From the NCBI GenBank assembly GCA_937899865.1, contig CALBRH010000001.1, positions 51,562 through 115,561 of the forward strand: DNA of 64,000 nucleotides, read 5' to 3'. The stretch's first letter is position 1. Every line of letters starts with the position of its first letter. Of the stretch, positions 1 through 64,000 are shown one piece after another. This DNA comes from an uncultured euryarchaeote. Lineage in GTDB: Archaea > Thermoplasmatota > Poseidoniia > Poseidoniales > Poseidoniaceae. The position numbers and the translations under genes were made by a program. The notes under the pieces are model-generated. The model saw only the letters and a program-made list of their open reading frames with translations, did not search any database and had not been told where the DNA came from.

Positions 1-139
1 TCCGCAACCGTCTAAATCCAATGATTCAAGGAGCGACTGGTGATCTAAATTTATTGGAGACTCCCTAATGATTATGTCTCCGTCCATGCCTATGCGAAGC
101 AAACGCATAATTCAAACCTCACGCCTCGTTGCAGTATAC

Positions 140-1393
140 ATGGCGGAGGCTGGTCCAATCAAAATCATGGGGGCAGGCCTGTCTGGTCTTGCTGCTGCGA
201 CTATATTGGCTAAAGGTGGTAGAGAAGTCCATGTTCATGATATCAGAGATGATTCTGGAGCAAGATTTGATGGTGATTTCCAAGCCTTAGAAAATTGGAG
301 TATGGATACAGACTTTTTTGACCAAATGAAGAGTTGGGGTTTTGACACAAGTGAATTTAAAGCAACTGAATTTAAGGTTGTAGATTTAATCCATCCCGAT
401 GACAAAATAACTCAAGCCAAGAGTCCAAAGATTGCTTATCGAATTGTCGAGCGAGGTACTTCAGACCACACCATAGATCAAGGAATTAAGCGTCAAGCAT
501 TAGCCGCTGGAGTTAAAATTCACTACAAATCAAAGGTTAAGGAGGAAGACTGTCAGATAATTGCCTGTGGTCCAAAGGGTACATCAGCGGTTGCTTATGG
601 TGAAATTTTTCACACCGAACATCCAAATCATATCGCATTCCAGTTGAATGACAAACTCGCTCCAGGCGCATACTCTTACTTGATAATCATCGATGGTGTT
701 GGATTAATCTGTACTTGCCTTTGGCGTAAACAGAAGAAAACTGACAGATTTCTCAATGAAACAATTGCTTGGTATGACAAACACTATCCTACACTAAACC
801 GAAAACCAATCAAACGAGTTGGCGGCAAAGGCGATTTTACAATCAACAAAAATTACTTTCAAGATGGCCGGTATTATGTCGGTGAATCTGGAGGGCTACA
901 AGATTTCATGTGGGGTTTCGGAATGAGAATGGCAGTTTGGTCTGGTGTTTTAGCAGCTAAAGATATTCTTGGAGAAATAAATTATGAAACTGAGGTAAGA
1001 AAGCAATTATTACCTTATGTAAAGACAAGTGTAGCTAATCGTTGGTTGATGAATCGTGTTGGAGATAAGTCATTTAAGATAATGTGTAATAGGTGGATGA
1101 AAGATCAAAAGAAGCGAAAAGATGGTCTTGTTTGGATTGGGAAATTATTCAGGCCAACTTTTTTGAAAGGCTTGATTTATCGGTTAGTCAATCCATTTAT
1201 GCTGCGAAAAGATCCCAAATCAATGGGTAGAGGAGTTCGCAGAATGCCATTTAGAAAGGCTCTGAAAAGAGACGATTGGGAGCCCTCTAGTGAAGCGATG
1301 GCAGTGAAGGAACAATGGAATTTGATAAGGAAAGGTGGAGGAAAAACCTCCTTCGCAGAAGACTCTGACCAGATTTCTATTCCAAAAAGTTGA
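140..1393 (+). CDS. FAD/NAD(P)-dependent oxidoreductase, geranylgeranyl-reductase-like
   Basis: Rossmann motif IMGAGLSGLAAA followed by VHVHD. The C-terminal GESGGLQDFMWGFGM resembles the GDAAG..P..GEGI motif of the GGR family. The ORF track starts at 68, but ATG 140 (MAEAGPIK) fits the domain start better. Confidence 0.7.
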   Translation: MAEAGPIKIMGAGLSGLAAATILAKGGREVHVHDIRDDSGARFDGDFQALENWSMDTDFFDQMKSWGFDTSEFKATEFKVVDLIHPDDKITQAKSPKIAYRIVERGTSDHTIDQGIKRQALAAGVKIHYKSKVKEEDCQIIACGPKGTSAVAYGEIFHTEHPNHIAFQLNDKLAPGAYSYLIIIDGVGLICTCLWRKQKKTDRFLNETIAWYDKHYPTLNRKPIKRVGGKGDFTINKNYFQDGRYYVGESGGLQDFMWGFGMRMAVWSGVLAAKDILGEINYETEVRKQLLPYVKTSVANRWLMNRVGDKSFKIMCNRWMKDQKKRKDGLVWIGKLFRPTFLKGLIYRLVNPFMLRKDPKSMGRGVRRMPFRKALKRDDWEPSSEAMAVKEQWNLIRKGGGKTSFAEDSDQISIPKS

Positions 1394-1433
1394 ATGCGAT
1401 TTATTCATAATGCTAGTCCGTCTCGGTTGACAC

Positions 1434-2300
1434 ATGAGCGACCTGTATGGATTAAAACTCGAGCCTATGCCAAATAAATTGGTAAATTATGGAGTCACTG
1501 AAAATGGAATTGCTATGATTGAACTTACCTCAAATTCAGCTGGTAAACCATTAGATGGCCCTAATGACCGTTCTCCAAATACTTACACGCATGAGATGAT
1601 GCGTGATATTGATGAAGCAATTGTAAGGGCTCGATTCAATGATGATGTAACTTGTATTGTGCTTACTGGTAACGGTGCATCTTTCTTTTCCGCAGGCGCT
1701 TCAATTCAAATGTTGAATTCTGTAACTCCTGGATTCAAGTACAATTTCTGTCTTCACGCTAATGAAACGCTATCAAGATTAGAACAAACATCAAAGTTGG
1801 TTGTTTGCGCTATCAATGGTCACGCAGTTGGCGGTGGACTAGAAATTGCTATGGCTGCTGATATTAGAATTGCTAGAAAGAATTCTGGAAAGGTTGGACT
1901 ACCAGAAATCAACCTTGGTGTACTTGCTGGAACAGGTGGTACAGCGAGACTTACTAGATTGATTGGCAAAGCAAAAGCTCTTGAAATGATGGTTACAGGC
2001 GAATTAATGTCTTTTGAAGATGCTCATGCATGCAATCTCATCAACCATATTTGGGAAGGTTCTCCTGAAGATTTCAGAAGAGATATTCTTGACTGGTGTT
2101 CTCAATTTACTCTACCAAACAAGGCAGTTAAGGCTGTAGGAAATATCAAGCGTTCCTGTCAAACAGGTCCAGAAATTCCATTTGAGTACCACTTGGCACT
2201 TGAGCGTGAGTTACAAGCTGCATTGTTCAACAGTACAGATGCTAAAGAGGGCATTGCAGCATATGTTGAAAAGCGTGTTGCTAACTTCACTGGAAACTAA
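1434..2300 (+). CDS. Enoyl-CoA hydratase/isomerase (crotonase)
   Basis: Crotonase motifs FFSAGASI, AINGHAVGGGLEIAMAADIRIA and GLPEINLGVLAGTGGT. Confidence 0.9.
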   Translation: MSDLYGLKLEPMPNKLVNYGVTENGIAMIELTSNSAGKPLDGPNDRSPNTYTHEMMRDIDEAIVRARFNDDVTCIVLTGNGASFFSAGASIQMLNSVTPGFKYNFCLHANETLSRLEQTSKLVVCAINGHAVGGGLEIAMAADIRIARKNSGKVGLPEINLGVLAGTGGTARLTRLIGKAKALEMMVTGELMSFEDAHACNLINHIWEGSPEDFRRDILDWCSQFTLPNKAVKAVGNIKRSCQTGPEIPFEYHLALERELQAALFNSTDAKEGIAAYVEKRVANFTGN

Positions 2301-2316
2301 AACTGAGGTGGACTAG

Positions 2317-3240
2317 GTGGCAAAGTATCAAGTTCCCGCTGATGTGCCAGATGAGTTGATTGAAACTTTCATACAAAATATGGATGCGGCTACTGCTGGA
2401 ACTGGAAAGATGAATTTGTTTGCCTGTGATCAAAAGATAGAACACTTGAATGATGATTTCTACGATGGAGATAATGAAATTCCATTGTCATCAAATGATC
2501 CTGCTCATCTTTTTGAAATCGGAAGCCGATGTTACAAAGAAGGCACTATTGGAGTTCTTGCTGGACAACTTGGTTTAATTTCTCATTATGCCAGAGATTA
2601 TCCAGATGTCCCATACTTGGTCAAACTTAATTCAAAATCGCATTTGATAAAAACGTCGCAAAGAGATCCAATCTCCCAGGCATTATGGGATATGGATGAT
2701 GTTATGTCACTAGTTCATAATGGCATTAATGTTGTTGGAATTGGTTATACAATATATGTTGGAAGTGAATATGAACATGAAATGATGTCAGAGGCTGCTC
2801 AATTCATCCGTCAAGCACATGAATTAGGTATGGTTTCTGTAGTTTGGATGTACCCAAGGGGTAAAGCAGTTGCAGATGAAAAAGATCCACAACTTATCTC
2901 TGGTGCTGCTGGTGTAGCAGCTTGTATTGGGGCAGATTTTGCCAAGGTAAATTATCCAACAGAATACCCTGGTATGACTAGAGCAGAATCATTGGCAATC
3001 GCTTCACAGGCTGCTGGCCGAACTGGAATAATATGCTCTGGAGGTGGAACTTTGCCGCCAGAACTATTTTTGCAAAGATTGTGGGAGCAAATGAATATTG
3101 GAAATTGTCGTGGTGCGGCTACAGGAAGAAATATCCATCAAAAGAATACTGAAAGCGCGGTAAAGATGACTGCTGCTTGCCATGCGATAATTTGTGAAGG
3201 GGCTTCAGTAGAAGAAGCACTCAACATCTACAATTCGTGA
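2317..3240 (+). CDS. Class I (DhnA-type) fructose-bisphosphate aldolase family protein
   Basis: Motifs YLVKLNSK, GYTIYVGSEYE, VVWMYPRG, ADFAKVNYP (Schiff-base Lys) and GAATGRNIHQ. RBS GAGGTG at 2305-2310 precedes a GTG start. Confidence 0.85.
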   Translation: MAKYQVPADVPDELIETFIQNMDAATAGTGKMNLFACDQKIEHLNDDFYDGDNEIPLSSNDPAHLFEIGSRCYKEGTIGVLAGQLGLISHYARDYPDVPYLVKLNSKSHLIKTSQRDPISQALWDMDDVMSLVHNGINVVGIGYTIYVGSEYEHEMMSEAAQFIRQAHELGMVSVVWMYPRGKAVADEKDPQLISGAAGVAACIGADFAKVNYPTEYPGMTRAESLAIASQAAGRTGIICSGGGTLPPELFLQRLWEQMNIGNCRGAATGRNIHQKNTESAVKMTAACHAIICEGASVEEALNIYNS

Positions 3241-3255
3241 AGATGAGGTGTGGTA

Positions 3256-4302
3256 ATGGGTGTGATTCATCCAGATATCTGCAAAGCAGAAACCCTTCCA
3301 TCAAATTACTATACAGATCAAAATATTTATCTTGAATTGTTGCAAAAATTCCACAGTTCATGGAACTTTATTGGACTAGAATCAATGCTTGAAGAAAATA
3401 GTATCATGCCAATTTCTATTGGTGAGACTCCTATGTTGTTGACAAAAACCGACTCGCAAATATATTGTGTTTCAAATGTTTGTACTCATAGGGGGATGAT
3501 ACTTTGTCAAGAAAATAAAACCACATCAACAATAACGTGTCCATATCATGGCCGAACGTTTTCTCTAAATGGTGAAATTAAGCATATGCCAAAATTTTCG
3601 GAAGTTGAAAATTTTCCTGCTGATAACGATAACCTTCCTAGTGCAAAGGTAGTAAATTGGCATGGGTTGCTTTTTGCTAATTTATCAGATAATGAATCAT
3701 TTGAAGGATATATGAGTTCACTTGAAAGTAGGATGAGTTTTCTTGACTTTTCTAAACTCAACAGAGATAGTAGTTTAGACAGATTACATGAGTTGTCCGC
3801 AAATTGGATGTTATATGTTGATAATTATCTTGAAGGCTTCCATATACCCTATGTTCACAAAGGTCTCAATTCAGTTATTGATTATTCAAATTATGAAACA
3901 GAAGTTTTTGATAATGCAGTATTACAAATAGGATATGCTCTTGAAGGTGAAGAAAGCTTTGATATTCCATCAAGTCATCAAGACTATGGAAAAAATATTG
4001 CAGCATATTACTGGTGGGTATTTCCAAATCTAATGTTAAATTTTTACCCATGGGGCCTTTCAATTAATGTTGTAATTCCTAATGGAGTAAGTTCTACTAA
4101 GATCGCCTATTATGGATTGATTTCAGATAATAGTAAATTCGGACTCGGAGCTGGCGGTAATTTAGATACTGTTGAAGAAGAAGATCAATGGATTGTTGAG
4201 TCATGTAACAAGGGGATGAATTCACCACTCTATCAAAGAGGTCGTTATTCACCTAGTATGGAGCAAGGAGTTCATCACTTCCACAGGTTGCTAACAGAAT
4301 AA
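3256..4302 (+). CDS. Rieske non-heme iron oxygenase alpha subunit (choline monooxygenase-like)
   Basis: Rieske ligands NVCTHRG...TCPYHG and mononuclear Fe motif NWMLYVDNYLEGFHIPYVH...EED. RBS GAGGTG at 3245-3250. Alternative GTG start at 3250. Confidence 0.88.
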   Translation: MGVIHPDICKAETLPSNYYTDQNIYLELLQKFHSSWNFIGLESMLEENSIMPISIGETPMLLTKTDSQIYCVSNVCTHRGMILCQENKTTSTITCPYHGRTFSLNGEIKHMPKFSEVENFPADNDNLPSAKVVNWHGLLFANLSDNESFEGYMSSLESRMSFLDFSKLNRDSSLDRLHELSANWMLYVDNYLEGFHIPYVHKGLNSVIDYSNYETEVFDNAVLQIGYALEGEESFDIPSSHQDYGKNIAAYYWWVFPNLMLNFYPWGLSINVVIPNGVSSTKIAYYGLISDNSKFGLGAGGNLDTVEEEDQWIVESCNKGMNSPLYQRGRYSPSMEQGVHHFHRLLTE

Positions 4303-4304
4303 AA

Positions 4305-4634
4305 TTACAATTTATCTTCTGCAGGGGTTCCTGTGGTAACATTACCTTCTTGGTCAATAATAATTGGAGTACCTTCTTGCCACCCAGGGCAATTGCTGGA
4401 GACCCATGTTCTAGTTGCCCATTCACAGATATCGTATCCGCCAGATAGAATTCCAGATCTCTTGATGTAGCCGACCTTTACAATGTCTTTGTCTTTTGAC
4501 AAAACATTCCCTAGTTGTTGGCTTGTGGTGCCGTGACGCATCGTGCTGTTGATGTGTTCTAAGATCTCCGCAGTGTTTCGGGGTCGCTCGCCTAAAAATT
4601 TCTTAATTTTCTCTCTAATTCTAGTTGTTTTCAT
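4305..4634 (-). CDS. DUF3860-like small winged-helix protein
   Basis: The stretch EILEHINSTMRHGTTSQQLGNVLSKDKDIVKVG...GGYDICEWA is recalled as the DUF3860 family of marine Thermoplasmatota. ATG at 4634; the track uses GTG 4643. Confidence 0.7.
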   Translation of the reverse strand: MKTTRIREKIKKFLGERPRNTAEILEHINSTMRHGTTSQQLGNVLSKDKDIVKVGYIKRSGILSGGYDICEWATRTWVSSNCPGWQEGTPIIIDQEGNVTTGTPAEDKL

Positions 4635-4734
4635 CAAATTCACTCTCTTGTCACGCAGCGCATATCCATTGAATATTTGCCACTAAACCACAGGACAGCG
4701 GTCGCTAATATAATAGTTCCTCCAGAATTGAGAG

Positions 4735-4875
4735 TTTGTTACATTTGGATACGAAATTAAGTGTAAAAAATGAACCATTTATGACTGGATGTAAGTAAAA
4801 TCATACTTTTCCAGTGGAAATCTGTAACTAAATGTAACTAATAAGTATAATTATAAATAAAATTATAAGTTAATC
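4735..4875. promoter_or_regulatory. Candidate replication origin: ORB-like box, mini-ORB-like repeats and AT-rich unwinding element
   Basis: TTCCAGTGGAAA at 4809-4820 matches the core of the archaeal ORB consensus. Related TGTAA motifs occur at 4739-4749 (reverse), 4758-4766, 4785-4794 and 4828-4837. 4841-4872 is nearly pure A/T. cdc6 lies about 5.7 kb away. Confidence 0.45.
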
Positions 4876-4894
4876 ACAGATAGCAGACTTTGAG

Positions 4895-7420
4895 GTGACA
4901 TTATTGTCCAAAAGTATCAGAATTAGAAGTCGTTATCAAAGACGAATACTAAACTGGTTACTTGATAATAGTGGTTCAGTATCTGAAATCTCAATGACAT
5001 TGAATATTAGGACGCCCCATGCATCATTAGCATTAAGCGAACTAAGGAAAAAAAACCTTGTACATAGAGATGATTTACATGGAATTAGAGGTGCAGTACA
5101 CAATATTACTGAATTTGGAAGGAAAGTACTGGAGGAAGATCGACTTAGATTATACAAGAGATATGTAGCAAAAACCGAGCAAGAATATGACGGTATTGTT
5201 TTACAATCTAAAGACCATGAGTTACTACTTTGCTACCATAAAAATCCTCCAAATTCATTATTTCCGCTGCCAATAGATCCATTTTCTGAAAATATTGATT
5301 CAATAAATGATTCCAGTGGAACAGATGGGGTGATTTGGGCATCAGTAGTTCCAGAATCTATCAAATGGTATTCAGCTGAGAGTTTAGAGCAAATTACACC
5401 TCCTAACGAACTTGGAATGGGTACACTTGATGCTTGGTTACAAACAACAGACTCATTTGCTTTGGTAAGAGCAGTTTTATTCAAACCGACAAACCAATGG
5501 AATGTTCCGCCAGGAACAAAATTCAATACACCAAAATACAATCAATCTGAAGTTCCTGAAATTTTGTCATCAGGTGACCACAACATTGGTAAAATCGTAG
5601 GCACAGATTTAGTAGTTTCATGGAATACTAGATTACATGCTCACTTGACATCAGAAATCGATATCAATTTGCTAATAAATTCCTTTTCAAATAATGCCTA
5701 TGTTCTTAGAAAAAACCCAATTAAACCCGATGTGACTACTCTGCCAATCGATAGTTTGTATGAGTGGTTGAAATTGCGTCACAAGAGATTGAGTGAAGAA
5801 AAACTCAGGGCAAAATTTGAACAAATAAAATCTGTAATTGATAATGAATCAATAAATTCTCTTAGTGTTCCGCTGCAGAAGGAAATCTCAAGAGATTTTG
5901 GCTATTGTGAATGGATAAATGAAACACCGGAGAATATTGATATTTCTAATTTATCAATTGATGGAGTTAAGTCGATAATAATGTACTTGAGAATGACATA
6001 CTCTACAGAATATGTTGTAGAATGGGATTGGGAAATAGGTTCAAATTCTGAATTTTTGAATAATATGATAAGAGAATCAAACTGCAGACTATTGGTTACA
6101 AAGTTAGGTTTGTCATCGGCAATAACTTCATCATTTGCAACCTTAAATTCCTTACCAGATCTTGCCATTGCTAGATTAAATTTGTCAAATCAACATTCTC
6201 TAGACCTAGAGTTGACCAGTGATCATAACAAACAAGCAAACATCGCTCATAGTTTAATTCCTAAAGATGCGATTGAATTATTGAATGCCTATGATTATGA
6301 CTCATGGGATTTGTCAAAAATGACAAGTTCATCTGACGATTTTGAGTTCAGGTCTCAAATTTGGCAAGCTCTAAACAAATATCCGTTAGGAGATGAAACT
6401 TGGTCTAATGATATTGAAACATCAAATCCCTTGGCAGCATGGATTGCAACTCCAAATGAATTTCGCGAGAGTAGATGGATTAGAATTGCTAACAAACTTC
6501 GAGATAATTGGGCAGATTTGATGCAATGTGAAAATACATCGCCTAAATTACTGGCATCCAGTATTAATTTGGCTAGTGACCAATGGAAGTTAGATGCAAT
6601 AAAGCAAATCTCACAACACTTTCTTACAGATAACCAATTACTGATTGAAATGAGAAAAGATGCATTAAATTCATCTCAATCAAGTGCTATCTCAACTGCT
6701 ATTTTGCTAATTTGTGACAAATTACCAAATGAATTCTCATCATATGTTAGGAGTGCTGTCGATGAATGGTTAGATTCTCCTCTGTTTGCTAATGATGTGT
6801 TAGAATCTTTGTTTAGAGAAAATAGTGAAGGAGACTTTGATAGGTTTGTTGTCTATGATAAAGTTGCTTTAGCATCAAAGATACATCCTAAGAATTCAAT
6901 TTTGTATAATTGGGGAAGATATGTCATGTGTTTGAAAAATTCAGAACTCATTTCAAATGAATTAATGAGGGATTTTATCAGTCTATTACCCTTCCATTGG
7001 TGGTATGGTAATTCATCAGATTGGTTAGTTAGTCAATTATCCAGTTCAGCAGGACGAAGATGGTTAGCTGAACAGCGAATACCTTGGCCCGGACTAATCT
7101 TTAGATTAGATGGAGAAATCTGGGGCCCACCTGGGTTTAGAAAGAAATTTGTAAGACAGATTCCAGCAAGCAATGATCTTTTATTTATTCCAATAATGCA
7201 AGATTGTGTTGCAAAAGACTACTTGATGGATACTTATGATTTAGCGTCAAAAATCGAAGATTCCAATTTTAGAATTACAGCTCGAACTCATCCAAAAATA
7301 GGATTTTTGTTGCGGGAACTCAATGAATGGCCTGATTTTTCTGTCAAGATTATTTCTGAAGGTGATGCAACGATTGGCGCGTTAATTTTTGGCATTTCAT
7401 ACTACAAAAATCTGAATTGA
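4895..7420 (+). CDS. Hypothetical 841-aa protein with N-terminal winged-helix (ArsR/MarR-like) domain
   Basis: N-terminus ILNWLLDNSGSVSEISMTLNIRTPHASLALSELRKKNLV...HNITEFG has a wHTH pattern. The rest is not recognised and the exact start codon is uncertain. Confidence 0.65.
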   Translation: MTLLSKSIRIRSRYQRRILNWLLDNSGSVSEISMTLNIRTPHASLALSELRKKNLVHRDDLHGIRGAVHNITEFGRKVLEEDRLRLYKRYVAKTEQEYDGIVLQSKDHELLLCYHKNPPNSLFPLPIDPFSENIDSINDSSGTDGVIWASVVPESIKWYSAESLEQITPPNELGMGTLDAWLQTTDSFALVRAVLFKPTNQWNVPPGTKFNTPKYNQSEVPEILSSGDHNIGKIVGTDLVVSWNTRLHAHLTSEIDINLLINSFSNNAYVLRKNPIKPDVTTLPIDSLYEWLKLRHKRLSEEKLRAKFEQIKSVIDNESINSLSVPLQKEISRDFGYCEWINETPENIDISNLSIDGVKSIIMYLRMTYSTEYVVEWDWEIGSNSEFLNNMIRESNCRLLVTKLGLSSAITSSFATLNSLPDLAIARLNLSNQHSLDLELTSDHNKQANIAHSLIPKDAIELLNAYDYDSWDLSKMTSSSDDFEFRSQIWQALNKYPLGDETWSNDIETSNPLAAWIATPNEFRESRWIRIANKLRDNWADLMQCENTSPKLLASSINLASDQWKLDAIKQISQHFLTDNQLLIEMRKDALNSSQSSAISTAILLICDKLPNEFSSYVRSAVDEWLDSPLFANDVLESLFRENSEGDFDRFVVYDKVALASKIHPKNSILYNWGRYVMCLKNSELISNELMRDFISLLPFHWWYGNSSDWLVSQLSSSAGRRWLAEQRIPWPGLIFRLDGEIWGPPGFRKKFVRQIPASNDLLFIPIMQDCVAKDYLMDTYDLASKIEDSNFRITARTHPKIGFLLRELNEWPDFSVKIISEGDATIGALIFGISYYKNLN

Positions 7421-7445
7421 TGCGATGGTTTCATTTATGTTAGCA

Positions 7446-7733
7446 TTGACAGTATAACGCCGCACTAGCAACATCGGGCAGAGCTACTGTGAAATTGCAA
7501 TGAAGTTCGATACCAATGTGCGGTCCGCTATCGAAGACCAAAATGACCCTTAGGGGGATGATTTTTGGGGCAAAAGCGGTAAACCATTTGGTAGGTTATG
7601 GGTCCTTGTGTGACGTAAGGATGAACTCAAGACAACCACCCTATCAAACAGCACGCCCCGGCACCGAGGGTCAGGCCTTGGAGCAATGCGATGAAATAGG
7701 CCGTTAGGAGCTGGGGCACAGCGCTGCTGTCCA
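7446..7733 (+). ncRNA. Structured ncRNA, possibly archaeal SRP RNA
   Basis: GC-enriched intergenic block with many helices whose G-U wobbles all favour the + strand. Alu-like 5' domain: ccgcac 7460-65/gtgcgg 7518-23 encloses two hairpins separated by UGUGA (UGUNR motif, 7488-92), and the loops can pair (atcgggc 7473-79/gttcgat 7505-11). CAGG..AGCA at 7672-7685. The 5' and 3' ends can pair. Confidence 0.5.
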
Positions 7734-7807
7734 AAGTATACTTAAATCGAAATCTTTAGTTTGATTTAAGCGATTAACTCAAAGGCCAATTTTGTTACAG
7801 GACTGCA

Positions 7808-8830
7808 ATGGCAACGGATGGCGGTTATACTTGTTGCCTGGTCGGGGGGACTTTCGATAGGTTTCATTCTGGACATAAATTATTGTTAAGTATGGCAATT
7901 TCTCGTGCTGAAAAGGTTGAAATTCATGTGGTTAATGATGAATTAGCAAGTCGCAAATCATTATTTATTCAAGGTTATGAAGAAAGAGTTAGCACTATTC
8001 TTGATTGGTTAGAGGAAAAATCGATACATTCTGTAAAATTGTTTCAATTAGATGATTCGTTTGGTCCAGCACCAGTTCACAAATCAGCAGATGCAATTGT
8101 TGCAACTCCTGAAACACTTGCAAATTGCCATGAAATTAATCGAATTAGAGAATCTTCAGGATTAGCAAAACTATCGATTTTGGAAGTTCCACATATGTTA
8201 GATTTTTCTGGACAGATAATTAGCAGTTCAAGAATTAGAAGTGGAAAGATTGATTCAGATGGGAATCCATGGATAGATCAAGATAGACGTTCAAGTAGTT
8301 TGAAGATGGTATCAAGCCTTGATAGTGAATTAAAAACACCGATGGGGACTTTGTTTAATGGACCTGAAGAGTTTCCAGAAATTGCTATGGGTGAAGCCTT
8401 AGAATCAATCGATAGAGAAAATAGTACAATCATCGCGGTTGGAGATGTATCGGTTGCAACTTTACTAGAGATGGGTTTCATTCCCGACATTGGAATTATT
8501 GACGGTATGACTAAACGCATTGAATTAGAAGAATCTCAAAAGATAGATACTACAAGTTTTGGTAATGAATTAACTGCCAAAAACCCGCCTGGTCACCTTA
8601 CACCATCGCTAATTGATGCTATTGAGGAGGCTCTATCAAATGAAGAATCCACTGTTATAAATGTTGATGGCGAAGAGGATTTAGCTCCAATTTTAATTCA
8701 TTGTCTTGCTCCAATCGGTAGTGTTGTAATATATGGTCAACCCAAAGTTGGTGTAGTTGTACAAGTTTCAAGCTTGGCTGTCAAAAATCGATGTCGTGAT
8801 ATTTTGTCAATGTTTGAGGTGGTTGATTGA
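7808..8830 (+). CDS. coaD: Phosphopantetheine adenylyltransferase fused to DUF359 GTP-dependent dephospho-CoA kinase
   Basis: N-terminal GGTFDRFHSGH (HxGH) and ISSSRIR. C-terminal VGDVSV...IIDGMTKR...NPPG...VDGEEDLA is typical of DUF359. Confidence 0.88.
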   Translation: MATDGGYTCCLVGGTFDRFHSGHKLLLSMAISRAEKVEIHVVNDELASRKSLFIQGYEERVSTILDWLEEKSIHSVKLFQLDDSFGPAPVHKSADAIVATPETLANCHEINRIRESSGLAKLSILEVPHMLDFSGQIISSSRIRSGKIDSDGNPWIDQDRRSSSLKMVSSLDSELKTPMGTLFNGPEEFPEIAMGEALESIDRENSTIIAVGDVSVATLLEMGFIPDIGIIDGMTKRIELEESQKIDTTSFGNELTAKNPPGHLTPSLIDAIEEALSNEESTVINVDGEEDLAPILIHCLAPIGSVVIYGQPKVGVVVQVSSLAVKNRCRDILSMFEVVD

Positions 8831-9942
8831 AAGAGAACCCTTTGATTTCAATCACTGTTTGTGTGAGGGATGGTGCACATTGGATAGATGGTTGTTTAGA
8901 GTCTCTAAAAAATCAAACTTACCGACCTCTTGAAATTATTGCAGTGGACGATGGTTCAACAGATGGTTCTAAGGAATGTTTAGAGAAATGGCATAACACT
9001 GAGGATGAAATTCCAGTTTTCGTATATTCTCAAGCTGCTATTGGATTATCAGCGGGTAGAAATTTAGCTGTCGAAAATTCACATGGAGAATGGATTGCGA
9101 TTACCGATATCGATGCAAGGCCGACACAAAATTGGATTACAAATCTGTATGAAAAATCACAGCCTGTCGATGATGGTGAGCAAGTAGTAGCAGTAACAGG
9201 GAGAACAATTTTTGAAAGAGCCGATGATTTAGTCAGCCTATTACGTTCAGTAGAAATAGAATCTAAATATCGCTCAAGACCAAGAAGAACTAGTTTAGCC
9301 AATGGTCCTTGTTCAATGTTTCATCGTTCTTCATTAAATGAAATAGGCGGTTTTGATCCTTCATGGTATCATGCAGAGGATATGGAAGTAAGTTTGAAAT
9401 TAATTGCAAATGGAGGAACGATTGTTTATGCTCCTGAGGCAGTAGTAGCACACGTTCCCGAATCGGGGCGAAAGCGGTTTTTGGACAAGCGTTCCAGAGA
9501 TGCAAGAGCCCATGTCAGGATAATTAGGAAATATCCTAAAAGACGCCGACCAGGTCCAGATTTTGATTTTATCGGAAGTTCAACTATGGTACTTATTGTA
9601 GCACCACTGTGGTTAACTGCATTTTTGATGGTATTACCATTCTTGTATCTTTTTAGTCAAACAGACAGTCTCGGTAGGGAAGAATTTCATACTTGGTGGC
9701 AGACTAAAGTATTGCTAGTCAGCATTTGTTTAATGTTTATTCAAGAACTAATATTGTGGCGAGGGCCGTTAGGAGTAGTAAATCGAACGGCAATATTTCA
9801 CAGCAATAAAAATCGATTTTATGTTTATGTTGCACAAAAATTTCTAATCTTGCAATGGAGTTTAGCATTATGGAAAGGACTAATGCTTGGATGCTATGAT
9901 GCTATTACCAAGAAAAATGGACATGATTTCAAAAAATCATGA
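8827..9942 (+). CDS. Glycosyltransferase family 2 with C-terminal transmembrane helices
   Basis: Motifs SITVCVRDG, AVDDGSTD, ITDID (DxD), GGFD and AEDME, with a hydrophobic C-terminus. The TTG start overlaps the coaD stop. Confidence 0.88.
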   Translation: MKENPLISITVCVRDGAHWIDGCLESLKNQTYRPLEIIAVDDGSTDGSKECLEKWHNTEDEIPVFVYSQAAIGLSAGRNLAVENSHGEWIAITDIDARPTQNWITNLYEKSQPVDDGEQVVAVTGRTIFERADDLVSLLRSVEIESKYRSRPRRTSLANGPCSMFHRSSLNEIGGFDPSWYHAEDMEVSLKLIANGGTIVYAPEAVVAHVPESGRKRFLDKRSRDARAHVRIIRKYPKRRRPGPDFDFIGSSTMVLIVAPLWLTAFLMVLPFLYLFSQTDSLGREEFHTWWQTKVLLVSICLMFIQELILWRGPLGVVNRTAIFHSNKNRFYVYVAQKFLILQWSLALWKGLMLGCYDAITKKNGHDFKKS

Positions 9943-10500
9943 GTTGTTTTCTTCAGGTTGAGGGGAATTTGCTGCATAAACTAAAGCAAATCCAAAAGCC
10001 ATCAGGCCGATGGTGACTGAATAAACTCCAGGGTCAATCCAGCCGGTGGAATTTATTCCGAAGTACAGGTAATTGGCTATACCAAGTAGTAGACACCATG
10101 CACCAAAAGTCTTGAACCAGCCACCCAATTCAGGATTTGCTAGAGACATCCAAGTTTGATTTACAAAGATTGACTTAGCCCAAGCACCTATTCCTCCATC
10201 TTGAGCATTTATTGTTTTGAAGCCCAATGCGGCAAAAAGCCCACAAATCGCTAGAAATACTATGTCGGATACAACGAATGATGGGGCTGTTGAAAGATCT
10301 TCAAATGCTTTGTTAGTTAATTCAAAAGTTAGGACTCCAGACCAAGAAACACGGTAGTTGGGATGAATCTCTCCAAGCAAATTTAGTACTCCTAAGAATA
10401 TACCAAGCATACCTAAACCAACAAACCAATTTGACATGGCCTTTGAAGGGTTTAACAGCATTTGAACAAGTCCATCTTCTGTATTGCTCACTTCGCTCAT
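9937..10500 (-). CDS. Hypothetical integral membrane protein (about 4 TM)
   Basis: Four hydrophobic segments. Start placed at MSEVSN (10500); the track ORF begins at 10554. Confidence 0.65.
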   Translation of the reverse strand: MSEVSNTEDGLVQMLLNPSKAMSNWFVGLGMLGIFLGVLNLLGEIHPNYRVSWSGVLTFELTNKAFEDLSTAPSFVVSDIVFLAICGLFAALGFKTINAQDGGIGAWAKSIFVNQTWMSLANPELGGWFKTFGAWCLLLGIANYLYFGINSTGWIDPGVYSVTIGLMAFGFALVYAANSPQPEENNS

Positions 10501-10559
10501 GCGTCGCCCACCTGCCATGTGATTATAAGTACACCGAACCAAAAAAATCCTCAAAATCC

Positions 10560-11801
10560 TTACAATCTTGTTTGATATTTGTAAGTGCCATTGAATATAT
10601 TCTCTAGTTCAGGCTCAGCTTCAGACATAATTGTTACTGGATTGATATTTTGCGGTATGCAGGAATTGATTTCCTTTGACCTACCATATCTACCTTTACT
10701 GATTGTTCTTGCCGTAATTAGTCCTAGCATGTCCAAACTTGAAATTAAACCTGAAACTCTACGCTGAGTTAGTGCATTGGTTCCAAGATGACGGCAGGCT
10801 TGTGAATAAATAGAGTATACTTCTCCAGTTTGAATATTTTTCAAACCATTCTTTTCATTGATTAAGATGGCTCCTAAAACGATCTTTTGTTGGTTTGGTA
10901 ATTTGGCAATTACTGGAGTCATTTGGTCAGCTTCTATTTGATGCTGAGCAATTTTCACATGATTTTGTTCAACCTTTTCTGAACCGCTAAGTTCAGCTTT
11001 TTCCGTAGATACTCTCAACAAATCAAGAGCACACCTTGCATCACCATGTTCTTGTGCCGCTAAAGCAGCACACATTTCTATTACTCCATCTCCAATCACT
11101 CCATCATGTAAAGCAATCTTGACTCTTTCACGCAAGATATCTTGTAGTTGCTGCGCATCATATGGATTGAATATTACATCAAGTTGTCCAAGCCTAGATC
11201 TCACTCTCGGGTCGAGGAAATCAGTGAACTTGAGGTCATTAGAGATTCCAATAACACAAGAGCGAGCTTTTTTCAACGAGGAATTAAGATTAGTAAGATT
11301 GTATAGCAAATCGTCTCCAACCTTCCTAACTAAGTGATCGATTTCATCAAGTACAATAATGAATACACCTTGTCTTGAATCCATTCTTTTAACAAGTTCA
11401 CTAAACACTCTATCAGTAGGCCATCCAGTAAAAGGAATTTCATCAATTTCATGGTCTTCTAATAGTGAATTTCCAATGTGGCTAAGGACCCTATACTGTG
11501 TGTCAATCTGTCGGCAGTTGACAATAACTGTTTGTACTGAACGGTTAAGTTGTTTACCTTTATCTTCAAGTTGACTACAAACATAGTTTGTGACTGCAGT
11601 TTTTCCCGCACCAGTAACACCATACAATGTCATATTAGATGGAATATGTCCTTTCAGTGCTTCAACAAGATTGAACGATAAAGTATCGATCTCATTTTTT
11701 CTATGTGGTAATTTACTGGGGTTGTAATTGTGACGTAAGAACTCTTTGTTTTGGAACAGGGTTTTTTTAGACAGATAACCATCGAATATGTTTTCTGTCA
11801 T
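10560..11801 (-). CDS. cdc6: Orc1/Cdc6 replication initiator
   Basis: Motifs LPHR, Walker A GVTGAGKT, Walker B IIVLDEIDHL, RVRSRLG, PYDAQQLQDIL, HGDARCALDLL and a C-terminal wH (GRYGRSKEI). Start is 11801 or 11816. Confidence 0.95.
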   Translation of the reverse strand: MTENIFDGYLSKKTLFQNKEFLRHNYNPSKLPHRKNEIDTLSFNLVEALKGHIPSNMTLYGVTGAGKTAVTNYVCSQLEDKGKQLNRSVQTVIVNCRQIDTQYRVLSHIGNSLLEDHEIDEIPFTGWPTDRVFSELVKRMDSRQGVFIIVLDEIDHLVRKVGDDLLYNLTNLNSSLKKARSCVIGISNDLKFTDFLDPRVRSRLGQLDVIFNPYDAQQLQDILRERVKIALHDGVIGDGVIEMCAALAAQEHGDARCALDLLRVSTEKAELSGSEKVEQNHVKIAQHQIEADQMTPVIAKLPNQQKIVLGAILINEKNGLKNIQTGEVYSIYSQACRHLGTNALTQRRVSGLISSLDMLGLITARTISKGRYGRSKEINSCIPQNINPVTIMSEAEPELENIFNGTYKYQTRL

Positions 11802-11954
11802 TCCTCTGTCCTCCATTTAGCATCTCAACCCGGCTGGCCGGGAAAAGCGCGATGAACCTCCCAGTCCGAGTCCCCCTCATAAGCATACCTTTGACAAAAA
11901 CTTTCACAATCTTATTTGTGTAATAATTAATGAAAAAAAGATAATTGAAATATG

Positions 11955-12794
11955 TTAGAAAAACCATTTCCCATTCCAGTTAATTACATACTTATCTTGT
12001 GCATGTAAAACATTGCTCGGATGGTTTGGAAATTCATTTGAGGTTATGGTTGGGTGTTGTGAATTCTTGCAATCAATAAATGTATGAGTAATAATGAAAT
12101 TAGTGTTTGGATATTGTTCGCTAAGCGCTTGTATATCGGATGGCTTGTGATGCTCATCACTTGGCACCCATTCTGGAATTCCCATTTCAATAATTGCCAA
12201 ATCAGTCTTACTTATTGCATCATATAGAGGCTCACAAGGTCCAGAGTCGCCACTATGAACAAATTTCGCTCCACTAGAAGATTCAAAACTATAGCCAAAA
12301 GGATCCACTGCATCATTATGATTTACTTCAAATCTGTTCCAACTCCATCCATCAGTAGTTACTCCTTGAGAATTTTCATTCCAAGTAATTTTTGAAAGAA
12401 TATTTTCTAGTGATCCAGGATAAGCTATTTCACATAGATGCTCAATTTTCTTACGAGCACCAGGTGCTGCAACAATTGTTAAGCACTTTTGAAATTCTCG
12501 ATCCGAAATATAAGTTCTTTCAAGCAATAAAAAAGGTAATCCAAAAACATGATCTCCGTGAAGGTGAGTGATGAAAATCGTCTCGATATCGTCTACTTTA
12601 ATGCCATTTTCTCGTAGTGAAAGTAATGCAGTAGGGGGAGCGTCTATGATATGCTTCTTATCAAAAATAGCAAATGAATGGTGCCTTCCATTAGGCAGAA
12701 ATGCATTGCCGGTTCCGAGCATAATGATTTCATGCGCCATGGTTGCGGGGATACTCACTAGGCTTTGGCTTAATTGGTCATTCATGAATGTCAA
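11955..12794 (-). CDS. MBL-fold metallo-hydrolase, RNase Z-like
   Basis: Motifs LGTGNA, IDAPP, THLHGDH (HxHxDH), HSGDSGPC, EHH and THT. The start is uncertain and may be 12740. Confidence 0.8.
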   Translation of the reverse strand: MTFMNDQLSQSLVSIPATMAHEIIMLGTGNAFLPNGRHHSFAIFDKKHIIDAPPTALLSLRENGIKVDDIETIFITHLHGDHVFGLPFLLLERTYISDREFQKCLTIVAAPGARKKIEHLCEIAYPGSLENILSKITWNENSQGVTTDGWSWNRFEVNHNDAVDPFGYSFESSSGAKFVHSGDSGPCEPLYDAISKTDLAIIEMGIPEWVPSDEHHKPSDIQALSEQYPNTNFIITHTFIDCKNSQHPTITSNEFPNHPSNVLHAQDKYVINWNGKWFF

Positions 12795-12873
12795 TTTAAT
12801 CAGTTGATAGATTTCCGAACCTTCAATTACTTTCGATTTGAGGGCATATTAGTTCGAGAGACTAGGTGTTGTC

Positions 12874-14139
12874 ATGTCCGGTGCAGCAAAAAGTGAGTGG
12901 AGTGCAAAAAACCCATATTATACCAACATTACAGAAAATTACATTTTGAATGGAGAAGGCTCCAAGAAAGAAACTCGTCATGTAGTATTTGCTCTTGGTG
13001 ATTCAGGTCTCGATTATAAGGTCGGTGATGCACTTGGCGTGATTCCCGAGAATCCACCCCATATTGTTGATGAATTAATCGAGGCGCAAGGGTGGGATAA
13101 AGACTCAATTGTTACTACTCATAACGGTGAAAGAACTCTTTATGAGGCACTGAAAAAAGACTTTGAAGTTCATATGGCAAGTAAGAAATTTGTACAATCA
13201 CTTGCTCAAAAAGTAGTCGCCAGTGGTATAAAAATCAATGTCAAAATGGTATCAAGGAGTAGAGGTGATGCTATATGGAATGCAAGTGAAAATGAACCCT
13301 TGCCTCCGGAACTCAAACCTAGCGCTCCTTCAGATGACCCAGCAGATAAAGTGGAGCATTTGAATACAGATGAGAAAGCGATGGAGGATTATCTTTGGAC
13401 GCGAGATTATGTCGACATTATGAGAGAATTTGATGCCAAATATTCGCCAGAAGAATTTTTTGAACTTGCAGGTAGAGTAAAGCCAAGATTGTATTCAATT
13501 GCTTCTTCTCATGATGCTCACCCAGGCCTTGTTGAATTAACCGTAGGTATAGTTAGATTCAGTTATCATGGTCGAAATAGAGGTGGCCTTTGTACTCAAT
13601 TTATGGCTGATGAAATTGGAAATAGTGATCAAAAAGTAGGAGTCTTCATGTCTCCAACAAAGTCATTTGTTTTACCAGAAGACAAAGATATTGACATTAT
13701 CATGGTTGGCCCAGGTACTGGAATTGCCCCATTTAGAGCTTTTATGGAACAAAGAGTATTTGATGGTGGTAATGGTAGGAACTGGTTATTCTTTGGCGAC
13801 CAATCATCTAAAACAGAATTTTATTACAAAGATGCTATAGAATCATGGTTGGATAGTGGAGACTTGTATCGTTTTACTACTGCATGGTCTAGAGATCAAG
13901 CAGAAAAAATCTATGTTCAACACAGGCTAAAAGAACACGGTGCTGAAGTATGGGAATGGTTCGAAAATGGAGCATATTTCTACATTTGTGGCGATAAGAC
14001 ATACATGGCTAAAGATGTACATCGTGCACTTATTGAGATTGCAATTGAGCATGGAGGCATGTCGGAAGCTGATGCAACACATTTCATTGAAAAGACAATG
14101 ATGAAAGAACAAAAGCGTTACCTACGGGATGTTTATTGA
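12874..14139 (+). CDS. CysJ-like FAD/NADPH-binding reductase lacking the flavodoxin domain
   Basis: Motifs KNPY...KKETRH, YKVGDALGVIPEN, PRLYSIASS, GLCTQF, MVGPGTGIAPFRAF, AWSRDQAEKIYVQ, YICGD and RYLRDVY. Confidence 0.85.
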   Translation: MSGAAKSEWSAKNPYYTNITENYILNGEGSKKETRHVVFALGDSGLDYKVGDALGVIPENPPHIVDELIEAQGWDKDSIVTTHNGERTLYEALKKDFEVHMASKKFVQSLAQKVVASGIKINVKMVSRSRGDAIWNASENEPLPPELKPSAPSDDPADKVEHLNTDEKAMEDYLWTRDYVDIMREFDAKYSPEEFFELAGRVKPRLYSIASSHDAHPGLVELTVGIVRFSYHGRNRGGLCTQFMADEIGNSDQKVGVFMSPTKSFVLPEDKDIDIIMVGPGTGIAPFRAFMEQRVFDGGNGRNWLFFGDQSSKTEFYYKDAIESWLDSGDLYRFTTAWSRDQAEKIYVQHRLKEHGAEVWEWFENGAYFYICGDKTYMAKDVHRALIEIAIEHGGMSEADATHFIEKTMMKEQKRYLRDVY

Positions 14140-14610
14140 TTACAAACCCTCTGTTGGCAAATCAACTCTTGTTACAGGAATTTGCAAATCCTCTGCAATA
14201 TCAATCATTCGTTTTGTCCAAACCGAATCAGGTCCGGGAAATGCCAACATATGGGTGGCATGCTCTAACATTTCTTTTGCTAATGTTGCTACTGCTTGGG
14301 GTCTACCGCTGTCAAGTTCAGAATTCGGTCGAGGACTTTGCCATGCCTCACTATAAACCGCTAAAGGAATATTCTGATTATCTGCCCATCTTTCTGCTAA
14401 GTAGTCAACACCACTGGCTCCACCAATAATTATCATGTCGGGGTAAGTGTACAACTCAACCCAATTGTCTAGTTGGTTTTCAAGCCAAGAGTAATCATAA
14501 AATTTTGAATTACCACAAATCACCAAATTTATGATTTTGCCGTCTCTATTGAGATCTCTACCACCTAACTCGGCGACAACTTGGGCGCCGGATTTATCTG
14601 CTCGTACCAT
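14140..14610 (-). CDS. SLOG-superfamily (DUF2493/YspA-like) protein
   Basis: LVICGNSKFYDY...IIIGGASGVDYLAERWA...LAFPGPDSVWTKRMI matches the DUF2493 pattern. Confidence 0.7.
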   Translation of the reverse strand: MVRADKSGAQVVAELGGRDLNRDGKIINLVICGNSKFYDYSWLENQLDNWVELYTYPDMIIIGGASGVDYLAERWADNQNIPLAVYSEAWQSPRPNSELDSGRPQAVATLAKEMLEHATHMLAFPGPDSVWTKRMIDIAEDLQIPVTRVDLPTEGL

Positions 14611-14790
14611 ATTATTCCATCACTATCCTATGATATTAATATATTCAATAAAGAGTACAATAATGTATGAAATCTTCCTAAATTTGACCTTTTTCCGGTA
14701 CAAATCACTGGAAATCAGTAATCAAAAAATCAAACTAAATACAAAAAATCAACCGTTTTACTCATAGAATACCGATGTTTACATTCAATT

Positions 14791-16131
14791 ATGGGATTCA
14801 ATCGAGTCTTGATTGCTAACCGTGGCGAAATCGCCTTGAGGATTCTGCGAACTCTTAGAGATATGGGGATTGAAGCAGCGATAATTCATGGTAAAGAAGA
14901 TAGATTATCCTTGCCAGTAATGATGTCTGATATCGCTTATCCAAATTATTGTTCAAATCCGCTTGATTCGTATTTGGATATTGAAGCGGTTGTTAATGCT
15001 GCCAAAGAACTTCAGTGCGATGCAGTACATCCAGGATATGGCTTCTTAGCAGAGAATGCTCATTTTGTTAAGCGCTTAACAGAAGAAGGTATCACCTTTA
15101 TTGGCCCATCAAGTGACGTGATAACTCTTCTTGGTGACAAGATAGAGGCTAGGGCTGCTATGGAGAGCGCGGGATTACCGGTTGCCAAAGGTTCATCTGA
15201 ACCAATTTCCGATCAAAAAGTTGCTAGTAAATTAGCAGATGAAATAGGCTATCCAGTCATTATCAAGGCGGCAGCTGGTGGCGGTGGAATAGGCATGCAA
15301 ATAGTTGAAGAAGAATCACAATTTGCTAGTGCTCTCAAACTTTGTATGTCTAGGGCCAAATCAGCATTTGGAGATGAAAGAGTCTTTGTAGAGAAGTATA
15401 TTCAAGGCGCTCAACACGTAGAGTTCCAAGTACTTGCTGATGGAAAACGAGCAATACATTTTGGAGAGAGATTTTGTTCAATTCAGAGAAGGCATCAAAA
15501 ACTCGTTGAAGAAGGTCCTTGGCTAACTGATGAAAAGCGTGCAGAAATAGGTGAGTTAGTATGCAAAGGTGCAGAATCTGTAGGTTACAAAGGACTTGCA
15601 ACATTTGAATTCCTAAGGGATGCAAATGGCGACTTCTATTTTTTGGAAGTTAACCCAAGAGTGCAAGTCGAGCACACAGTAACTGAATTAATCACTGGTT
15701 ACAACTTGGTAGAACTTGGAATTAGAGTAGCACAGGGTGAAGAATTACCGTTATCTCAGTCGGACATTAAATGGCGAGGGCATGCAATTCAATGCCGATT
15801 AAATGCTGAAGATCCCAAGGAGTTTGTTCCGAGTCCTGGTCGATTATGGGATTGCCATTTCCCATCTGGATTTGGTATAAGGTGCGATACACATGCACAT
15901 CCTGGTTACGAAATGCCAGGCTGTTTTGATTCATTATTAGCGAAACTATTGACTTGGGGCCATGATAGAGATGATGCCATTAGAAGGATGCGCACAGCTC
16001 TTGATGAAACCCAAATAACTGGGGTACAACACCTAATTCCTCTTCATCGAAGAATAATGGATGAAAAAGACTTTTTGAATCGAGATGTTACTATACAGTA
16101 TATTGACAATCACCAAGAATTACTAGGATGA
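14791..16131 (+). CDS. accC: Biotin carboxylase subunit of an acyl-CoA or pyruvate carboxylase
   Basis: Motifs VLIANRGEIALR, HPGYGFLAEN, IKAAAGGGGIGM, ERFCSIQRRHQKLVEE, FLEVNPRVQVEH and RLNAEDP. Confidence 0.92.
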   Translation: MGFNRVLIANRGEIALRILRTLRDMGIEAAIIHGKEDRLSLPVMMSDIAYPNYCSNPLDSYLDIEAVVNAAKELQCDAVHPGYGFLAENAHFVKRLTEEGITFIGPSSDVITLLGDKIEARAAMESAGLPVAKGSSEPISDQKVASKLADEIGYPVIIKAAAGGGGIGMQIVEEESQFASALKLCMSRAKSAFGDERVFVEKYIQGAQHVEFQVLADGKRAIHFGERFCSIQRRHQKLVEEGPWLTDEKRAEIGELVCKGAESVGYKGLATFEFLRDANGDFYFLEVNPRVQVEHTVTELITGYNLVELGIRVAQGEELPLSQSDIKWRGHAIQCRLNAEDPKEFVPSPGRLWDCHFPSGFGIRCDTHAHPGYEMPGCFDSLLAKLLTWGHDRDDAIRRMRTALDETQITGVQHLIPLHRRIMDEKDFLNRDVTIQYIDNHQELLG

Positions 16132-16132
16132 G

Positions 16133-17062
16133 GTGATTACTTTGGATATTCTTATGGTTGGAAGTATTGCATATGATAGCGTGACATCACCTGCTGGAAC
16201 TGTTGAGAATGCTTTAGGGGGTTCAGCAGTATATGCTGGCATTGCAAGTCGATTTCATGGAAATTATCTTGATCTTGAAAAGATTGGTTTAGTTGGCGTA
16301 GTTGGTCAAGATTTCCGTTCCGAAGACATTGCAATGTTGGAATCTCAAGGTTTAGATTTGAGTGGTCTAGAGGTTGCAGAAGGTAAGACATTCCGTTGGG
16401 AGGGCTCATATCATGGAGATATGGGCGTTGCAAAAACTCATGATACACAATTGAATGTATTTGGTGATTTTGATCCAAAAGTTCCATCAGAATCAACGAC
16501 TCCAAAAGTATTGTTTTGCGCTAATCTTGTACCCATGCTTCAATCAAAAGTCCTTCAGCAAGCGAAAGGAACTCGAATATCAATGTTAGATTCGATGAAT
16601 CTTTGGATTGAGATTGCTAAAGATGATTTATTAGCGGTAATGAAAAGTGTAGATTTGATTATTATTAATGATGGAGAAGTTAGAATGCTTGCTCAAGATG
16701 ACAATTTGATAAGAGCATCAAGGGCATTAATCAAGATAGTAGGCTGTCAAACATTAATTATCAAAAAAGGAGAAAACGGTGTTGTAGCATTCCATGATGA
16801 TGAAATCATATCATTACCAGCATACCCCACCGAGAATGTGGTTGACCCTACTGGTTGTGGCGATTCCTTTGCGGGTACAATAGCCGCTTTCTTAGCATCA
16901 AATGAAGGCATCATTAGCCGTGAAGAGTTAAGAGAGGCGCTAATTAGGGCAACCGTTACTGCAAGTTTCACGCTAGAATCATTTGGAACATCAGGTTTGT
17001 TAAATTTAACCAATGATATGTTCAATTCAAGACTTATTGAATTTGAAGGAATACTAAATTGA
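16133..17062 (+). CDS. PfkB-family carbohydrate/nucleoside kinase
   Basis: Motifs VGSIAYD, LGGSAVY, INDGE, IKKGENG and DPTGCGDSFAG (PfkB signature). Confidence 0.9.
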   Translation: MITLDILMVGSIAYDSVTSPAGTVENALGGSAVYAGIASRFHGNYLDLEKIGLVGVVGQDFRSEDIAMLESQGLDLSGLEVAEGKTFRWEGSYHGDMGVAKTHDTQLNVFGDFDPKVPSESTTPKVLFCANLVPMLQSKVLQQAKGTRISMLDSMNLWIEIAKDDLLAVMKSVDLIIINDGEVRMLAQDDNLIRASRALIKIVGCQTLIIKKGENGVVAFHDDEIISLPAYPTENVVDPTGCGDSFAGTIAAFLASNEGIISREELREALIRATVTASFTLESFGTSGLLNLTNDMFNSRLIEFEGILN

Positions 17063-18703
17063 TTACAAGTCAATTCTTGGTAATCCACCCTTACCCGCAG
17101 TTGAATTTTTATGAGTCTCTGAATCGATTAATTCAGTCCAAGAAAGCTCATCATTAGATTCAGCAAATTCTTGTTCATTTTGCTCAATTAAAGCCTTTCT
17201 TCGTCGGACATTCTCTTCTAATTCTCTTGCTTTTTCATCTGGAATTAGTCCACCCTGTGCTAAATTACGAAATGTCTCAAGCTCATCTTGTTGTGCTTCA
17301 TCAGCACGCTCTCTTAGATTGGGGTTAGGCTGGTTACTTTCTTCTAAGGTATTGATAATACGATTGGAGATTGAAGTGCCTAAATCTCTAACAGCATTGC
17401 TGATTGATGGTACTAAGCGCCCTCTTCGTTGATTACTGTGATTATTTGGCTTTCTTCGTTTAATCAATCTAGAATTGTTCGAAGAGTTTTTCTTTCTCAA
17501 TCGTGAATTTTGGTTTAGCGGCATTTTTTCAGACACAGGCCTGATAGGATTTGATTCTCTTCTAGCGCTTGCTACAAGTGATTCAATTGTGTTTCCTTCA
17601 AGATCAATATTACCTAGTAAAGTATCAGGAGAATTAAATCCAGTTAAGTCTGTAGATACAGATTCATCATTTGATTCATTTGGATTGTGATAGCCATCTT
17701 TGTTCCAAAAGCTCGGCAATAAATTAGGCATCTGTGCTGGACCAGCCTCATTTGCTTGAGTAGACTCGATGTGTGATAATAATCCTGTATTTGGTGATTG
17801 ATTAATAGGTAATTGATTACGAGCCTCTTCTGCAACTTTTGGTAAATCTAGATCAAGTTGGTTGAACATCGACATTGGATGGCTATCTTCGCGCCCTCGG
17901 CGGTCTCCAACATTGTTTATTCCCCTTTCAATGAGAGAGTTTCCATTGATTGAAGGCATTCGTTCCCTTCTTTCATTTGCCATATCTTGCCAACTCGGAG
18001 TATTATTTTGGGGAGTTTGTATAGGTGGCTGTATAGGCGGCATTTGAGAATCAAAAATACTCATATCCATGACAGGTATACTTTCAGGTTCTGGTGCAAC
18101 CGATTCTGCAATGTCACTCGATAGGAATGTTGCAATTGATTCTGGTCTTGTTACTACAGCAATTTCAACAGGCACCTCATTGTTCTCAAGAATCGAGTTT
18201 CTTGGATATTGTGCATCACTTTCTAGAATCTCTAAACCGTCAGCAGCCTCTTCGAGCGAGAATCCCTTTTGTAATTTCAATAGAATCGTGTTGAGTTTCA
18301 ATAGTGAGAAATCATTGCCAGTAATCACATGACAATCACCAGCATCGGTATCAATTGTTAATGTCGGCTTACGGGTTACAGCCCATCCAATGATTAGACT
18401 TAATCCACCAAGTAGAGTAAAAATTTGTAGTGAAGAAGTCGCAAAAATCCTAACACTAGACCAAACCAACGCAAGTCCAATTATTGCAATATAGCCAGGA
18501 ACGAGTCTTGTATGATGATGTTGGACTCTATTGATTGAGTGGATTTTAATGTCTAAGCCATGGCCAGATTTTGCTTCTAAACTTAGCATTCTTTCATCAA
18601 TATTTGCTACAACTTTGCCTGACGCACCATCGAGGTATAGCGAGTCGATTTTTACATCATTTGACTCTGCCGATGAATATGCTACGCGACTTGTTGAATG
18701 CAT
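17063..18703 (-). CDS. Hypothetical protein: N-terminal 2-TM domain and long low-complexity tail
   Basis: Long ORF with a hydrophobic hairpin near residues 70-110 and a P/N/S/E/R-rich C-terminal region. No family recognised. Confidence 0.65.
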   Translation of the reverse strand: MHSTSRVAYSSAESNDVKIDSLYLDGASGKVVANIDERMLSLEAKSGHGLDIKIHSINRVQHHHTRLVPGYIAIIGLALVWSSVRIFATSSLQIFTLLGGLSLIIGWAVTRKPTLTIDTDAGDCHVITGNDFSLLKLNTILLKLQKGFSLEEAADGLEILESDAQYPRNSILENNEVPVEIAVVTRPESIATFLSSDIAESVAPEPESIPVMDMSIFDSQMPPIQPPIQTPQNNTPSWQDMANERRERMPSINGNSLIERGINNVGDRRGREDSHPMSMFNQLDLDLPKVAEEARNQLPINQSPNTGLLSHIESTQANEAGPAQMPNLLPSFWNKDGYHNPNESNDESVSTDLTGFNSPDTLLGNIDLEGNTIESLVASARRESNPIRPVSEKMPLNQNSRLRKKNSSNNSRLIKRRKPNNHSNQRRGRLVPSISNAVRDLGTSISNRIINTLEESNQPNPNLRERADEAQQDELETFRNLAQGGLIPDEKARELEENVRRRKALIEQNEQEFAESNDELSWTELIDSETHKNSTAGKGGLPRIDL

Positions 18704-18795
18704 CCCAGTATCTCAAGCAAACTGTGTAGGTTAAGAAACCACCGCAAATTTACTCCAAAAAAAGCCCAGTTTTATGGGAGTAAAATTTTGCCGAA

Positions 18796-19818
18796 TCATT
18801 CCTTCAAATCAAGACTTGCACTGCCCATTATTCTAGGTTTTGAATCTAATTGTGCAATAATTGCTGACCCCGGATTTTCTCGTCTAATGTAAACAGGAGA
18901 ATCCCACTCAACGACTATATTCTCGTTGTTGACAGATTTAATCCTACCAACAGTAAATTGCAGATCAACACTAATGTGGATGACATCACCTTGGTTAAGA
19001 ATTCGTTTTTGGAATGGCGAAACATCCAATATCATTTCTGAAGATTTGTGTTCAACTACAGATAATGGGATATGAGTGTTTGTCTTTTTGTCATTGATTG
19101 CTGGCTTAACTATGATTGAGCCGTTACTAAGGGAATCTTCTTTGGCACCTCTAATCGCTATACCAACGCGATCTCCAGATTGAGCCTGTTGGACATCATC
19201 GTCCATTACCTGTAGCGATTTGGTGTTTCCAGAGCCATTAGATGGCAATATGTGTAGTTCATCGTGAACTTTTAGAGTGCCACATTGCACATATCCGATA
19301 GCAACTAAGCCAATTCCTTTCACATTGAAATGTTGATCGATACTCACCACAAGTGGCGATGATGCGGAATCAGCTAATTCATCTTCAATTTCACTCATTA
19401 AATGGTATAATTGATTACGTATTTCTAATCCATCAGGAGACATGAATTTCCAATGTGTTAGTCCGGCTTGAGCAAACATCTTTTCAGCCATATCTTGATC
19501 AACCCAATCTCCCTCTTTTGGCTTGATAATTGCAATACCAAGTCTAATATTAGAACTGGCAAATGCTACCAAAACTTCACCAAGTGTTGCATCGATTGCA
19601 TTGATTTCTATGATACCAACTCTGCCGGCAGAGATTGCATTTAGTAACGGTCTCAAACGTTCCGGATATCTTGCTGGTCTAATGATTGAAATTATTTTGG
19701 CAACACCATCTTGTATTTCTTTGTGGACATAGGTGTGAACATCACGTTGATCGGTTGCTTTAGCGATTTCTTTGGCGAGTTCATCACTGCCAAACATTGC
19801 TACATTCAAGACGGTCAT
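18796..19818 (-). CDS. SelB-like (SelBL) elongation-factor homolog with degenerate G domain
   Basis: EF-Tu/SelB domain II motifs IDQHFNVKGIGLVAIG, KSLQVMDDD and GDRVGIAIRG. The N-terminal domain lacks a canonical P-loop. Start placed at MTVLNV. Confidence 0.7.
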   Translation of the reverse strand: MTVLNVAMFGSDELAKEIAKATDQRDVHTYVHKEIQDGVAKIISIIRPARYPERLRPLLNAISAGRVGIIEINAIDATLGEVLVAFASSNIRLGIAIIKPKEGDWVDQDMAEKMFAQAGLTHWKFMSPDGLEIRNQLYHLMSEIEDELADSASSPLVVSIDQHFNVKGIGLVAIGYVQCGTLKVHDELHILPSNGSGNTKSLQVMDDDVQQAQSGDRVGIAIRGAKEDSLSNGSIIVKPAINDKKTNTHIPLSVVEHKSSEMILDVSPFQKRILNQGDVIHISVDLQFTVGRIKSVNNENIVVEWDSPVYIRRENPGSAIIAQLDSKPRIMGSASLDLKE

Positions 19819-19859
19819 GGTATGTCCACCGAGGGCTCTCAAATCAATTTACGGGCAAA

Positions 19860-20321
19860 CTAATCGGATTTTTGAGCAATCATATTATTCCTAATTTGCT
19901 TTGCTTTGTCCCATTCGATTTGTTCTTCCTCATTCTCAACAACAAATTGCGGTATAGGGATAGGACGCATCATTGAATCAATCGCAACAAAGAAAAAATA
20001 CCCCTCACAAATCTTTTTCTTATCCCATGTTGCTTTGTCTACTGCCATTGCGGTAACTTTGGAACACGCGGTATGAGTACTTGTGTAGACTACCTTGCCA
20101 GTTACTTCAAGAAGGTCACCTTGCCGCGCTGGAGCGATGAATTTTAGAGTGTCAATTGAGATAGTTACAAATTCCCGGTGAGCAAATTTGGAACAAGAAA
20201 TACCTCCGGCTTTATCCATTATCGATAGTAATTTTCCACCAAACAATGTATCATGGTCATTGGTGTCACCAGGAAAAACATGTTCGATTAATGTCACAGG
20301 CTCTTTAGAGTATGGCTCCAT
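19860..20321 (-). CDS. Acyl-CoA thioesterase (hotdog fold, YciA-like)
   Basis: Motifs VFPGDTNDHDTLFGGKLLSIMD, VTISID and FFFVAID...PIPIP. Confidence 0.9.
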   Translation of the reverse strand: MEPYSKEPVTLIEHVFPGDTNDHDTLFGGKLLSIMDKAGGISCSKFAHREFVTISIDTLKFIAPARQGDLLEVTGKVVYTSTHTACSKVTAMAVDKATWDKKKICEGYFFFVAIDSMMRPIPIPQFVVENEEEQIEWDKAKQIRNNMIAQKSD

Positions 20322-20410
20322 GATGTTCGCAAACGCTTCTACTTCAAGAAGTCATGCCGAGAATCTTCTATAATGGCATGGTTTCTTGTAGCATATCATA
20401 ATGGACAAAC

Positions 20411-21091
20411 ATGAGCGGTGAAAAGAAGTGCATCGCTCTTATCTCAGGTGGTATTGATTCACCTGTTGCAATAGCCAGAATGCTGAAAGATGGTTGGAAA
20501 ATGCAATGTGTACATTTCAGTTTGGCAGAGTTGACAGGTAAAGCCCCAGAAGAGAAATCTGTTGCCGCTTTAAATCACCTTATGTCTTTGGATAGTGAAC
20601 TTGGTGAAATGGCTAAACAATACATAGAACCTAATTTAATCATCGTTCCTGTTGCTGAGCAAGCGTCTAAATTCACTGAAAAATGGGCGCATACAGAATA
20701 TTTTATTCATATGAAAAGAATGTTTCATAAATTAGGTGACATAATTGGTAAAGAGTACGGGGCAACCCATATATTAACTGGAGAAAATCTTGGCCAAGTT
20801 TCTTCACAAACCTTAGGGAATATGGGTGCAATTGAGAGTATGTCTGACTTGATACCACTTAGGCCCCTTCTTTGCTTCGACAAGCGACATATCATTGATA
20901 TGGCAAGGGCGTTGGGGACTTATGAGTTGTCTCTTGCAGTAGAAGTTTGTGACGCATTAGGGCCAAAAAAGCCAACTACTGTGGCAAATAAAGAGTGGCT
21001 CGAATTAAGCGAACAGAGAGCGGGCGGGATAGAAATTTTAGTAAATCAGGCGTTGGCAAAAAAATACTTGGTCAATTTGTCACCAAATTGA
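20411..21091 (+). CDS. thiI: ThiI-like PP-loop adenylation domain without N-terminal NFLD/THUMP
   Basis: Motifs LISGGIDSPVA, TGENLGQVSSQT, LRPLLCFDK, ARALGTYELS and CDALGPKKPTT. Only 226 aa long. Confidence 0.75.
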   Translation: MSGEKKCIALISGGIDSPVAIARMLKDGWKMQCVHFSLAELTGKAPEEKSVAALNHLMSLDSELGEMAKQYIEPNLIIVPVAEQASKFTEKWAHTEYFIHMKRMFHKLGDIIGKEYGATHILTGENLGQVSSQTLGNMGAIESMSDLIPLRPLLCFDKRHIIDMARALGTYELSLAVEVCDALGPKKPTTVANKEWLELSEQRAGGIEILVNQALAKKYLVNLSPN

Positions 21092-21166
21092 ATCATAAGA
21101 GCCTTTTTTTCACGAAAAAGCGATGCATTTTAGGTGTAGAAGTCTTGGATTGTTATCGGCGATAGC

Positions 21167-24100
21167 ATGGCGATTGTAAATAACCGAACAAAAACATCAT
21201 TATTTTTGACTCTTCTAATGATACTAACTCCTTTTGCTGCAGCATCTACAGTGACTACTTTTTCTGATGGTTCATCAGAGGTAGTAATTGAATTCAAAGA
21301 TGGAGTAAATTTTGAAAATACCACGGATGGGGGCTTTTATGTTCCAAGTGATGAAACAATCACTTCAGCCTCAGTTGATATTGTGTCAAGCCCGATGATG
21401 TATAAATCAAGTAGTGGTTCATCAGCACTTACATCGTTTTCATGGGATCCAAATCAAAATAATGGAGCTACTACATTTGTAGATCCAAGTAAATTTTCTT
21501 TCGAATCAACTATTGATTACGACAAAGTTGAACTAAGGTCTGAAGTATATTCTACTGACTTTGAATTTGATGAATCTGGTATTTCTAACGATACGATTTA
21601 TTTTAATTCCAATGGCGATAATATCTCTTGGGATTATGATAATGTTAAATTTAAACAATTAGACGAAGGTCCTGATTTCTGTTCATCCGGTGACATGTGT
21701 TGGGGAACAAACTTCTATGACTCTGATTATACTGATGACGTAGATGTTCAAGGCTTTGGTTCGGAATTTGAATTCCGTATGAAAACTCCTTCGGTTTATT
21801 TAGACAATTCAATTAATGATACTTACCTACGTTTCTCGAGTTGGCATCAATTAGAAACGAAATATAATAGTCAAGGAGATTTGTATTACGACGATTGTGC
21901 TTATATTGAGATAGAATATTCAGTTACCGGACAATTTCAAGGAGAAGAAAGTCTTGACATTCTTCCTATTAACTTCCCTTTTTCGAATGGAATCGCACCT
22001 AGTCAAGGAGCATTTATCCGTTCTGATGCATTACAACAAGGTAATACCATTTCAGCGTATTGTTCCGATGTCCCTTACAACCAGTTTGCCCTTGCTGGGA
22101 CTTCCATAGGCCCTACTAATCCATCAGGTTGGGCTACAATTGCAAGTAATCTAGCACCTTATTTAGGAAAACATGTTAAAATTAATTTCGTATTATACCA
22201 CTCTGATCAAGGTGGCAACTTGTTTTCACAACCTACTCCAGGGTGGTTTATTGATGACATAAGTATTGGAGAAAGATACAGTCAAGATGGATTGATGGTC
22301 ATTAACAATATCCAACCGCCAACATCATATGAGGATAAAAGTCCTAATGGATTTGGTTTAATTTACACTGATACATTTGAGCCGGCAGATTCAAAGTTAA
22401 CTTATACATTCAGAAATTCGATTAATGGCGTAATTATTACCGGAACAGATGGTAGGGTTATGGAGAATTTAGCAGGTCCTGTGATTGAGCTATGGAATAT
22501 TGATACTGATCAACATCAATTCATTGACATGGAAGTCCAATTCGATTCAGGTTCACAACAAATTTCAAGTCCAATTTTCTATGGTTTTATGATTGGAACT
22601 GAGGTGGGAGTTACCTTTAATGATTTAGACATAGTAAGGGATTTTGAAGTTGACAACTCAATTTTGAATTTCGAAAATAATTCTGAGACGAGAAATTTAT
22701 TGTTATACTACAATTCTTCAGATTTCATGAATAATAACAATCCTTATGATTTCCAAAAACCAATTTATGGCATTGAAATTTCTGAAATTCCGACGGTTTG
22801 TAGTGCTGATGTTTCAATCAAGCATTATGGTTTAGCCGATTTTGAGCCAATTTCGATCGATGTGGTAAATTACATGACCATTCCAATATTTGATTTTGAT
22901 CTTAAAATAAAACTTAACACGGATTGTGATGTAAGAAATATTTGGTTTTCATTCACTATCGGGGAACACATTGAAGATTTAACACTCGACTTTGGTAATG
23001 ACGGAGTTGACGAATGGAAATTTGATGAACCTGCATTTGGGAAGTTTGGATTTCAAGACACTTTTTATCGGACTGAATCAAACGGAATTAGCCAGAGTGA
23101 AGAATTGGCCAAATTAACCTTAGATCCGATTTCTGGTGAAGTTACAGGAGGCTTTTTCTTATTGCCTAAAGGTGCTGAAGTACAATATTTTGATTTTGAA
23201 ATCGCCTCCAATTCAATATTCAACGTAAATGATACTGCAGAGGCATTTACAATTGGTCTTCAGATTGGGTTAGAGTTTAATTCATTGGGTAATATAGCCA
23301 ATAGTGGCGATTTGTTTTTCAGAGATGTAAGGTCAGACATGGATAGAGTGACTGAAAAATTATCTGTTCTAATCGGTTCACCAAACACTCCAGTATTTAA
23401 GACAGATTCTTACGGTATTGAATGGGTTAGAGTTGGGTTTACAATTCAACAGTATGACTCTAACAACGGTGGCGCCGCCACTTTGAAAAACCTAAGGTCA
23501 GTTTATCAGTACAACGCTACTCTAGACGATGATTCTGGATTTGGTGAATATTTACGCGAAACTGTAGCGATAATTAATCAAAATCAACAAACTGGAACTA
23601 CCCAAACGTTAGTACCTTTGAAATCATCTTCTCCAATAGGTGGACAGATTAATCTGGCAAATTTATCAATTGAAACCGAGCAAGGTTATGACTCAACATT
23701 GGACTTTATTTCAGGTTCTGATGGATTGTACAACACTGGAGAGATATATCATATTAAGACAACGCATGAAGTTCAAGCCTCAACCGGAGCAAACTTAGAG
23801 AAATGCCGTATTCAATTCAAAGGAACAGATTCCTCATTCTATCTTGGTTATGATATGGCTTTAGGATTCTATGAGTTAGATGATATTGATGATTATGTAA
23901 CATTACATCCCTCCTCATCAGTATCTTCAATAGGTTCAAGTGGCGCTAAACAAATTGACTGGAAGTTTACTGTTAGTAGTTCCTGGGATGATGAACAAAA
24001 AGTGATTATTTTATCTGAAACATTGGCTGATAATGGAGTAATCGGCATGCTTTCAGGAATATCATTACAGCCAGATATTGGGAATGCCGTTGAGAATGAT

Positions 24101-27100
24101 ATTTTGTTGAATAATTTGACTTTATTTAATTCAGCAGGAGTTGAGCAATCGTTTTCACAAGCGAATACAAATCAACAATTGAAAATTATGGGCAATGTGT
24201 CTTTTGAAGATCTAGAAATTTCTCCGAACCCAAGTTCATACAATCTTGTAGTCGAGGAAAGAGGCATTGAAATCGATGGAGAATTTACCAATATTACATG
24301 GACTGAAATTGCCAATACAAGTGGTTTTATTGATGGAGATATCGACTGGATTGTTGATTTGGGAATGTTTGCATCAGGTTCTGAAACATATAGATTTAGG
24401 ATGACTAATTATGAAGGAGGAGACATTTTATGTCCTCCAGCGGAATATAACCCAGACTCTGATTGTGGTATACAATTTAATTTGTCAATTGACATTCTTA
24501 ATCCTAATCTTTTGTCATTCGAGCTATACAAGAGAGCCGCAGGAGAAGGTGACATCAATTCTGATGACAATTGGAGGGTTGTGTACGACGATTCTTGGGC
24601 AACTCCTAAGTTACAACAAGATTTCCGTTTTGCTGTTAGTGATGTACCAATACCACCAGAATCGGCTGTTTTGCATGTTTGGGTAGAATATGATCATGAC
24701 TTAAACTCAAACGGATTGCCTGAACCATCAGAGTATATCCAAATACCAACTACAAATACTGGTGCTTCAGAAAACGCATCATTCTTGGGAATGTACAATG
24801 ATATGGCAAATTCGGGACTCAAAGGAGTTGTCAGTGTTTGGGTTGAGTGTTATGACTTGGCTGGAAACTCGGTTGATGGTGGAGGTCCAGGATTTGATAA
24901 CGATTATGTTACATATGTCAGTATGGAATTAGAATATCCTACAATTAGTTCTCTAAATATTGAAAATTCATTTGGAGAGAGAATGATTTCTACAATTCCA
25001 ACCAATGCACCAGATGGTGTAGGGATATGGAATCAAACTATGTTTGCAGGAAATGAGTATAATATAATCATCGATGCTGAAGATGGTAACGGCTGGAAAG
25101 ATGTAGAATATGTTGAAATTACCCTTGCTCCACAGGAATTGAACTATGACTCAATGATAATTTACTATCCAAGAAATCAAACTGTATGGACTGAAAGTGA
25201 CATGTTTGATATCTCAGTTGATTCTGTTGGTGAAACAGAAGCAACAATTAGGACTAGTGATGGCAATGTGCTGATTAGTCCCTTTGAAGAAAATTTCATA
25301 ATAAATATCCCAATTTCTATGAAATGGGGGCTTCCGCTTTCTGGAGAATATACTCCATCGTTTAAGATTAAAGATTTGGATAACAGCCCTGTATTTTCAG
25401 AGAGTTCATATCGTCAATCATGGACTTACCAAAATGATATGCGTCTCGACTTTAGATCTAACTTAGATGAAAAACAAATGATTTCCCCTACTTTGACTGA
25501 CCAAGATATTCCAATTTCAGATAATTTGTATCATGAAATCGGTCAAGAGAAATTTATCGGTTCGGTAACCGGTGGCGATGTTGTAATGTTCTCTGGCCAG
25601 TATTCTTTCACATCAGGAATTTTGGAAAATGTGTTTATCAATCCAGAGGCTGAATTAACCATGGAAATTACTAGAAAAGAGGTATTTAGAGACTCTGAGA
25701 GAGATTATGACCCAGTTGAAGAAGAAGTAACGACTCATACTTTCACAGGAGGGAAGTTCGACATACCAATCAAGATGCCGTCATATCAAAATGAATTTGA
25801 ATATGAATTTAAATTGATTAATTTACCAGTTGGAGCAGATGATTTGACAACTGCATATTGTTTTGGTTCAGTGATTAATGGTTGCGGCAAATTCGTGATT
25901 AAAGTTGATGATGAGGCTCCAAAACTTGTCTTTGGTTCTTGGTCAGCATCTAGGGGTGAAACCACTACTAACGGTCTAGAGCCTGAGTTATATGATAAAA
26001 TGCCAACATCATCATACCACTGTGTTGATGTTTCAAGTCAAATAGAAGAACGAGGTAGTCTAGCAGAAGATGCAACAACATTAAACTGGATTTATTTTAA
26101 CGGAAACCCTGAAGATGGTAATGTATGGAATGTTTATCAGAATAATTATGGTACAACCCCATTATCTACTCCTCTAAATTTGTCTGCAGGAAGTTTAGGT
26201 TACATTAGAGCCTCAGCTGATTGTGTTGATCTTTGGCCAGTAAGTTTTGGTCAATTTGATGTGACTGAATCTAATTTGAACTCACCTAATTTAGAAGTGA
26301 ACTTGGTCATGTGGATAGAAACTGTCGACGGAGCAGGTTCGCCAATAATTGGTGCTGGGCGCTATTTCGATGATGGTTCTGCTGTCGGTATCGAGGGTAA
26401 TGACAATGATGGACAAGACAGTTCAACATATATCTTAGAGTTTGAAGGAAGTAAGTTTGAAGTTAGAAATACGAGAACAATTCCAGATTCTCCAGAGGTG
26501 GGTGATAAGATTACTCTCGAAGTAGAGTTAGTCAATTCTGGTATTCCTGGAATTGCTGACTTAGAAATCAAATCTGTGACGAATAATCAACCTCCAGTTT
26601 TCGAAGGCTACATAACTAGTGAAATCATTGGTAAAGATCAAGCACAATGGGTTTCTATTGAATTAGAAGAATTTACTGATGCAACGACTGGGATGTATTA
26701 CATAGTCTATGATAATGAAACCAAGAATGAATTGTTTAATGGTAAAAACCAAGGAAAAACCTTCAACGTTAAGGTCTCAAGCGAATCTGATGATGGATTT
26801 TCAACTGGTTTGATTGTTATAATTCTAGTTGGTGTAATTGCAATTCTTGCTGTAGTTGTTATTGTTATCTCTCGACGAGAGCGTGGTGATGATTTGGATG
26901 ATGAGTTTGAATACGAATATGAAGATGATAAGTCATATGCTTCCATACCACAACAAACTCAAACCTATCCTACTCCGGCTGCTGCTGTAAGTCCTGAAAT
27001 GGCTGAGGCACTGGAGAAGTTTAATTTCTGGACTCAGGAAGAGATTCAAGGTTACTTCGATCAAGGATGGAGTATTCAGCAATTAGAAGAATGGTTAGAA

Positions 27101-27109
27101 AACCAATGA
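21167..27109 (+). CDS. Giant (1980 aa) secreted, C-terminally membrane-anchored surface protein
   Basis: Signal peptide (FLTLLMILTPFAAA), acidic beta-rich ectodomain including a LRFSSWH...GWFIDDISI jelly-roll-like module, C-terminal TM (GLIVIILVGVIAILAVVVIVI) and an acidic tail. Confidence 0.8.
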   Translation: MAIVNNRTKTSLFLTLLMILTPFAAASTVTTFSDGSSEVVIEFKDGVNFENTTDGGFYVPSDETITSASVDIVSSPMMYKSSSGSSALTSFSWDPNQNNGATTFVDPSKFSFESTIDYDKVELRSEVYSTDFEFDESGISNDTIYFNSNGDNISWDYDNVKFKQLDEGPDFCSSGDMCWGTNFYDSDYTDDVDVQGFGSEFEFRMKTPSVYLDNSINDTYLRFSSWHQLETKYNSQGDLYYDDCAYIEIEYSVTGQFQGEESLDILPINFPFSNGIAPSQGAFIRSDALQQGNTISAYCSDVPYNQFALAGTSIGPTNPSGWATIASNLAPYLGKHVKINFVLYHSDQGGNLFSQPTPGWFIDDISIGERYSQDGLMVINNIQPPTSYEDKSPNGFGLIYTDTFEPADSKLTYTFRNSINGVIITGTDGRVMENLAGPVIELWNIDTDQHQFIDMEVQFDSGSQQISSPIFYGFMIGTEVGVTFNDLDIVRDFEVDNSILNFENNSETRNLLLYYNSSDFMNNNNPYDFQKPIYGIEISEIPTVCSADVSIKHYGLADFEPISIDVVNYMTIPIFDFDLKIKLNTDCDVRNIWFSFTIGEHIEDLTLDFGNDGVDEWKFDEPAFGKFGFQDTFYRTESNGISQSEELAKLTLDPISGEVTGGFFLLPKGAEVQYFDFEIASNSIFNVNDTAEAFTIGLQIGLEFNSLGNIANSGDLFFRDVRSDMDRVTEKLSVLIGSPNTPVFKTDSYGIEWVRVGFTIQQYDSNNGGAATLKNLRSVYQYNATLDDDSGFGEYLRETVAIINQNQQTGTTQTLVPLKSSSPIGGQINLANLSIETEQGYDSTLDFISGSDGLYNTGEIYHIKTTHEVQASTGANLEKCRIQFKGTDSSFYLGYDMALGFYELDDIDDYVTLHPSSSVSSIGSSGAKQIDWKFTVSSSWDDEQKVIILSETLADNGVIGMLSGISLQPDIGNAVENDILLNNLTLFNSAGVEQSFSQANTNQQLKIMGNVSFEDLEISPNPSSYNLVVEERGIEIDGEFTNITWTEIANTSGFIDGDIDWIVDLGMFASGSETYRFRMTNYEGGDILCPPAEYNPDSDCGIQFNLSIDILNPNLLSFELYKRAAGEGDINSDDNWRVVYDDSWATPKLQQDFRFAVSDVPIPPESAVLHVWVEYDHDLNSNGLPEPSEYIQIPTTNTGASENASFLGMYNDMANSGLKGVVSVWVECYDLAGNSVDGGGPGFDNDYVTYVSMELEYPTISSLNIENSFGERMISTIPTNAPDGVGIWNQTMFAGNEYNIIIDAEDGNGWKDVEYVEITLAPQELNYDSMIIYYPRNQTVWTESDMFDISVDSVGETEATIRTSDGNVLISPFEENFIINIPISMKWGLPLSGEYTPSFKIKDLDNSPVFSESSYRQSWTYQNDMRLDFRSNLDEKQMISPTLTDQDIPISDNLYHEIGQEKFIGSVTGGDVVMFSGQYSFTSGILENVFINPEAELTMEITRKEVFRDSERDYDPVEEEVTTHTFTGGKFDIPIKMPSYQNEFEYEFKLINLPVGADDLTTAYCFGSVINGCGKFVIKVDDEAPKLVFGSWSASRGETTTNGLEPELYDKMPTSSYHCVDVSSQIEERGSLAEDATTLNWIYFNGNPEDGNVWNVYQNNYGTTPLSTPLNLSAGSLGYIRASADCVDLWPVSFGQFDVTESNLNSPNLEVNLVMWIETVDGAGSPIIGAGRYFDDGSAVGIEGNDNDGQDSSTYILEFEGSKFEVRNTRTIPDSPEVGDKITLEVELVNSGIPGIADLEIKSVTNNQPPVFEGYITSEIIGKDQAQWVSIELEEFTDATTGMYYIVYDNETKNELFNGKNQGKTFNVKVSSESDDGFSTGLIVIILVGVIAILAVVVIVISRRERGDDLDDEFEYEYEDDKSYASIPQQTQTYPTPAAAVSPEMAEALEKFNFWTQEEIQGYFDQGWSIQQLEEWLENQ

Positions 27110-27119
27110 GTGAGTCGTA

Positions 27120-27926
27120 ATGTCCTCGAGGATTGGCTGGGAAGATATTGTTTGGGAAGACCCCGATGGAGGAAAAATTGTCCTCCATGGTACTATTCCA
27201 ACAGTGGTTTATCCCCGTAAACTACGCCCTTCAATTGAGTGGCATGGGTTAGCATTGCTTGAGTCTGATGAAGTGGTTGAATTATGGGAGCAGGAAGAAA
27301 AAGATGAAGCAGAATCAAGCGGAGTCAATCTTGCTCATGGTTTAGTATCAGGAGGGACAATGGGTATTTTTCTTGAAGAAGTTACACAAATTGATGAGGT
27401 TACTTCAGGTCGATTTCCTGACCCCGAGCCAAGAAGAGTTCATCGGCTTGCTGTAAGGCACAATCGTCCGATATTCTTCATCGAGCCAGAATTAGATGAT
27501 GAAGATTGGGAGGCACATATGATTGCAGAAGCAAAAGAAGTGTCTCGCTGGAAAAAGCTACTTGGTTTGGTAACCGTTGGCAAAAAATGGCGTAAAAAAG
27601 TAAAACAAAATATTTTCCAAGCAGAAAAACCACCAAAAGGAGTTACCGCCAATCTTTCTTCTGCCGCAGTATTATGTGCAACATGGTGGGATCTAAATGA
27701 GTGGTTAATTGGAGAGACTATTGCCGAAGCGCGTAATCTTCGATTTACATCACGATTACGAGGGGCATTGAAGCAATTGAGAATGGACCATGGTAATGAT
27801 GCAGTTTTACTGGTTCCATTATTCATGCCTTGGCGTAACACTATCTTCAATGAACTCAATAATCTACCAGATGTAGAGGAGAATTCATCAAACAAGACCT
27901 CTAGGCTAGACATGGAGGAAGAGTAA
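27120..27926 (+). CDS. Hypothetical protein
   Basis: 268-aa ORF coupled to the downstream gene by a TAATG overlap at 27924-27928. No confident family. Confidence 0.65.
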   Translation: MSSRIGWEDIVWEDPDGGKIVLHGTIPTVVYPRKLRPSIEWHGLALLESDEVVELWEQEEKDEAESSGVNLAHGLVSGGTMGIFLEEVTQIDEVTSGRFPDPEPRRVHRLAVRHNRPIFFIEPELDDEDWEAHMIAEAKEVSRWKKLLGLVTVGKKWRKKVKQNIFQAEKPPKGVTANLSSAAVLCATWWDLNEWLIGETIAEARNLRFTSRLRGALKQLRMDHGNDAVLLVPLFMPWRNTIFNELNNLPDVEENSSNKTSRLDMEEE

Positions 27927-28459
27927 TGGCTGCAGGTGGAGTTGATGTTAGAGTTGAAAACCAACTGGTTAGATTTGTACCTAAATCTCCAGTCAGTCAT
28001 GATGCAGTAGTCTCTCAATTAGCTGGGCAAAAGAATGGCAATATTGTTGTCAAAGCACTGGAAAAACCACGTGCTACTATTGTAATCGATGAAGAAGGCA
28101 GAATTGTAGTTCATGGCACTAATAGAGTTGAGATTGCACGTGCAGCAGCCAAAGAATTACTCCTTAGGCTGGGTCTTGACGAATCGGGGCTTCAAACAGA
28201 ATTAGGTCCTGTAATTGCATCATTTAATTTTGAACAAGCAGTAGATGTTGAGGCAATGAACAAAGAATTTACCGGCGGGACCTCTACTTTTGATCAAAGG
28301 CTTGGGTGTGCAATTATTCAAGATTCTCGCCATAATTTGAAATTATATGTTTGGCCCAATGGCAAGTGTGTCGCAAGTGATGCTCGTCATCCAAATATGG
28401 TGGCAATGTCAGCAGTATTTTGGAAAACTCAGTTACAAGAAAACAAAATATTTGTGTGA
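27926..28459 (+). CDS. Divergent TATA-binding-protein-like protein
   Basis: Two TBP-like repeats: VENQLV...KPRATIVIDEEGRIVVHG...ARAAAKELL and IASFNFEQAVDVEAM...KLYVWPNGKCVASDA. The length of 177 aa fits TBP. Confidence 0.6.
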   Translation: MAAGGVDVRVENQLVRFVPKSPVSHDAVVSQLAGQKNGNIVVKALEKPRATIVIDEEGRIVVHGTNRVEIARAAAKELLLRLGLDESGLQTELGPVIASFNFEQAVDVEAMNKEFTGGTSTFDQRLGCAIIQDSRHNLKLYVWPNGKCVASDARHPNMVAMSAVFWKTQLQENKIFV

Positions 28460-29353
28460 GTGGATATCATGACCAATCAAGGACTTGCCTGGAAAGGGCC
28501 AATTCTTGATAATCACTTTCATTTGAATCGTAATGGCAGGTTTTTAGACGCTGCCAAGGACTTCAAAAACGCAGGGGGCACAAGCGTAATTTTGGTTCAT
28601 TGTCCAGATTTCTCTGCACCACCTACGACAAAACAGGGTCATAGAGACTCTTATCAAGATACAATCAACATGGCTGAATCGGTTAGAAAGGAATTAGGTC
28701 TTGGAGTCCGAGTTGTGCTAGGTCCTCATCCTGCTGCATTCGCTCATCAATTCATTAAGTGGGTTGAAGAAGATGGAAAAGCAGGCAAAGAGAAAGCGAT
28801 GGAAAATTATCGCGATAGTATCGATGAAGCTGTAAAATTCTATCATGAAGGTCAAGCACACGCAATTGGAGAAGTAGGTAGGCCACATTGGGAAGTATCT
28901 GATGAAATTTGGGATTTATCCAATGAATTGCTGCTTGATACCATGAAACTTGCTGCAAATGAAGGGTTTGCTTTACAATTACATGTTGAAGGCGAATTAG
29001 AATCCACTTACTTGGATATGGCAAAAATGGCAAGTAAGGCAGGGCTTTCTAAAGATCGATTAGTAAGGCATTATTCGCCACCCAATGTAGACTCGACAAT
29101 TACCCAAGGCCTAACTCCTAGTGTATTAATTGGTAAAGGAGCATTGGAAACCTTGCTTGAAACGGCAGACAATTGTAGTCATGGTTTTCTATTAGAAACA
29201 GATTACATGGATGATTTACGAAGGCCAGGCGCAGTACTTGGCCCGAAAACAGTTCCCAAGAGGACTCAACAATTGGTTGCTGCAGGAATTGATGAGGATT
29301 TGATGTGGCGAGCACATGTTGATCTGCCAAACAAATTATACGGCCAAGAGTGA
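28460..29353 (+). CDS. TatD-family (COG1831-like) metal-dependent hydrolase
   Basis: Motifs DNHFH, AIGEVGRPH, QLHVE, VRHY, FLLETDYMDDLRRPGAVLGP and PNKLYG. Confidence 0.85.
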   Translation: MDIMTNQGLAWKGPILDNHFHLNRNGRFLDAAKDFKNAGGTSVILVHCPDFSAPPTTKQGHRDSYQDTINMAESVRKELGLGVRVVLGPHPAAFAHQFIKWVEEDGKAGKEKAMENYRDSIDEAVKFYHEGQAHAIGEVGRPHWEVSDEIWDLSNELLLDTMKLAANEGFALQLHVEGELESTYLDMAKMASKAGLSKDRLVRHYSPPNVDSTITQGLTPSVLIGKGALETLLETADNCSHGFLLETDYMDDLRRPGAVLGPKTVPKRTQQLVAAGIDEDLMWRAHVDLPNKLYGQE

Positions 29354-29411
29354 CCAAAAAGCGGACATTTTTCCATCACATTCATGAATGTAGTTCCTTA
29401 CCGGTGACTGG

Positions 29412-30503
29412 TTGACAATGAGTCGTAAAGGGTTCGTAGTTCTGATAATAGCAGTTTTTCTACTGCCATTAATTCCAGTAGCGAATGCGCAAAATCCAAT
29501 TTTTGGAGTGACTTTAACTTGTGATGCACCTGCAGAAATGGATGTAAGTCCATCGGGTTATGAGCCAGTAGAAATGATTTGTACCATAGAAAATACAGCT
29601 ACTGTTGGTGCAACTAAAATAGAAATTACCAATGAATGGAGCGGTGGAGCAACAGCCGATATGCTTGGCGCAACAGGTGAATATAGTGTTGAAGCTGGTG
29701 AGTCTGAAGAGTTTACTGTGACTTTTAGTGGTACTACAAAACAACCATCAAGCAATAGTTATGATTTCGAGATTTTTGCTACAGTAACTGAATGGAATTC
29801 AATTCCATTGAATGAACCATTCCCAAGGGAAAATGATTCATTCGCTGATTCTTTGGAAATTGCAACTTATGGGGCAGTAGAATTGAGAATTAACGATGTT
29901 TCAACAAGAAAAGTCGAAGCAGGTAGTGAATTCACAATTAACATGCAGTTTACTAACAAAGGTAATGATGTCGATAAGGTGAGAGTTGACCTTGCTAATC
30001 TAAATGATTTGAAGCAGCAAGGTTTCAGTTTTATCGGCTCTGAATTTGTTGCAGAAGACTTGGCAATGGGGGCTACCGAATCTAGAGAAATCAAAATGTT
30101 AGCACCTAGCGATATCGATTCAAACTTGAATGTAGATTTATTGTTTCAAGCCAGTAGTACTAATGATGCCAATGCAGATTTAAGTGAAATCTCTATACCG
30201 GTGTCAGTTGAATCAAGTGAGTCATCAGTTTCATTAACAGATGGAATAAGTGAAGTTGGCGAAGATGATCTCATTCTTTATGGCGCAATCGGTGGCGGAG
30301 TAATTCTGTTGTTTTTGCTAATGGGCGTAGTTTCTCGTTCCATCAAAAAGAAAAATGCCAAGAAAAATGCGGACCAGCCAGCAATTGAATTAGATGATTC
30401 AGAACAGGTTGTTGAAAAAGATGAATTCGACGATTTGTTTGATGATTTAGATGATTTTGAAATAGAATCTGATGAGTTTGATGATTTACTCGACGAATTC
30501 TGA
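29412..30503 (+). CDS. Secreted Ig-like-domain protein with C-terminal TM and acidic tail
   Basis: Signal peptide, beta-sandwich-like segments (FTNKGNDVD), TM GAIGGGVILLFLLMGVV, and a D/E-rich tail. Confidence 0.7.
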   Translation: MTMSRKGFVVLIIAVFLLPLIPVANAQNPIFGVTLTCDAPAEMDVSPSGYEPVEMICTIENTATVGATKIEITNEWSGGATADMLGATGEYSVEAGESEEFTVTFSGTTKQPSSNSYDFEIFATVTEWNSIPLNEPFPRENDSFADSLEIATYGAVELRINDVSTRKVEAGSEFTINMQFTNKGNDVDKVRVDLANLNDLKQQGFSFIGSEFVAEDLAMGATESREIKMLAPSDIDSNLNVDLLFQASSTNDANADLSEISIPVSVESSESSVSLTDGISEVGEDDLILYGAIGGGVILLFLLMGVVSRSIKKKNAKKNADQPAIELDDSEQVVEKDEFDDLFDDLDDFEIESDEFDDLLDEF

Positions 30504-30622
30504 TTTAGTATAGCGTTTCGCTGTAAATTTTCACCCTTGATTTTGTGTCTATTTAGTCAATTTTGATGGTAACAGTCAAAGAGCGAGTGTGGTCTGCTAC
30601 ACTTAGTATAGGTGGCCATGCT

Positions 30623-31417
30623 ATGTTGAACCTCAGTGGAAAGACTGCATTTGTCTTTGGTGTTGCTAGCGAAGATTCGATAGCTTGGGCCATTTGTAAG
30701 AGACTTGCTGAAAGCGGGGTTAGTCTTTATCTTGGATATCAAAAGAGATTTAGAAGTCGAATTTTTCAATTGAAAGATAAGTTGCCTCAAATCGCAGGAT
30801 TTTATCCTCTAGATGTTGCAACAGATGAAGATACTAAGGAATTCTTTGATGCTTTTAGTAAAGAAAACCCTGGTAAAAAAGCCGATATCATGATTCATGC
30901 CATCGGATTTGCGCCAAGAACGTGTTTTGACAGGCCAATTTTATTTGTCGAAGACCAAGACATTAATACTGCGATGACAATTTCAGCAAATTCATTGCAA
31001 AGATGTCTCAAGTTCGCATTACCATATCTCAATCCAAATTCATCAACAATAACGCTAACTTATGCTGCATCCAATAGATTTGTTCCATCATACGGTATAA
31101 TGTCGATGGCGAAGGCAGCTCTTGAATGCTGGACAAGAGAACTTGCTTGCCATCTTGGTCCAGAAGGACATAGAGTCAATGCCATTTCATCCGGGCCGAT
31201 TAGAACAATTGCCGCATCAGGTATTCCTGGGTTTGATAATATATTGGACCATGTTGAAAAGAATGCACCTTTGAGAAGGAATGTGAATCAAGATGATGTT
31301 GCTGGTGCGACGTTATGGTTGGCTAGTCCGTTGTCAAGTGGTGTTACAGGACAATGTATCTATGTTGATGCGGGGTATTCAATTACCATGGTGCCAGAGA
31401 CAATAATGGATAATTAA
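30623..31417 (+). CDS. fabI: Enoyl-[ACP] reductase, FabI type
   Basis: Motifs GVASEDSIAWAI, HAIGFAP, LTY, catalytic Y-x6-K (YGIMSMAK), RVNAISSGPIRTIAASGIPGF and TGQCIYVDAG. ATG 30623 preferred over the track start 30563. Confidence 0.9.
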   Translation: MLNLSGKTAFVFGVASEDSIAWAICKRLAESGVSLYLGYQKRFRSRIFQLKDKLPQIAGFYPLDVATDEDTKEFFDAFSKENPGKKADIMIHAIGFAPRTCFDRPILFVEDQDINTAMTISANSLQRCLKFALPYLNPNSSTITLTYAASNRFVPSYGIMSMAKAALECWTRELACHLGPEGHRVNAISSGPIRTIAASGIPGFDNILDHVEKNAPLRRNVNQDDVAGATLWLASPLSSGVTGQCIYVDAGYSITMVPETIMDN

Positions 31418-31426
31418 GGTGATTAT

Positions 31427-34400
31427 TTGAAAATTACAACAGCAGATGGAAAGGTTGCTGAAGGCCTAGAACAAGGCCGTTTTGAGCCAATTGCAGTAAT
31501 TGGACTTGGAGCAATAATGCCTGATGCTAAAGATGTCAATCAATTTTGGCAGAATATCAAAGCCGGCAAAGTAAGCATAAAAGATGTAAAATCAGAACGT
31601 TGGCCAGGAAAAATAGAAGATTTTTGGAAAAACGGTGGACCGGGAGATATTGAAGAAGGATTTACTTATTCGAAAATAGGTGCATTTGTTGAAGATTTTG
31701 AATTCAATTGGCGTCGTTGGCGACAACCTCCAGGGACATTGAAACAAATTGACCCCTGTCAACTTTGGGCTGTAGAAGTCTCAGCAGCAGCTCTTGAGCA
31801 ATCCGGTTATGACGGAGAGTCGAAAGATTTCGATCGTTCAAGATGTGGAGTTATTTTTGCTAATGCACTGGGCGGCGAAAACCGTAACTTGTCAAATATA
31901 CGAGTATGGTCTAATCATACGAAAAATGTTGCATTAAAACACGGTCTGCCACATGAAAATGCTGAAGGTTTTCAAGCAGAAATCGTTGAACATAGTCCAA
32001 GAATTGATGAAGATACTATGCCGGGAGAACTTGCAAACGTAGTCTCTGGTAGAGTAGCAAATTTACTGGATTTACAAGGTCCTAATTATGCAACAGATGC
32101 AGCATGTGCATCATCCATGGCAGCAATTTTGGATTCATGCAGGCAACTTCAAAATCGCCAAGTCGATTTAATGTTAGCAGGTGCATCAGACCGAACTATG
32201 GATCCTGCAACCTTTGCTAAATTTAGTGCAATAGGTGCTCTTTCTCCAAGCCATTCAACTCCATTTGATGCTAAAGCAAATGGTTTCGTTATGGGAGAGG
32301 GTGCTGGAGCATTAGTACTGAAAAGGCTCTCTGATGCGATGAATGATGGAGATACAATCCATGCGGTGATTAGAGGAGTAGGTGGCTCATCAGATGGTAG
32401 AGGAAAAGGAATTACTGCACCAAGTCAAAGAGGACAGATACAAGCGATAGCAAGAGCATATCAACAAGCGGGCTATGAACCATCAACAGTTGAATTAGTC
32501 GAAGCCCATGGGACTTCTACAAAAGTTGGTGACGCCACTGAATTATCATCTCTATCAACACTGTGGGAAGGATTCTCCGGTGGAGATCATGTAGCAGTTG
32601 GCTCAATCAAGTCTCAAATTGGCCATCTGAAAGCAGCAGCAGGAATGGCAGGAGTAATGAAAGCAATATTGGCACTGCATAACAATACGATTCCACCATC
32701 TGCTGGTTTTGAGACGCCAAATCCTACTGTTGATTGGAATAATATTCCTTTCTTTGTTCCAACACAAGCTTCCGACTGGACAAAACCAAATCAACATCCA
32801 CGTAGAGCAGGAATCTCTTCATTCGGATTTGGAGGAACTAATTTCCATATTGCACTCGAGGCATTTGAGGCAGAATATCATCAAAACTTAGTCGAGCAAT
32901 GGAGTTCTAAGTCAGTGTCAAGCGAGGCAACGGCTAATAGTGTAGCATCAATTTTCGATGCTACTGCTAAACCAAGTATGACTCATGAAGAGTTAAAATC
33001 GATTGAGGGCGGACTGTTATTAATTTCAGCAGACAGTGTTGGTGGTTTGACAACAAAGTTGCAAAATTTATCATTTGAGGGGCCATCATTTGATGATGAT
33101 CCATGTGGTCGAAGATTGTCGAGTGAGTTATTTAGCGCTTCACAATTCAACAAAACCGAATCACACAGAATGGCAATCGTTGCTTCAACTTGGCAAGAAT
33201 TCGACAAAAGAGTCGCATTGGCCATAAAAGCAATTGATGATAAAGCCAAATGGGGCTTTTTACAATCTCAAGGTGTGATGATTACTGATGAACCTATATT
33301 GCCAGATGGTGCCAAGATTGCTCACATGTATCCAGGCCAAGGCAGTCAATACGTAGGTATGACTTTTGATTTGTTCAAACGATATACTGCAGTTCAGAAG
33401 GTTTGGGAAAAATCAGATGAGACCATGGTCGATGTATTGGATGGTGAAACTTTATCCAGTTTTGTTTTGCGTAATAATTTGAGCAAAGAGGAATTGATTG
33501 AATCCGAGCATAAACTGAAGCAAACAGAATATACTCAACCAGCAATGCTTACTGCTGATTTAGCAATCGAGAGACTCCTAAATGCGCATGGACAAAAACC
33601 TGACATGGTGGCAGGCCACTCTCTTGGAGAGTATGCTGCATTAATGTCCTCAGGGATACTGAACATGGATGGTGCTTTGCGTGCATCTGCGGCTAGAGGA
33701 ACCGAAATGGGTTCGGTCCAAATTGACGATAAAGGTTTGATGGCCAGTGTGACTGCACCATATTCTGAAGTAGCCAAGGTTTTGGAAGAAACTGAAGGAT
33801 ATGTGATAGCCGCAAACAAGAATTCCCCAAAGATGACAGTGATAGCCGGAGAAAGTGAACCAGTTAAGGCTGCAATGAGTGCTTTTGAGGCAAATGGATT
33901 CTCAACCACCCAGTTAGCTACTTCTCATGCATTCCATTCACGCATAGTTGCCCCAGCCAATGAACCACTACGCAGATTCCTTGAAACACTTGAGATAAAC
34001 TGGCCACAAATCCCAATCACTGCAAATTTCGACGGTGAATTCTATTCAATGGAAGGCGATGATTCAAAGTCTGCGGTATTAGAAAAGTTAGCACCACAAA
34101 TGGCATCATCAGTTGAATGGACTTCACAGATGGAAAAGATGTATGATTCTGGTGCAAGGATTTTCATTGAGGTTGGTCCGAAGCGTGCTTTGACAATGTT
34201 CGCAACTCAAATTTTAGAAGGAAGGCCACACTTGCCAATAATGACAAATCATCCAAAACAAGGTGGCATAGCATCTTTCCTAACTGCTTTGGCAGGAATT
34301 TATCTTGCGGGCAGGGACTTGCAATGGCCAGAACCAACCTCTGAAGAACTATCTGAGGCATTTAAGGCAGGGCCGATTGAAGCGCACACCAAGTCGAAAC

Positions 34401-37400
34401 ATGATGTAAAAACAGTCGAAAAAAGTCCAACTTTGGACAAGTTAGCAACAAATTCATCACAGGTAGTCAAGGCAAATAACGATGTATCAAGAGTCGTAAC
34501 TGAAGTCTCAGTATCAATTGAAGAAGCAATTTCCGCCTATGTAGGAGATTGCCTTGGGCCAATTACTGGTTATCCTGCTAAATTTTGTAGCGGTATGGTA
34601 AACTTGCGTACGCTATTAGGGTTATCAGATCAACAAATCAATCAAGTAATTACTAAGATAGGTAAAGAGTGTCAAACCGATTCAGAATATGATGTAACTA
34701 AAGTAGAGGTAGTTGGAGATTTAGCGCGCTGGATTAGGCAACCACCAAAAAATTACTTGACAAAACAAACCACTACTTTGGCAGCAACAGTATCACAATC
34801 CAATATAGTGGCGAGCAATCGTACAACAGATCCAATAGTGATAAGTGGAATTTCACTTGGTTTGCCAGGTGGAGAAAAAGTCTTTTCAGAAGATGTCTTT
34901 GAGCGATTAGTCCGTGGCGAAACCTGTATTTCCGAAGTTTCAGATGAATATAAGCAGCGTTTGTTAGACAAGAACATTGTTCGACTAATCAAAGGTAGAG
35001 ATGGTTCTGTAAATATGGAAAGTGCAACTGAGTTTGGTGATATTCCACAACTTGCAGGCGTGAAAGGAGCGTTTGATTTAGCACAGGAATTCGGTATTGA
35101 TGCTAAAGTCGTAATGGCTTGGGATATCACTACTCAATTAGCTATGGCAGCCGGTCTACTCGCCCTTAGAGATGCAGGGATTCCACTTACTCCAGTTGAA
35201 CAGGTCGGTAAAGGTGGTTTGAGATTAATTACTAATTGGCAAGTCCCTCAAATTCAAAGAGATAGAACGGGTGTAGTATTCGCCTCCTGTTTCCCAGGTC
35301 TTCAGATGGCGATGAAACATGCAAAGAATAATGGCGATGATGGTGAAGGCCGCTTTGATAGAAGATTTTTGTTCCAAACACTAAATATGGGCCATTCTCA
35401 ATTTGCTCAATACACTGGAATTAGGGGGCCAAATAGTACAATCAACTTGGCATGCGCCTCGGCTACTGCAGCATTTGGTGTGGCTGAAGATTGGATAGAA
35501 ATGGGTCGAGCTGACCGCGTGATTATCATCTCAGCAGACGATGTCACTGGTGATGATTTATGGGAATGGATTGGTGGTGGTTTTGCAGCATCAGGCGCAG
35601 CATCTACGCATAATGTCGTTGAGGAAACAGCATTGCCGTTTGATCGTAGAAGAAACGGTCTGATACTTGGAATGGGTGCAGCTGCATTTGTTGTCGAGAG
35701 AAATTCTCAAGCCAGCGAGCGAGGAGTACAACCTATTGCTGAATTACTTGGCACCACTATTGCAAATTCTGCTTATCACGGTACCAGACTCGATGTTGAG
35801 CATGTTGCTCATACAGTTGATGATTTCATGACAAGAATGGAGGAAAAGTGGAATTTAGACCGGCATAAGATTGCACCAAATACCGCTTTCTTTTCTCATG
35901 AGACCTATACTCCAGCACGAGGAGGTTCTGCTCAATCAGAGGTCAAAGCATTACGGAGTACTTTTGGAGATAGTGCTGATAATTTGGTTATCGCCAATAC
36001 CAAAGGATTCACCGGCCATCCAATGGGAGTTGGAATCGAGGATGCTAGTATGCTTTACGGTATGTTAACTGGCAGAATACCTCCAATTGCCAACCATAAA
36101 GAGATCGACCCAGAACTTGGTAATCTAAACTTATCAAAAGGTGGTGATTATCCTAATCTCGAGTATGGTCTGAGATTTGGCGCAGGCTTTGGTTCGCAAA
36201 TCGCCTTATCTTTTGTCCGTAAATGGGACGTCCAAGGCGATAGAATTGATGGTAAGAAATTCATGACATGGGTTCGCAGTCTTGCTAATTCTAATGATGT
36301 TGTATTACGCTTACTCGACGGTAAATTAGTCTCTTATGTTGACGGAAAAACCAATCTTCATGGGGGCGTTCAAGGTACAGAATGGCCGATTACACAAAAT
36401 TTTGAAGGCGAAGTTTCCGAAATTGAAACGGCCACTCCGCAAATAGTTATTGATGAATCAAAAGAAAATCAAGAAACTGAAATTGAGCAAGTTAAGGAAA
36501 GTAAAGAATCCACGGTAGCAGAGATTCAAAATACGGCTCCTAATGATGTTGTAAATACAGTGATTGAAGTAGTTGTCAAGCATACTGGTTATCCGGCAGA
36601 CTTTGTTGAATTGGATCAAGATTTGGAAGGCGAATTAGGCATTGACACAGTCAAGCAAGCAGAGATAATGGCAGAGATACGCAATATATTCAATTTACCA
36701 GTTGACGAAGATTTCGTTTTAGCAGAATACCCAACACTCAATCATATGATTGGCTACATAGACAAAATGTCTGGCGGTACTGGAGTTGCATTGCAAGCAG
36801 TTGCAACCCCGGTAGTAGTCGCTAAAGAAGCAATCGAAGAGATTGTTACAACACCTCTGCCAACAACACCAGTAGAGTCAACGCCTCCGGCTATTGTTGA
36901 TGATTCGAATTTGGTGCAAATAGTGGTTGATGTAGTCGTTGAGCATACGGGTTATCCAGCAGATTTCATTGAATTAGATCAAGATTTAGAAGGAGAACTA
37001 GGCATTGATACTGTCAAACAAGCTGAAATAATGGCAGATATCAGAACCAAATTTAGTTTACCTGTTGACGAAGATTTCGTACTATCAGATTATCCTACAT
37101 TGAATCACATGATAGCCTACATACAAAGAATGACAGGAGGAGAAGTTTCTCAAACACCATCAAGTGAAACGACAATTACTCCATCGCCACCAGTTGCAGA
37201 ACCTAAAGAATCTCCACAACCTGCAAAATCAGTTGTTGCAGCAGGAGGTAATGAAGAAATAGAGTCCGAATTAATCGAGGTTGTTGTCAAGCACACCGGT
37301 TATCCAGCAGACTTTATTGAAATGGACCAAGATTTAGAAGGTGAATTGGGTATTGATACTGTCAAACAAGCCGAGATTATGGCAGAGGTAAGGGATATTT

Positions 37401-40240
37401 TCTCATTACCAGTTGACGAAGATTTTGTTTTGAGCGACCATCCAACACTCAATCACTTCACAGCTTATATCGTAAAAATGAGTGGAGGAGCAACTGAAAT
37501 TGAACCAACCGTTTCAGTAGTTGAACAATCAAGTGAAGAGGAGATAGTTGCCGAGCAATTATCCATGCCTTCTACCGATTCGCAAACACATACTGAGTCC
37601 AAAAATACAGTATCTGGTTGCCGTAGATGGCAGGTTGAAATTGAAGAGTGTCTAGGCGTTGATGAAAGAATCGAATTATCAGGTACTGTTGTAGTTACTG
37701 ATGATGGCTGGGGTATTGCTGAAGAGATATGTTTGAAACTTGAAGGTGCAGGATTAGAGGCGATTAGAGTAGGCTTTGAATCAGAAATTCGCGATATGTC
37801 AATGCAGAAGGAAGGCTCAAGAACGGTTCTTCGTGCAGATCCTGCAAACATAGAGCATATGGAGCAGGTCAGCAATGAATTAAACAAATCAAATATTTGT
37901 GGAGTGATTCATTTAGCAGCTCTAAAATTAGCCGGAGTAGAATGGGATGAAGATACCTATCCTTCATCCCAAATTGCTTTAGCCGCTCATGGGTGGTTTT
38001 CATTACTAAAGGGATTGGATGAAAAATTAGGTAACCTGGACAAAGGAATTGTAGCTTCAGTTACCACCCTTGATGGCAGACATGGAAATATCGGAGATTT
38101 ATTCAACTCAATCCAGTGTTCGGCTAGCGGAGTTACCAAATCATATTCCTTCGAACAAACACACCTTCGTGCTAGAGCATTGGATTTGCATCCGGAAATT
38201 GTGCTAGATGCGACTCATGCCGCAGATTTAATTGTCAACGATATCCTCAATATTGGTGGTGAAGTTGAGATTGGTATAGACCGAGATGGCAGAAGATGGA
38301 CATTGGTTGCTTTTGATGAAAAATTAGAAGCGGACCGACAACCACTAGCCAACAATGATACTTGGTTAGTGTCGGGTGGCGGCTCAGGTGTTACTGCGGC
38401 GTCAATAATTGGAGTTGCACAAGCGAGTACTGATGCCAATGCACATTTTATCTTGTTAGGTCGCTCTCAACTTATCGAAGAAACTCAAACTTGGATAGAT
38501 TGGAGTGAAGAAAAGCTAGCAGATAAGAAAATGGCATTACGTGAATCCATGATTGAAGAAAGCGAAGATGGTAAAGTTACCATGGTGGATTGGAATCGTA
38601 AATGGCAGAAGTTCACCCGTAGTAGAGATGTTTTCATAACCTTGGATAGAATAGAAAAAACAGGTAACAAAGCAAAATATCACTCGATAGATGTGATGGA
38701 TAAATCTGCTATGATCGAACTTGGCAAAACGCTTAATCGTAAAATTACAGGTGTAATTCACGGCGCTGGTTTGGAAGATTCAAAATTAGTCGCAGATAAA
38801 AGCCATGAAATTTTTGACCGCGTTGTTAGAGTCAAATTAGATGGTTGGAAATCACTAATGGCTGCAGTTGAAAACTCAGGAACAAAATCATTGAAGTTTG
38901 CAGCTTGTTTCACCAGTGTAGCAGGTAGGTTCGGAAATGGTGGTCAAACCGACTATGCTGCGGCTAACAGCGTTTTAGATGCAGAAATGGCACGATTGAG
39001 TGCAAGTGGCAAGTGTCGAGCAGTTGCTATAGGCTGGACTGGCTGGAAAGATGTTGGAATGGCAACTCGAGGCTCGATAGAAGCGGTCTTTGCTGCTGCA
39101 GGAATTGAAACACTGGATGTTGAAACCGGAGTTGAAATCTTTGTTGACGAGGCTCTTGCTGGCGGTAAACGACGAGTTCTAGGTTGTGGTTCACTCGGCC
39201 TAATGGACAGGTTCGATAGTTTTAGAGAACCACCACTTCGCTTACCGTCTGAAATGGCTGCAATAATAGCCGACCCAGCAAGGTTTCCATTACTTGATAA
39301 AGTGATTTCACTCGAGGAGAATAAATCAATCATTACTGAAACCACACTTTCTACCGAACTTCATCCATTCCTTGTCGATCATGCCATTGATGGCGTACCA
39401 TATCATCCAGGAGTGATGGCACTTGAGATGTTTGCAGAGAACTCCTTGTTGATGAAACCATCAACTTGTTTGGCAGGTTTTGAACAAGTTAGCTTTGGCC
39501 TTCCTGTTAAGTTACTAAAAGGTGAAATGAAGGTTAGAATTGTTGCTGAACAAGAAAGAGAGGAGAATGGATTACATTGGATAAGATGTAAATTAGTTTC
39601 AGATTTGACCAATTCTAAAGGAGAAGTATTTGGGGAACGAGAACACCATTCAGCCTTAGTAAGGTTAGTTGAAAAGAGTGATGATTTGTCTGGTTTCTTA
39701 CATTCAGAAGTAACTCAAATGCCCGATATTGGGATTCCAGGTTTAGAAGACTTGGTTTTGATGCCTTCATTCATTTACAAGCGTTATTTCCATGGCCCTA
39801 GATTCCAATGTCATGGTGGCGTGATTAGAGGTGTAGGTGATAATGATACACCAGGCGCAGATAGTATCGCACTAATGCGTAATCAACTACCAATTAGGGA
39901 GCAGTTCAAAGCTGAAGAAAATGGAGGAGAGGTGTTGTTAGAAGCCTTGCCTATGCTAATTGAAGCAGGATTCCAAAATGCTGGTTTTGTGGCAATGGAG
40001 TCAGAAGGCTTCTCTTCATTGCCAATCGGTATTGATTGGTCAACCAACCTGCGCGTGCCCGAGCGTAATGAAATACTTCGAATGAGGAGTTTACGAGTCG
40101 CAGTTGAAGATGCAGGTGTTACAGTTCATGATTTAGTAATAGTCGGGGATGATGACGCACCAGTTCTTGCATTGAAGGGCTTACGATTGAAGAGTATGGC
40201 GCCGGTTCCAGATGAACAACGATTCATTCTAGAACGTTAA
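31427..40240 (+). CDS. Type I PKS/FAS, PfaA-related: KS-AT-(degenerate ACP)-KS-ACP-ACP-ACP-KR-DH
   Basis: KS1 DAACASS (Cys 32105)/EAHGTST/KSQIGH. AT GQGSQ/GHSLG (Ser 33620)/HAFH. KS2 NLACAS (Cys 35453)/SHETYT/KGFTGH. Three ACP repeats ELGIDTVKQAEI. KR GGGSGVT/HGAGLED/QTDYAAAN. DH DHAIDGVPYHPG. RBS AAGGTGAT precedes a TTG start. Confidence 0.92.
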   Translation: MKITTADGKVAEGLEQGRFEPIAVIGLGAIMPDAKDVNQFWQNIKAGKVSIKDVKSERWPGKIEDFWKNGGPGDIEEGFTYSKIGAFVEDFEFNWRRWRQPPGTLKQIDPCQLWAVEVSAAALEQSGYDGESKDFDRSRCGVIFANALGGENRNLSNIRVWSNHTKNVALKHGLPHENAEGFQAEIVEHSPRIDEDTMPGELANVVSGRVANLLDLQGPNYATDAACASSMAAILDSCRQLQNRQVDLMLAGASDRTMDPATFAKFSAIGALSPSHSTPFDAKANGFVMGEGAGALVLKRLSDAMNDGDTIHAVIRGVGGSSDGRGKGITAPSQRGQIQAIARAYQQAGYEPSTVELVEAHGTSTKVGDATELSSLSTLWEGFSGGDHVAVGSIKSQIGHLKAAAGMAGVMKAILALHNNTIPPSAGFETPNPTVDWNNIPFFVPTQASDWTKPNQHPRRAGISSFGFGGTNFHIALEAFEAEYHQNLVEQWSSKSVSSEATANSVASIFDATAKPSMTHEELKSIEGGLLLISADSVGGLTTKLQNLSFEGPSFDDDPCGRRLSSELFSASQFNKTESHRMAIVASTWQEFDKRVALAIKAIDDKAKWGFLQSQGVMITDEPILPDGAKIAHMYPGQGSQYVGMTFDLFKRYTAVQKVWEKSDETMVDVLDGETLSSFVLRNNLSKEELIESEHKLKQTEYTQPAMLTADLAIERLLNAHGQKPDMVAGHSLGEYAALMSSGILNMDGALRASAARGTEMGSVQIDDKGLMASVTAPYSEVAKVLEETEGYVIAANKNSPKMTVIAGESEPVKAAMSAFEANGFSTTQLATSHAFHSRIVAPANEPLRRFLETLEINWPQIPITANFDGEFYSMEGDDSKSAVLEKLAPQMASSVEWTSQMEKMYDSGARIFIEVGPKRALTMFATQILEGRPHLPIMTNHPKQGGIASFLTALAGIYLAGRDLQWPEPTSEELSEAFKAGPIEAHTKSKHDVKTVEKSPTLDKLATNSSQVVKANNDVSRVVTEVSVSIEEAISAYVGDCLGPITGYPAKFCSGMVNLRTLLGLSDQQINQVITKIGKECQTDSEYDVTKVEVVGDLARWIRQPPKNYLTKQTTTLAATVSQSNIVASNRTTDPIVISGISLGLPGGEKVFSEDVFERLVRGETCISEVSDEYKQRLLDKNIVRLIKGRDGSVNMESATEFGDIPQLAGVKGAFDLAQEFGIDAKVVMAWDITTQLAMAAGLLALRDAGIPLTPVEQVGKGGLRLITNWQVPQIQRDRTGVVFASCFPGLQMAMKHAKNNGDDGEGRFDRRFLFQTLNMGHSQFAQYTGIRGPNSTINLACASATAAFGVAEDWIEMGRADRVIIISADDVTGDDLWEWIGGGFAASGAASTHNVVEETALPFDRRRNGLILGMGAAAFVVERNSQASERGVQPIAELLGTTIANSAYHGTRLDVEHVAHTVDDFMTRMEEKWNLDRHKIAPNTAFFSHETYTPARGGSAQSEVKALRSTFGDSADNLVIANTKGFTGHPMGVGIEDASMLYGMLTGRIPPIANHKEIDPELGNLNLSKGGDYPNLEYGLRFGAGFGSQIALSFVRKWDVQGDRIDGKKFMTWVRSLANSNDVVLRLLDGKLVSYVDGKTNLHGGVQGTEWPITQNFEGEVSEIETATPQIVIDESKENQETEIEQVKESKESTVAEIQNTAPNDVVNTVIEVVVKHTGYPADFVELDQDLEGELGIDTVKQAEIMAEIRNIFNLPVDEDFVLAEYPTLNHMIGYIDKMSGGTGVALQAVATPVVVAKEAIEEIVTTPLPTTPVESTPPAIVDDSNLVQIVVDVVVEHTGYPADFIELDQDLEGELGIDTVKQAEIMADIRTKFSLPVDEDFVLSDYPTLNHMIAYIQRMTGGEVSQTPSSETTITPSPPVAEPKESPQPAKSVVAAGGNEEIESELIEVVVKHTGYPADFIEMDQDLEGELGIDTVKQAEIMAEVRDIFSLPVDEDFVLSDHPTLNHFTAYIVKMSGGATEIEPTVSVVEQSSEEEIVAEQLSMPSTDSQTHTESKNTVSGCRRWQVEIEECLGVDERIELSGTVVVTDDGWGIAEEICLKLEGAGLEAIRVGFESEIRDMSMQKEGSRTVLRADPANIEHMEQVSNELNKSNICGVIHLAALKLAGVEWDEDTYPSSQIALAAHGWFSLLKGLDEKLGNLDKGIVASVTTLDGRHGNIGDLFNSIQCSASGVTKSYSFEQTHLRARALDLHPEIVLDATHAADLIVNDILNIGGEVEIGIDRDGRRWTLVAFDEKLEADRQPLANNDTWLVSGGGSGVTAASIIGVAQASTDANAHFILLGRSQLIEETQTWIDWSEEKLADKKMALRESMIEESEDGKVTMVDWNRKWQKFTRSRDVFITLDRIEKTGNKAKYHSIDVMDKSAMIELGKTLNRKITGVIHGAGLEDSKLVADKSHEIFDRVVRVKLDGWKSLMAAVENSGTKSLKFAACFTSVAGRFGNGGQTDYAAANSVLDAEMARLSASGKCRAVAIGWTGWKDVGMATRGSIEAVFAAAGIETLDVETGVEIFVDEALAGGKRRVLGCGSLGLMDRFDSFREPPLRLPSEMAAIIADPARFPLLDKVISLEENKSIITETTLSTELHPFLVDHAIDGVPYHPGVMALEMFAENSLLMKPSTCLAGFEQVSFGLPVKLLKGEMKVRIVAEQEREENGLHWIRCKLVSDLTNSKGEVFGEREHHSALVRLVEKSDDLSGFLHSEVTQMPDIGIPGLEDLVLMPSFIYKRYFHGPRFQCHGGVIRGVGDNDTPGADSIALMRNQLPIREQFKAEENGGEVLLEALPMLIEAGFQNAGFVAMESEGFSSLPIGIDWSTNLRVPERNEILRMRSLRVAVEDAGVTVHDLVIVGDDDAPVLALKGLRLKSMAPVPDEQRFILER
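36545..37490 (+). repeat. Three tandem ACP-domain repeats with Pro/Thr/Glu-rich linkers inside the PKS
   Basis: HTGYPADF.E.DQDLEGELGIDTVKQAEIMA..R..F.LPVDEDFVL..YPTLNH occurs three times with synonymous codon differences. Confidence 0.9.
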
Positions 40241-41007
40241 TGGTGGAATTGATGCAAGAGATTCCAGTTCAATTTGACTCTAATGGTCCAAGATTACTAT
40301 GTTTTATGGCGCCTGTAACTGAATTAGACATTTCTCAAGTGCAATTAGCTAATGCAGATGAGGTGGCTAAGTTTGTTACAAAGAAACGCAAAGATGAACA
40401 TCTTAGTGGTCGTTTACTACTTGAGATGGCACTGGAAAAGTGGGGCATAGATACATCATTATTGGAGGTTAGAAGAAATGAGTTTCGTGCCCCGAGTATT
40501 GCTTATCTGCCAGGTACCTGGGTTAGACATCCCTTACCTTCAATATCAATCGGGCACTCTAACGAGTGGGCCTTTGTTGCGCTAATAGAATCTGGATGGA
40601 CTATAGGAATAGATGGTGAACCATTAGAACTTGAGATCTCTTCTGGCGTTTTTGAATTAATGGCTAAAGGAGAAGAATTAACATATTTGCAAAATAATGC
40701 AGATCAAGCTTTGACTTACTGGACAAGTAAAGAAGCAGTCCAAAAAGCAGCACGCTTAGGTATGAATCTAAATCCACGTGAAATCAAAATTCCAATTGGA
40801 AATAATGAAACTAAAATTCCAATTGAAAATTTAAATTTCCAATTGAAAAATTTATCATTTAATGGATATAATATCAGTGTTGCAATAAGTCAAGGAGAGG
40901 GGTATGATTCTATTCCTGAAGATGATTTGCTAGATCAAACTTTAGAAGCGATGCAAGCGGATGAAGATTGGTCAATTGGTTGTAAAACCACTAGAACAAA
41001 TACCTAG
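40240..41007 (+). CDS. 4'-phosphopantetheinyl transferase (Sfp/PfaE type)
   Basis: Motifs EHLSGRLLL, SISIGHS, IGIDGE and WTSKEAVQKA (WxxKEAxxKA). The ATG overlaps the PKS stop (TAATG). Confidence 0.85.
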   Translation: MVELMQEIPVQFDSNGPRLLCFMAPVTELDISQVQLANADEVAKFVTKKRKDEHLSGRLLLEMALEKWGIDTSLLEVRRNEFRAPSIAYLPGTWVRHPLPSISIGHSNEWAFVALIESGWTIGIDGEPLELEISSGVFELMAKGEELTYLQNNADQALTYWTSKEAVQKAARLGMNLNPREIKIPIGNNETKIPIENLNFQLKNLSFNGYNISVAISQGEGYDSIPEDDLLDQTLEAMQADEDWSIGCKTTRTNT

Positions 41008-41439
41008 TTATTTCCAAAACATGTATTTTTCCCGACTTTCTTCCCAAGGTAAATCTAAGAGTATACCAATTTCAGTTAGAATAACATAGTTCAGCAACAA
41101 GTATGAAATGTAACTAATAATCAATACTAATAGTGAAGTATTGATGATTTTTCTTCTTTCTCTTTTTGCTTGATCAATAGTACAAATTCCTTTGTTCCGG
41201 AAATGAATAATCAAGCCTATTACTACAAAGGCCAAAGCAGATAGTAGCATCAGAGGTCTAAACCAGCCATAACCATCTCCGCCCCAGTAAAGTGTGTCAG
41301 AAAGCGCAGCAGCGGAACTTACACTAGCCAAACCAAATAACACTAAAACAACGCTGGGAAGGCAGCACATTGAAGCGATTAATGCTGACCCAGAAATCAG
41401 TTTAATCAATGATTTTCGCTGTGAAACTTCCTCGGTCAT
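41008..41439 (-). CDS. Small 3-TM membrane protein, MerT-like
   Basis: ASMCCLPSVVLVLFG resembles the MerT TM1 vicinal Cys pair, followed by FRP.. and two further TM segments. RBS GAGGTGA upstream. Confidence 0.55.
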   Translation of the reverse strand: MTEEVSQRKSLIKLISGSALIASMCCLPSVVLVLFGLASVSSAAALSDTLYWGGDGYGWFRPLMLLSALAFVVIGLIIHFRNKGICTIDQAKRERRKIINTSLLVLIISYISYLLLNYVILTEIGILLDLPWEESREKYMFWK

Positions 41440-41448
41440 TACATCACC

Positions 41449-43095
41449 TCAACAATAATTGAATTTGTTCTCTTGTATAGCATTAGTGTATGTTTGTAAC
41501 TGCAAAACCGGTGTTCCATCTGACCATTCACCCATATCTCTAAGCAAAGGCCCATCGATTAAATGAGAATATGCAAATTGTTCAGTATTGTAATCTCCTC
41601 GACTTCTTGCGACTAGCCAATCTGCTTGTGCATCAACTCGCCGATAAAATGCCCAATCAGATAAGGTGTCATGCGCTTCATTAGTAGGTATGTAATGTGA
41701 AGCGACCAGCCTTGGAAATCCATATTTGTCACTTGGAATATATATCAAAATAGAATTGTTTTCTTCTATCATATTGAATAATTTTTGATGATAAACGCTA
41801 TCACATTGTCCAACAGTCATGTCATCCTCACTTACAGCTAAATGTACCATAGTCGCTTCAGGAAGTCCGGTGAAATCTGGCTGCCATAAATCTTGTACTG
41901 GTCTTGATGCAGCCATTTCGGTATTGACTACCAATGTTTGATTGCCCCAACCAAATTCTTGCACCATCTGTAGTGCATGTAGCGAATATGCACCACCTAA
42001 ACTATGTCCTCCTATGTACAAATGCTCAGGCATAATGCTAAGATTTCCGAGTACTGAATCAATTTCAACCCCCCGAGTTTGGTCATCAATAATCGAAGTC
42101 AATAACGTCAAAGCAGAATAAATAGAATACAATCTAGGTATATGATGCGGCCAATCAGAGGTTCCCTCAACTGTTTTGTCATTCCAATCTTCTCCACCTT
42201 CGGGTCTAATATCAGTAGGGTATTGGATATATGCAACAACCATGCCTTTTCCTACTAACCGGTCAATCCAATCTGTATAGGATTCACGACTTGGGTTGTT
42301 GAATGCATGAAAAATAATGGCAAGAGGTACGCCTTCAATACCTGGATTTTCAGGTAGTACAGGTAACGAGAGATATATTGAGAATGTAATATCTTCTTCA
42401 GTATCACCTTGTATTGCTGTGACATTATCGGGTAACGTGTATGGATAAATTTCCAACACTTCAGCAAATGGGCCTGGTTGCCCTCCATATCCAAATGCAG
42501 GTTTATCTGGTGGAGAGGGTGCTATACCTGCAAGTGCTGGAATCCCCGGCATCATCAACCAAGCTGCGAAAAACACGGCCAATAGATGGCTTACTGAGTA
42601 AAAGTTGTCAAAAAATCCGTTATTTGATTTAGGTAATTTTGGAATTCCTCTCGAACCTATTGCACAGGAAAATAAAATAAATCCGTAGAGTGTAGGCAAT
42701 AGTAAAAAAGCCCCTCTTAAATATCTAATATCCATTATTACAAATACTACATATGAGCCAAAAATAAGTCCAGAAAAGAATACTAAAACATGTCTGATCC
42801 AAGCAGGAATGTATTTTTCCTGCTGTCCTCGAATCATCAACCATAAACCAAGACTGAGTACTATTGCACAAAGCAAAGCAACACTTGGAACATTTTGTCT
42901 CAATAAGAACGTAATTTCAAGGGTTCTAATCGCTATAGGCCACACAGCATTTTCAAGACTATTGCCAAGTATGAGCAAATAAATTGTTTCAATAATTGCA
43001 ATAATGGCTCCTAAAGAAAAAATTGCCATTGGAAATATTGGTGCCTGAACAAATTTAGCAAGCACACTTTGTTCGCTATCAACGGCCCTCTCCAT
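41449..43095 (-). CDS. Multi-TM membrane protein with C-terminal alpha/beta-hydrolase domain
   Basis: About five N-terminal TM helices, then IIFHAF, nucleophile elbow GGHSLGG, SEDD and ASH. Start placed at MERAVD. Confidence 0.75.
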   Translation of the reverse strand: MERAVDSEQSVLAKFVQAPIFPMAIFSLGAIIAIIETIYLLILGNSLENAVWPIAIRTLEITFLLRQNVPSVALLCAIVLSLGLWLMIRGQQEKYIPAWIRHVLVFFSGLIFGSYVVFVIMDIRYLRGAFLLLPTLYGFILFSCAIGSRGIPKLPKSNNGFFDNFYSVSHLLAVFFAAWLMMPGIPALAGIAPSPPDKPAFGYGGQPGPFAEVLEIYPYTLPDNVTAIQGDTEEDITFSIYLSLPVLPENPGIEGVPLAIIFHAFNNPSRESYTDWIDRLVGKGMVVAYIQYPTDIRPEGGEDWNDKTVEGTSDWPHHIPRLYSIYSALTLLTSIIDDQTRGVEIDSVLGNLSIMPEHLYIGGHSLGGAYSLHALQMVQEFGWGNQTLVVNTEMAASRPVQDLWQPDFTGLPEATMVHLAVSEDDMTVGQCDSVYHQKLFNMIEENNSILIYIPSDKYGFPRLVASHYIPTNEAHDTLSDWAFYRRVDAQADWLVARSRGDYNTEQFAYSHLIDGPLLRDMGEWSDGTPVLQLQTYTNAIQENKFNYC

Positions 43096-43139
43096 ATGCT
43101 GAAAATAGGGGTTGAGTAAAAAAAAGGTTGTAATTAAAT

Positions 43140-44546
43140 TCAAACATCAACATTACGAACTTCAGGAGTTTGGTCAGCGAGAATGAATTCTAAAAATGCA
43201 GCCCATAGTACATATTGGATACTATTTTTCAATTCTTCAGGCCCACCAACTTCTGCAATCATATTATCAAAAGTGTCTGTTGGTGAATGGTATGCGCTGT
43301 AGTCCTCATCATATGCCCCAAGATGGAAAATTGTTTGAGCCCCGAGGTTTCTAAATGTTACATGATCTGAACGTCCAAAAGTGTCTTCATGAACATCCAT
43401 CACAAGGTTGTAGTGGTCATCCCAGTGTTGGTCACAACCTGCACCATAAGAGCCCTCGATACGCAAATCCATTGGTGCTTTCATAATATCTCGATGAACG
43501 TAATCAAGAATCGTAGTGATGGCAACATCTTGCACCTCTGGATCAAAATCGGGGCCAGACCAAGCATGATACGGGAAATAATCGCCATTAGATTTCTTTG
43601 CTGGATAAGAAATTCCCATCATGTCCATATTGATGTAGAAGCGCAATTCCTTGTCTTTTGGTAAACAATAATCACAATCGTTGTTGGCGAATGCATTTGA
43701 CCCTCTCAAGCCTGCTTCTTCACTTGACCAAAGAGCAAGGAAGGTATCACATCTTACTTCAACATCAAGCAGCGCTTTAGCATACAACATTATTGCAACA
43801 GTTCCTGCAGTGTTGTCGTATGCTCCTTCATAAGTCCCGCCGCCTGGAGGTCCAGCAGGCGGTGCGATATCCATATGTGCACCAATGCCTTGAACGCAAG
43901 AATCATCATAGCCACGTTTCCAAGCGATAACATTCAAGCTTTCAGGCTGGGTTAAACTGAAAGTATCGGTAACTCTCATCAAATGTGTTTCATATCCAAG
44001 GCCTTCAAAATGCCCGTGGAAGAATGAAGCGGCTCTCTCAAATGCTGGATTTGGTGATCCCATCCACCTGTTGATATAGCCGCCACACAAAGTAGAATCA
44101 GTACACACACTGGTAATGAAATCCATCTTTTCGAACCATTCCGAGCCACTGATAATTACCTCGCCCTCAGCAATAGTGTATTCGAATGACTTGCCTTTGC
44201 CGTTAGCCTCTACTATAGTTATGCTAACTTCTTCAGCATAGGGAATCGGTAATAATTTTCCATTAATCTGTTCATCTTCGACAACCGCATAACCGTTTGG
44301 AATCACAATATCATCAATAAACATCATGACATTATTTGGCACTGAAATAGACCTACCCTTGCCGGCAAGGAAGAATGTATGCCATTCTCCTCCACGTAAT
44401 TCAGCATCATTAGCATCAGTAAAGTCAATTTGGAAACCAGCAACATCATAGTCGCTATCAGCAGAATCTTCTCCAAAACATCCTGACATTGAAGCGCTGA
44501 AAAAAACTAGCACAAGTAAGATGCTTTTCAATGCATTACTCTGCAT
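43140..44546 (-). CDS. M28-family metallopeptidase, secreted/lipoprotein-like
   Basis: Motifs GAHMD, YDNTAG, SEEAGLRGS, INMDM, RSDH and YHSPTD. N-terminal signal ending in SGC. Confidence 0.88.
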   Translation of the reverse strand: MQSNALKSILLVLVFFSASMSGCFGEDSADSDYDVAGFQIDFTDANDAELRGGEWHTFFLAGKGRSISVPNNVMMFIDDIVIPNGYAVVEDEQINGKLLPIPYAEEVSITIVEANGKGKSFEYTIAEGEVIISGSEWFEKMDFITSVCTDSTLCGGYINRWMGSPNPAFERAASFFHGHFEGLGYETHLMRVTDTFSLTQPESLNVIAWKRGYDDSCVQGIGAHMDIAPPAGPPGGGTYEGAYDNTAGTVAIMLYAKALLDVEVRCDTFLALWSSEEAGLRGSNAFANNDCDYCLPKDKELRFYINMDMMGISYPAKKSNGDYFPYHAWSGPDFDPEVQDVAITTILDYVHRDIMKAPMDLRIEGSYGAGCDQHWDDHYNLVMDVHEDTFGRSDHVTFRNLGAQTIFHLGAYDEDYSAYHSPTDTFDNMIAEVGGPEELKNSIQYVLWAAFLEFILADQTPEVRNVDV

Positions 44547-44622
44547 GAGAACACCTCAAGTCGCTGACTCATAGACTTTGTCAATCATAATTTAGATTAT
44601 GCCGTGATACTCGAAGTTATTG

Positions 44623-44697
44623 TGGTGCGGATAGCGGGAGTCGAACCCACGACATAAGGTTGGAAACCTCAGATGATAACCACTTCACCATATCCGC
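44623..44697 (-). tRNA. trnG: tRNA-Gly (anticodon TCC), CCA encoded
   Basis: Reverse complement folds as GCGGATA-TG-GTGA..TCAT-C-TGAGG-TT[TCC]AA-CCTTA-TGTC-GTGGG-TTCGACT-CCCGC-TATCCGC-A-CCA (75 nt). Discriminator A73 is archaeal-type for tRNA-Gly. Confidence 0.97.
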
Positions 44698-44746
44698 GAT
44701 ATTGGTTGCGAGTAGTATTTCCTCTTTGAGTCAATCGGTTGTAATA

Positions 44747-47700
44747 TCAGTCAAATCCCGGTGGTGGCGGAGGTATTGGGCGATTTAATCCAAATTCAGC
44801 ACGTCGATTTTCTGAACTAGTATTCTTATTTGTTAATCTGGCTTTTAGGACATTTTCAGCATGTTCACGACGTTCTTTGTTACGACGGATAGTGTTTGCT
44901 TTTCCTCTCAAGAATAGTGTTCCCATCAGTGCAAACAATACCAATCCTGCAAGTGCTGCTTGGATTACTGGTTGCTTTAGCAATTTGTTGATAGTATCTG
45001 TTTGGTCATCAATAATATTGGTCTTTAACCTTGAATCTTGAGCATCAAGTGAAATCGTAATTGAATCCATGGCAAACTCTGAACCAGGCTCTTTGGCAAC
45101 TAAAACCAGTTGGTATAATCCTGCTTCCAATACTTCACCAGAGAAAACAATGGTTTGGGTTCCTCCAGTTTCTGGAGAGAAAATCAGCAATTGAACTGTA
45201 GTATCTGCTGCTATTCCATTCATGGCTTGCCATTCAAGCCTTACACCTGCATTAGTCATTTCTGTATTGACCGTACATGTGAAAGAGAACCAATCTCCAC
45301 CTGCTAAGTCTAACTCAATAGTAGATTCACTACAACTTAAGGTTGCTTCACCAGCATTCCTCGTTGGGTCATCAGGCCAATGATCTAATTTGTAAGATCC
45401 AGCAGTTTGATTGTCACCCCAACCGTCGCCATCAGAATCTATCCATTGAGAATCTTCTCCGGGAAATGCATCCTCAATATTGGCCCATCCATCTCCATCA
45501 TCGTCAGGACAGCCATGCTTAGTGCCTTGACTAGAGGTGCCAGTTTCAAATGGACAACTATCTCCCATAGTACCGGCTTCATTATCGCCAAAACTATCAT
45601 TGTCACTATCAAACCATTGTGTATCATCGCCTAACCACAAGTCATTAGCATCGCTAGCACCATCAGAGTCTTCATCAGGACAACCAAATCTGTCGATTGT
45701 TGAAGTTCCTACTACTGCAGGACAAGCATCTGGATTAGTGCCGTTTGGATTATCCCCATATCCATCACCGTCGGTATCATTCCATTGAGTAGGATCATCT
45801 GGGAAATCATCATCGGTTTGTGCAGTTCCATCATTATCTCCATCAGGACAACCAAATAGGCCAATGTTGGAATATCCTTCTTCAGCTGGGCAATCATCTC
45901 CTTCGAAGCCAGTTGCATTATCGCCAAATCCATCCCCATCTGCATCAGCCCATTGACTTGGCTCTATTGGAAAAGCATCTGCACCATCACTGACATTCCA
46001 TCCAACAGTACTATTTGTTGGGGGAGTGACATCAGAATAACCATCACCATCAGTATCAGGACAACCGGTTCTATCCTCAGTGGAATTACCTGCAACTGAA
46101 ATACAATTATCTTCCAAGTCATCAAAACCGTCACCATCAGAATCTTGACTTCTTGTTGGGTCATCTGGGAAGGCATCATTCAAGTTAGAGATTCCATCTC
46201 CATCGTCATCTAAACATCCAAAACGGTCAACGGTTGATGTTCCCGCTTCTCCAGGACACGAATCCGCCTCTATTCCGGTCGCATTATCACCGTAGCCATC
46301 ACCATCTTGATCTAACCACTGTGATGGAGTCGATGGTAATTCATCAATCACGTTGTCCCATCCATCACCATCATCATCTGGGCAACCCAAACGGTTACCT
46401 TGAGTAGAATTACCTGCTTGACTCGGACAAGCGTCAGGATTTAATCCAGCTAAATTATCTCCATAGCCATCACTATCGGAATCTGCCCATTGAGTTGGTT
46501 CATCCGGCTGGGCATCCTGATCATTGGCCCACCCATCACTATCAGAATCAGGGCATCCCAATGTGTTGTTTCGCCAAGAATCTCCCCACTCAAGTGGACA
46601 GTCGTCAGCATTATTGCCAGTAGACTCATCTCCATAACCATCACTATCAGAATCAGCCCATTGAGTTGCATCATTTGGAAATACATCAGCACCATCGCTA
46701 TATGTCCATGTTCCATCACTATCTGAATAACCATCGCCATCGGAATCAGGACACCCCATACGGTCATGAGTCGAATAACCCTCTAAGGTTGGACAAGCGT
46801 CGTCAACTGCATCATCTACTCCATCGCCATCAGCATCTGCCCATCGAGTAGCGTCACTAGGAAAAGCATCAGCGCCATCAGCAGCAGTCCAAAATGCATC
46901 AGGGTCGGACCATCCGTCACCATCGGTATCAAGGCAACCTAATCTGTCGTTAGTTGACTCTCCATAAACTCCAGGACAATCATCACCATTTGTTCCAAGC
47001 GGATTATCGCCATAACCATCGCCATCATCATCAACCCATTGAGTTGCATCACTTGGCCAAGCATCTGCGTCGTCATCAGCGACTGTCCATGCACCATCAG
47101 GGTCGGACCATCCATCTCCATCGGTATCAGGGCAACCAAGCCTATCTTGGCTTGAGAACCCTTGAACGCCTACACAAGCATCGGGGTTATTGCCACTAGG
47201 GTCATCGCCATAACCGTCATTGTCAGCATCTTCCCATTGAGTATCATCAGATGGGAATGAGTCATCAGTATCAGCATAGCCATCTCCGTCACCATCAGGA
47301 CATCCCAAATTACCTAACTGATTTGAGGTTCCAAAATTGGTTGGACATGAATCAGGATTTACTCCTCCAGAGTTGTCACCATAGCCATCACCATCTTGGT
47401 CAGCCCATTGAGTTGGCTCAGCAATGAATGCATCAGCGCCATCAGAAGTAGTCCAAACTCCATCAGGGTCGGACCATCCATCTCCATCGGTATCATGACA
47501 CCCATATCTGTCTTGGATTGACTCACCATAAACTCCTACACAAGCATCTCCAAATGTTCCAGATGAGTTGTCCCCAAAAGTATCTACATCATCATCCACC
47601 CATTGCGTTGCATTTCCAATGAATGCATCTGCACCATCTGCAACGGTCCAGACTCCATCTGGGTCGGAATATCCATCTCCATCATCATCAGGACAGCCAG

Positions 47701-50263
47701 AACGGTCTTGATTGGAAGTTCCTACAACAGCTGGACAAGAATCAGCCCCACTTGAAATAGGCCATCCTGCATCAGGATCTGAATAACCATCGCTGTCTCC
47801 ATCGCCACAACCAAATCTGTCATGGGTTGATGTTCCTGGTGATACCGGGCATGCATCAGGCTCAAACCCAGCAGGGTTATCACCATAGCCATCACCATCT
47901 TGGTCAGCCCATTGGGTTGGCTCAGTAATGAATGCATCAGCGCCATCAGTAGTAGTCCAAACTCCATCTGGGTCTGAATAACCATCACCGTCAGTATCAG
48001 GGCAACCAGCTCGGTCAATTGTCGAGGTTCCAGCATCAAATTCACAATCATCAAGACTATCTTCAACTCCATCTAGATCAGCGTCTAAGGTTAGATTGAC
48101 TAAAGGTACGTCATGATTAATCGCCAAGGAAAAGAATTGTGGTCCGTTAGGAACATTGGTGCCTACAACATGGACTTCCCAGGTTCCAGCAAGAGGCGCT
48201 GAGAAATTCATTATACGCAAATTGTTAAGATTGTCACTTAAATCATGAACAGTTCCAGTTGGGTCGGTAACTGACAAATCTAGGTCGTTTACTAAATGGG
48301 GATTAACTCCTGGAGTCGATTCTGGGTCGATATATGATAAACCAATTTGTAAATCGTGCGGGTTAGATGGTAAAGTAAAACTCCATCCACTATCATCTCC
48401 AGTTGTAACAGATTCACCTTGGAAAAAGCTGGTTTGAACTGCGCTGTACATATTCAATAAACCATTACCTTCATGCATATTTGGGATTGCATTTCCTGCC
48501 TCAATAGTCGGACTTGAATATTGTCCCATCATGTCATGGCTTGATGCACCAAATATTGCCTTTACCAATGATGAAGTTGGGTTCGCAATTCCTTCATTTT
48601 CGATTAGATGTTCTAGTAAAAGAGCTGTCGCACCAGCGGCGATTGGGGTAGCCATACTAGTGCCGCCATTGTAGCAATAATCAGTATCATATGAACCCCA
48701 GCCACACGGGCCTGCGTAACGAGATTTTGTCGATAATATCTGTGTACCTGGAGCAACAAAGTCAGGTTTTATTCTGCCATCTTCAGTAGGGCCTCGTCCA
48801 GAGAAGTCAGCCATTCCACTAAAGTTATCTGAAGAAGAACCAAATGCCGGGCGGTAATTTTCGGATGCACCAATTGAAATCGCATTTTTCGCTGTTGCTT
48901 CATATAACAAGGTATCTTCACTTACTGAACCGTATATGTCCCCATCATTACCGTTGGCAAACAAGATTACTAATTCTTCATTAGTGCGTGCGCCAACATC
49001 AATTTCCATCGAGTTGGATGAGTATGTGCTATATGTTGTACAGGGAGTACCTTTTCCACCGGGTCGATTATCACAACTGCCCCAAGAGTTAGTGTGTATT
49101 CGGCTGCCATTTTCAACTGCAGAGTCAAAAAAATCGTTTAAGTCAGCAGGTAAGCCACCAAGGGTTCCGCTTTGTTCAAATGCGTGCATGTGAAGTAAAG
49201 CTTCTTGAGCAATCCCAACTATAGACCCCCCACTTACTGTTCCATCGCCCAAGACTGAGCCCGAAACATGTGTTCCATGGCCATTGTCATCATCAGCCCC
49301 ATCATCACAGGGGCCCGGATCAACAGGGGAGTTCCATGTGCATCGCCATTGAGGTTCTGGCCAAGAATAAATGTCGTGTATATGGTCGCTGAAGTCAGGG
49401 TGCATAGTTCCATCATCAATGCCACTATCAAGTCCAGAATCAGCGACAGTTACAATTATGCCACTTCCATCAAGACCAGTCCAAGTACCATCTAATCCTG
49501 ACATCATTAGATTATCTTGAACATCATCTGAGTTAATTATAGTGTTTGCAACAGAGTTGACAAAGAAAGAAACAGGCATTTCTTCAAGCCATTCAACTTC
49601 GCCTTGAGAAGCGAGCCATTTGACGCCTGCAATATCAGTATGTGCAGAAGCAAATCTGCCGCTGTGAGTAAATAAATTGATATTTTCTTGTTCTCTAATT
49701 TCTGCTGGTAAATCATGTCCTGATAGAATAATATCCAAGTTTACTTCACCTTTTTCAGCGATTGATTGGGCTAAGCCATGTCGAATCTTATCAACAGGGT
49801 CAAGTTCAAGAATCCCCTCAACCTGTAATTCTTCTAATGTTTCAATAGGTACTGAATCAAATTGACAGCTAAATCCGTTGGGCGGCATAAAAGAATTACA
49901 CTCTATTCCAGCATCACTTAATTGATATTTCCATTCGGTTGGAACGGGAAATTGATGAGTAATTACATACCTTCCTTCTAACAAATCTAAACCAGTCCAC
50001 GATGGCCAATTTTCGATAGGAACAAGGGATGCGTCACGGTAAATCAAGGTAATCTGTCCCGCTGAAACATCTGATGAAAACCAACCATTTTTCAGTTTAT
50101 TACTTGGGAAAATTGTAATATCTTCAAGGGCCGACAACTCCTCAGTATCATTTACTGTAACCTTTGGCAGTTCAACATCCTTAGCATAACTTAGTGGGGC
50201 TAGAATTTGCATGATAAAAACTGCACAAATAAAAATTGTAATACTGTTTGAACTTCGTCCCAT
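44747..50263 (-). CDS. S8 subtilisin-like serine peptidase (KP-43-like) with a long Asp-rich TSP3-like repeat stalk and C-terminal TM
   Basis: Catalytic triad VADSG / HGTHVSG / GTSMATP; RIHTNSWG; DGRIKPDFVAPG; LVNDLDL beta-domain; roughly 900 aa of DxDxDG repeats; TM near the C-terminus. Confidence 0.92.
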   Translation of the reverse strand: MGRSSNSITIFICAVFIMQILAPLSYAKDVELPKVTVNDTEELSALEDITIFPSNKLKNGWFSSDVSAGQITLIYRDASLVPIENWPSWTGLDLLEGRYVITHQFPVPTEWKYQLSDAGIECNSFMPPNGFSCQFDSVPIETLEELQVEGILELDPVDKIRHGLAQSIAEKGEVNLDIILSGHDLPAEIREQENINLFTHSGRFASAHTDIAGVKWLASQGEVEWLEEMPVSFFVNSVANTIINSDDVQDNLMMSGLDGTWTGLDGSGIIVTVADSGLDSGIDDGTMHPDFSDHIHDIYSWPEPQWRCTWNSPVDPGPCDDGADDDNGHGTHVSGSVLGDGTVSGGSIVGIAQEALLHMHAFEQSGTLGGLPADLNDFFDSAVENGSRIHTNSWGSCDNRPGGKGTPCTTYSTYSSNSMEIDVGARTNEELVILFANGNDGDIYGSVSEDTLLYEATAKNAISIGASENYRPAFGSSSDNFSGMADFSGRGPTEDGRIKPDFVAPGTQILSTKSRYAGPCGWGSYDTDYCYNGGTSMATPIAAGATALLLEHLIENEGIANPTSSLVKAIFGASSHDMMGQYSSPTIEAGNAIPNMHEGNGLLNMYSAVQTSFFQGESVTTGDDSGWSFTLPSNPHDLQIGLSYIDPESTPGVNPHLVNDLDLSVTDPTGTVHDLSDNLNNLRIMNFSAPLAGTWEVHVVGTNVPNGPQFFSLAINHDVPLVNLTLDADLDGVEDSLDDCEFDAGTSTIDRAGCPDTDGDGYSDPDGVWTTTDGADAFITEPTQWADQDGDGYGDNPAGFEPDACPVSPGTSTHDRFGCGDGDSDGYSDPDAGWPISSGADSCPAVVGTSNQDRSGCPDDDGDGYSDPDGVWTVADGADAFIGNATQWVDDDVDTFGDNSSGTFGDACVGVYGESIQDRYGCHDTDGDGWSDPDGVWTTSDGADAFIAEPTQWADQDGDGYGDNSGGVNPDSCPTNFGTSNQLGNLGCPDGDGDGYADTDDSFPSDDTQWEDADNDGYGDDPSGNNPDACVGVQGFSSQDRLGCPDTDGDGWSDPDGAWTVADDDADAWPSDATQWVDDDGDGYGDNPLGTNGDDCPGVYGESTNDRLGCLDTDGDGWSDPDAFWTAADGADAFPSDATRWADADGDGVDDAVDDACPTLEGYSTHDRMGCPDSDGDGYSDSDGTWTYSDGADVFPNDATQWADSDSDGYGDESTGNNADDCPLEWGDSWRNNTLGCPDSDSDGWANDQDAQPDEPTQWADSDSDGYGDNLAGLNPDACPSQAGNSTQGNRLGCPDDDGDGWDNVIDELPSTPSQWLDQDGDGYGDNATGIEADSCPGEAGTSTVDRFGCLDDDGDGISNLNDAFPDDPTRSQDSDGDGFDDLEDNCISVAGNSTEDRTGCPDTDGDGYSDVTPPTNSTVGWNVSDGADAFPIEPSQWADADGDGFGDNATGFEGDDCPAEEGYSNIGLFGCPDGDNDGTAQTDDDFPDDPTQWNDTDGDGYGDNPNGTNPDACPAVVGTSTIDRFGCPDEDSDGASDANDLWLGDDTQWFDSDNDSFGDNEAGTMGDSCPFETGTSSQGTKHGCPDDDGDGWANIEDAFPGEDSQWIDSDGDGWGDNQTAGSYKLDHWPDDPTRNAGEATLSCSESTIELDLAGGDWFSFTCTVNTEMTNAGVRLEWQAMNGIAADTTVQLLIFSPETGGTQTIVFSGEVLEAGLYQLVLVAKEPGSEFAMDSITISLDAQDSRLKTNIIDDQTDTINKLLKQPVIQAALAGLVLFALMGTLFLRGKANTIRRNKERREHAENVLKARLTNKNTSSENRRAEFGLNRPIPPPPPGFD
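45370..48090 (-). repeat. Asp/Gly/Cys-rich thrombospondin type-3-like calcium-binding repeats
   Basis: Recurring units such as TQWxDxDGDGYGDN, DACP..xGxSxxDRxGCPDxDGDGxSD and DAFP. Confidence 0.85.
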
Positions 50264-50359
50264 GTGTATCTACAATAACTGGCCCTTGATGAATGATTTG
50301 CTATTTTATTGATGTGAATCCCTACGAGACTTCAAAAACCCACTTGATAGCGCAAGTCT

Positions 50360-52210
50360 ATGGCACAACATGAACAAGGTTTAGAGCAATCCGACCTCAT
50401 GGCGCCATCTAATAGTGATGAAAAATCACAGGTAATAGGTAGACAAATTTGGCGTGTTGTCCCCTATGCCAAAAGATATCCAGGTAGAGTTTTCTCAGGA
50501 ATTTTTTCCAATGCTTTAGCGCGAGTTTTTGACTTAATGCCGTTTGTTGCTATCGGTTATTCAATTGATTATTTCACCAACAAAACAATGAGTGGGCCAA
50601 AATTTTTGCAAGATTTTGTCATAGCATTGCCTGGAGAAATTGAAGTTGGTTACGGGTTTTTGATTTTTCTAGGCTTCTTTTGTTTAGCATTTTTCCAAGG
50701 TATCTCCGAGTATTCATGGCAGACACTTGGCTACAAAATTCAGCATGACTTGCGAATGGATGCAACAAAGTCAATCATTGCAATGGAAGCCTCATATTAC
50801 GATATGCGGCAAACTGGACAAATTATGTCGGTATTATCAAGCGATGTCAATCAATTAGAAGATGTAGTTGCAGATTCCTCAACATCAATAATTAGAATCA
50901 TTGTCACTTTCATGACAGCATTCGTAATTTTGGTTCTTATGTCTTGGAAATTAGCAGCAGTTCTTTTCGGTCCACTAATTCTTATTGTTCCATTGGTGTA
51001 TTGGTTTTCAACAAGAGTCCAACGAAAATATCGCAAACAGAGAGAATCTACCGGTGACATCACTGCGGTGTTAGAGAATTTGATTTCAGGAATCTCGGTA
51101 GTCCAAGCCTACAATGCTCAAGACTGGGAGTCTGAACGAGTAAACCGAGAGTCAGCAGCGTATCGTGACCAAGCGATTGGTGCGAGCCAAGATCGCAATC
51201 GGTTTGTGCCTATGATTTACGCAATCGCTGGTATTGCCTTTGGACTACTTGTCTCAGTTGGTGGCTCCTTGGCTGGAAGCGGAGAGATTAGTACAGGTCA
51301 GTTAGTTACATTCCTGTTGATTAGTACTAGGATGACAATGCCGTTATTCATCTTCGGGATACTAATTAACCAATTGCAAAGAGGTGAAGCCGCAGCAAGG
51401 AGAGTATTTGCGGTAGTGGATCTGGAGCCGCAAATTTTTGATAAAGATGATGCGATTGAACTCGAAGAAGAGATTGAAGTAGTTGAATTCAAAGATGTTT
51501 ATTTCACATACCCCAATACGAACATTCCGGTTTTGAGTGGCATTTCATTCAAGGCAGAAGGAGGTGAATTTTTGGGTATTATGGGTCACACTGGAGCAGG
51601 TAAAACAACCATTTTGAAATTACTAATGCGCTATTACACACCTGATAGCGGTGATGTATTGATCAATGGGGTTTCAATTGAGGATTATACCTTAGATTCT
51701 GTTAGAGATAAGATTGGCTTTGTTAGTCAAGAACCATTCTTATTCTATGGCTCGATTAAAGACAATGTCATTTACAACCAAACAGCTAACGACGATGAAC
51801 TTCAAACAGCATTAGAACTTGCAGGCGCAGCGGAATTTATTCAAGAGTTAGAAGAAGGTTTGGCGACAATGGTTGGTGACCGTGGAGCAATGTTATCCGG
51901 CGGGCAAAGAGCAAGAGTATCTCTTGCTAGAGCCTTGTTAAAACAGCCTTCACTGTTGATTTTAGATGAAGCATCAAGCGCGTTGGATGCGGAGACAGAA
52001 CGACGCATTCAAGAGAATTTAATCGCCAGTGGAAAAGATAGAGCCACTATTGCAGTTGCACACCGATTGAGCACGATTAGAAACGCTGATGAAATATTAT
52101 CAATGGTCGATGGTGCAGTTGTCGAGCGTGGTAAACACGATGATTTAGTCGCAGCCGGTGGAGTTTATGCCAGCCAATGGACCATTCAAACCGGTGATAT
52201 GGCGGTTTGA
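50360..52210 (+). CDS. ABC exporter, fused TMD-NBD (MsbA/MdlB-like)
   Basis: N-terminal TM domain, Walker A GHTGAGKT, Q-loop VSQEP, signature LSGGQ, Walker B LILDEA and AHRLST. Confidence 0.93.
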   Translation: MAQHEQGLEQSDLMAPSNSDEKSQVIGRQIWRVVPYAKRYPGRVFSGIFSNALARVFDLMPFVAIGYSIDYFTNKTMSGPKFLQDFVIALPGEIEVGYGFLIFLGFFCLAFFQGISEYSWQTLGYKIQHDLRMDATKSIIAMEASYYDMRQTGQIMSVLSSDVNQLEDVVADSSTSIIRIIVTFMTAFVILVLMSWKLAAVLFGPLILIVPLVYWFSTRVQRKYRKQRESTGDITAVLENLISGISVVQAYNAQDWESERVNRESAAYRDQAIGASQDRNRFVPMIYAIAGIAFGLLVSVGGSLAGSGEISTGQLVTFLLISTRMTMPLFIFGILINQLQRGEAAARRVFAVVDLEPQIFDKDDAIELEEEIEVVEFKDVYFTYPNTNIPVLSGISFKAEGGEFLGIMGHTGAGKTTILKLLMRYYTPDSGDVLINGVSIEDYTLDSVRDKIGFVSQEPFLFYGSIKDNVIYNQTANDDELQTALELAGAAEFIQELEEGLATMVGDRGAMLSGGQRARVSLARALLKQPSLLILDEASSALDAETERRIQENLIASGKDRATIAVAHRLSTIRNADEILSMVDGAVVERGKHDDLVAAGGVYASQWTIQTGDMAV

Positions 52211-52213
52211 TGA

Positions 52214-52537
52214 TTATACTCGTTTGAGGATAGGGCGTAAAACAGCAGTCTTTTCAGGCTTAGATTTTTCTGCAAGGAACTTTTTGTTGCCAAGAATAAT
52301 TATTGTCGATAATAGGATAAACAGTGGAATTCCTATTACAAGAGACCATACGGCAAGGCTAAGATTGCCGATGAAGATCTCTTCTAACATTTCAGCAATT
52401 AAGATGATTGAAACGAAGATTAACACTCTCACTATACCGAGGAAAGTACGAATAATCATCCAAATTTGCTCTGTATCATTAGCCTCATCAGGTTTATCTA
52501 AAGCAGACAGTCTTTCAATGAAGGAAAGTCCACTCAT
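52214..52537 (-). CDS. Small 2-TM hypothetical protein
   Basis: Two hydrophobic helices; RBS-like sequence upstream; fills the gap between flanking genes. Confidence 0.6.
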   Translation of the reverse strand: MSGLSFIERLSALDKPDEANDTEQIWMIIRTFLGIVRVLIFVSIILIAEMLEEIFIGNLSLAVWSLVIGIPLFILLSTIIILGNKKFLAEKSKPEKTAVLRPILKRV

Positions 52538-52611
52538 GATGACTCGGCTACTTTCATCTAACTAAGCAGTTACGGCTGATTTAGCATCAAAAATGATGTT
52601 TTTGATTGTCT

Positions 52612-53742
52612 TTACACAGTACGGGTTCGGTCATCAATTTGATGTCCAACACCGGCTTTACCACCGGTTTTACGAATCTCCCGCCAGGCTTTGATTACAC
52701 CTTGGCCATAAGCCCACTGGGCAAGGAAAACGAACAGAGGGGCTAAGAAAACAGTACCAATGTTTCGATGTGGTGAAGTTCCAATTGCTGCGCCAAGCCA
52801 ACATAATGCAATATAGAACAACATTAGTCCGCCTATGCCATGAAATGCGATACGGGGTATTGTCCACTCTCCAGATAGAGTTAGCCAATATTCATCAGCA
52901 GCACCACCAGATAACATTCCATAAATTACCGCAATTACTGAGAAAATGACTAGCGGAGGGAAGAAACCAATTGCAGTATGAGACCAGCGAGAAATTTCTG
53001 GCCATCTTTTGTTTGCCACCATTCTAGTATAGCCGTAATTACGCATTTGTTTCATGTATGGTTTGAATGGCACTCGTCTACGGTGTGGCATAACATTTGA
53101 AGGGTCGATGAATAATTTGTGCCCTTTACGTTGAATCTTAGCATCAAGTACAACATCCTCTGCACCAATGCAGCCTTCTTCGAAGAAATCAACTTCTCTA
53201 AGGTTGGCCATTCTGTGAGCACAATTGACTCCAGGGTTGTGGCTAATTGGGACTAAATTACCTTTTGGTTGAGCACCATATCTCGTTCCTGCAGTCATAA
53301 ATTTAGTACAGAATGCAACATCTGCGCACTTAGCTCCAAACGAATCTGAATCAGGTGCAAAGTTAGGTCCTCCAACCGCTCCGACTTCAGGGTCCTTGAA
53401 CCAGCGAATCAGTTTCTCTACCCAATCAAGCGGTGGAATTGTATCATCATCAGTAAACAATACCAAGTCATGATCCATTTGTCGTAGTGCGAAATTACAG
53501 GCATCAGCACGATTATTTGAGGAATCATCAAGCCATGTTGCACCAAATTTCTCACACACTTCTTTGGTGTGGTCTTTCGATTTTGAATCAGCAATGACGA
53601 TTTCAAAATGTGGATATGTCTGCTTTGATAATCTCCCTAAGACGATTTCTAATTCGTCTGCATTGTTGATAGTTGGAATCAGTACTGCAGCCTTGTATGG
53701 CTCGCCATCATCCTTCAACAAAGGCTCAACGCTTGCGCCCAT
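52612..53742 (-). CDS. Glycosyltransferase family 2 with C-terminal TM helices
   Basis: Motifs VLIPTINN, IADSKSKD, FTDDD, GAVGG and AEDVVL, with a hydrophobic C-terminus. Confidence 0.88.
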   Translation of the reverse strand: MGASVEPLLKDDGEPYKAAVLIPTINNADELEIVLGRLSKQTYPHFEIVIADSKSKDHTKEVCEKFGATWLDDSSNNRADACNFALRQMDHDLVLFTDDDTIPPLDWVEKLIRWFKDPEVGAVGGPNFAPDSDSFGAKCADVAFCTKFMTAGTRYGAQPKGNLVPISHNPGVNCAHRMANLREVDFFEEGCIGAEDVVLDAKIQRKGHKLFIDPSNVMPHRRRVPFKPYMKQMRNYGYTRMVANKRWPEISRWSHTAIGFFPPLVIFSVIAVIYGMLSGGAADEYWLTLSGEWTIPRIAFHGIGGLMLFYIALCWLGAAIGTSPHRNIGTVFLAPLFVFLAQWAYGQGVIKAWREIRKTGGKAGVGHQIDDRTRTV

Positions 53743-53791
53743 GGATGCTCCAAAAAACCCTTAGTTAAGAATTCAAGGGCTGTTTGGTCTA

Positions 53792-54838
53792 TCACTCTAC
53801 GTCAACCATTACTGTATCAAGGGTTACACCCTCAAAACTATTCAATATTGAAATGGTAACTGTGCATAAGCTAGCACAACTTGTATCAATTAAAATTGCT
53901 TCACCAACGTTCCAGTAATCAGTTTCACTGTCTGAGGATGACCAGCAGTTTTCATATTCACCCTCAGCACATTGGACAATAGATTCCGATGCAGCACCGT
54001 CAACGCTTGCTATGATGGTAGTATGAGACCAATCTAGGTCGGAACCAGAATCCATGGTTACAATTGCTTCACCGTTTGCACCAGGTCCATCTGTGGCACT
54101 AAATGAATAGATATCTAGGCCACCCGAGTCATAATCTTCTTCGTCACAGGAATCAAATCCTAAGAAGTGCATGAATTCAGCAGTAGATGCACCATGCTCA
54201 TCAACAGCAATAAATGCTACATCAATTGCATCACATGTTTCACTCGAAAGTAGGTTAAAGGTATCTTTTACTGTTGAATTATCCATTCCGGCTAAAACTG
54301 TACCCTGATTTGGTGAGATGGGAATATCAATAATTCCATCTAAATCAGTATCGATTCCTTTGGTCATAGCATCTCCATCTGGGTCGACTGATACGAATTC
54401 AAAATACAATACGCAGTCGCCCATTTCAACCAAGTTTGCCAAGTGTACGACCTCTCCTTCATCTAAACCCTCAGCGAGAGAAGCTCTTTGCTCCTCCACT
54501 GTATATCCAATGTGATCTCCATCTTCATCTATGAAGTCCTCAGGGTCCTCGAAACAATTGAATATTCCTGAAAGAAGCCAATTATTTTGGACAAGAGGTT
54601 CTAAATCCTCATCTGGAAATTCAAAGTTCTTGACACTTATTTTAGGTGGTGAATTACTGGCCAGAATCATCGCATCAGCAATGTCTTGGGCAGTAAGTGT
54701 AGCAGTTACAGTTGTGGTGTCGTCAGTCGATTCAGCTTCAACAGAATCCTCTTCGTCATCACTCAACATACCGAAGCAACCGGTCAAAATCAATAGCAGG
54801 CTCAATATAATTACGTTCAATCCTTTAAGATAGTCCAT
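53792..54838 (-). CDS. Hypothetical acidic lipoprotein-like surface protein
   Basis: Signal ending LLILTGC, a very acidic body, and a C-terminal beta domain with WNVGEAILI (pilin/flagellin-like pattern). Confidence 0.6.
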   Translation of the reverse strand: MDYLKGLNVIILSLLLILTGCFGMLSDDEEDSVEAESTDDTTTVTATLTAQDIADAMILASNSPPKISVKNFEFPDEDLEPLVQNNWLLSGIFNCFEDPEDFIDEDGDHIGYTVEEQRASLAEGLDEGEVVHLANLVEMGDCVLYFEFVSVDPDGDAMTKGIDTDLDGIIDIPISPNQGTVLAGMDNSTVKDTFNLLSSETCDAIDVAFIAVDEHGASTAEFMHFLGFDSCDEEDYDSGGLDIYSFSATDGPGANGEAIVTMDSGSDLDWSHTTIIASVDGAASESIVQCAEGEYENCWSSSDSETDYWNVGEAILIDTSCASLCTVTISILNSFEGVTLDTVMVDVE

Positions 54839-55014
54839 GAATAATACTAAGATTGAGGTCTTATAATCTTTCCATTTTACTATTTAGAAAACATTAGATT
54901 CAACTATTTTCATAGAGTTGTGAAGTCTTCTTAATGCTTCTTTTGAAATATTTTGCAATGGTAAGTTCATAAGCCGTCGAAAGTGCATGTGAGATTAGAG
55001 AGGGGTGCTATCTC

Positions 55015-55755
55015 ATGTTGAACGTCACAGCCCGATTAGACCTGATGAGCAAAATTTTGGATACGTTGAAAGCCGTTGTTGAAGACGCTAAGTTTGATTT
55101 TAAAGAAAACAGTCTTCACATTCGTGTAGTCGACCATTCCCATGTTGCAATGATTCAGATGGATATTGATTCTGCAGCATTTGATACATGGGAGTTAGAT
55201 GAGACATCTATTGCTTTTGAGATTGATGTAGTTAGAAACTTAGTCAGCCTAGGTACTCCAGAAGAAATGTTGAATCTAAAAGCAGATGAAGGAACTGGAA
55301 TGCTAAATGCTAAGTTGGGCAATGTTGAAGGTGAATTGAGAACTATTGACCCATCAACAATTACCGTCCCTGCACTACCACCTCTTGACCCAAAATGTAA
55401 AGTCCATTTGAGTGGAAATGATTTCATTAGAATTCTCAAAGCTGCAGCGCTTGGAGGCGACATGATGACTCTAGCAATTAGCGGAGATCATTTCACAGTT
55501 AGTGCTAGTGGTACCAACAGTAACATCCAAGTTAATTTCCATAAAGATGACTTACAACTATTCGAGTATGATAATCCTGCTCATAGCCAATATTCTTTGG
55601 GTTACCTACAACCATTGAACAAGGTAATCGGCAGAGTTGAAACTCTTGAGATTGGCTTTGGAGAAAACTATCCATTAGCAATCAATTTTGCATTCCATGA
55701 TGGTGCTGTCGAAGTCAAGTACTTCCTTGCTCCAAGAGTTGAAGGCGACATTTGA
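55015..55755 (+). CDS. pcn: PCNA sliding clamp
   Basis: Motifs VVDHSHVAMI, YSLGYL, GENYPL and VKYFLAPR; 246 aa. Confidence 0.88.
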   Translation: MLNVTARLDLMSKILDTLKAVVEDAKFDFKENSLHIRVVDHSHVAMIQMDIDSAAFDTWELDETSIAFEIDVVRNLVSLGTPEEMLNLKADEGTGMLNAKLGNVEGELRTIDPSTITVPALPPLDPKCKVHLSGNDFIRILKAAALGGDMMTLAISGDHFTVSASGTNSNIQVNFHKDDLQLFEYDNPAHSQYSLGYLQPLNKVIGRVETLEIGFGENYPLAINFAFHDGAVEVKYFLAPRVEGDI

Positions 55756-56412
55756 TTAGTACTCTCGCCATCCGTGACCGCATGCTTTGCAAGTCAACAT
55801 TCTGGTTTCAGGTTCATCAGATGAACGGGTTTGCTCAAGGTAGGCATACACCTCCGTAGAATCGCAAGACTTTCCATTCTTGAGTCTTTTAGAGCACATG
55901 TAGGTGTCTTTTGTCAGGATTCCTTGCATCTTGTCTGAATCTTTGATGACTTCATAATCTCGAGTTTTTACTTCGTCTTTTGATGTTAGGTCATCGAAAT
56001 CGATTTCCTTTCCATCTTTCTTGACTTTTGCTGCAGGACCGTTGTAGTTGCAATAAGGGTTCATACATGTTGAATATTTCACACCTTTTTTTTCGATTTC
56101 TTCTCCCATATCCACATTCTTAAATCTTGGTACAAGCTCGTCAAGTGCCAACCAATCATCATAATCTATTTGGTAATCAGTCTTTTTCGGCCTTAACGAA
56201 GTCCCTCCGGAGACAGGAGAATCTACTAAGGTAATCTCATCTTCTCTAGGAATTTTTCTAGAAAGGTCTTCGGGATTATAATCATCCATATTTGGTTTAT
56301 CATTTTCATAATCCTCACGAAATGGATTTATTGATGATTCAATTCTTGGATACACACTTTTCCCATCACCTTCACGAATGATGGCCATTTCTCCACAGCC
56401 GGGACAAAACAT
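55756..56412 (-). CDS. tfs: Transcription factor S (TFS/RpoM family) with intact acidic tip and large N-terminal insertion
   Basis: MFCPGC...CMNPYC N-terminal ribbon; C-terminal QTRSSDEPETRMLTCKACGHGWREY. Confidence 0.85.
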   Translation of the reverse strand: MFCPGCGEMAIIREGDGKSVYPRIESSINPFREDYENDKPNMDDYNPEDLSRKIPREDEITLVDSPVSGGTSLRPKKTDYQIDYDDWLALDELVPRFKNVDMGEEIEKKGVKYSTCMNPYCNYNGPAAKVKKDGKEIDFDDLTSKDEVKTRDYEVIKDSDKMQGILTKDTYMCSKRLKNGKSCDSTEVYAYLEQTRSSDEPETRMLTCKACGHGWREY

Positions 56413-56494
56413 GAGTAGACCAATTGCTTCCATTACATTAAATTATGCAAAAAACCATGATTTTCATCCGTCTTTCCAATATCTCTGTAACTAA

Positions 56495-56848
56495 TCAAAA
56501 TTCTCGCCATCCGTGACCACATTCCTTACAGGTTAGCATTTTTGCTGCAGTCTCTCCAAATTCCAGATTAGAATTAACATCAGAGTACACTTCAGTACAA
56601 GCGCACCTAGGGCATGTGTAGGCGCCCTTAGTCAATACTCCTTGAATTCTATCAGTATCTTTGATTGGAGTATAGTCTCTAATTTCAGGTTTTGTTTGAG
56701 TACGTATTTTCGAAATATCTATGTCATTACCAAATTCATCTTTGATAAATAAATTTGCAGGTCCTACATATCCACATTTGTAATTTGGGCAGACAATGGT
56801 GCCACTTGGATCAGGGGTCGCTAAAGAACCACATCTAGGGCAGAACAT
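56495..56848 (-). CDS. TFS paralog lacking the QTRSxDE catalytic hairpin
   Basis: MFCPRC-x12-CPNYKC; C-terminal CPRC...NSNLEFGETAAKMLTCKECGHGWREF. Confidence 0.8.
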   Translation of the reverse strand: MFCPRCGSLATPDPSGTIVCPNYKCGYVGPANLFIKDEFGNDIDISKIRTQTKPEIRDYTPIKDTDRIQGVLTKGAYTCPRCACTEVYSDVNSNLEFGETAAKMLTCKECGHGWREF

Positions 56849-56932
56849 AGATTTTCTTTGGTTCACTAGTTGATATATATTGCTGTATTAATCTAAATTA
56901 TTCTTGCGAGTATTCTCATAACGAAGCGGCAA

Positions 56933-57988
56933 TTGGTGGTAAGCGTGAAAACCTCGACCGTTTTGCCTTCAACTATGTGGCTATGGTATGATTGGCAGGC
57001 AGCAGCAGTTGCCGATGATGAAGGGTTCATCCATGACCAAGCAATTTGGGACGGGTTTTTCGACCAAAGAGCACTGATTGAAAGGCTACACTGCATCGCA
57101 AATGGTGGCTTAACACAAGAAGCAATGCTGTTACATGAGCGGTTTCCTGATGCAAAACCCCTGATTCACGGTGATGAAAAATTACCACAAGCTGATTGGC
57201 CTCTACCGTCTAACGAGGCACTTGAAGCAGCCGATAAAGCAGCGATTGAAATGACAAGGCAAGGAGTTGCTATGGCTGCAGGTGACCCCGATCGAAGGCT
57301 CGAGCATCTACTAAAGGCGAGTGATGAGATGCGCTCAACTTTCCTAACTATGGAAGCAAGATTAGTAGAATGGGTAGGGCTTTTTCTACCCGAAGCAAGG
57401 TTTGGTAAAGACCGCTCAAGTCTGCCAAAGGCGGTTGGAGAAGCAGACTCCCTTGCTACATTAGCAGATAATTTATCAGTTTCAACACCTGAATTAGGCC
57501 CATCAAAATCAGAATGGAAATCAATTCGTGAATGGGGTGAATCTACTGCAACTTTTAGAGGTAAATTAGATCGTTTGGAAAATGCAATTAGAGAATTATC
57601 AGAATCTCACTTGCCATCGTTATCTATTATGCTCGGTCCACTACTTGCTGCACGATTATGCGTTGAGGCTCACGGTAGGATGAGACTCGCTAGGCTACCG
57701 GCTGGAACAGTACAGGTTCTTGGTGCCGAAAAGGCATTCTTCAATCATCTGAAAACAGGTGCGCCACCGCCTAAACATGGTCACATTTTCATGCATCCAT
57801 GGATATCACGCTCTCCTAGATGGGTTAGAGGTAAGATTGCTCGAACTATTGCTGCTAAAGCCAGTATTGCCGCTAAGGTTGATGCTTTTGAGGGAGAACC
57901 ATGGACTCAAGCAATGGTCGATGAAATCGATAAGAAAATAGAAGAGCTCAAGGCTGCTAATCCTAAACCAAAACGCCGTCAAAGGTAG
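56933..57988 (+). CDS. nop5: Nop5 (Nop56/58) box C/D RNP protein
   Basis: Motifs PSLSIMLGPLLAARL, LARLPAGTVQVLGAEKAFF, PPKHGHIF, RGKIAR and AAKVD. Start uncertain (56933 or 56966). Confidence 0.9.
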   Translation: MVVSVKTSTVLPSTMWLWYDWQAAAVADDEGFIHDQAIWDGFFDQRALIERLHCIANGGLTQEAMLLHERFPDAKPLIHGDEKLPQADWPLPSNEALEAADKAAIEMTRQGVAMAAGDPDRRLEHLLKASDEMRSTFLTMEARLVEWVGLFLPEARFGKDRSSLPKAVGEADSLATLADNLSVSTPELGPSKSEWKSIREWGESTATFRGKLDRLENAIRELSESHLPSLSIMLGPLLAARLCVEAHGRMRLARLPAGTVQVLGAEKAFFNHLKTGAPPPKHGHIFMHPWISRSPRWVRGKIARTIAAKASIAAKVDAFEGEPWTQAMVDEIDKKIEELKAANPKPKRRQR

Positions 57989-57996
57989 GTGTTGAT

Positions 57997-58713
57997 TTGG
58001 GAAAAAACCGTGGCAATCGCTATGATATGCTGACTTGGGCAATTCGGCTTGAAGGTCGTGCATTATGGTCGGAAAATGCTAATGCTGGAACAGCAGTTTA
58101 TGGTGAAACATTACGCAAATTTGGTGGTATTGAATACCGACGTTGGGATCCCAGTCGCTCTAAGTTAGGCGCAGGAATAATGCGTACCAAGCGGGATAAA
58201 TCTCTACTCCTGCCCGAAGAAGGCTCAACAGTACTGTACTTGGGTGCAGGTCATGGCACATCAATCAGTCACTTACACGACCACTTGTGTGGTACTAATA
58301 ATGACCTTGGTGGCAGAATTATTGCAGTAGATTTAGCCCCGAGATGTCTTAGAGATTTGACTCATTTGGCTAAAACCAGACAGGGTTTAGTTCCAATACT
58401 TGGCGATGCTCGTAAACATGCTACATGGGGAGTGTTACTACCACGCAAGGTCGATTGGTTGTTCCAAGATGTGGCTCAATCGGGGCAAGTCGAGATTTTC
58501 ATTAGTGCATGCCGTCGTTTCCTCAATATTGGTGGTCTTGGCTTATTGTCTCTAAAGGCTGCAAGTGAGCGCTGGACCGGTGAAGGAGAGGAAGCATTGT
58601 TTGGTAAAGTAGAGCAGCAGTTGTTTGAAAATGGATTTGAGGTTGAAGAAAGTATCAAGTTAACCGGCTATGAAGATAACCATGTTCTTTTTGTGACTCG
58701 TCGTGTTGAGTAG
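57997..58713 (+). CDS. flpA: Fibrillarin-like rRNA 2'-O-methyltransferase
   Basis: Motifs VYGE, YRRWDPSRSKLGA, VLYLGAGHGTSISH, PILGDAR, FQDVAQ and LKAASE. Adjacent to nop5. Confidence 0.92.
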   Translation: MGKNRGNRYDMLTWAIRLEGRALWSENANAGTAVYGETLRKFGGIEYRRWDPSRSKLGAGIMRTKRDKSLLLPEEGSTVLYLGAGHGTSISHLHDHLCGTNNDLGGRIIAVDLAPRCLRDLTHLAKTRQGLVPILGDARKHATWGVLLPRKVDWLFQDVAQSGQVEIFISACRRFLNIGGLGLLSLKAASERWTGEGEEALFGKVEQQLFENGFEVEESIKLTGYEDNHVLFVTRRVE

Positions 58714-58716
58714 TTC

Positions 58717-59619
58717 ATGCCCGAGTTGCCAGAGGTTGAAACCGTCAAATCAGGTCTTGTAAAAGCCTGGACTGGTAAGACGATTGCTAAGGTAATTCTG
58801 CGTCGAGAAAACCTACGCTATCCATTTCCAGAAAATTTCGCTAAGCAACTTGAGGGGCAAACAATAACCGGAATTAGGAGGAGAGCAAAGTATCTGCTCA
58901 TAGATACTGATGGTGATTTAGTATTTCTTTCGCATTTAGGAATGTCAGGCAAATACACTATTTTTGACGCTGAGCAGGTCAGTCAACATGACCTCAGTGG
59001 TCCGGACAACAAGTCGGTATTTGGGGAAAAAACTGGCTTTGAGGGTCGCCATGACCACATGGAAATTCGATTTACTGACGGCTCGATTTCGGTTTATACC
59101 GATCCTCGCCGGTTTGGTATTGTCAAGTTATTTCATCGAGCCGAAGAGACAATTCAACCGCTACTTGAGGTATTAGGTCCAGAGCCATTTGATGATTGGA
59201 ATGCGCAAATCGCAGCAGATAGATGTCGAGGTAAACGCTCACCAATAAAGACCACATTACTTGACCAACGTTTCGTGGTTGGAGTCGGTAATATCTATGC
59301 TTGTGAAGCATTACACAATTCAGGAATTTCACCAACTAAGTTAGCAGCTAAGTTAGTCACTAAAAACGGCAAGCCGACCAAAGCACTTGAGAGATTAGTG
59401 AGTGAGGTCAAGATTGTTCTCAACAAAGCGATTGCTGCTGGGGGCTCAACGCTCAACGATTTTGCCGATGTTGATGGTAATTTAGGATATTTTTCCCATC
59501 ATTTCGCCATCTATGGTCGTGAAGATGAACCATGTCTAAAAGATGGTTGCGGAGGTACTGTTGAGCGAATAGTCCAATCTAATCGCTCGACCTTTTGGTG
59601 TCCAAGATGTCAGAAATAA
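58717..59619 (+). CDS. mutM: Formamidopyrimidine-DNA glycosylase (Fpg)
   Basis: Motifs MPELPEVE, RRAKYLL, HLGMSG, DPRRFG, LGPEP, GVGNIYACEAL, GGSTL and a C-terminal zinc finger (C..C...FWCPRCQ). Confidence 0.95.
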   Translation: MPELPEVETVKSGLVKAWTGKTIAKVILRRENLRYPFPENFAKQLEGQTITGIRRRAKYLLIDTDGDLVFLSHLGMSGKYTIFDAEQVSQHDLSGPDNKSVFGEKTGFEGRHDHMEIRFTDGSISVYTDPRRFGIVKLFHRAEETIQPLLEVLGPEPFDDWNAQIAADRCRGKRSPIKTTLLDQRFVVGVGNIYACEALHNSGISPTKLAAKLVTKNGKPTKALERLVSEVKIVLNKAIAAGGSTLNDFADVDGNLGYFSHHFAIYGREDEPCLKDGCGGTVERIVQSNRSTFWCPRCQK

Positions 59620-60246
59620 TTACACAAGTGTGAACATTACTGAGGCAGCAAATAGCCATAATGCAACTGCGGTAATTCGATAGATAAGCACGCCTTTGGC
59701 ACGCAACCAGTCAACCGCACCAGTTCCTGTCAAGGCTAATGCGACAATAAGGTACCAACCCATATCGATACTCATACCAAGTAAACCAATGGCTAACTTA
59801 GTTCCCATACCCATTCCAGGTTCGAGTACTTGTGCTAGAACTGCGACTAAAAACAGGGCAATTTTTGGGTTAAAGAAGGCGATAGAGAATCCTTCAATGA
59901 AACCTTGACGCCTTATTTTACTATCATCAATTTCCGATTTATCATCAAGATTGACATCATCATTCCACATCAAGTAGCCATACCAAATTAGTAATCCTAC
60001 ACCAATTAGTTGTAAAATCAAGAAAGCATCTGGCGCATTTTCAAGAAGCACAATAAGGCCAAAAACCGCACTGCCCGCATAGATACCAAAACCAATTCCG
60101 TGGCCTATGGCACAGGCTACGCCTTGTGATCTACCTCCAACAATAGTATTCCTAATTACTACCATGACGCTTGGCCCAGGTGAAATTGCTCCAAGGAAAA
60201 AGAAGGTGCCTGCGGCAAGAATTGCTTCCCATGCCAGTCCCTCCAT
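59620..60246 (-). CDS. LysE/RhtB-family translocator
   Basis: Motifs ISPGPS, GVACAIG, GFSIAFFNPK; multiple TM helices. Confidence 0.9.
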   Translation of the reverse strand: MEGLAWEAILAAGTFFFLGAISPGPSVMVVIRNTIVGGRSQGVACAIGHGIGFGIYAGSAVFGLIVLLENAPDAFLILQLIGVGLLIWYGYLMWNDDVNLDDKSEIDDSKIRRQGFIEGFSIAFFNPKIALFLVAVLAQVLEPGMGMGTKLAIGLLGMSIDMGWYLIVALALTGTGAVDWLRAKGVLIYRITAVALWLFAASVMFTLV

Positions 60247-60282
60247 AAAGGGTGGATGTAGTCTATTGAATCAATACTTCCG

Positions 60283-60459
60283 TTAGAAACCGTACAGCAT
60301 GAATGTTCCACGGCCTTCTTGTAGCCGCAAAGCCGTTTCAAGTGATGCTCGCATAATGTCATTACGAATTTCGATTTGACTTCTTACTCGTTCTAGCGCT
60401 CTCTCAAAGGTGACCTTAGGAGGCGCCTTGCTGGCGGTTTTGTCTGGTTGGCTCTCCAT
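60283..60459 (-). CDS. Small 58-aa hypothetical protein, absent from the ORF track
   Basis: Hand translation gives MESQPDKTASKAPPKVTFERALERVRSQIEIRNDIMRASLETALRLQEGRGTFMLYGF*. A GAGGTTGA RBS-like motif lies upstream and the ORF fills an otherwise empty gap. Confidence 0.55.
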   Translation of the reverse strand: MESQPDKTASKAPPKVTFERALERVRSQIEIRNDIMRASLETALRLQEGRGTFMLYGF

Positions 60460-60562
60460 GACAATCCATCAACCTCTAAGGTAATAAAGGTATGGTTTTC
60501 GGAGCATTACAATAATTTACTACCGTTTTACGGTAAATTTTGTGAAAAAATAGGAGAAAAAG

Positions 60563-62404
60563 TCAAAATTCTATTATTATTTCATGTGAATTTTCAAACT
60601 CAATTGTATATGAAATTGTATCTTCGAGAACAGTATAATTAACAGATGTAATCGTATTTTCTAGATTGATTACCGTATTGAATTCTATGTCTTTACCATC
60701 AATATAGTAGGAGATGGCATTGATTGGACTGACCTCATTGAAAGTAGTTGATTGCCAACCCATTATTGGATCAGTAGTGCCATTGAAAGTTGCAAAGGCA
60801 GAAATTTGATTCAATTGTTCTAGAGTAACATTAGTGTCATCAATATTGCTAGAAAGGTTCAGATTACCATTTTGGTCATAGTTAAAATCAACATCAGGGC
60901 CAATATTGAATATTTGCGAATAAGAATGATGCGTAGGTGATTCACATCTATCATGAATGTATGCTGCCCCATTATTGAAAATAAAGGCGGTTCTGGTGAT
61001 CTTGACATCATCGAACAAAGTATGGCTAGCCCGCACATAGCTGTAGTTCTCAGTTATTGCAAATGATTCAATTTGTGGATTACCAATGAAATCGTCATTA
61101 CGGAAATTGTAGGTTTGATTATCAACTGAAATAGTATTGTGTGAAAAGACACTTCGAATGAACGCCCGGTAAGGGTCGCTTTCAACAAAGTTGTACTTTC
61201 CAGTATCAATAAAATAGTCAGTTTCTCCATAACTCAAAACAAATGATAAATCATCACTATGCTTGTGAACAGTAGAATGAAAAGCATTGAACAAGGCAAA
61301 GTAGATTGGAGTTTGATTTTCCCAATCATTTTTGAAAATCGCTACTCCTGCATCATCATATACAATGCTATTTGAGCCAATTTCGACACCTTGCTGGCCA
61401 TTGGTTATCTCGAATAACAAATGTTCATTGGTGACTACATCCTGAGATATTGATAGAACTCTATCATCAAAAGAATCTCCAACCATTGGTACAGTACCAT
61501 CCGGTTTAGCAATATGAACCAAATATTCTTGCATATTGTAAACTAAATCGCTTATTGCTTGATTTTCAATATCGTAGTGTTGATTGAATAGATTGACATC
61601 AATGAACAATTTCATTACAAGATAATGGTAAGCAGGACTGTGTTCTTTATGGACACCTGATGCCGTTACTCCATTTTCAATATGTTCGGACAGTCTCTGG
61701 TTGGCAATGTCTGTCCAGTCTTGACTGTCTTTGAATATTGGAAACATTCCAGCAAGTTGTAATAATGCCCTATCTTGGTAAATTCCATGATTGTGATTCC
61801 AAAAATAATTGTCGGGATTAGCCGTGAATTCGCCATGCTTTCGCAACATATTGAGCAATTCAATTGCAAATTCTTCGTCAAAAATCTCAGAGTTCCTGTA
61901 GTAGTTCCAGAAGTACATAAATGTCGAAATTCGGTTAGCTGTGCTGTGGTCATCCCATGCCCTCTCAGATGCTTGGTTGTTTGGATTTGGGTTATGCTCC
62001 ATCCAACTTTCAATAAACCACTGTGCTTTTTCTAAGAAAGTCAAATTCGACGAAATCTCGTAGGCATTCATAAGATGGCTAACCATCCTCAAACTGTGGA
62101 AATAGAATTGCCAAGTCCAATCACCAAAAGGATCTTCATCCCATTCTAAATCTCCATCAAAAACAAAAGGCTCCCAAAATCTCATGATAAACATTGAATT
62201 ATTTTCCACCAAATCGGTTGCCCATTTTACTGAGTTACTGCCCGGAGTGGTACGCTTAACAAATACGTGAGAATCTTTAGACTCCCATACTTCATTGGCC
62301 TCATTAATATCATAATCGATGAATGTATCATAATTATTGATGAATGGATAGGCCATTGAAAAGACTACGATACCAGTTAAAATTAGTGATGTAAGTCGAT
62401 TCAC
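60563..62404 (-). CDS. Heparinase II/III-family (polysaccharide lyase-like) protein with N-terminal anchor
   Basis: Motifs WDDHSTANR, HNHGIYQDRAL, HKEHSPAYH, PDGTVPMVGDS, HKHSDDLSF, IDTGKY and SHNTISVD. Confidence 0.8.
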   Translation of the reverse strand: MNRLTSLILTGIVVFSMAYPFINNYDTFIDYDINEANEVWESKDSHVFVKRTTPGSNSVKWATDLVENNSMFIMRFWEPFVFDGDLEWDEDPFGDWTWQFYFHSLRMVSHLMNAYEISSNLTFLEKAQWFIESWMEHNPNPNNQASERAWDDHSTANRISTFMYFWNYYRNSEIFDEEFAIELLNMLRKHGEFTANPDNYFWNHNHGIYQDRALLQLAGMFPIFKDSQDWTDIANQRLSEHIENGVTASGVHKEHSPAYHYLVMKLFIDVNLFNQHYDIENQAISDLVYNMQEYLVHIAKPDGTVPMVGDSFDDRVLSISQDVVTNEHLLFEITNGQQGVEIGSNSIVYDDAGVAIFKNDWENQTPIYFALFNAFHSTVHKHSDDLSFVLSYGETDYFIDTGKYNFVESDPYRAFIRSVFSHNTISVDNQTYNFRNDDFIGNPQIESFAITENYSYVRASHTLFDDVKITRTAFIFNNGAAYIHDRCESPTHHSYSQIFNIGPDVDFNYDQNGNLNLSSNIDDTNVTLEQLNQISAFATFNGTTDPIMGWQSTTFNEVSPINAISYYIDGKDIEFNTVINLENTITSVNYTVLEDTISYTIEFENSHEIIIEF

Positions 62405-62443
62405 AACAAGTTGTTGATAGCGTATTATTTTATTCTATCTTGC

Positions 62444-63730
62444 TTAAGCAATCGTAGACTTAGTTTGCAAGTTACTATGGTTGATACTCGGCGTATTTTT
62501 TTGTTTGCTGCGATAGAATGTGAAAGAGTGAGGCCCAGGTAGATGTGGTCGTTTACGATTTGACTCAGTACCAGGTCCGAGCCTGATTAATCGGCCATTA
62601 TGATACCACTCATGATTGATTCGCTGATCTAAATTTGCGTTATTCTTAGCTCTTTTTGCAATTCTACGCCAGGTAAATGGTCGGCGTTTTTGCGATAATT
62701 TGTATCCCTCAACCGATGGAATAAGCATACCTATTCGGTTAATTTCCTTTCTTGCTTTATCCTCAGCCAAGATTTTTCGTTTAGACCTTTCTTGCAATGT
62801 TTTGAGGCCAAAACTATCGGCAATTGCTGCTTCTTTACGATTATCTGGCAGTTGCCATTTCTTTGCCCTGCGACGTACTTTGTCAAGGAATTTAGTTGGC
62901 TTTTTGGAGGTTTCAAACCAGCGATCTATTCGAAGCGTTGATTGTTTAGTAACCGACAAATCAAGTAAATCAAGTGCGGCTAATCCAGGGTTGACATGAT
63001 TGTAAGCACCAGTATCCATGGCTATCCATGCGGGCCTGTCATCTGATAAATTGAATTTTGAGCAAGCAATATCTCCACCTTTTGGTGCACCCAGTTTCAC
63101 AGTAGGTGTATGACCAAAGATTACGCAACGGGCAGGGTCGACCGGCTGGTCAAAGTTGTACCAGGTTTTTCGAATCCATAACAATTCTTTTTCACCTTGC
63201 GCATCGAGTGCCATCCGAGGGTCATATCCAGCATGTACTAGACGGAAATTATCCAAAACAATCTGTGTAGGCAGTTTGTCAATCCAGCGCATGTCACTAA
63301 GGAAATCACGCTTGGCTTGGTAAAGGTCACCTTCTGCTTGAACAATGTATGAGGCCCAGCATGATTTGCCACCTCGTTGCATCCAAGGTTGCCACAACTC
63401 TACTCGACCATCGTCAGTGATACTTTGTAGCGCCATATGTTCGTGATTGCCTTTGATACAGATTATTCTCTCATCACTGCGAATTAGCCTCATTACTCCG
63501 GCTGAATCTGGTCCTCGGTCAATCATATCTCCTAAGCAAACAACTCGGTCATCTGCACTAAGGTTTAGACGATGAATCAATGCTCTAAAGGTGGCTAAGT
63601 GACCGTGAACATCGCCGACGACATACACTTTGTTGCCATCATCGATACGCGACTGTAAGTCAGCCTCGAGCGAGAGGTCCCGGATTCCCGGTCCCAATGG
63701 GATGTTTAACTTGCAGGACAAATTTTGCAC
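62444..63730 (-). CDS. Calcineurin-like metallophosphoesterase (PPP/PrpA-like Ser/Thr phosphatase) with basic C-terminal extension
   Basis: Motifs GDVHG, LGDMIDRGPDS, KGNHE, VHAG, FGHT and DTG; K/R-rich tail. Confidence 0.85.
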   Translation of the reverse strand: MQNLSCKLNIPLGPGIRDLSLEADLQSRIDDGNKVYVVGDVHGHLATFRALIHRLNLSADDRVVCLGDMIDRGPDSAGVMRLIRSDERIICIKGNHEHMALQSITDDGRVELWQPWMQRGGKSCWASYIVQAEGDLYQAKRDFLSDMRWIDKLPTQIVLDNFRLVHAGYDPRMALDAQGEKELLWIRKTWYNFDQPVDPARCVIFGHTPTVKLGAPKGGDIACSKFNLSDDRPAWIAMDTGAYNHVNPGLAALDLLDLSVTKQSTLRIDRWFETSKKPTKFLDKVRRRAKKWQLPDNRKEAAIADSFGLKTLQERSKRKILAEDKARKEINRIGMLIPSVEGYKLSQKRRPFTWRRIAKRAKNNANLDQRINHEWYHNGRLIRLGPGTESNRKRPHLPGPHSFTFYRSKQKNTPSINHSNLQTKSTIA

Positions 63731-64000
63731 CAGAGAAGTTTTCTTCTCAGTCTATCCACTTTGCAGACATTAAGTAATCTTCGCCATATTTTCAAGACAA
63801 ATATGTCATTTTAGTTACTATTATTACTGTTGTCGTAGTTTAAAATTGAAATCTATTGCAGTTTGTTTTTTTACTTTAGACGACACCATCGACACATGGA
63901 AAAGAAATCAATTATAATATTCAATTCTGGTATAGTCTGGATAATGTTTAAGGCTGATTTAATGCTATTAATACACCCTTTAAATGGTAACTCAATAGGG

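Follow-up and report, generated by a model that had tools for sequence, protein, structure and literature searches.

A predicted self-contained iterative type I fatty-acyl synthase encoded by a native operon of marine Poseidoniales archaea

Organisation of the operon and domains of its products

The window, i.e. the whole stretch of DNA that was analysed (64,000 nucleotides), contains three co-oriented genes, which encode a FabI-like enoyl reductase, an iterative type I megasynthase and a 4′-phosphopantetheinyl transferase (PPTase). The open reading frame of the FabI-like protein spans 30563/30623 to 31417, and AGGTGG precedes the in-frame ATG at 30623. After its stop codon TAA comes a gap of 9 nt (GGTGATTAT; stop codon and gap together TAAGGTGAT). 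The megasynthase gene, with TTG as start codon at 31427, extends to 40240, where its stop overlaps the ATG of the PPTase gene in TAATG; the stop of the PPTase gene lies at 41007. An initial annotation of this DNA had described the tight coupling of three genes by such a gap and such an overlap, and both were found again in place. The domain content it had listed, namely a ketosynthase (KS), a malonyl-type acyltransferase (AT), a second KS, three acyl carrier proteins (ACPs), a ketoreductase (KR), a dehydratase (DH), FabI and a PPTase, agrees with the Pfam and NCBIfam matches and with the motifs. The features are as follows:

30623..31417, + strand: FabI-like (SDR) enoyl reductase, first gene of the operon, predicted to act in trans
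31427..40240, + strand: iterative type I megasynthase, 2937 aa, KS1-AT-(putatively decayed ACP)-KS2-ACP x3-KR-DH
31484..32710, + strand: KS1 (aa 20–428), Pfam ketoacyl-synt and Ketoacyl-synt_C, Cys227/His362/His401-type triad
33326..34219, + strand: malonyl-type AT (aa 634–931), Acyl_transf_1 4.6e-38, TIGR00128 FabD 1.5e-59
34514..34741, + strand: putatively decayed ACP-like segment (aa ~1030–1105), without an acceptor Ser/Thr in register
34829..36346, + strand: KS2 (aa 1135–1640), FabF-like second ketosynthase, best PDB match FabF 4ddo (4.6e-26)
36539..37456, + strand: three tandem carrier domains, three PP-binding matches, Thr1741, Thr1862 and Thr1978
38354..39061, + strand: KR, catalytic subdomain (aa ~2310–2545), Pfam KR 1.4e-25
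39287..40237, + strand: PKS-type (double hot-dog) DH (aa 2621–2937), PKS_DH_N 7.7e-9
40240..41007, + strand: Sfp-type PPTase, translationally coupled (TAATG)

Besides the Pfam E-values listed for AT, KR and PKS_DH_N and the three PP-binding matches, the megasynthase has a KS match of 1.8e-73. Conservation of motifs was read directly and in 28–60 aligned homologues. The KS1 motifs DAACAS, EAHGTS and QIGHLK are kept in 28/28 aligned sequences, and GHSLGE and HAFHS of the AT are conserved among the aligned homologues. KS2 reads NLACAS, SHETYTP and KGFTGH, with N.ACAS, SHE[TP]xTPxRG and KGxTGH kept in all 28 sequences. Since its Cys-His-His triad is intact, KS2 is not a Cys-less CLF. The segment between AT and KS2 (...TGYPAKF...LGLSDQQ...) is poorly conserved, and bacterial homologues have VG[IL]DAL in its place; judged from its residues it is ACP-like and may be a decayed ACP, with the fold inferred. 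In the KR (Pfam match aa 2401–2542), Ser2497, Tyr2510, Asn2514 and the Gly-rich loop are kept in 57–58 of 58 filled alignment rows. His2652-x3-Gly-x4-Pro of the DH is conserved in 53–58 of 58 rows, and homologues give PS-DH matches. Integrity of the genes and architecture of the synthase were thereby observed directly; activity of the domains is inferred.

The FabI-like protein aligns over the full length of adh_short_C2 (2e-68; 1–236 of 236) and has the Tyr-x6-Lys catalytic motif (...PSYGIMSMAKAALE...). Among NCBIfam FabI models it matches at 3e-65, below all equivalog cut-offs (13 models), the best model being NF005615 with 220 bits vs. a cut-off of 391. By these scores it appears as a divergent FabI-like lineage, for which enoyl reductase activity is inferred. 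The PPTase matches Pfam ACPS at 1e-6 (29.2 bits vs. the 25-bit cut-off) and, weakly, 4PPT_N and a HetI model. Its motifs IGIDGE and WTSKEAVQK, with the acidic residues for binding of Mg and CoA, fit an Sfp-type (group II) enzyme. It is the sole PPTase in the genome, which is 91% complete, and its gene directly follows that of the synthase in the Poseidoniales loci extending far enough, two of which gave no blastp match.

All three carrier domains read LGIDTVK, i.e. Thr occupies the phosphopantetheine Ser position and the canonical Ser of PF00550 is absent. The PigH and actinorhodin (act) ACPs have their Ser at the position of this Thr in the alignment, and the carriers nevertheless score above the Pfam PP-binding cut-off. 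The initial annotation was right in counting three ACPs, with Thr and not Ser at the acceptor position. For the family, carriers were counted in samples seeded on KS2 and hence independent of the carrier motif; the residue at the acceptor position was Thr in 244 and Ser in 7 cases in one sample, and Thr in 325 and Ser in 18 in the other. Thr at the carrier site is the family norm. Ser occurs as a point variant in MGIIb orthologues, one protein mixing 1 Ser with 5 Thr, and in one homologue the PPTase is fused to the synthase. A description of phosphopantetheine on Thr was not found in the literature searched. E. coli ACP with the exchange S36T is not known to be modified by AcpS.

Native origin, distribution and selection

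The operon is flanked by archaeal genes (Cdc6/Orc1, a TBP-like protein, a DUF359 dephospho-CoA kinase), as had been noted initially, and close homologues are named Poseidoniales, Poseidoniaceae or Poseidonia. The synthase was present in 263 of 400 genomes sampled in the order, with 191/199 in Poseidoniaceae (family f1), 2/2 in family f2 and 69/198 in f3, the second large family, which is probably Thalassarchaeaceae. A synteny survey, which the initial annotation had proposed, revealed the order TBP-like, TatD, FabI, synthase, PPTase in both families. It was seen in about 50 Poseidoniales loci from independent assemblies, among them those of the single-cell genome AG-404-K16, of a genome assembled as one contig of 2.06 Mb and of a contig of 1.53 Mb. 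The composition of the megasynthase gene matches its genome (GC3 at the 54th percentile of 857 genome ORFs; codon-usage r = 0.95). An assembly or binning artefact, by which a bacterial fragment was joined to archaeal DNA, would be in line with an enzyme family that is otherwise mostly bacterial, but such recurrence between the same archaeal neighbours, including a single-cell genome and two contigs of this size, together with composition, leaves it almost no chance; we regard it as already refuted, as far as this can be said without read-pair coverage. The doubt about a chimeric assembly expressed in the initial annotation was thus well placed, with composition, selection and recurrence in hundreds of separate assemblies all excluding a chimera, and a native origin of the operon in the MGII archaeon is supported.

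The grouping in the synthase tree follows that of the families, with values of 100 for MGIIa, 99 for MGIIb and 100 for the order as a whole. A single origin of all archaeal copies was rejected by an AU test (delta lnL 397, p = 8e-13), for a group chosen after the tree had been seen. In synthase-negative genera, the genes for the TBP-like protein and TatD are kept and exactly the three operon genes are missing at the locus. Because six MGIIb genera live without it, the operon is dispensable. The FabI gene is single-copy and always adjoins the megasynthase gene, and its presence or absence by genus matches that of the synthase exactly in 69 genomes of at least 90% completeness. From this observed co-inheritance and constant adjacency it follows that FabI belongs to the synthase system.

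Compared with the closest orthologue (dS ~0.35–0.40), dN/dS was 0.016 (FabI), 0.065 (megasynthase) and 0.106 (PPTase). Per domain, the megasynthase values range from 0.02 to 0.16, each below 0.17, with 0.044 for KS2. Relaxed selection, which the initial annotation had named as a finding that would speak against its proposal, is rejected by these values and by the conserved catalytic motifs. The same data bear on the idea of a catalytically dead system, in which Thr cannot be phosphopantetheinylated, the carriers remain unprimed and the genes are relics or non-enzymatic. It could draw on the canonical Ser missing from all three carriers and on the lack of a precedent for Thr priming in the literature searched, but it is hardly credible in view of purifying selection on every domain, catalytic residues that are all kept, retention of the genome's only PPTase in coupling to the synthase, and a Thr that has become fixed in homologues from bacteria and archaea by the hundreds and is replaced only by Ser. 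Priming at Thr itself remains an inference.

Elsewhere in the genome (91% complete), no PP-binding domain outside the synthase, no FabA/FabZ-type domain and no further true KS were found, the last search giving only two weak thiolase-like matches. A biotin carboxylase and three carboxyltransferases are encoded, which could supply malonyl-CoA. As the synthase carries the only ACP domains and the genome encodes LipB (118 bits vs. a cut-off of 83.55) and LipA (353 vs. 310), the main role might be cofactor supply, i.e. octanoyl-ACP for lipoate via LipB and LipA as in mitochondrial FAS II. This is very improbable, as LipB occurs in 64 of 69 Poseidoniales genomes including every synthase-lacking genus, so that lipoylation in these genera needs no synthase. 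Also, the three tandem carriers, of which relatives have as many as six, point to high flux and not to cofactor amounts.

Relationship to described synthases

Secondary lipid synthases of 'Type R' were described for Koribacter versatilis, Solibacter usitatus, Elusimicrobium minutum and Roseiflexus spp.; they consist of a single pfaA homologue with the order KS-MAT-second KS ('CLF')-ACP(3–6)-KR, followed by a PPTase gene, and the product is unknown for every bacterial member (Shulse & Allen 2011, PLoS One 6:e20146, PMC3098273). The sequences suggest that this pfaA-like cluster, and not PfaA proper, is the closest described kind. The archaeal megasynthase has the same order, with KS, AT, KS2, three PP-binding domains and KR, and the operon has the same downstream PPTase, in which the motif P1b′ (hShxH) reads ISIGH, within ISIGHS. 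Homology to proteins of Korobacteraceae, Elusimicrobiales, Bryobacteraceae and Anaerolineae is collinear over the full length, with 43–54% identity in KS1 and 47–52% in KS2. In a tree of KS1+AT+KS2, which included no outgroup of other Pfa proteins and none of the five Type R type strains, the archaeal synthase groups with collinear proteins of Korobacteraceae, Sulfotelmatobacter, Bryobacteraceae and Elusimicrobiales. A Korobacteraceae locus has an ACC gene between synthase and PPTase, as described for Koribacter (PMC3098273). Acidobacterial homologues lie between an acyl-CoA dehydrogenase/ETF/FeS set and a 1870-aa ACC plus PPTase, with WS/DGAT nearby, and an elusimicrobial homologue adjoins a PPTase and an ACC carboxyltransferase. 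We count these neighbours in favour of a fatty-acid rather than an antibiotic logic.

In contrast to the bacterial Type R hosts, the host of the present operon is an archaeon without FAS II and without any other ACP. Its operon is headed by a dedicated FabI that is lost together with the synthase, whereas such a FabI was absent from 20/20 bacterial loci searched by blastp and from three bacterial contigs with called genes, where its place is taken by the acyl-CoA dehydrogenase/ETF set or by nothing. A FabI fused to the synthase in bacterial homologues was considered and rejected, as the precomputed PF13561 matches concern the KR domain only. Furthermore, the archaeal 'CLF' retains the active-site Cys and is a second KS, and the C-terminal DH following KR is not listed in the 2011 scheme. 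Archaea are not mentioned in that study (PMC3098273).

With PfaA of the pfaABCDE systems (bacterial and thraustochytrid PUFA synthases), the megasynthase shares KS, MAT, tandem ACPs, KR and a PKS-type DH on one polypeptide, and with the systems as a whole iterative use, a dedicated Sfp-type PPTase (PfaE) and an enoyl reductase in trans. They differ in the reductase, which is an SDR FabI here and the FMN-dependent PfaD there, in the extra internal KS of the megasynthase, and in the carriers, with Thr instead of the Ser of LGIDSIKRVEI in PfaA. The PfaA model TIGR02813 gave 878.2 bits, below its cut-off of 1010.1, and PfaB, PfaC (KS-CLF-FabA-type DH x2) and PfaD were not found in the genome (91% complete), the neighbouring genes being unrelated. 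From their absence, cis double bonds are not expected. Of the PfaA-type order assigned in the initial annotation, the succession KS-AT-ACPn-KR-DH is indeed shared; an assignment to PfaA proper does not hold.

Type I fatty acid synthases of Corynebacterineae, fungi and animals are likewise multidomain, ACP-dependent, fully reducing and iterative, and like them the present system is possibly the sole fatty acid source of its cell. They belong to another evolutionary family and have another domain order, an integrated enoyl reductase and release domain (TE or MPT) and a single ACP with Ser. For Sulfolobus acidocaldarius, an ACP-independent fatty acid synthase complex of ketothiolase, DUF35, SDR and MaoC proteins was reported (bioRxiv 10.1101/2024.07.05.601840). 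Both are proposed to synthesise fatty acids de novo in an archaeon, but that complex uses CoA and dissociated enzymes without ACP or PPTase, and the present system is of the opposite design.

Whether the cluster had been described before was left undecided in the initial annotation. It is not new as such, since genome-mining surveys already list it, e.g. among T1PKS clusters. Surveys of the antiSMASH type report T1PKS/hglE-KS clusters in Poseidoniaceae, the one naming the family being a retracted paper, and an unretracted survey lists T1PKS among marine archaeal clusters. 'Bacterial-like fatty acid genes' are mentioned in the MGII literature, and for the Cariaco Basin there is a report of transcripts of polyketide synthases that belong to Thermoplasmatota MAGs. 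The label given by genome miners points to a synthase of specialised metabolites, whose product would be a polyketide or secondary lipid such as a chain of great length, a lipid with hydroxy or keto groups, a polyene, or an alkyl moiety attached to another head group (examples are heterocyst glycolipids and Azotobacter phenolic lipids), and not an ordinary fatty acid for bulk lipids. The family is defined as 'secondary lipid' synthases, related types make specialised C22–C32 chains, a pair of active KS domains together with tandem ACPs is a usual feature of Pfa/Hgl systems, and several MGIIb genera have lost the synthase, as happens frequently with accessory pathways. We consider this reading unlikely, though it has more in its favour than the other alternatives. 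The synthase is near-universal in Poseidoniaceae and behaves like a core gene under strong purifying selection, the co-inherited FabI argues for full reduction, the operon is coupled neither to tailoring genes nor to a type III PKS, a glycosyltransferase or an exporter, and ACC and WS/DGAT tie the bacterial relatives to bulk lipid functions.

Predicted function and its meaning for Poseidoniales

The best reading is that the operon encodes a fully reducing fatty-acyl synthase, with product, release step and expression all inferred. More specifically, the three genes are probably a native, functional and self-contained iterative type I fatty-acyl synthase, an archaeal version of Type R, with its activity deduced and not demonstrated. 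According to this proposal, the PPTase of the operon would attach phosphopantetheine to the three tandem carriers at the conserved Thr, and the AT, judged by GHSLGE and HAFH, would load malonyl units from malonyl-CoA. KS1 and KS2 would perform decarboxylative condensations and probably differ in chain-length range or divide priming and elongation between them. Reduction of the beta-keto group by KR and subsequent dehydration by the PKS-type DH would take place on the polypeptide, and the separately encoded FabI would reduce the enoyl-ACP in trans. An unbranched fatty acyl chain, saturated throughout or for the most part, is predicted as product, because a FabA-type isomerase and a methyltransferase are missing and the AT appears to be specific for malonyl units.

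The initial annotation had spoken of a complete iterative synthase, a reading that is supported for a bacterial-style, ACP-dependent and presumably co-transcribed system. The domains for building the chain are all present, but a thioesterase or other release enzyme was not found in or next to the operon. Four candidates were rejected: an upstream 363-aa ORF encodes a secreted, membrane-anchored acidic protein and a convergent 143-aa ORF a small protein of the membrane that matches MerT weakly; a 564-aa ORF encodes a membrane-anchored alpha/beta-hydrolase (GHSLGG) in a peptidase operon with patchy synteny; and the 4HBT thioesterase at 19860–20321 remains a neighbour in genomes without the synthase. 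A specific tie to the synthase is lacking in all four. As no thioesterase is present, the chain would probably be handed from the carrier directly to an acyltransferase and then into lipid; its destination is inferred as well.

A candidate lead for this acyltransferase is a 550-aa PlsC-like protein encoded elsewhere in the genome. PlsC proteins in general do not depend on the synthase, as PF01553 proteins occur in 166/166 genomes irrespective of synthase status. The 550-aa protein is the only PlsC paralogue with a partial association to the synthase, which we regard as a lead and not as evidence. Strong orthologues occur in genera g1, g12, g13, g14 and g16 and in the MGIIb genera g3, g4, g9, g11 and g24; none were found in g5, g7, g8, g10 and g25, and they are missing too in the synthase-positive genera g2, g6, g15 and g18.

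Archaea are defined in part by membranes of isoprenoid ethers, and ACP and ACP synthase are said to be absent from them. Among the planktonic archaea of surface waters, Poseidoniales are the most abundant. According to the literature they have no enzyme for the archaeal glycerol-1-phosphate backbone but do have PlsC homologues as well as a G3P dehydrogenase, and the lipids of their membranes have yet to be identified. The fatty acids of these abundant MGII archaea of the ocean, so far without an explained source, may come from the operon, and it provides a concrete, testable enzyme for their lipid puzzle. One family has it as a core feature and some streamlined genera have cleanly lost it, which makes natural comparisons with and without it available for lipidomics. 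Consisting of synthase, FabI and PPTase, it also offers for heterologous work the most compact self-contained representative of the uncharacterised Type R family, and with a single PPTase and no carriers other than those with Thr, the genome allows the question of Thr-linked phosphopantetheine to be put cleanly. A more far-reaching proposal is possible but tentative, and we would not call it probable: MGII would make straight-chain fatty acids de novo via this operon, as their only ACP system and with Thr-linked phosphopantetheine, and PlsC-type acyltransferases would esterify the chains to the glycerol-3-phosphate backbone that MGII are known to make. If this is true, bacterial-type or chimeric membranes are built naturally by the archaea that dominate the archaeal plankton of the surface ocean in number, and in a whole family of bacterial and archaeal enzymes, with at least 554 clusters at 50% identity, a universal cofactor is attached in a Thr-linked form not described so far.

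Operon anatomy, catalytic sites and carriers

The operon consists of three co-oriented genes, which were assigned by Pfam and NCBIfam searches.

Genes of the operon
30623 (ATG) to 31417 (TAA stop at 31415–31417), + strand: FabI-like reductase (adh_short_C2, 2e-68)
31427 (TTG) to 40240, + strand: synthase of 2937 aa (KS, KS C-terminal extension, AT, three PP-binding domains, KR, PKS-type DH)
40240 (ATG) to 41007, + strand: PPTase of 255 aa (ACPS)

The ATG of the FabI-like gene is preceded by AGGTGG, and nine nucleotides (GGTGATTAT, or TAAGGTGAT with the stop codon included) separate the end of this gene from the synthase start. The PPTase ATG overlaps the synthase stop as TAATG. A second ketosynthase, KS2, lies between AT and the carriers (aa 1135–1640), and the solved structures that match it best are those of FabF enzymes. 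All catalytic signatures were conserved in alignments of 28 to 60 archaeal and bacterial homologues: Cys-His-His in KS1, GHSLGE and HAFH(S/T) of the malonyl type in AT, Cys-His-His in the unusual contexts N.ACAS, SHETYTPARG and KGFTGH in KS2, Ser-Tyr-Asn in KR, and His-x3-Gly-x4-Pro in DH. Since KS2 retains its triad, it is a second ketosynthase and not a Cys-less chain-length factor. The three coupled genes and full domain set proposed in the initial annotation were thereby confirmed in full. A decayed carrier-like segment (34514–34741, + strand; aa ~1030–1105; ...TGYPAKF...LGLSDQQ...) is located between AT and KS2. Bacterial homologues have VG[IL]DAL at this position, with Ala at the acceptor site, and the segment may be a fusion relic or a docking element.

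All three carriers read LGIDTVK; in alignments with two solved ACPs, those of PigH and actinorhodin (act), the Thr falls on the phosphopantetheinyl Ser. For counts independent of the carrier motif, homologues were sampled using KS2 as seed. Carriers with Thr outnumbered those with Ser by 244 to 7 in 98 proteins, and by 325 to 18 in 150 cluster representatives, drawn from 554 clusters at E ≤ 1e-30. Thr at the acceptor site is thus the rule in this family. Three MGIIb orthologues (L022, L024, L083) carry a Ser point variant, LGIDSIK, in otherwise near-identical domains, and one protein of other Thermoplasmatota (L017) mixes one Ser with five Thr carriers; these four are useful natural controls for priming. 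In one homologue, the PPTase is fused to the synthase. We infer that the Thr is the phosphopantetheine acceptor, because purifying selection maintains the genome's sole PPTase, for which no substrates other than these carriers are conceivable. This remains unproven, and no description of phosphopantetheine on Thr was found in the searchable literature.

Origin and distribution in Poseidoniales

The initial annotation considered the flanks archaeal and a chimeric assembly not obvious, named a composition break as a refutation, and called for a synteny survey across the order. No such break was found: the cluster has the composition of the genome, with a GC3 of 0.292 (54th percentile of 857 genome ORFs) and a codon-usage correlation of 0.95. 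Archaeal genes elsewhere in the window encode Cdc6/Orc1, a TBP-like protein and a DUF359 dephospho-CoA kinase fused to a cytidylyltransferase, and close homologues and loci carry the names Candidatus Poseidoniales, Poseidoniaceae or Poseidonia sp. Relative to the closest orthologue (dS about 0.35–0.40), dN/dS was 0.016 for FabI, 0.065 for the synthase and 0.106 for the PPTase, and no synthase domain exceeded 0.17. Comparison of 80 named and 18 further loci by blastp showed the gene order TBP-like, TatD, FabI, synthase, PPTase to be common to both large families. The same order was present on a contig of the single-cell genome AG-404-K16, on contigs of 1.5–2 Mb, and in the deep-branching relative P0071. 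The operon is therefore real, native and under selection, and the archaeal neighbours, genome-like composition and recurrent synteny bear out the initial view.

Neighbouring genes
21167–27109, + strand: giant ORF of 1980 aa without Pfam match, between a 4HBT thioesterase and the TBP-like block in this lineage
27120–29353, + strand: block of a 268-aa ORF, the TBP-like protein (weak TBP match, 2.7e-7) and a TatD-family hydrolase (L123–L126), directly upstream of the operon throughout Poseidoniales and unchanged in genera that lost the synthase
41008–41439, − strand: convergent gene starting directly after the PPTase stop codon, position conserved in MGIIa; 143-aa membrane protein of three or four helices, the first containing a Cys-Cys pair, with a weak MerT-like match (0.006)
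41449–43143, − strand: 564-aa protein with several N-terminal membrane helices and an alpha/beta-hydrolase-like C-terminal part (GHSLGG), no Pfam match; converges on the operon, MGIIa synteny patchy
43140–44546, − strand: M28 peptidase, overlapping the preceding gene by 4 nt
44747–50263, − strand: giant ORF, subtilase of 1838 aa (Peptidase_S8, 1.9e-41)

Among 400 Poseidoniales genomes, the synthase was present in 191 of 199 from the window's own family (12 of 12 genera), in both genomes of a second family, and in 69 of 198 from a third, where presence or absence goes by whole genera. In 69 genomes with a completeness of at least 90%, FabI orthologues showed the same genus-by-genus distribution as the synthase. 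Where a genus is negative, its genomes still have the 268-aa ORF and the TBP-like and TatD genes, and directly next to them comes the gene that a positive relative has on the far side of the PPTase. In an unrooted tree of KS1, AT and KS2 (1321 columns, LG+G4, quick search), Poseidoniales formed one clade (support 100) and the two large families were monophyletic (100 and 99). The most parsimonious history is a single acquisition that preceded the diversification of Poseidoniales, followed by clean loss of all three genes in some small-genome lineages. Homologues with 41–47% identity occur in several other families of the phylum and are placed in two more clades amid bacterial sequences. A tree constrained to keep all archaeal sequences in a single group, a grouping chosen after the tree had been seen, was rejected (AU p = 8e-13), which implies more than one inter-domain transfer; as the tree is unrooted, no donor can be named.

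Proposed product and destination

In the genome (2.0 Mb, 91% complete), the only PP-binding domains are the three of the synthase and the only PPTase is that of the operon; neither FabA/FabZ nor a further true ketosynthase was found. A biotin carboxylase (14791–16131, + strand) and three carboxyltransferases, of unknown specificity, could provide malonyl-CoA. Two other CoA/acyl genes of the window, like the biotin carboxylase not adjoining the operon, encode an enoyl-CoA hydratase (1434–2300, + strand) and the cytidylyltransferase/DUF359 fusion of archaeal CoA synthesis (7808–8830, + strand). In the proposed mechanism, the PPTase would prime the carriers, AT would load malonyl units, and KS1 and KS2 would condense them, with KR and DH acting in cis and FabI in trans. 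As neither an isomerising DH nor methylation is present, a straight and saturated acyl chain is predicted as the product, its length being unknown. Neither a domain nor a gene for release was identified. Anatomy and context lend good support to a fatty-acyl synthase function without demonstrating it; the product and priming at Thr are inferences, and release and expression are likewise without experimental proof.

MGII have been reported to lack G1P dehydrogenase, to possess G3P dehydrogenase and PlsC homologues, and possibly to make mixed membranes (Rinke et al. 2019; Besseling et al. 2020). PlsC-type acyltransferases are universal in Poseidoniales and do not track the synthase. For a 550-aa paralogue (G000:C63:31025–32674, + strand; N-terminal PlsC-type domain, C-terminal half unannotated), strong orthologues were found in some synthase-positive genera and in no others. 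This paralogue tracks the synthase only in part and is a candidate for the acceptor enzyme.

Lipoate supply was considered as a role and is unlikely, because genera without the synthase keep LipB. The genome encodes LipB (octanoyl-[ACP] transferase family; G000:C23:30987–31514, − strand) and LipA (G000:C23:43128–44003, − strand), and the order survey found both in Poseidoniales genomes, synthase-negative genera included. As the synthase carries the genome's only ACP domains, the octanoyl donor of the archaeal LipB is unexplained.

Relation to bacterial synthases

A genome-mining survey placed T1PKS second by frequency among the cluster classes of marine archaeal genomes, a survey in a retracted paper listed T1PKS/hglE-KS in Poseidoniaceae, and another reported PKS transcripts from Thermoplasmatota MAGs; no analysis of the operon was found in the accessible literature. 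The initial annotation compared the domain order with that of PfaA-type PUFA synthases; the synthase scored 878 bits, below the PfaA model cut-off of 1010, and no PfaB, PfaC or PfaD was found in the 91% complete genome. Judged by predicted domains, the architecture matches the Type R cluster for secondary-lipid synthases, defined by one pfaA homologue (KS-MAT-CLF-ACP(3-6)-KR) with a downstream PPTase. This cluster was described from Koribacter, Solibacter, Elusimicrobium and Roseiflexus, with an uncharacterised product (Shulse & Allen 2011, PMC3098273). The archaeal synthase has collinear counterparts in Korobacteraceae, Sulfotelmatobacter, Bryobacteraceae, Elusimicrobiales and Anaerolineae, and in the Korobacteraceae locus an ACC gene separates the synthase from the PPTase, the arrangement that the 2011 paper gives for Koribacter.

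In Acidobacteria (L112–L115, Sulfotelmatobacter and Korobacteraceae), the synthase is preceded by genes for an FeS/CCG oxidoreductase, ETF alpha and beta, and a 560-aa acyl-CoA dehydrogenase, and followed by a eukaryote-like multidomain ACC of 1870 aa and the PPTase, with WS/DGAT nearby in one genus. The ETF/acyl-CoA dehydrogenase set may be an ETF-linked enoyl reductase in place of FabI. In Elusimicrobiales, PPTase and ACC carboxyltransferase genes follow the synthase. No FabI adjoins the synthase in the bacterial loci examined; among all loci examined, this adjacency is limited to Poseidoniales and one other archaeal family. These bacterial contexts fit the production of fatty chains in bulk and not an antibiotic cluster. 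The operon represents an archaeal variant, with its own FabI, of a bacterial synthase family that is known but has not been characterised.
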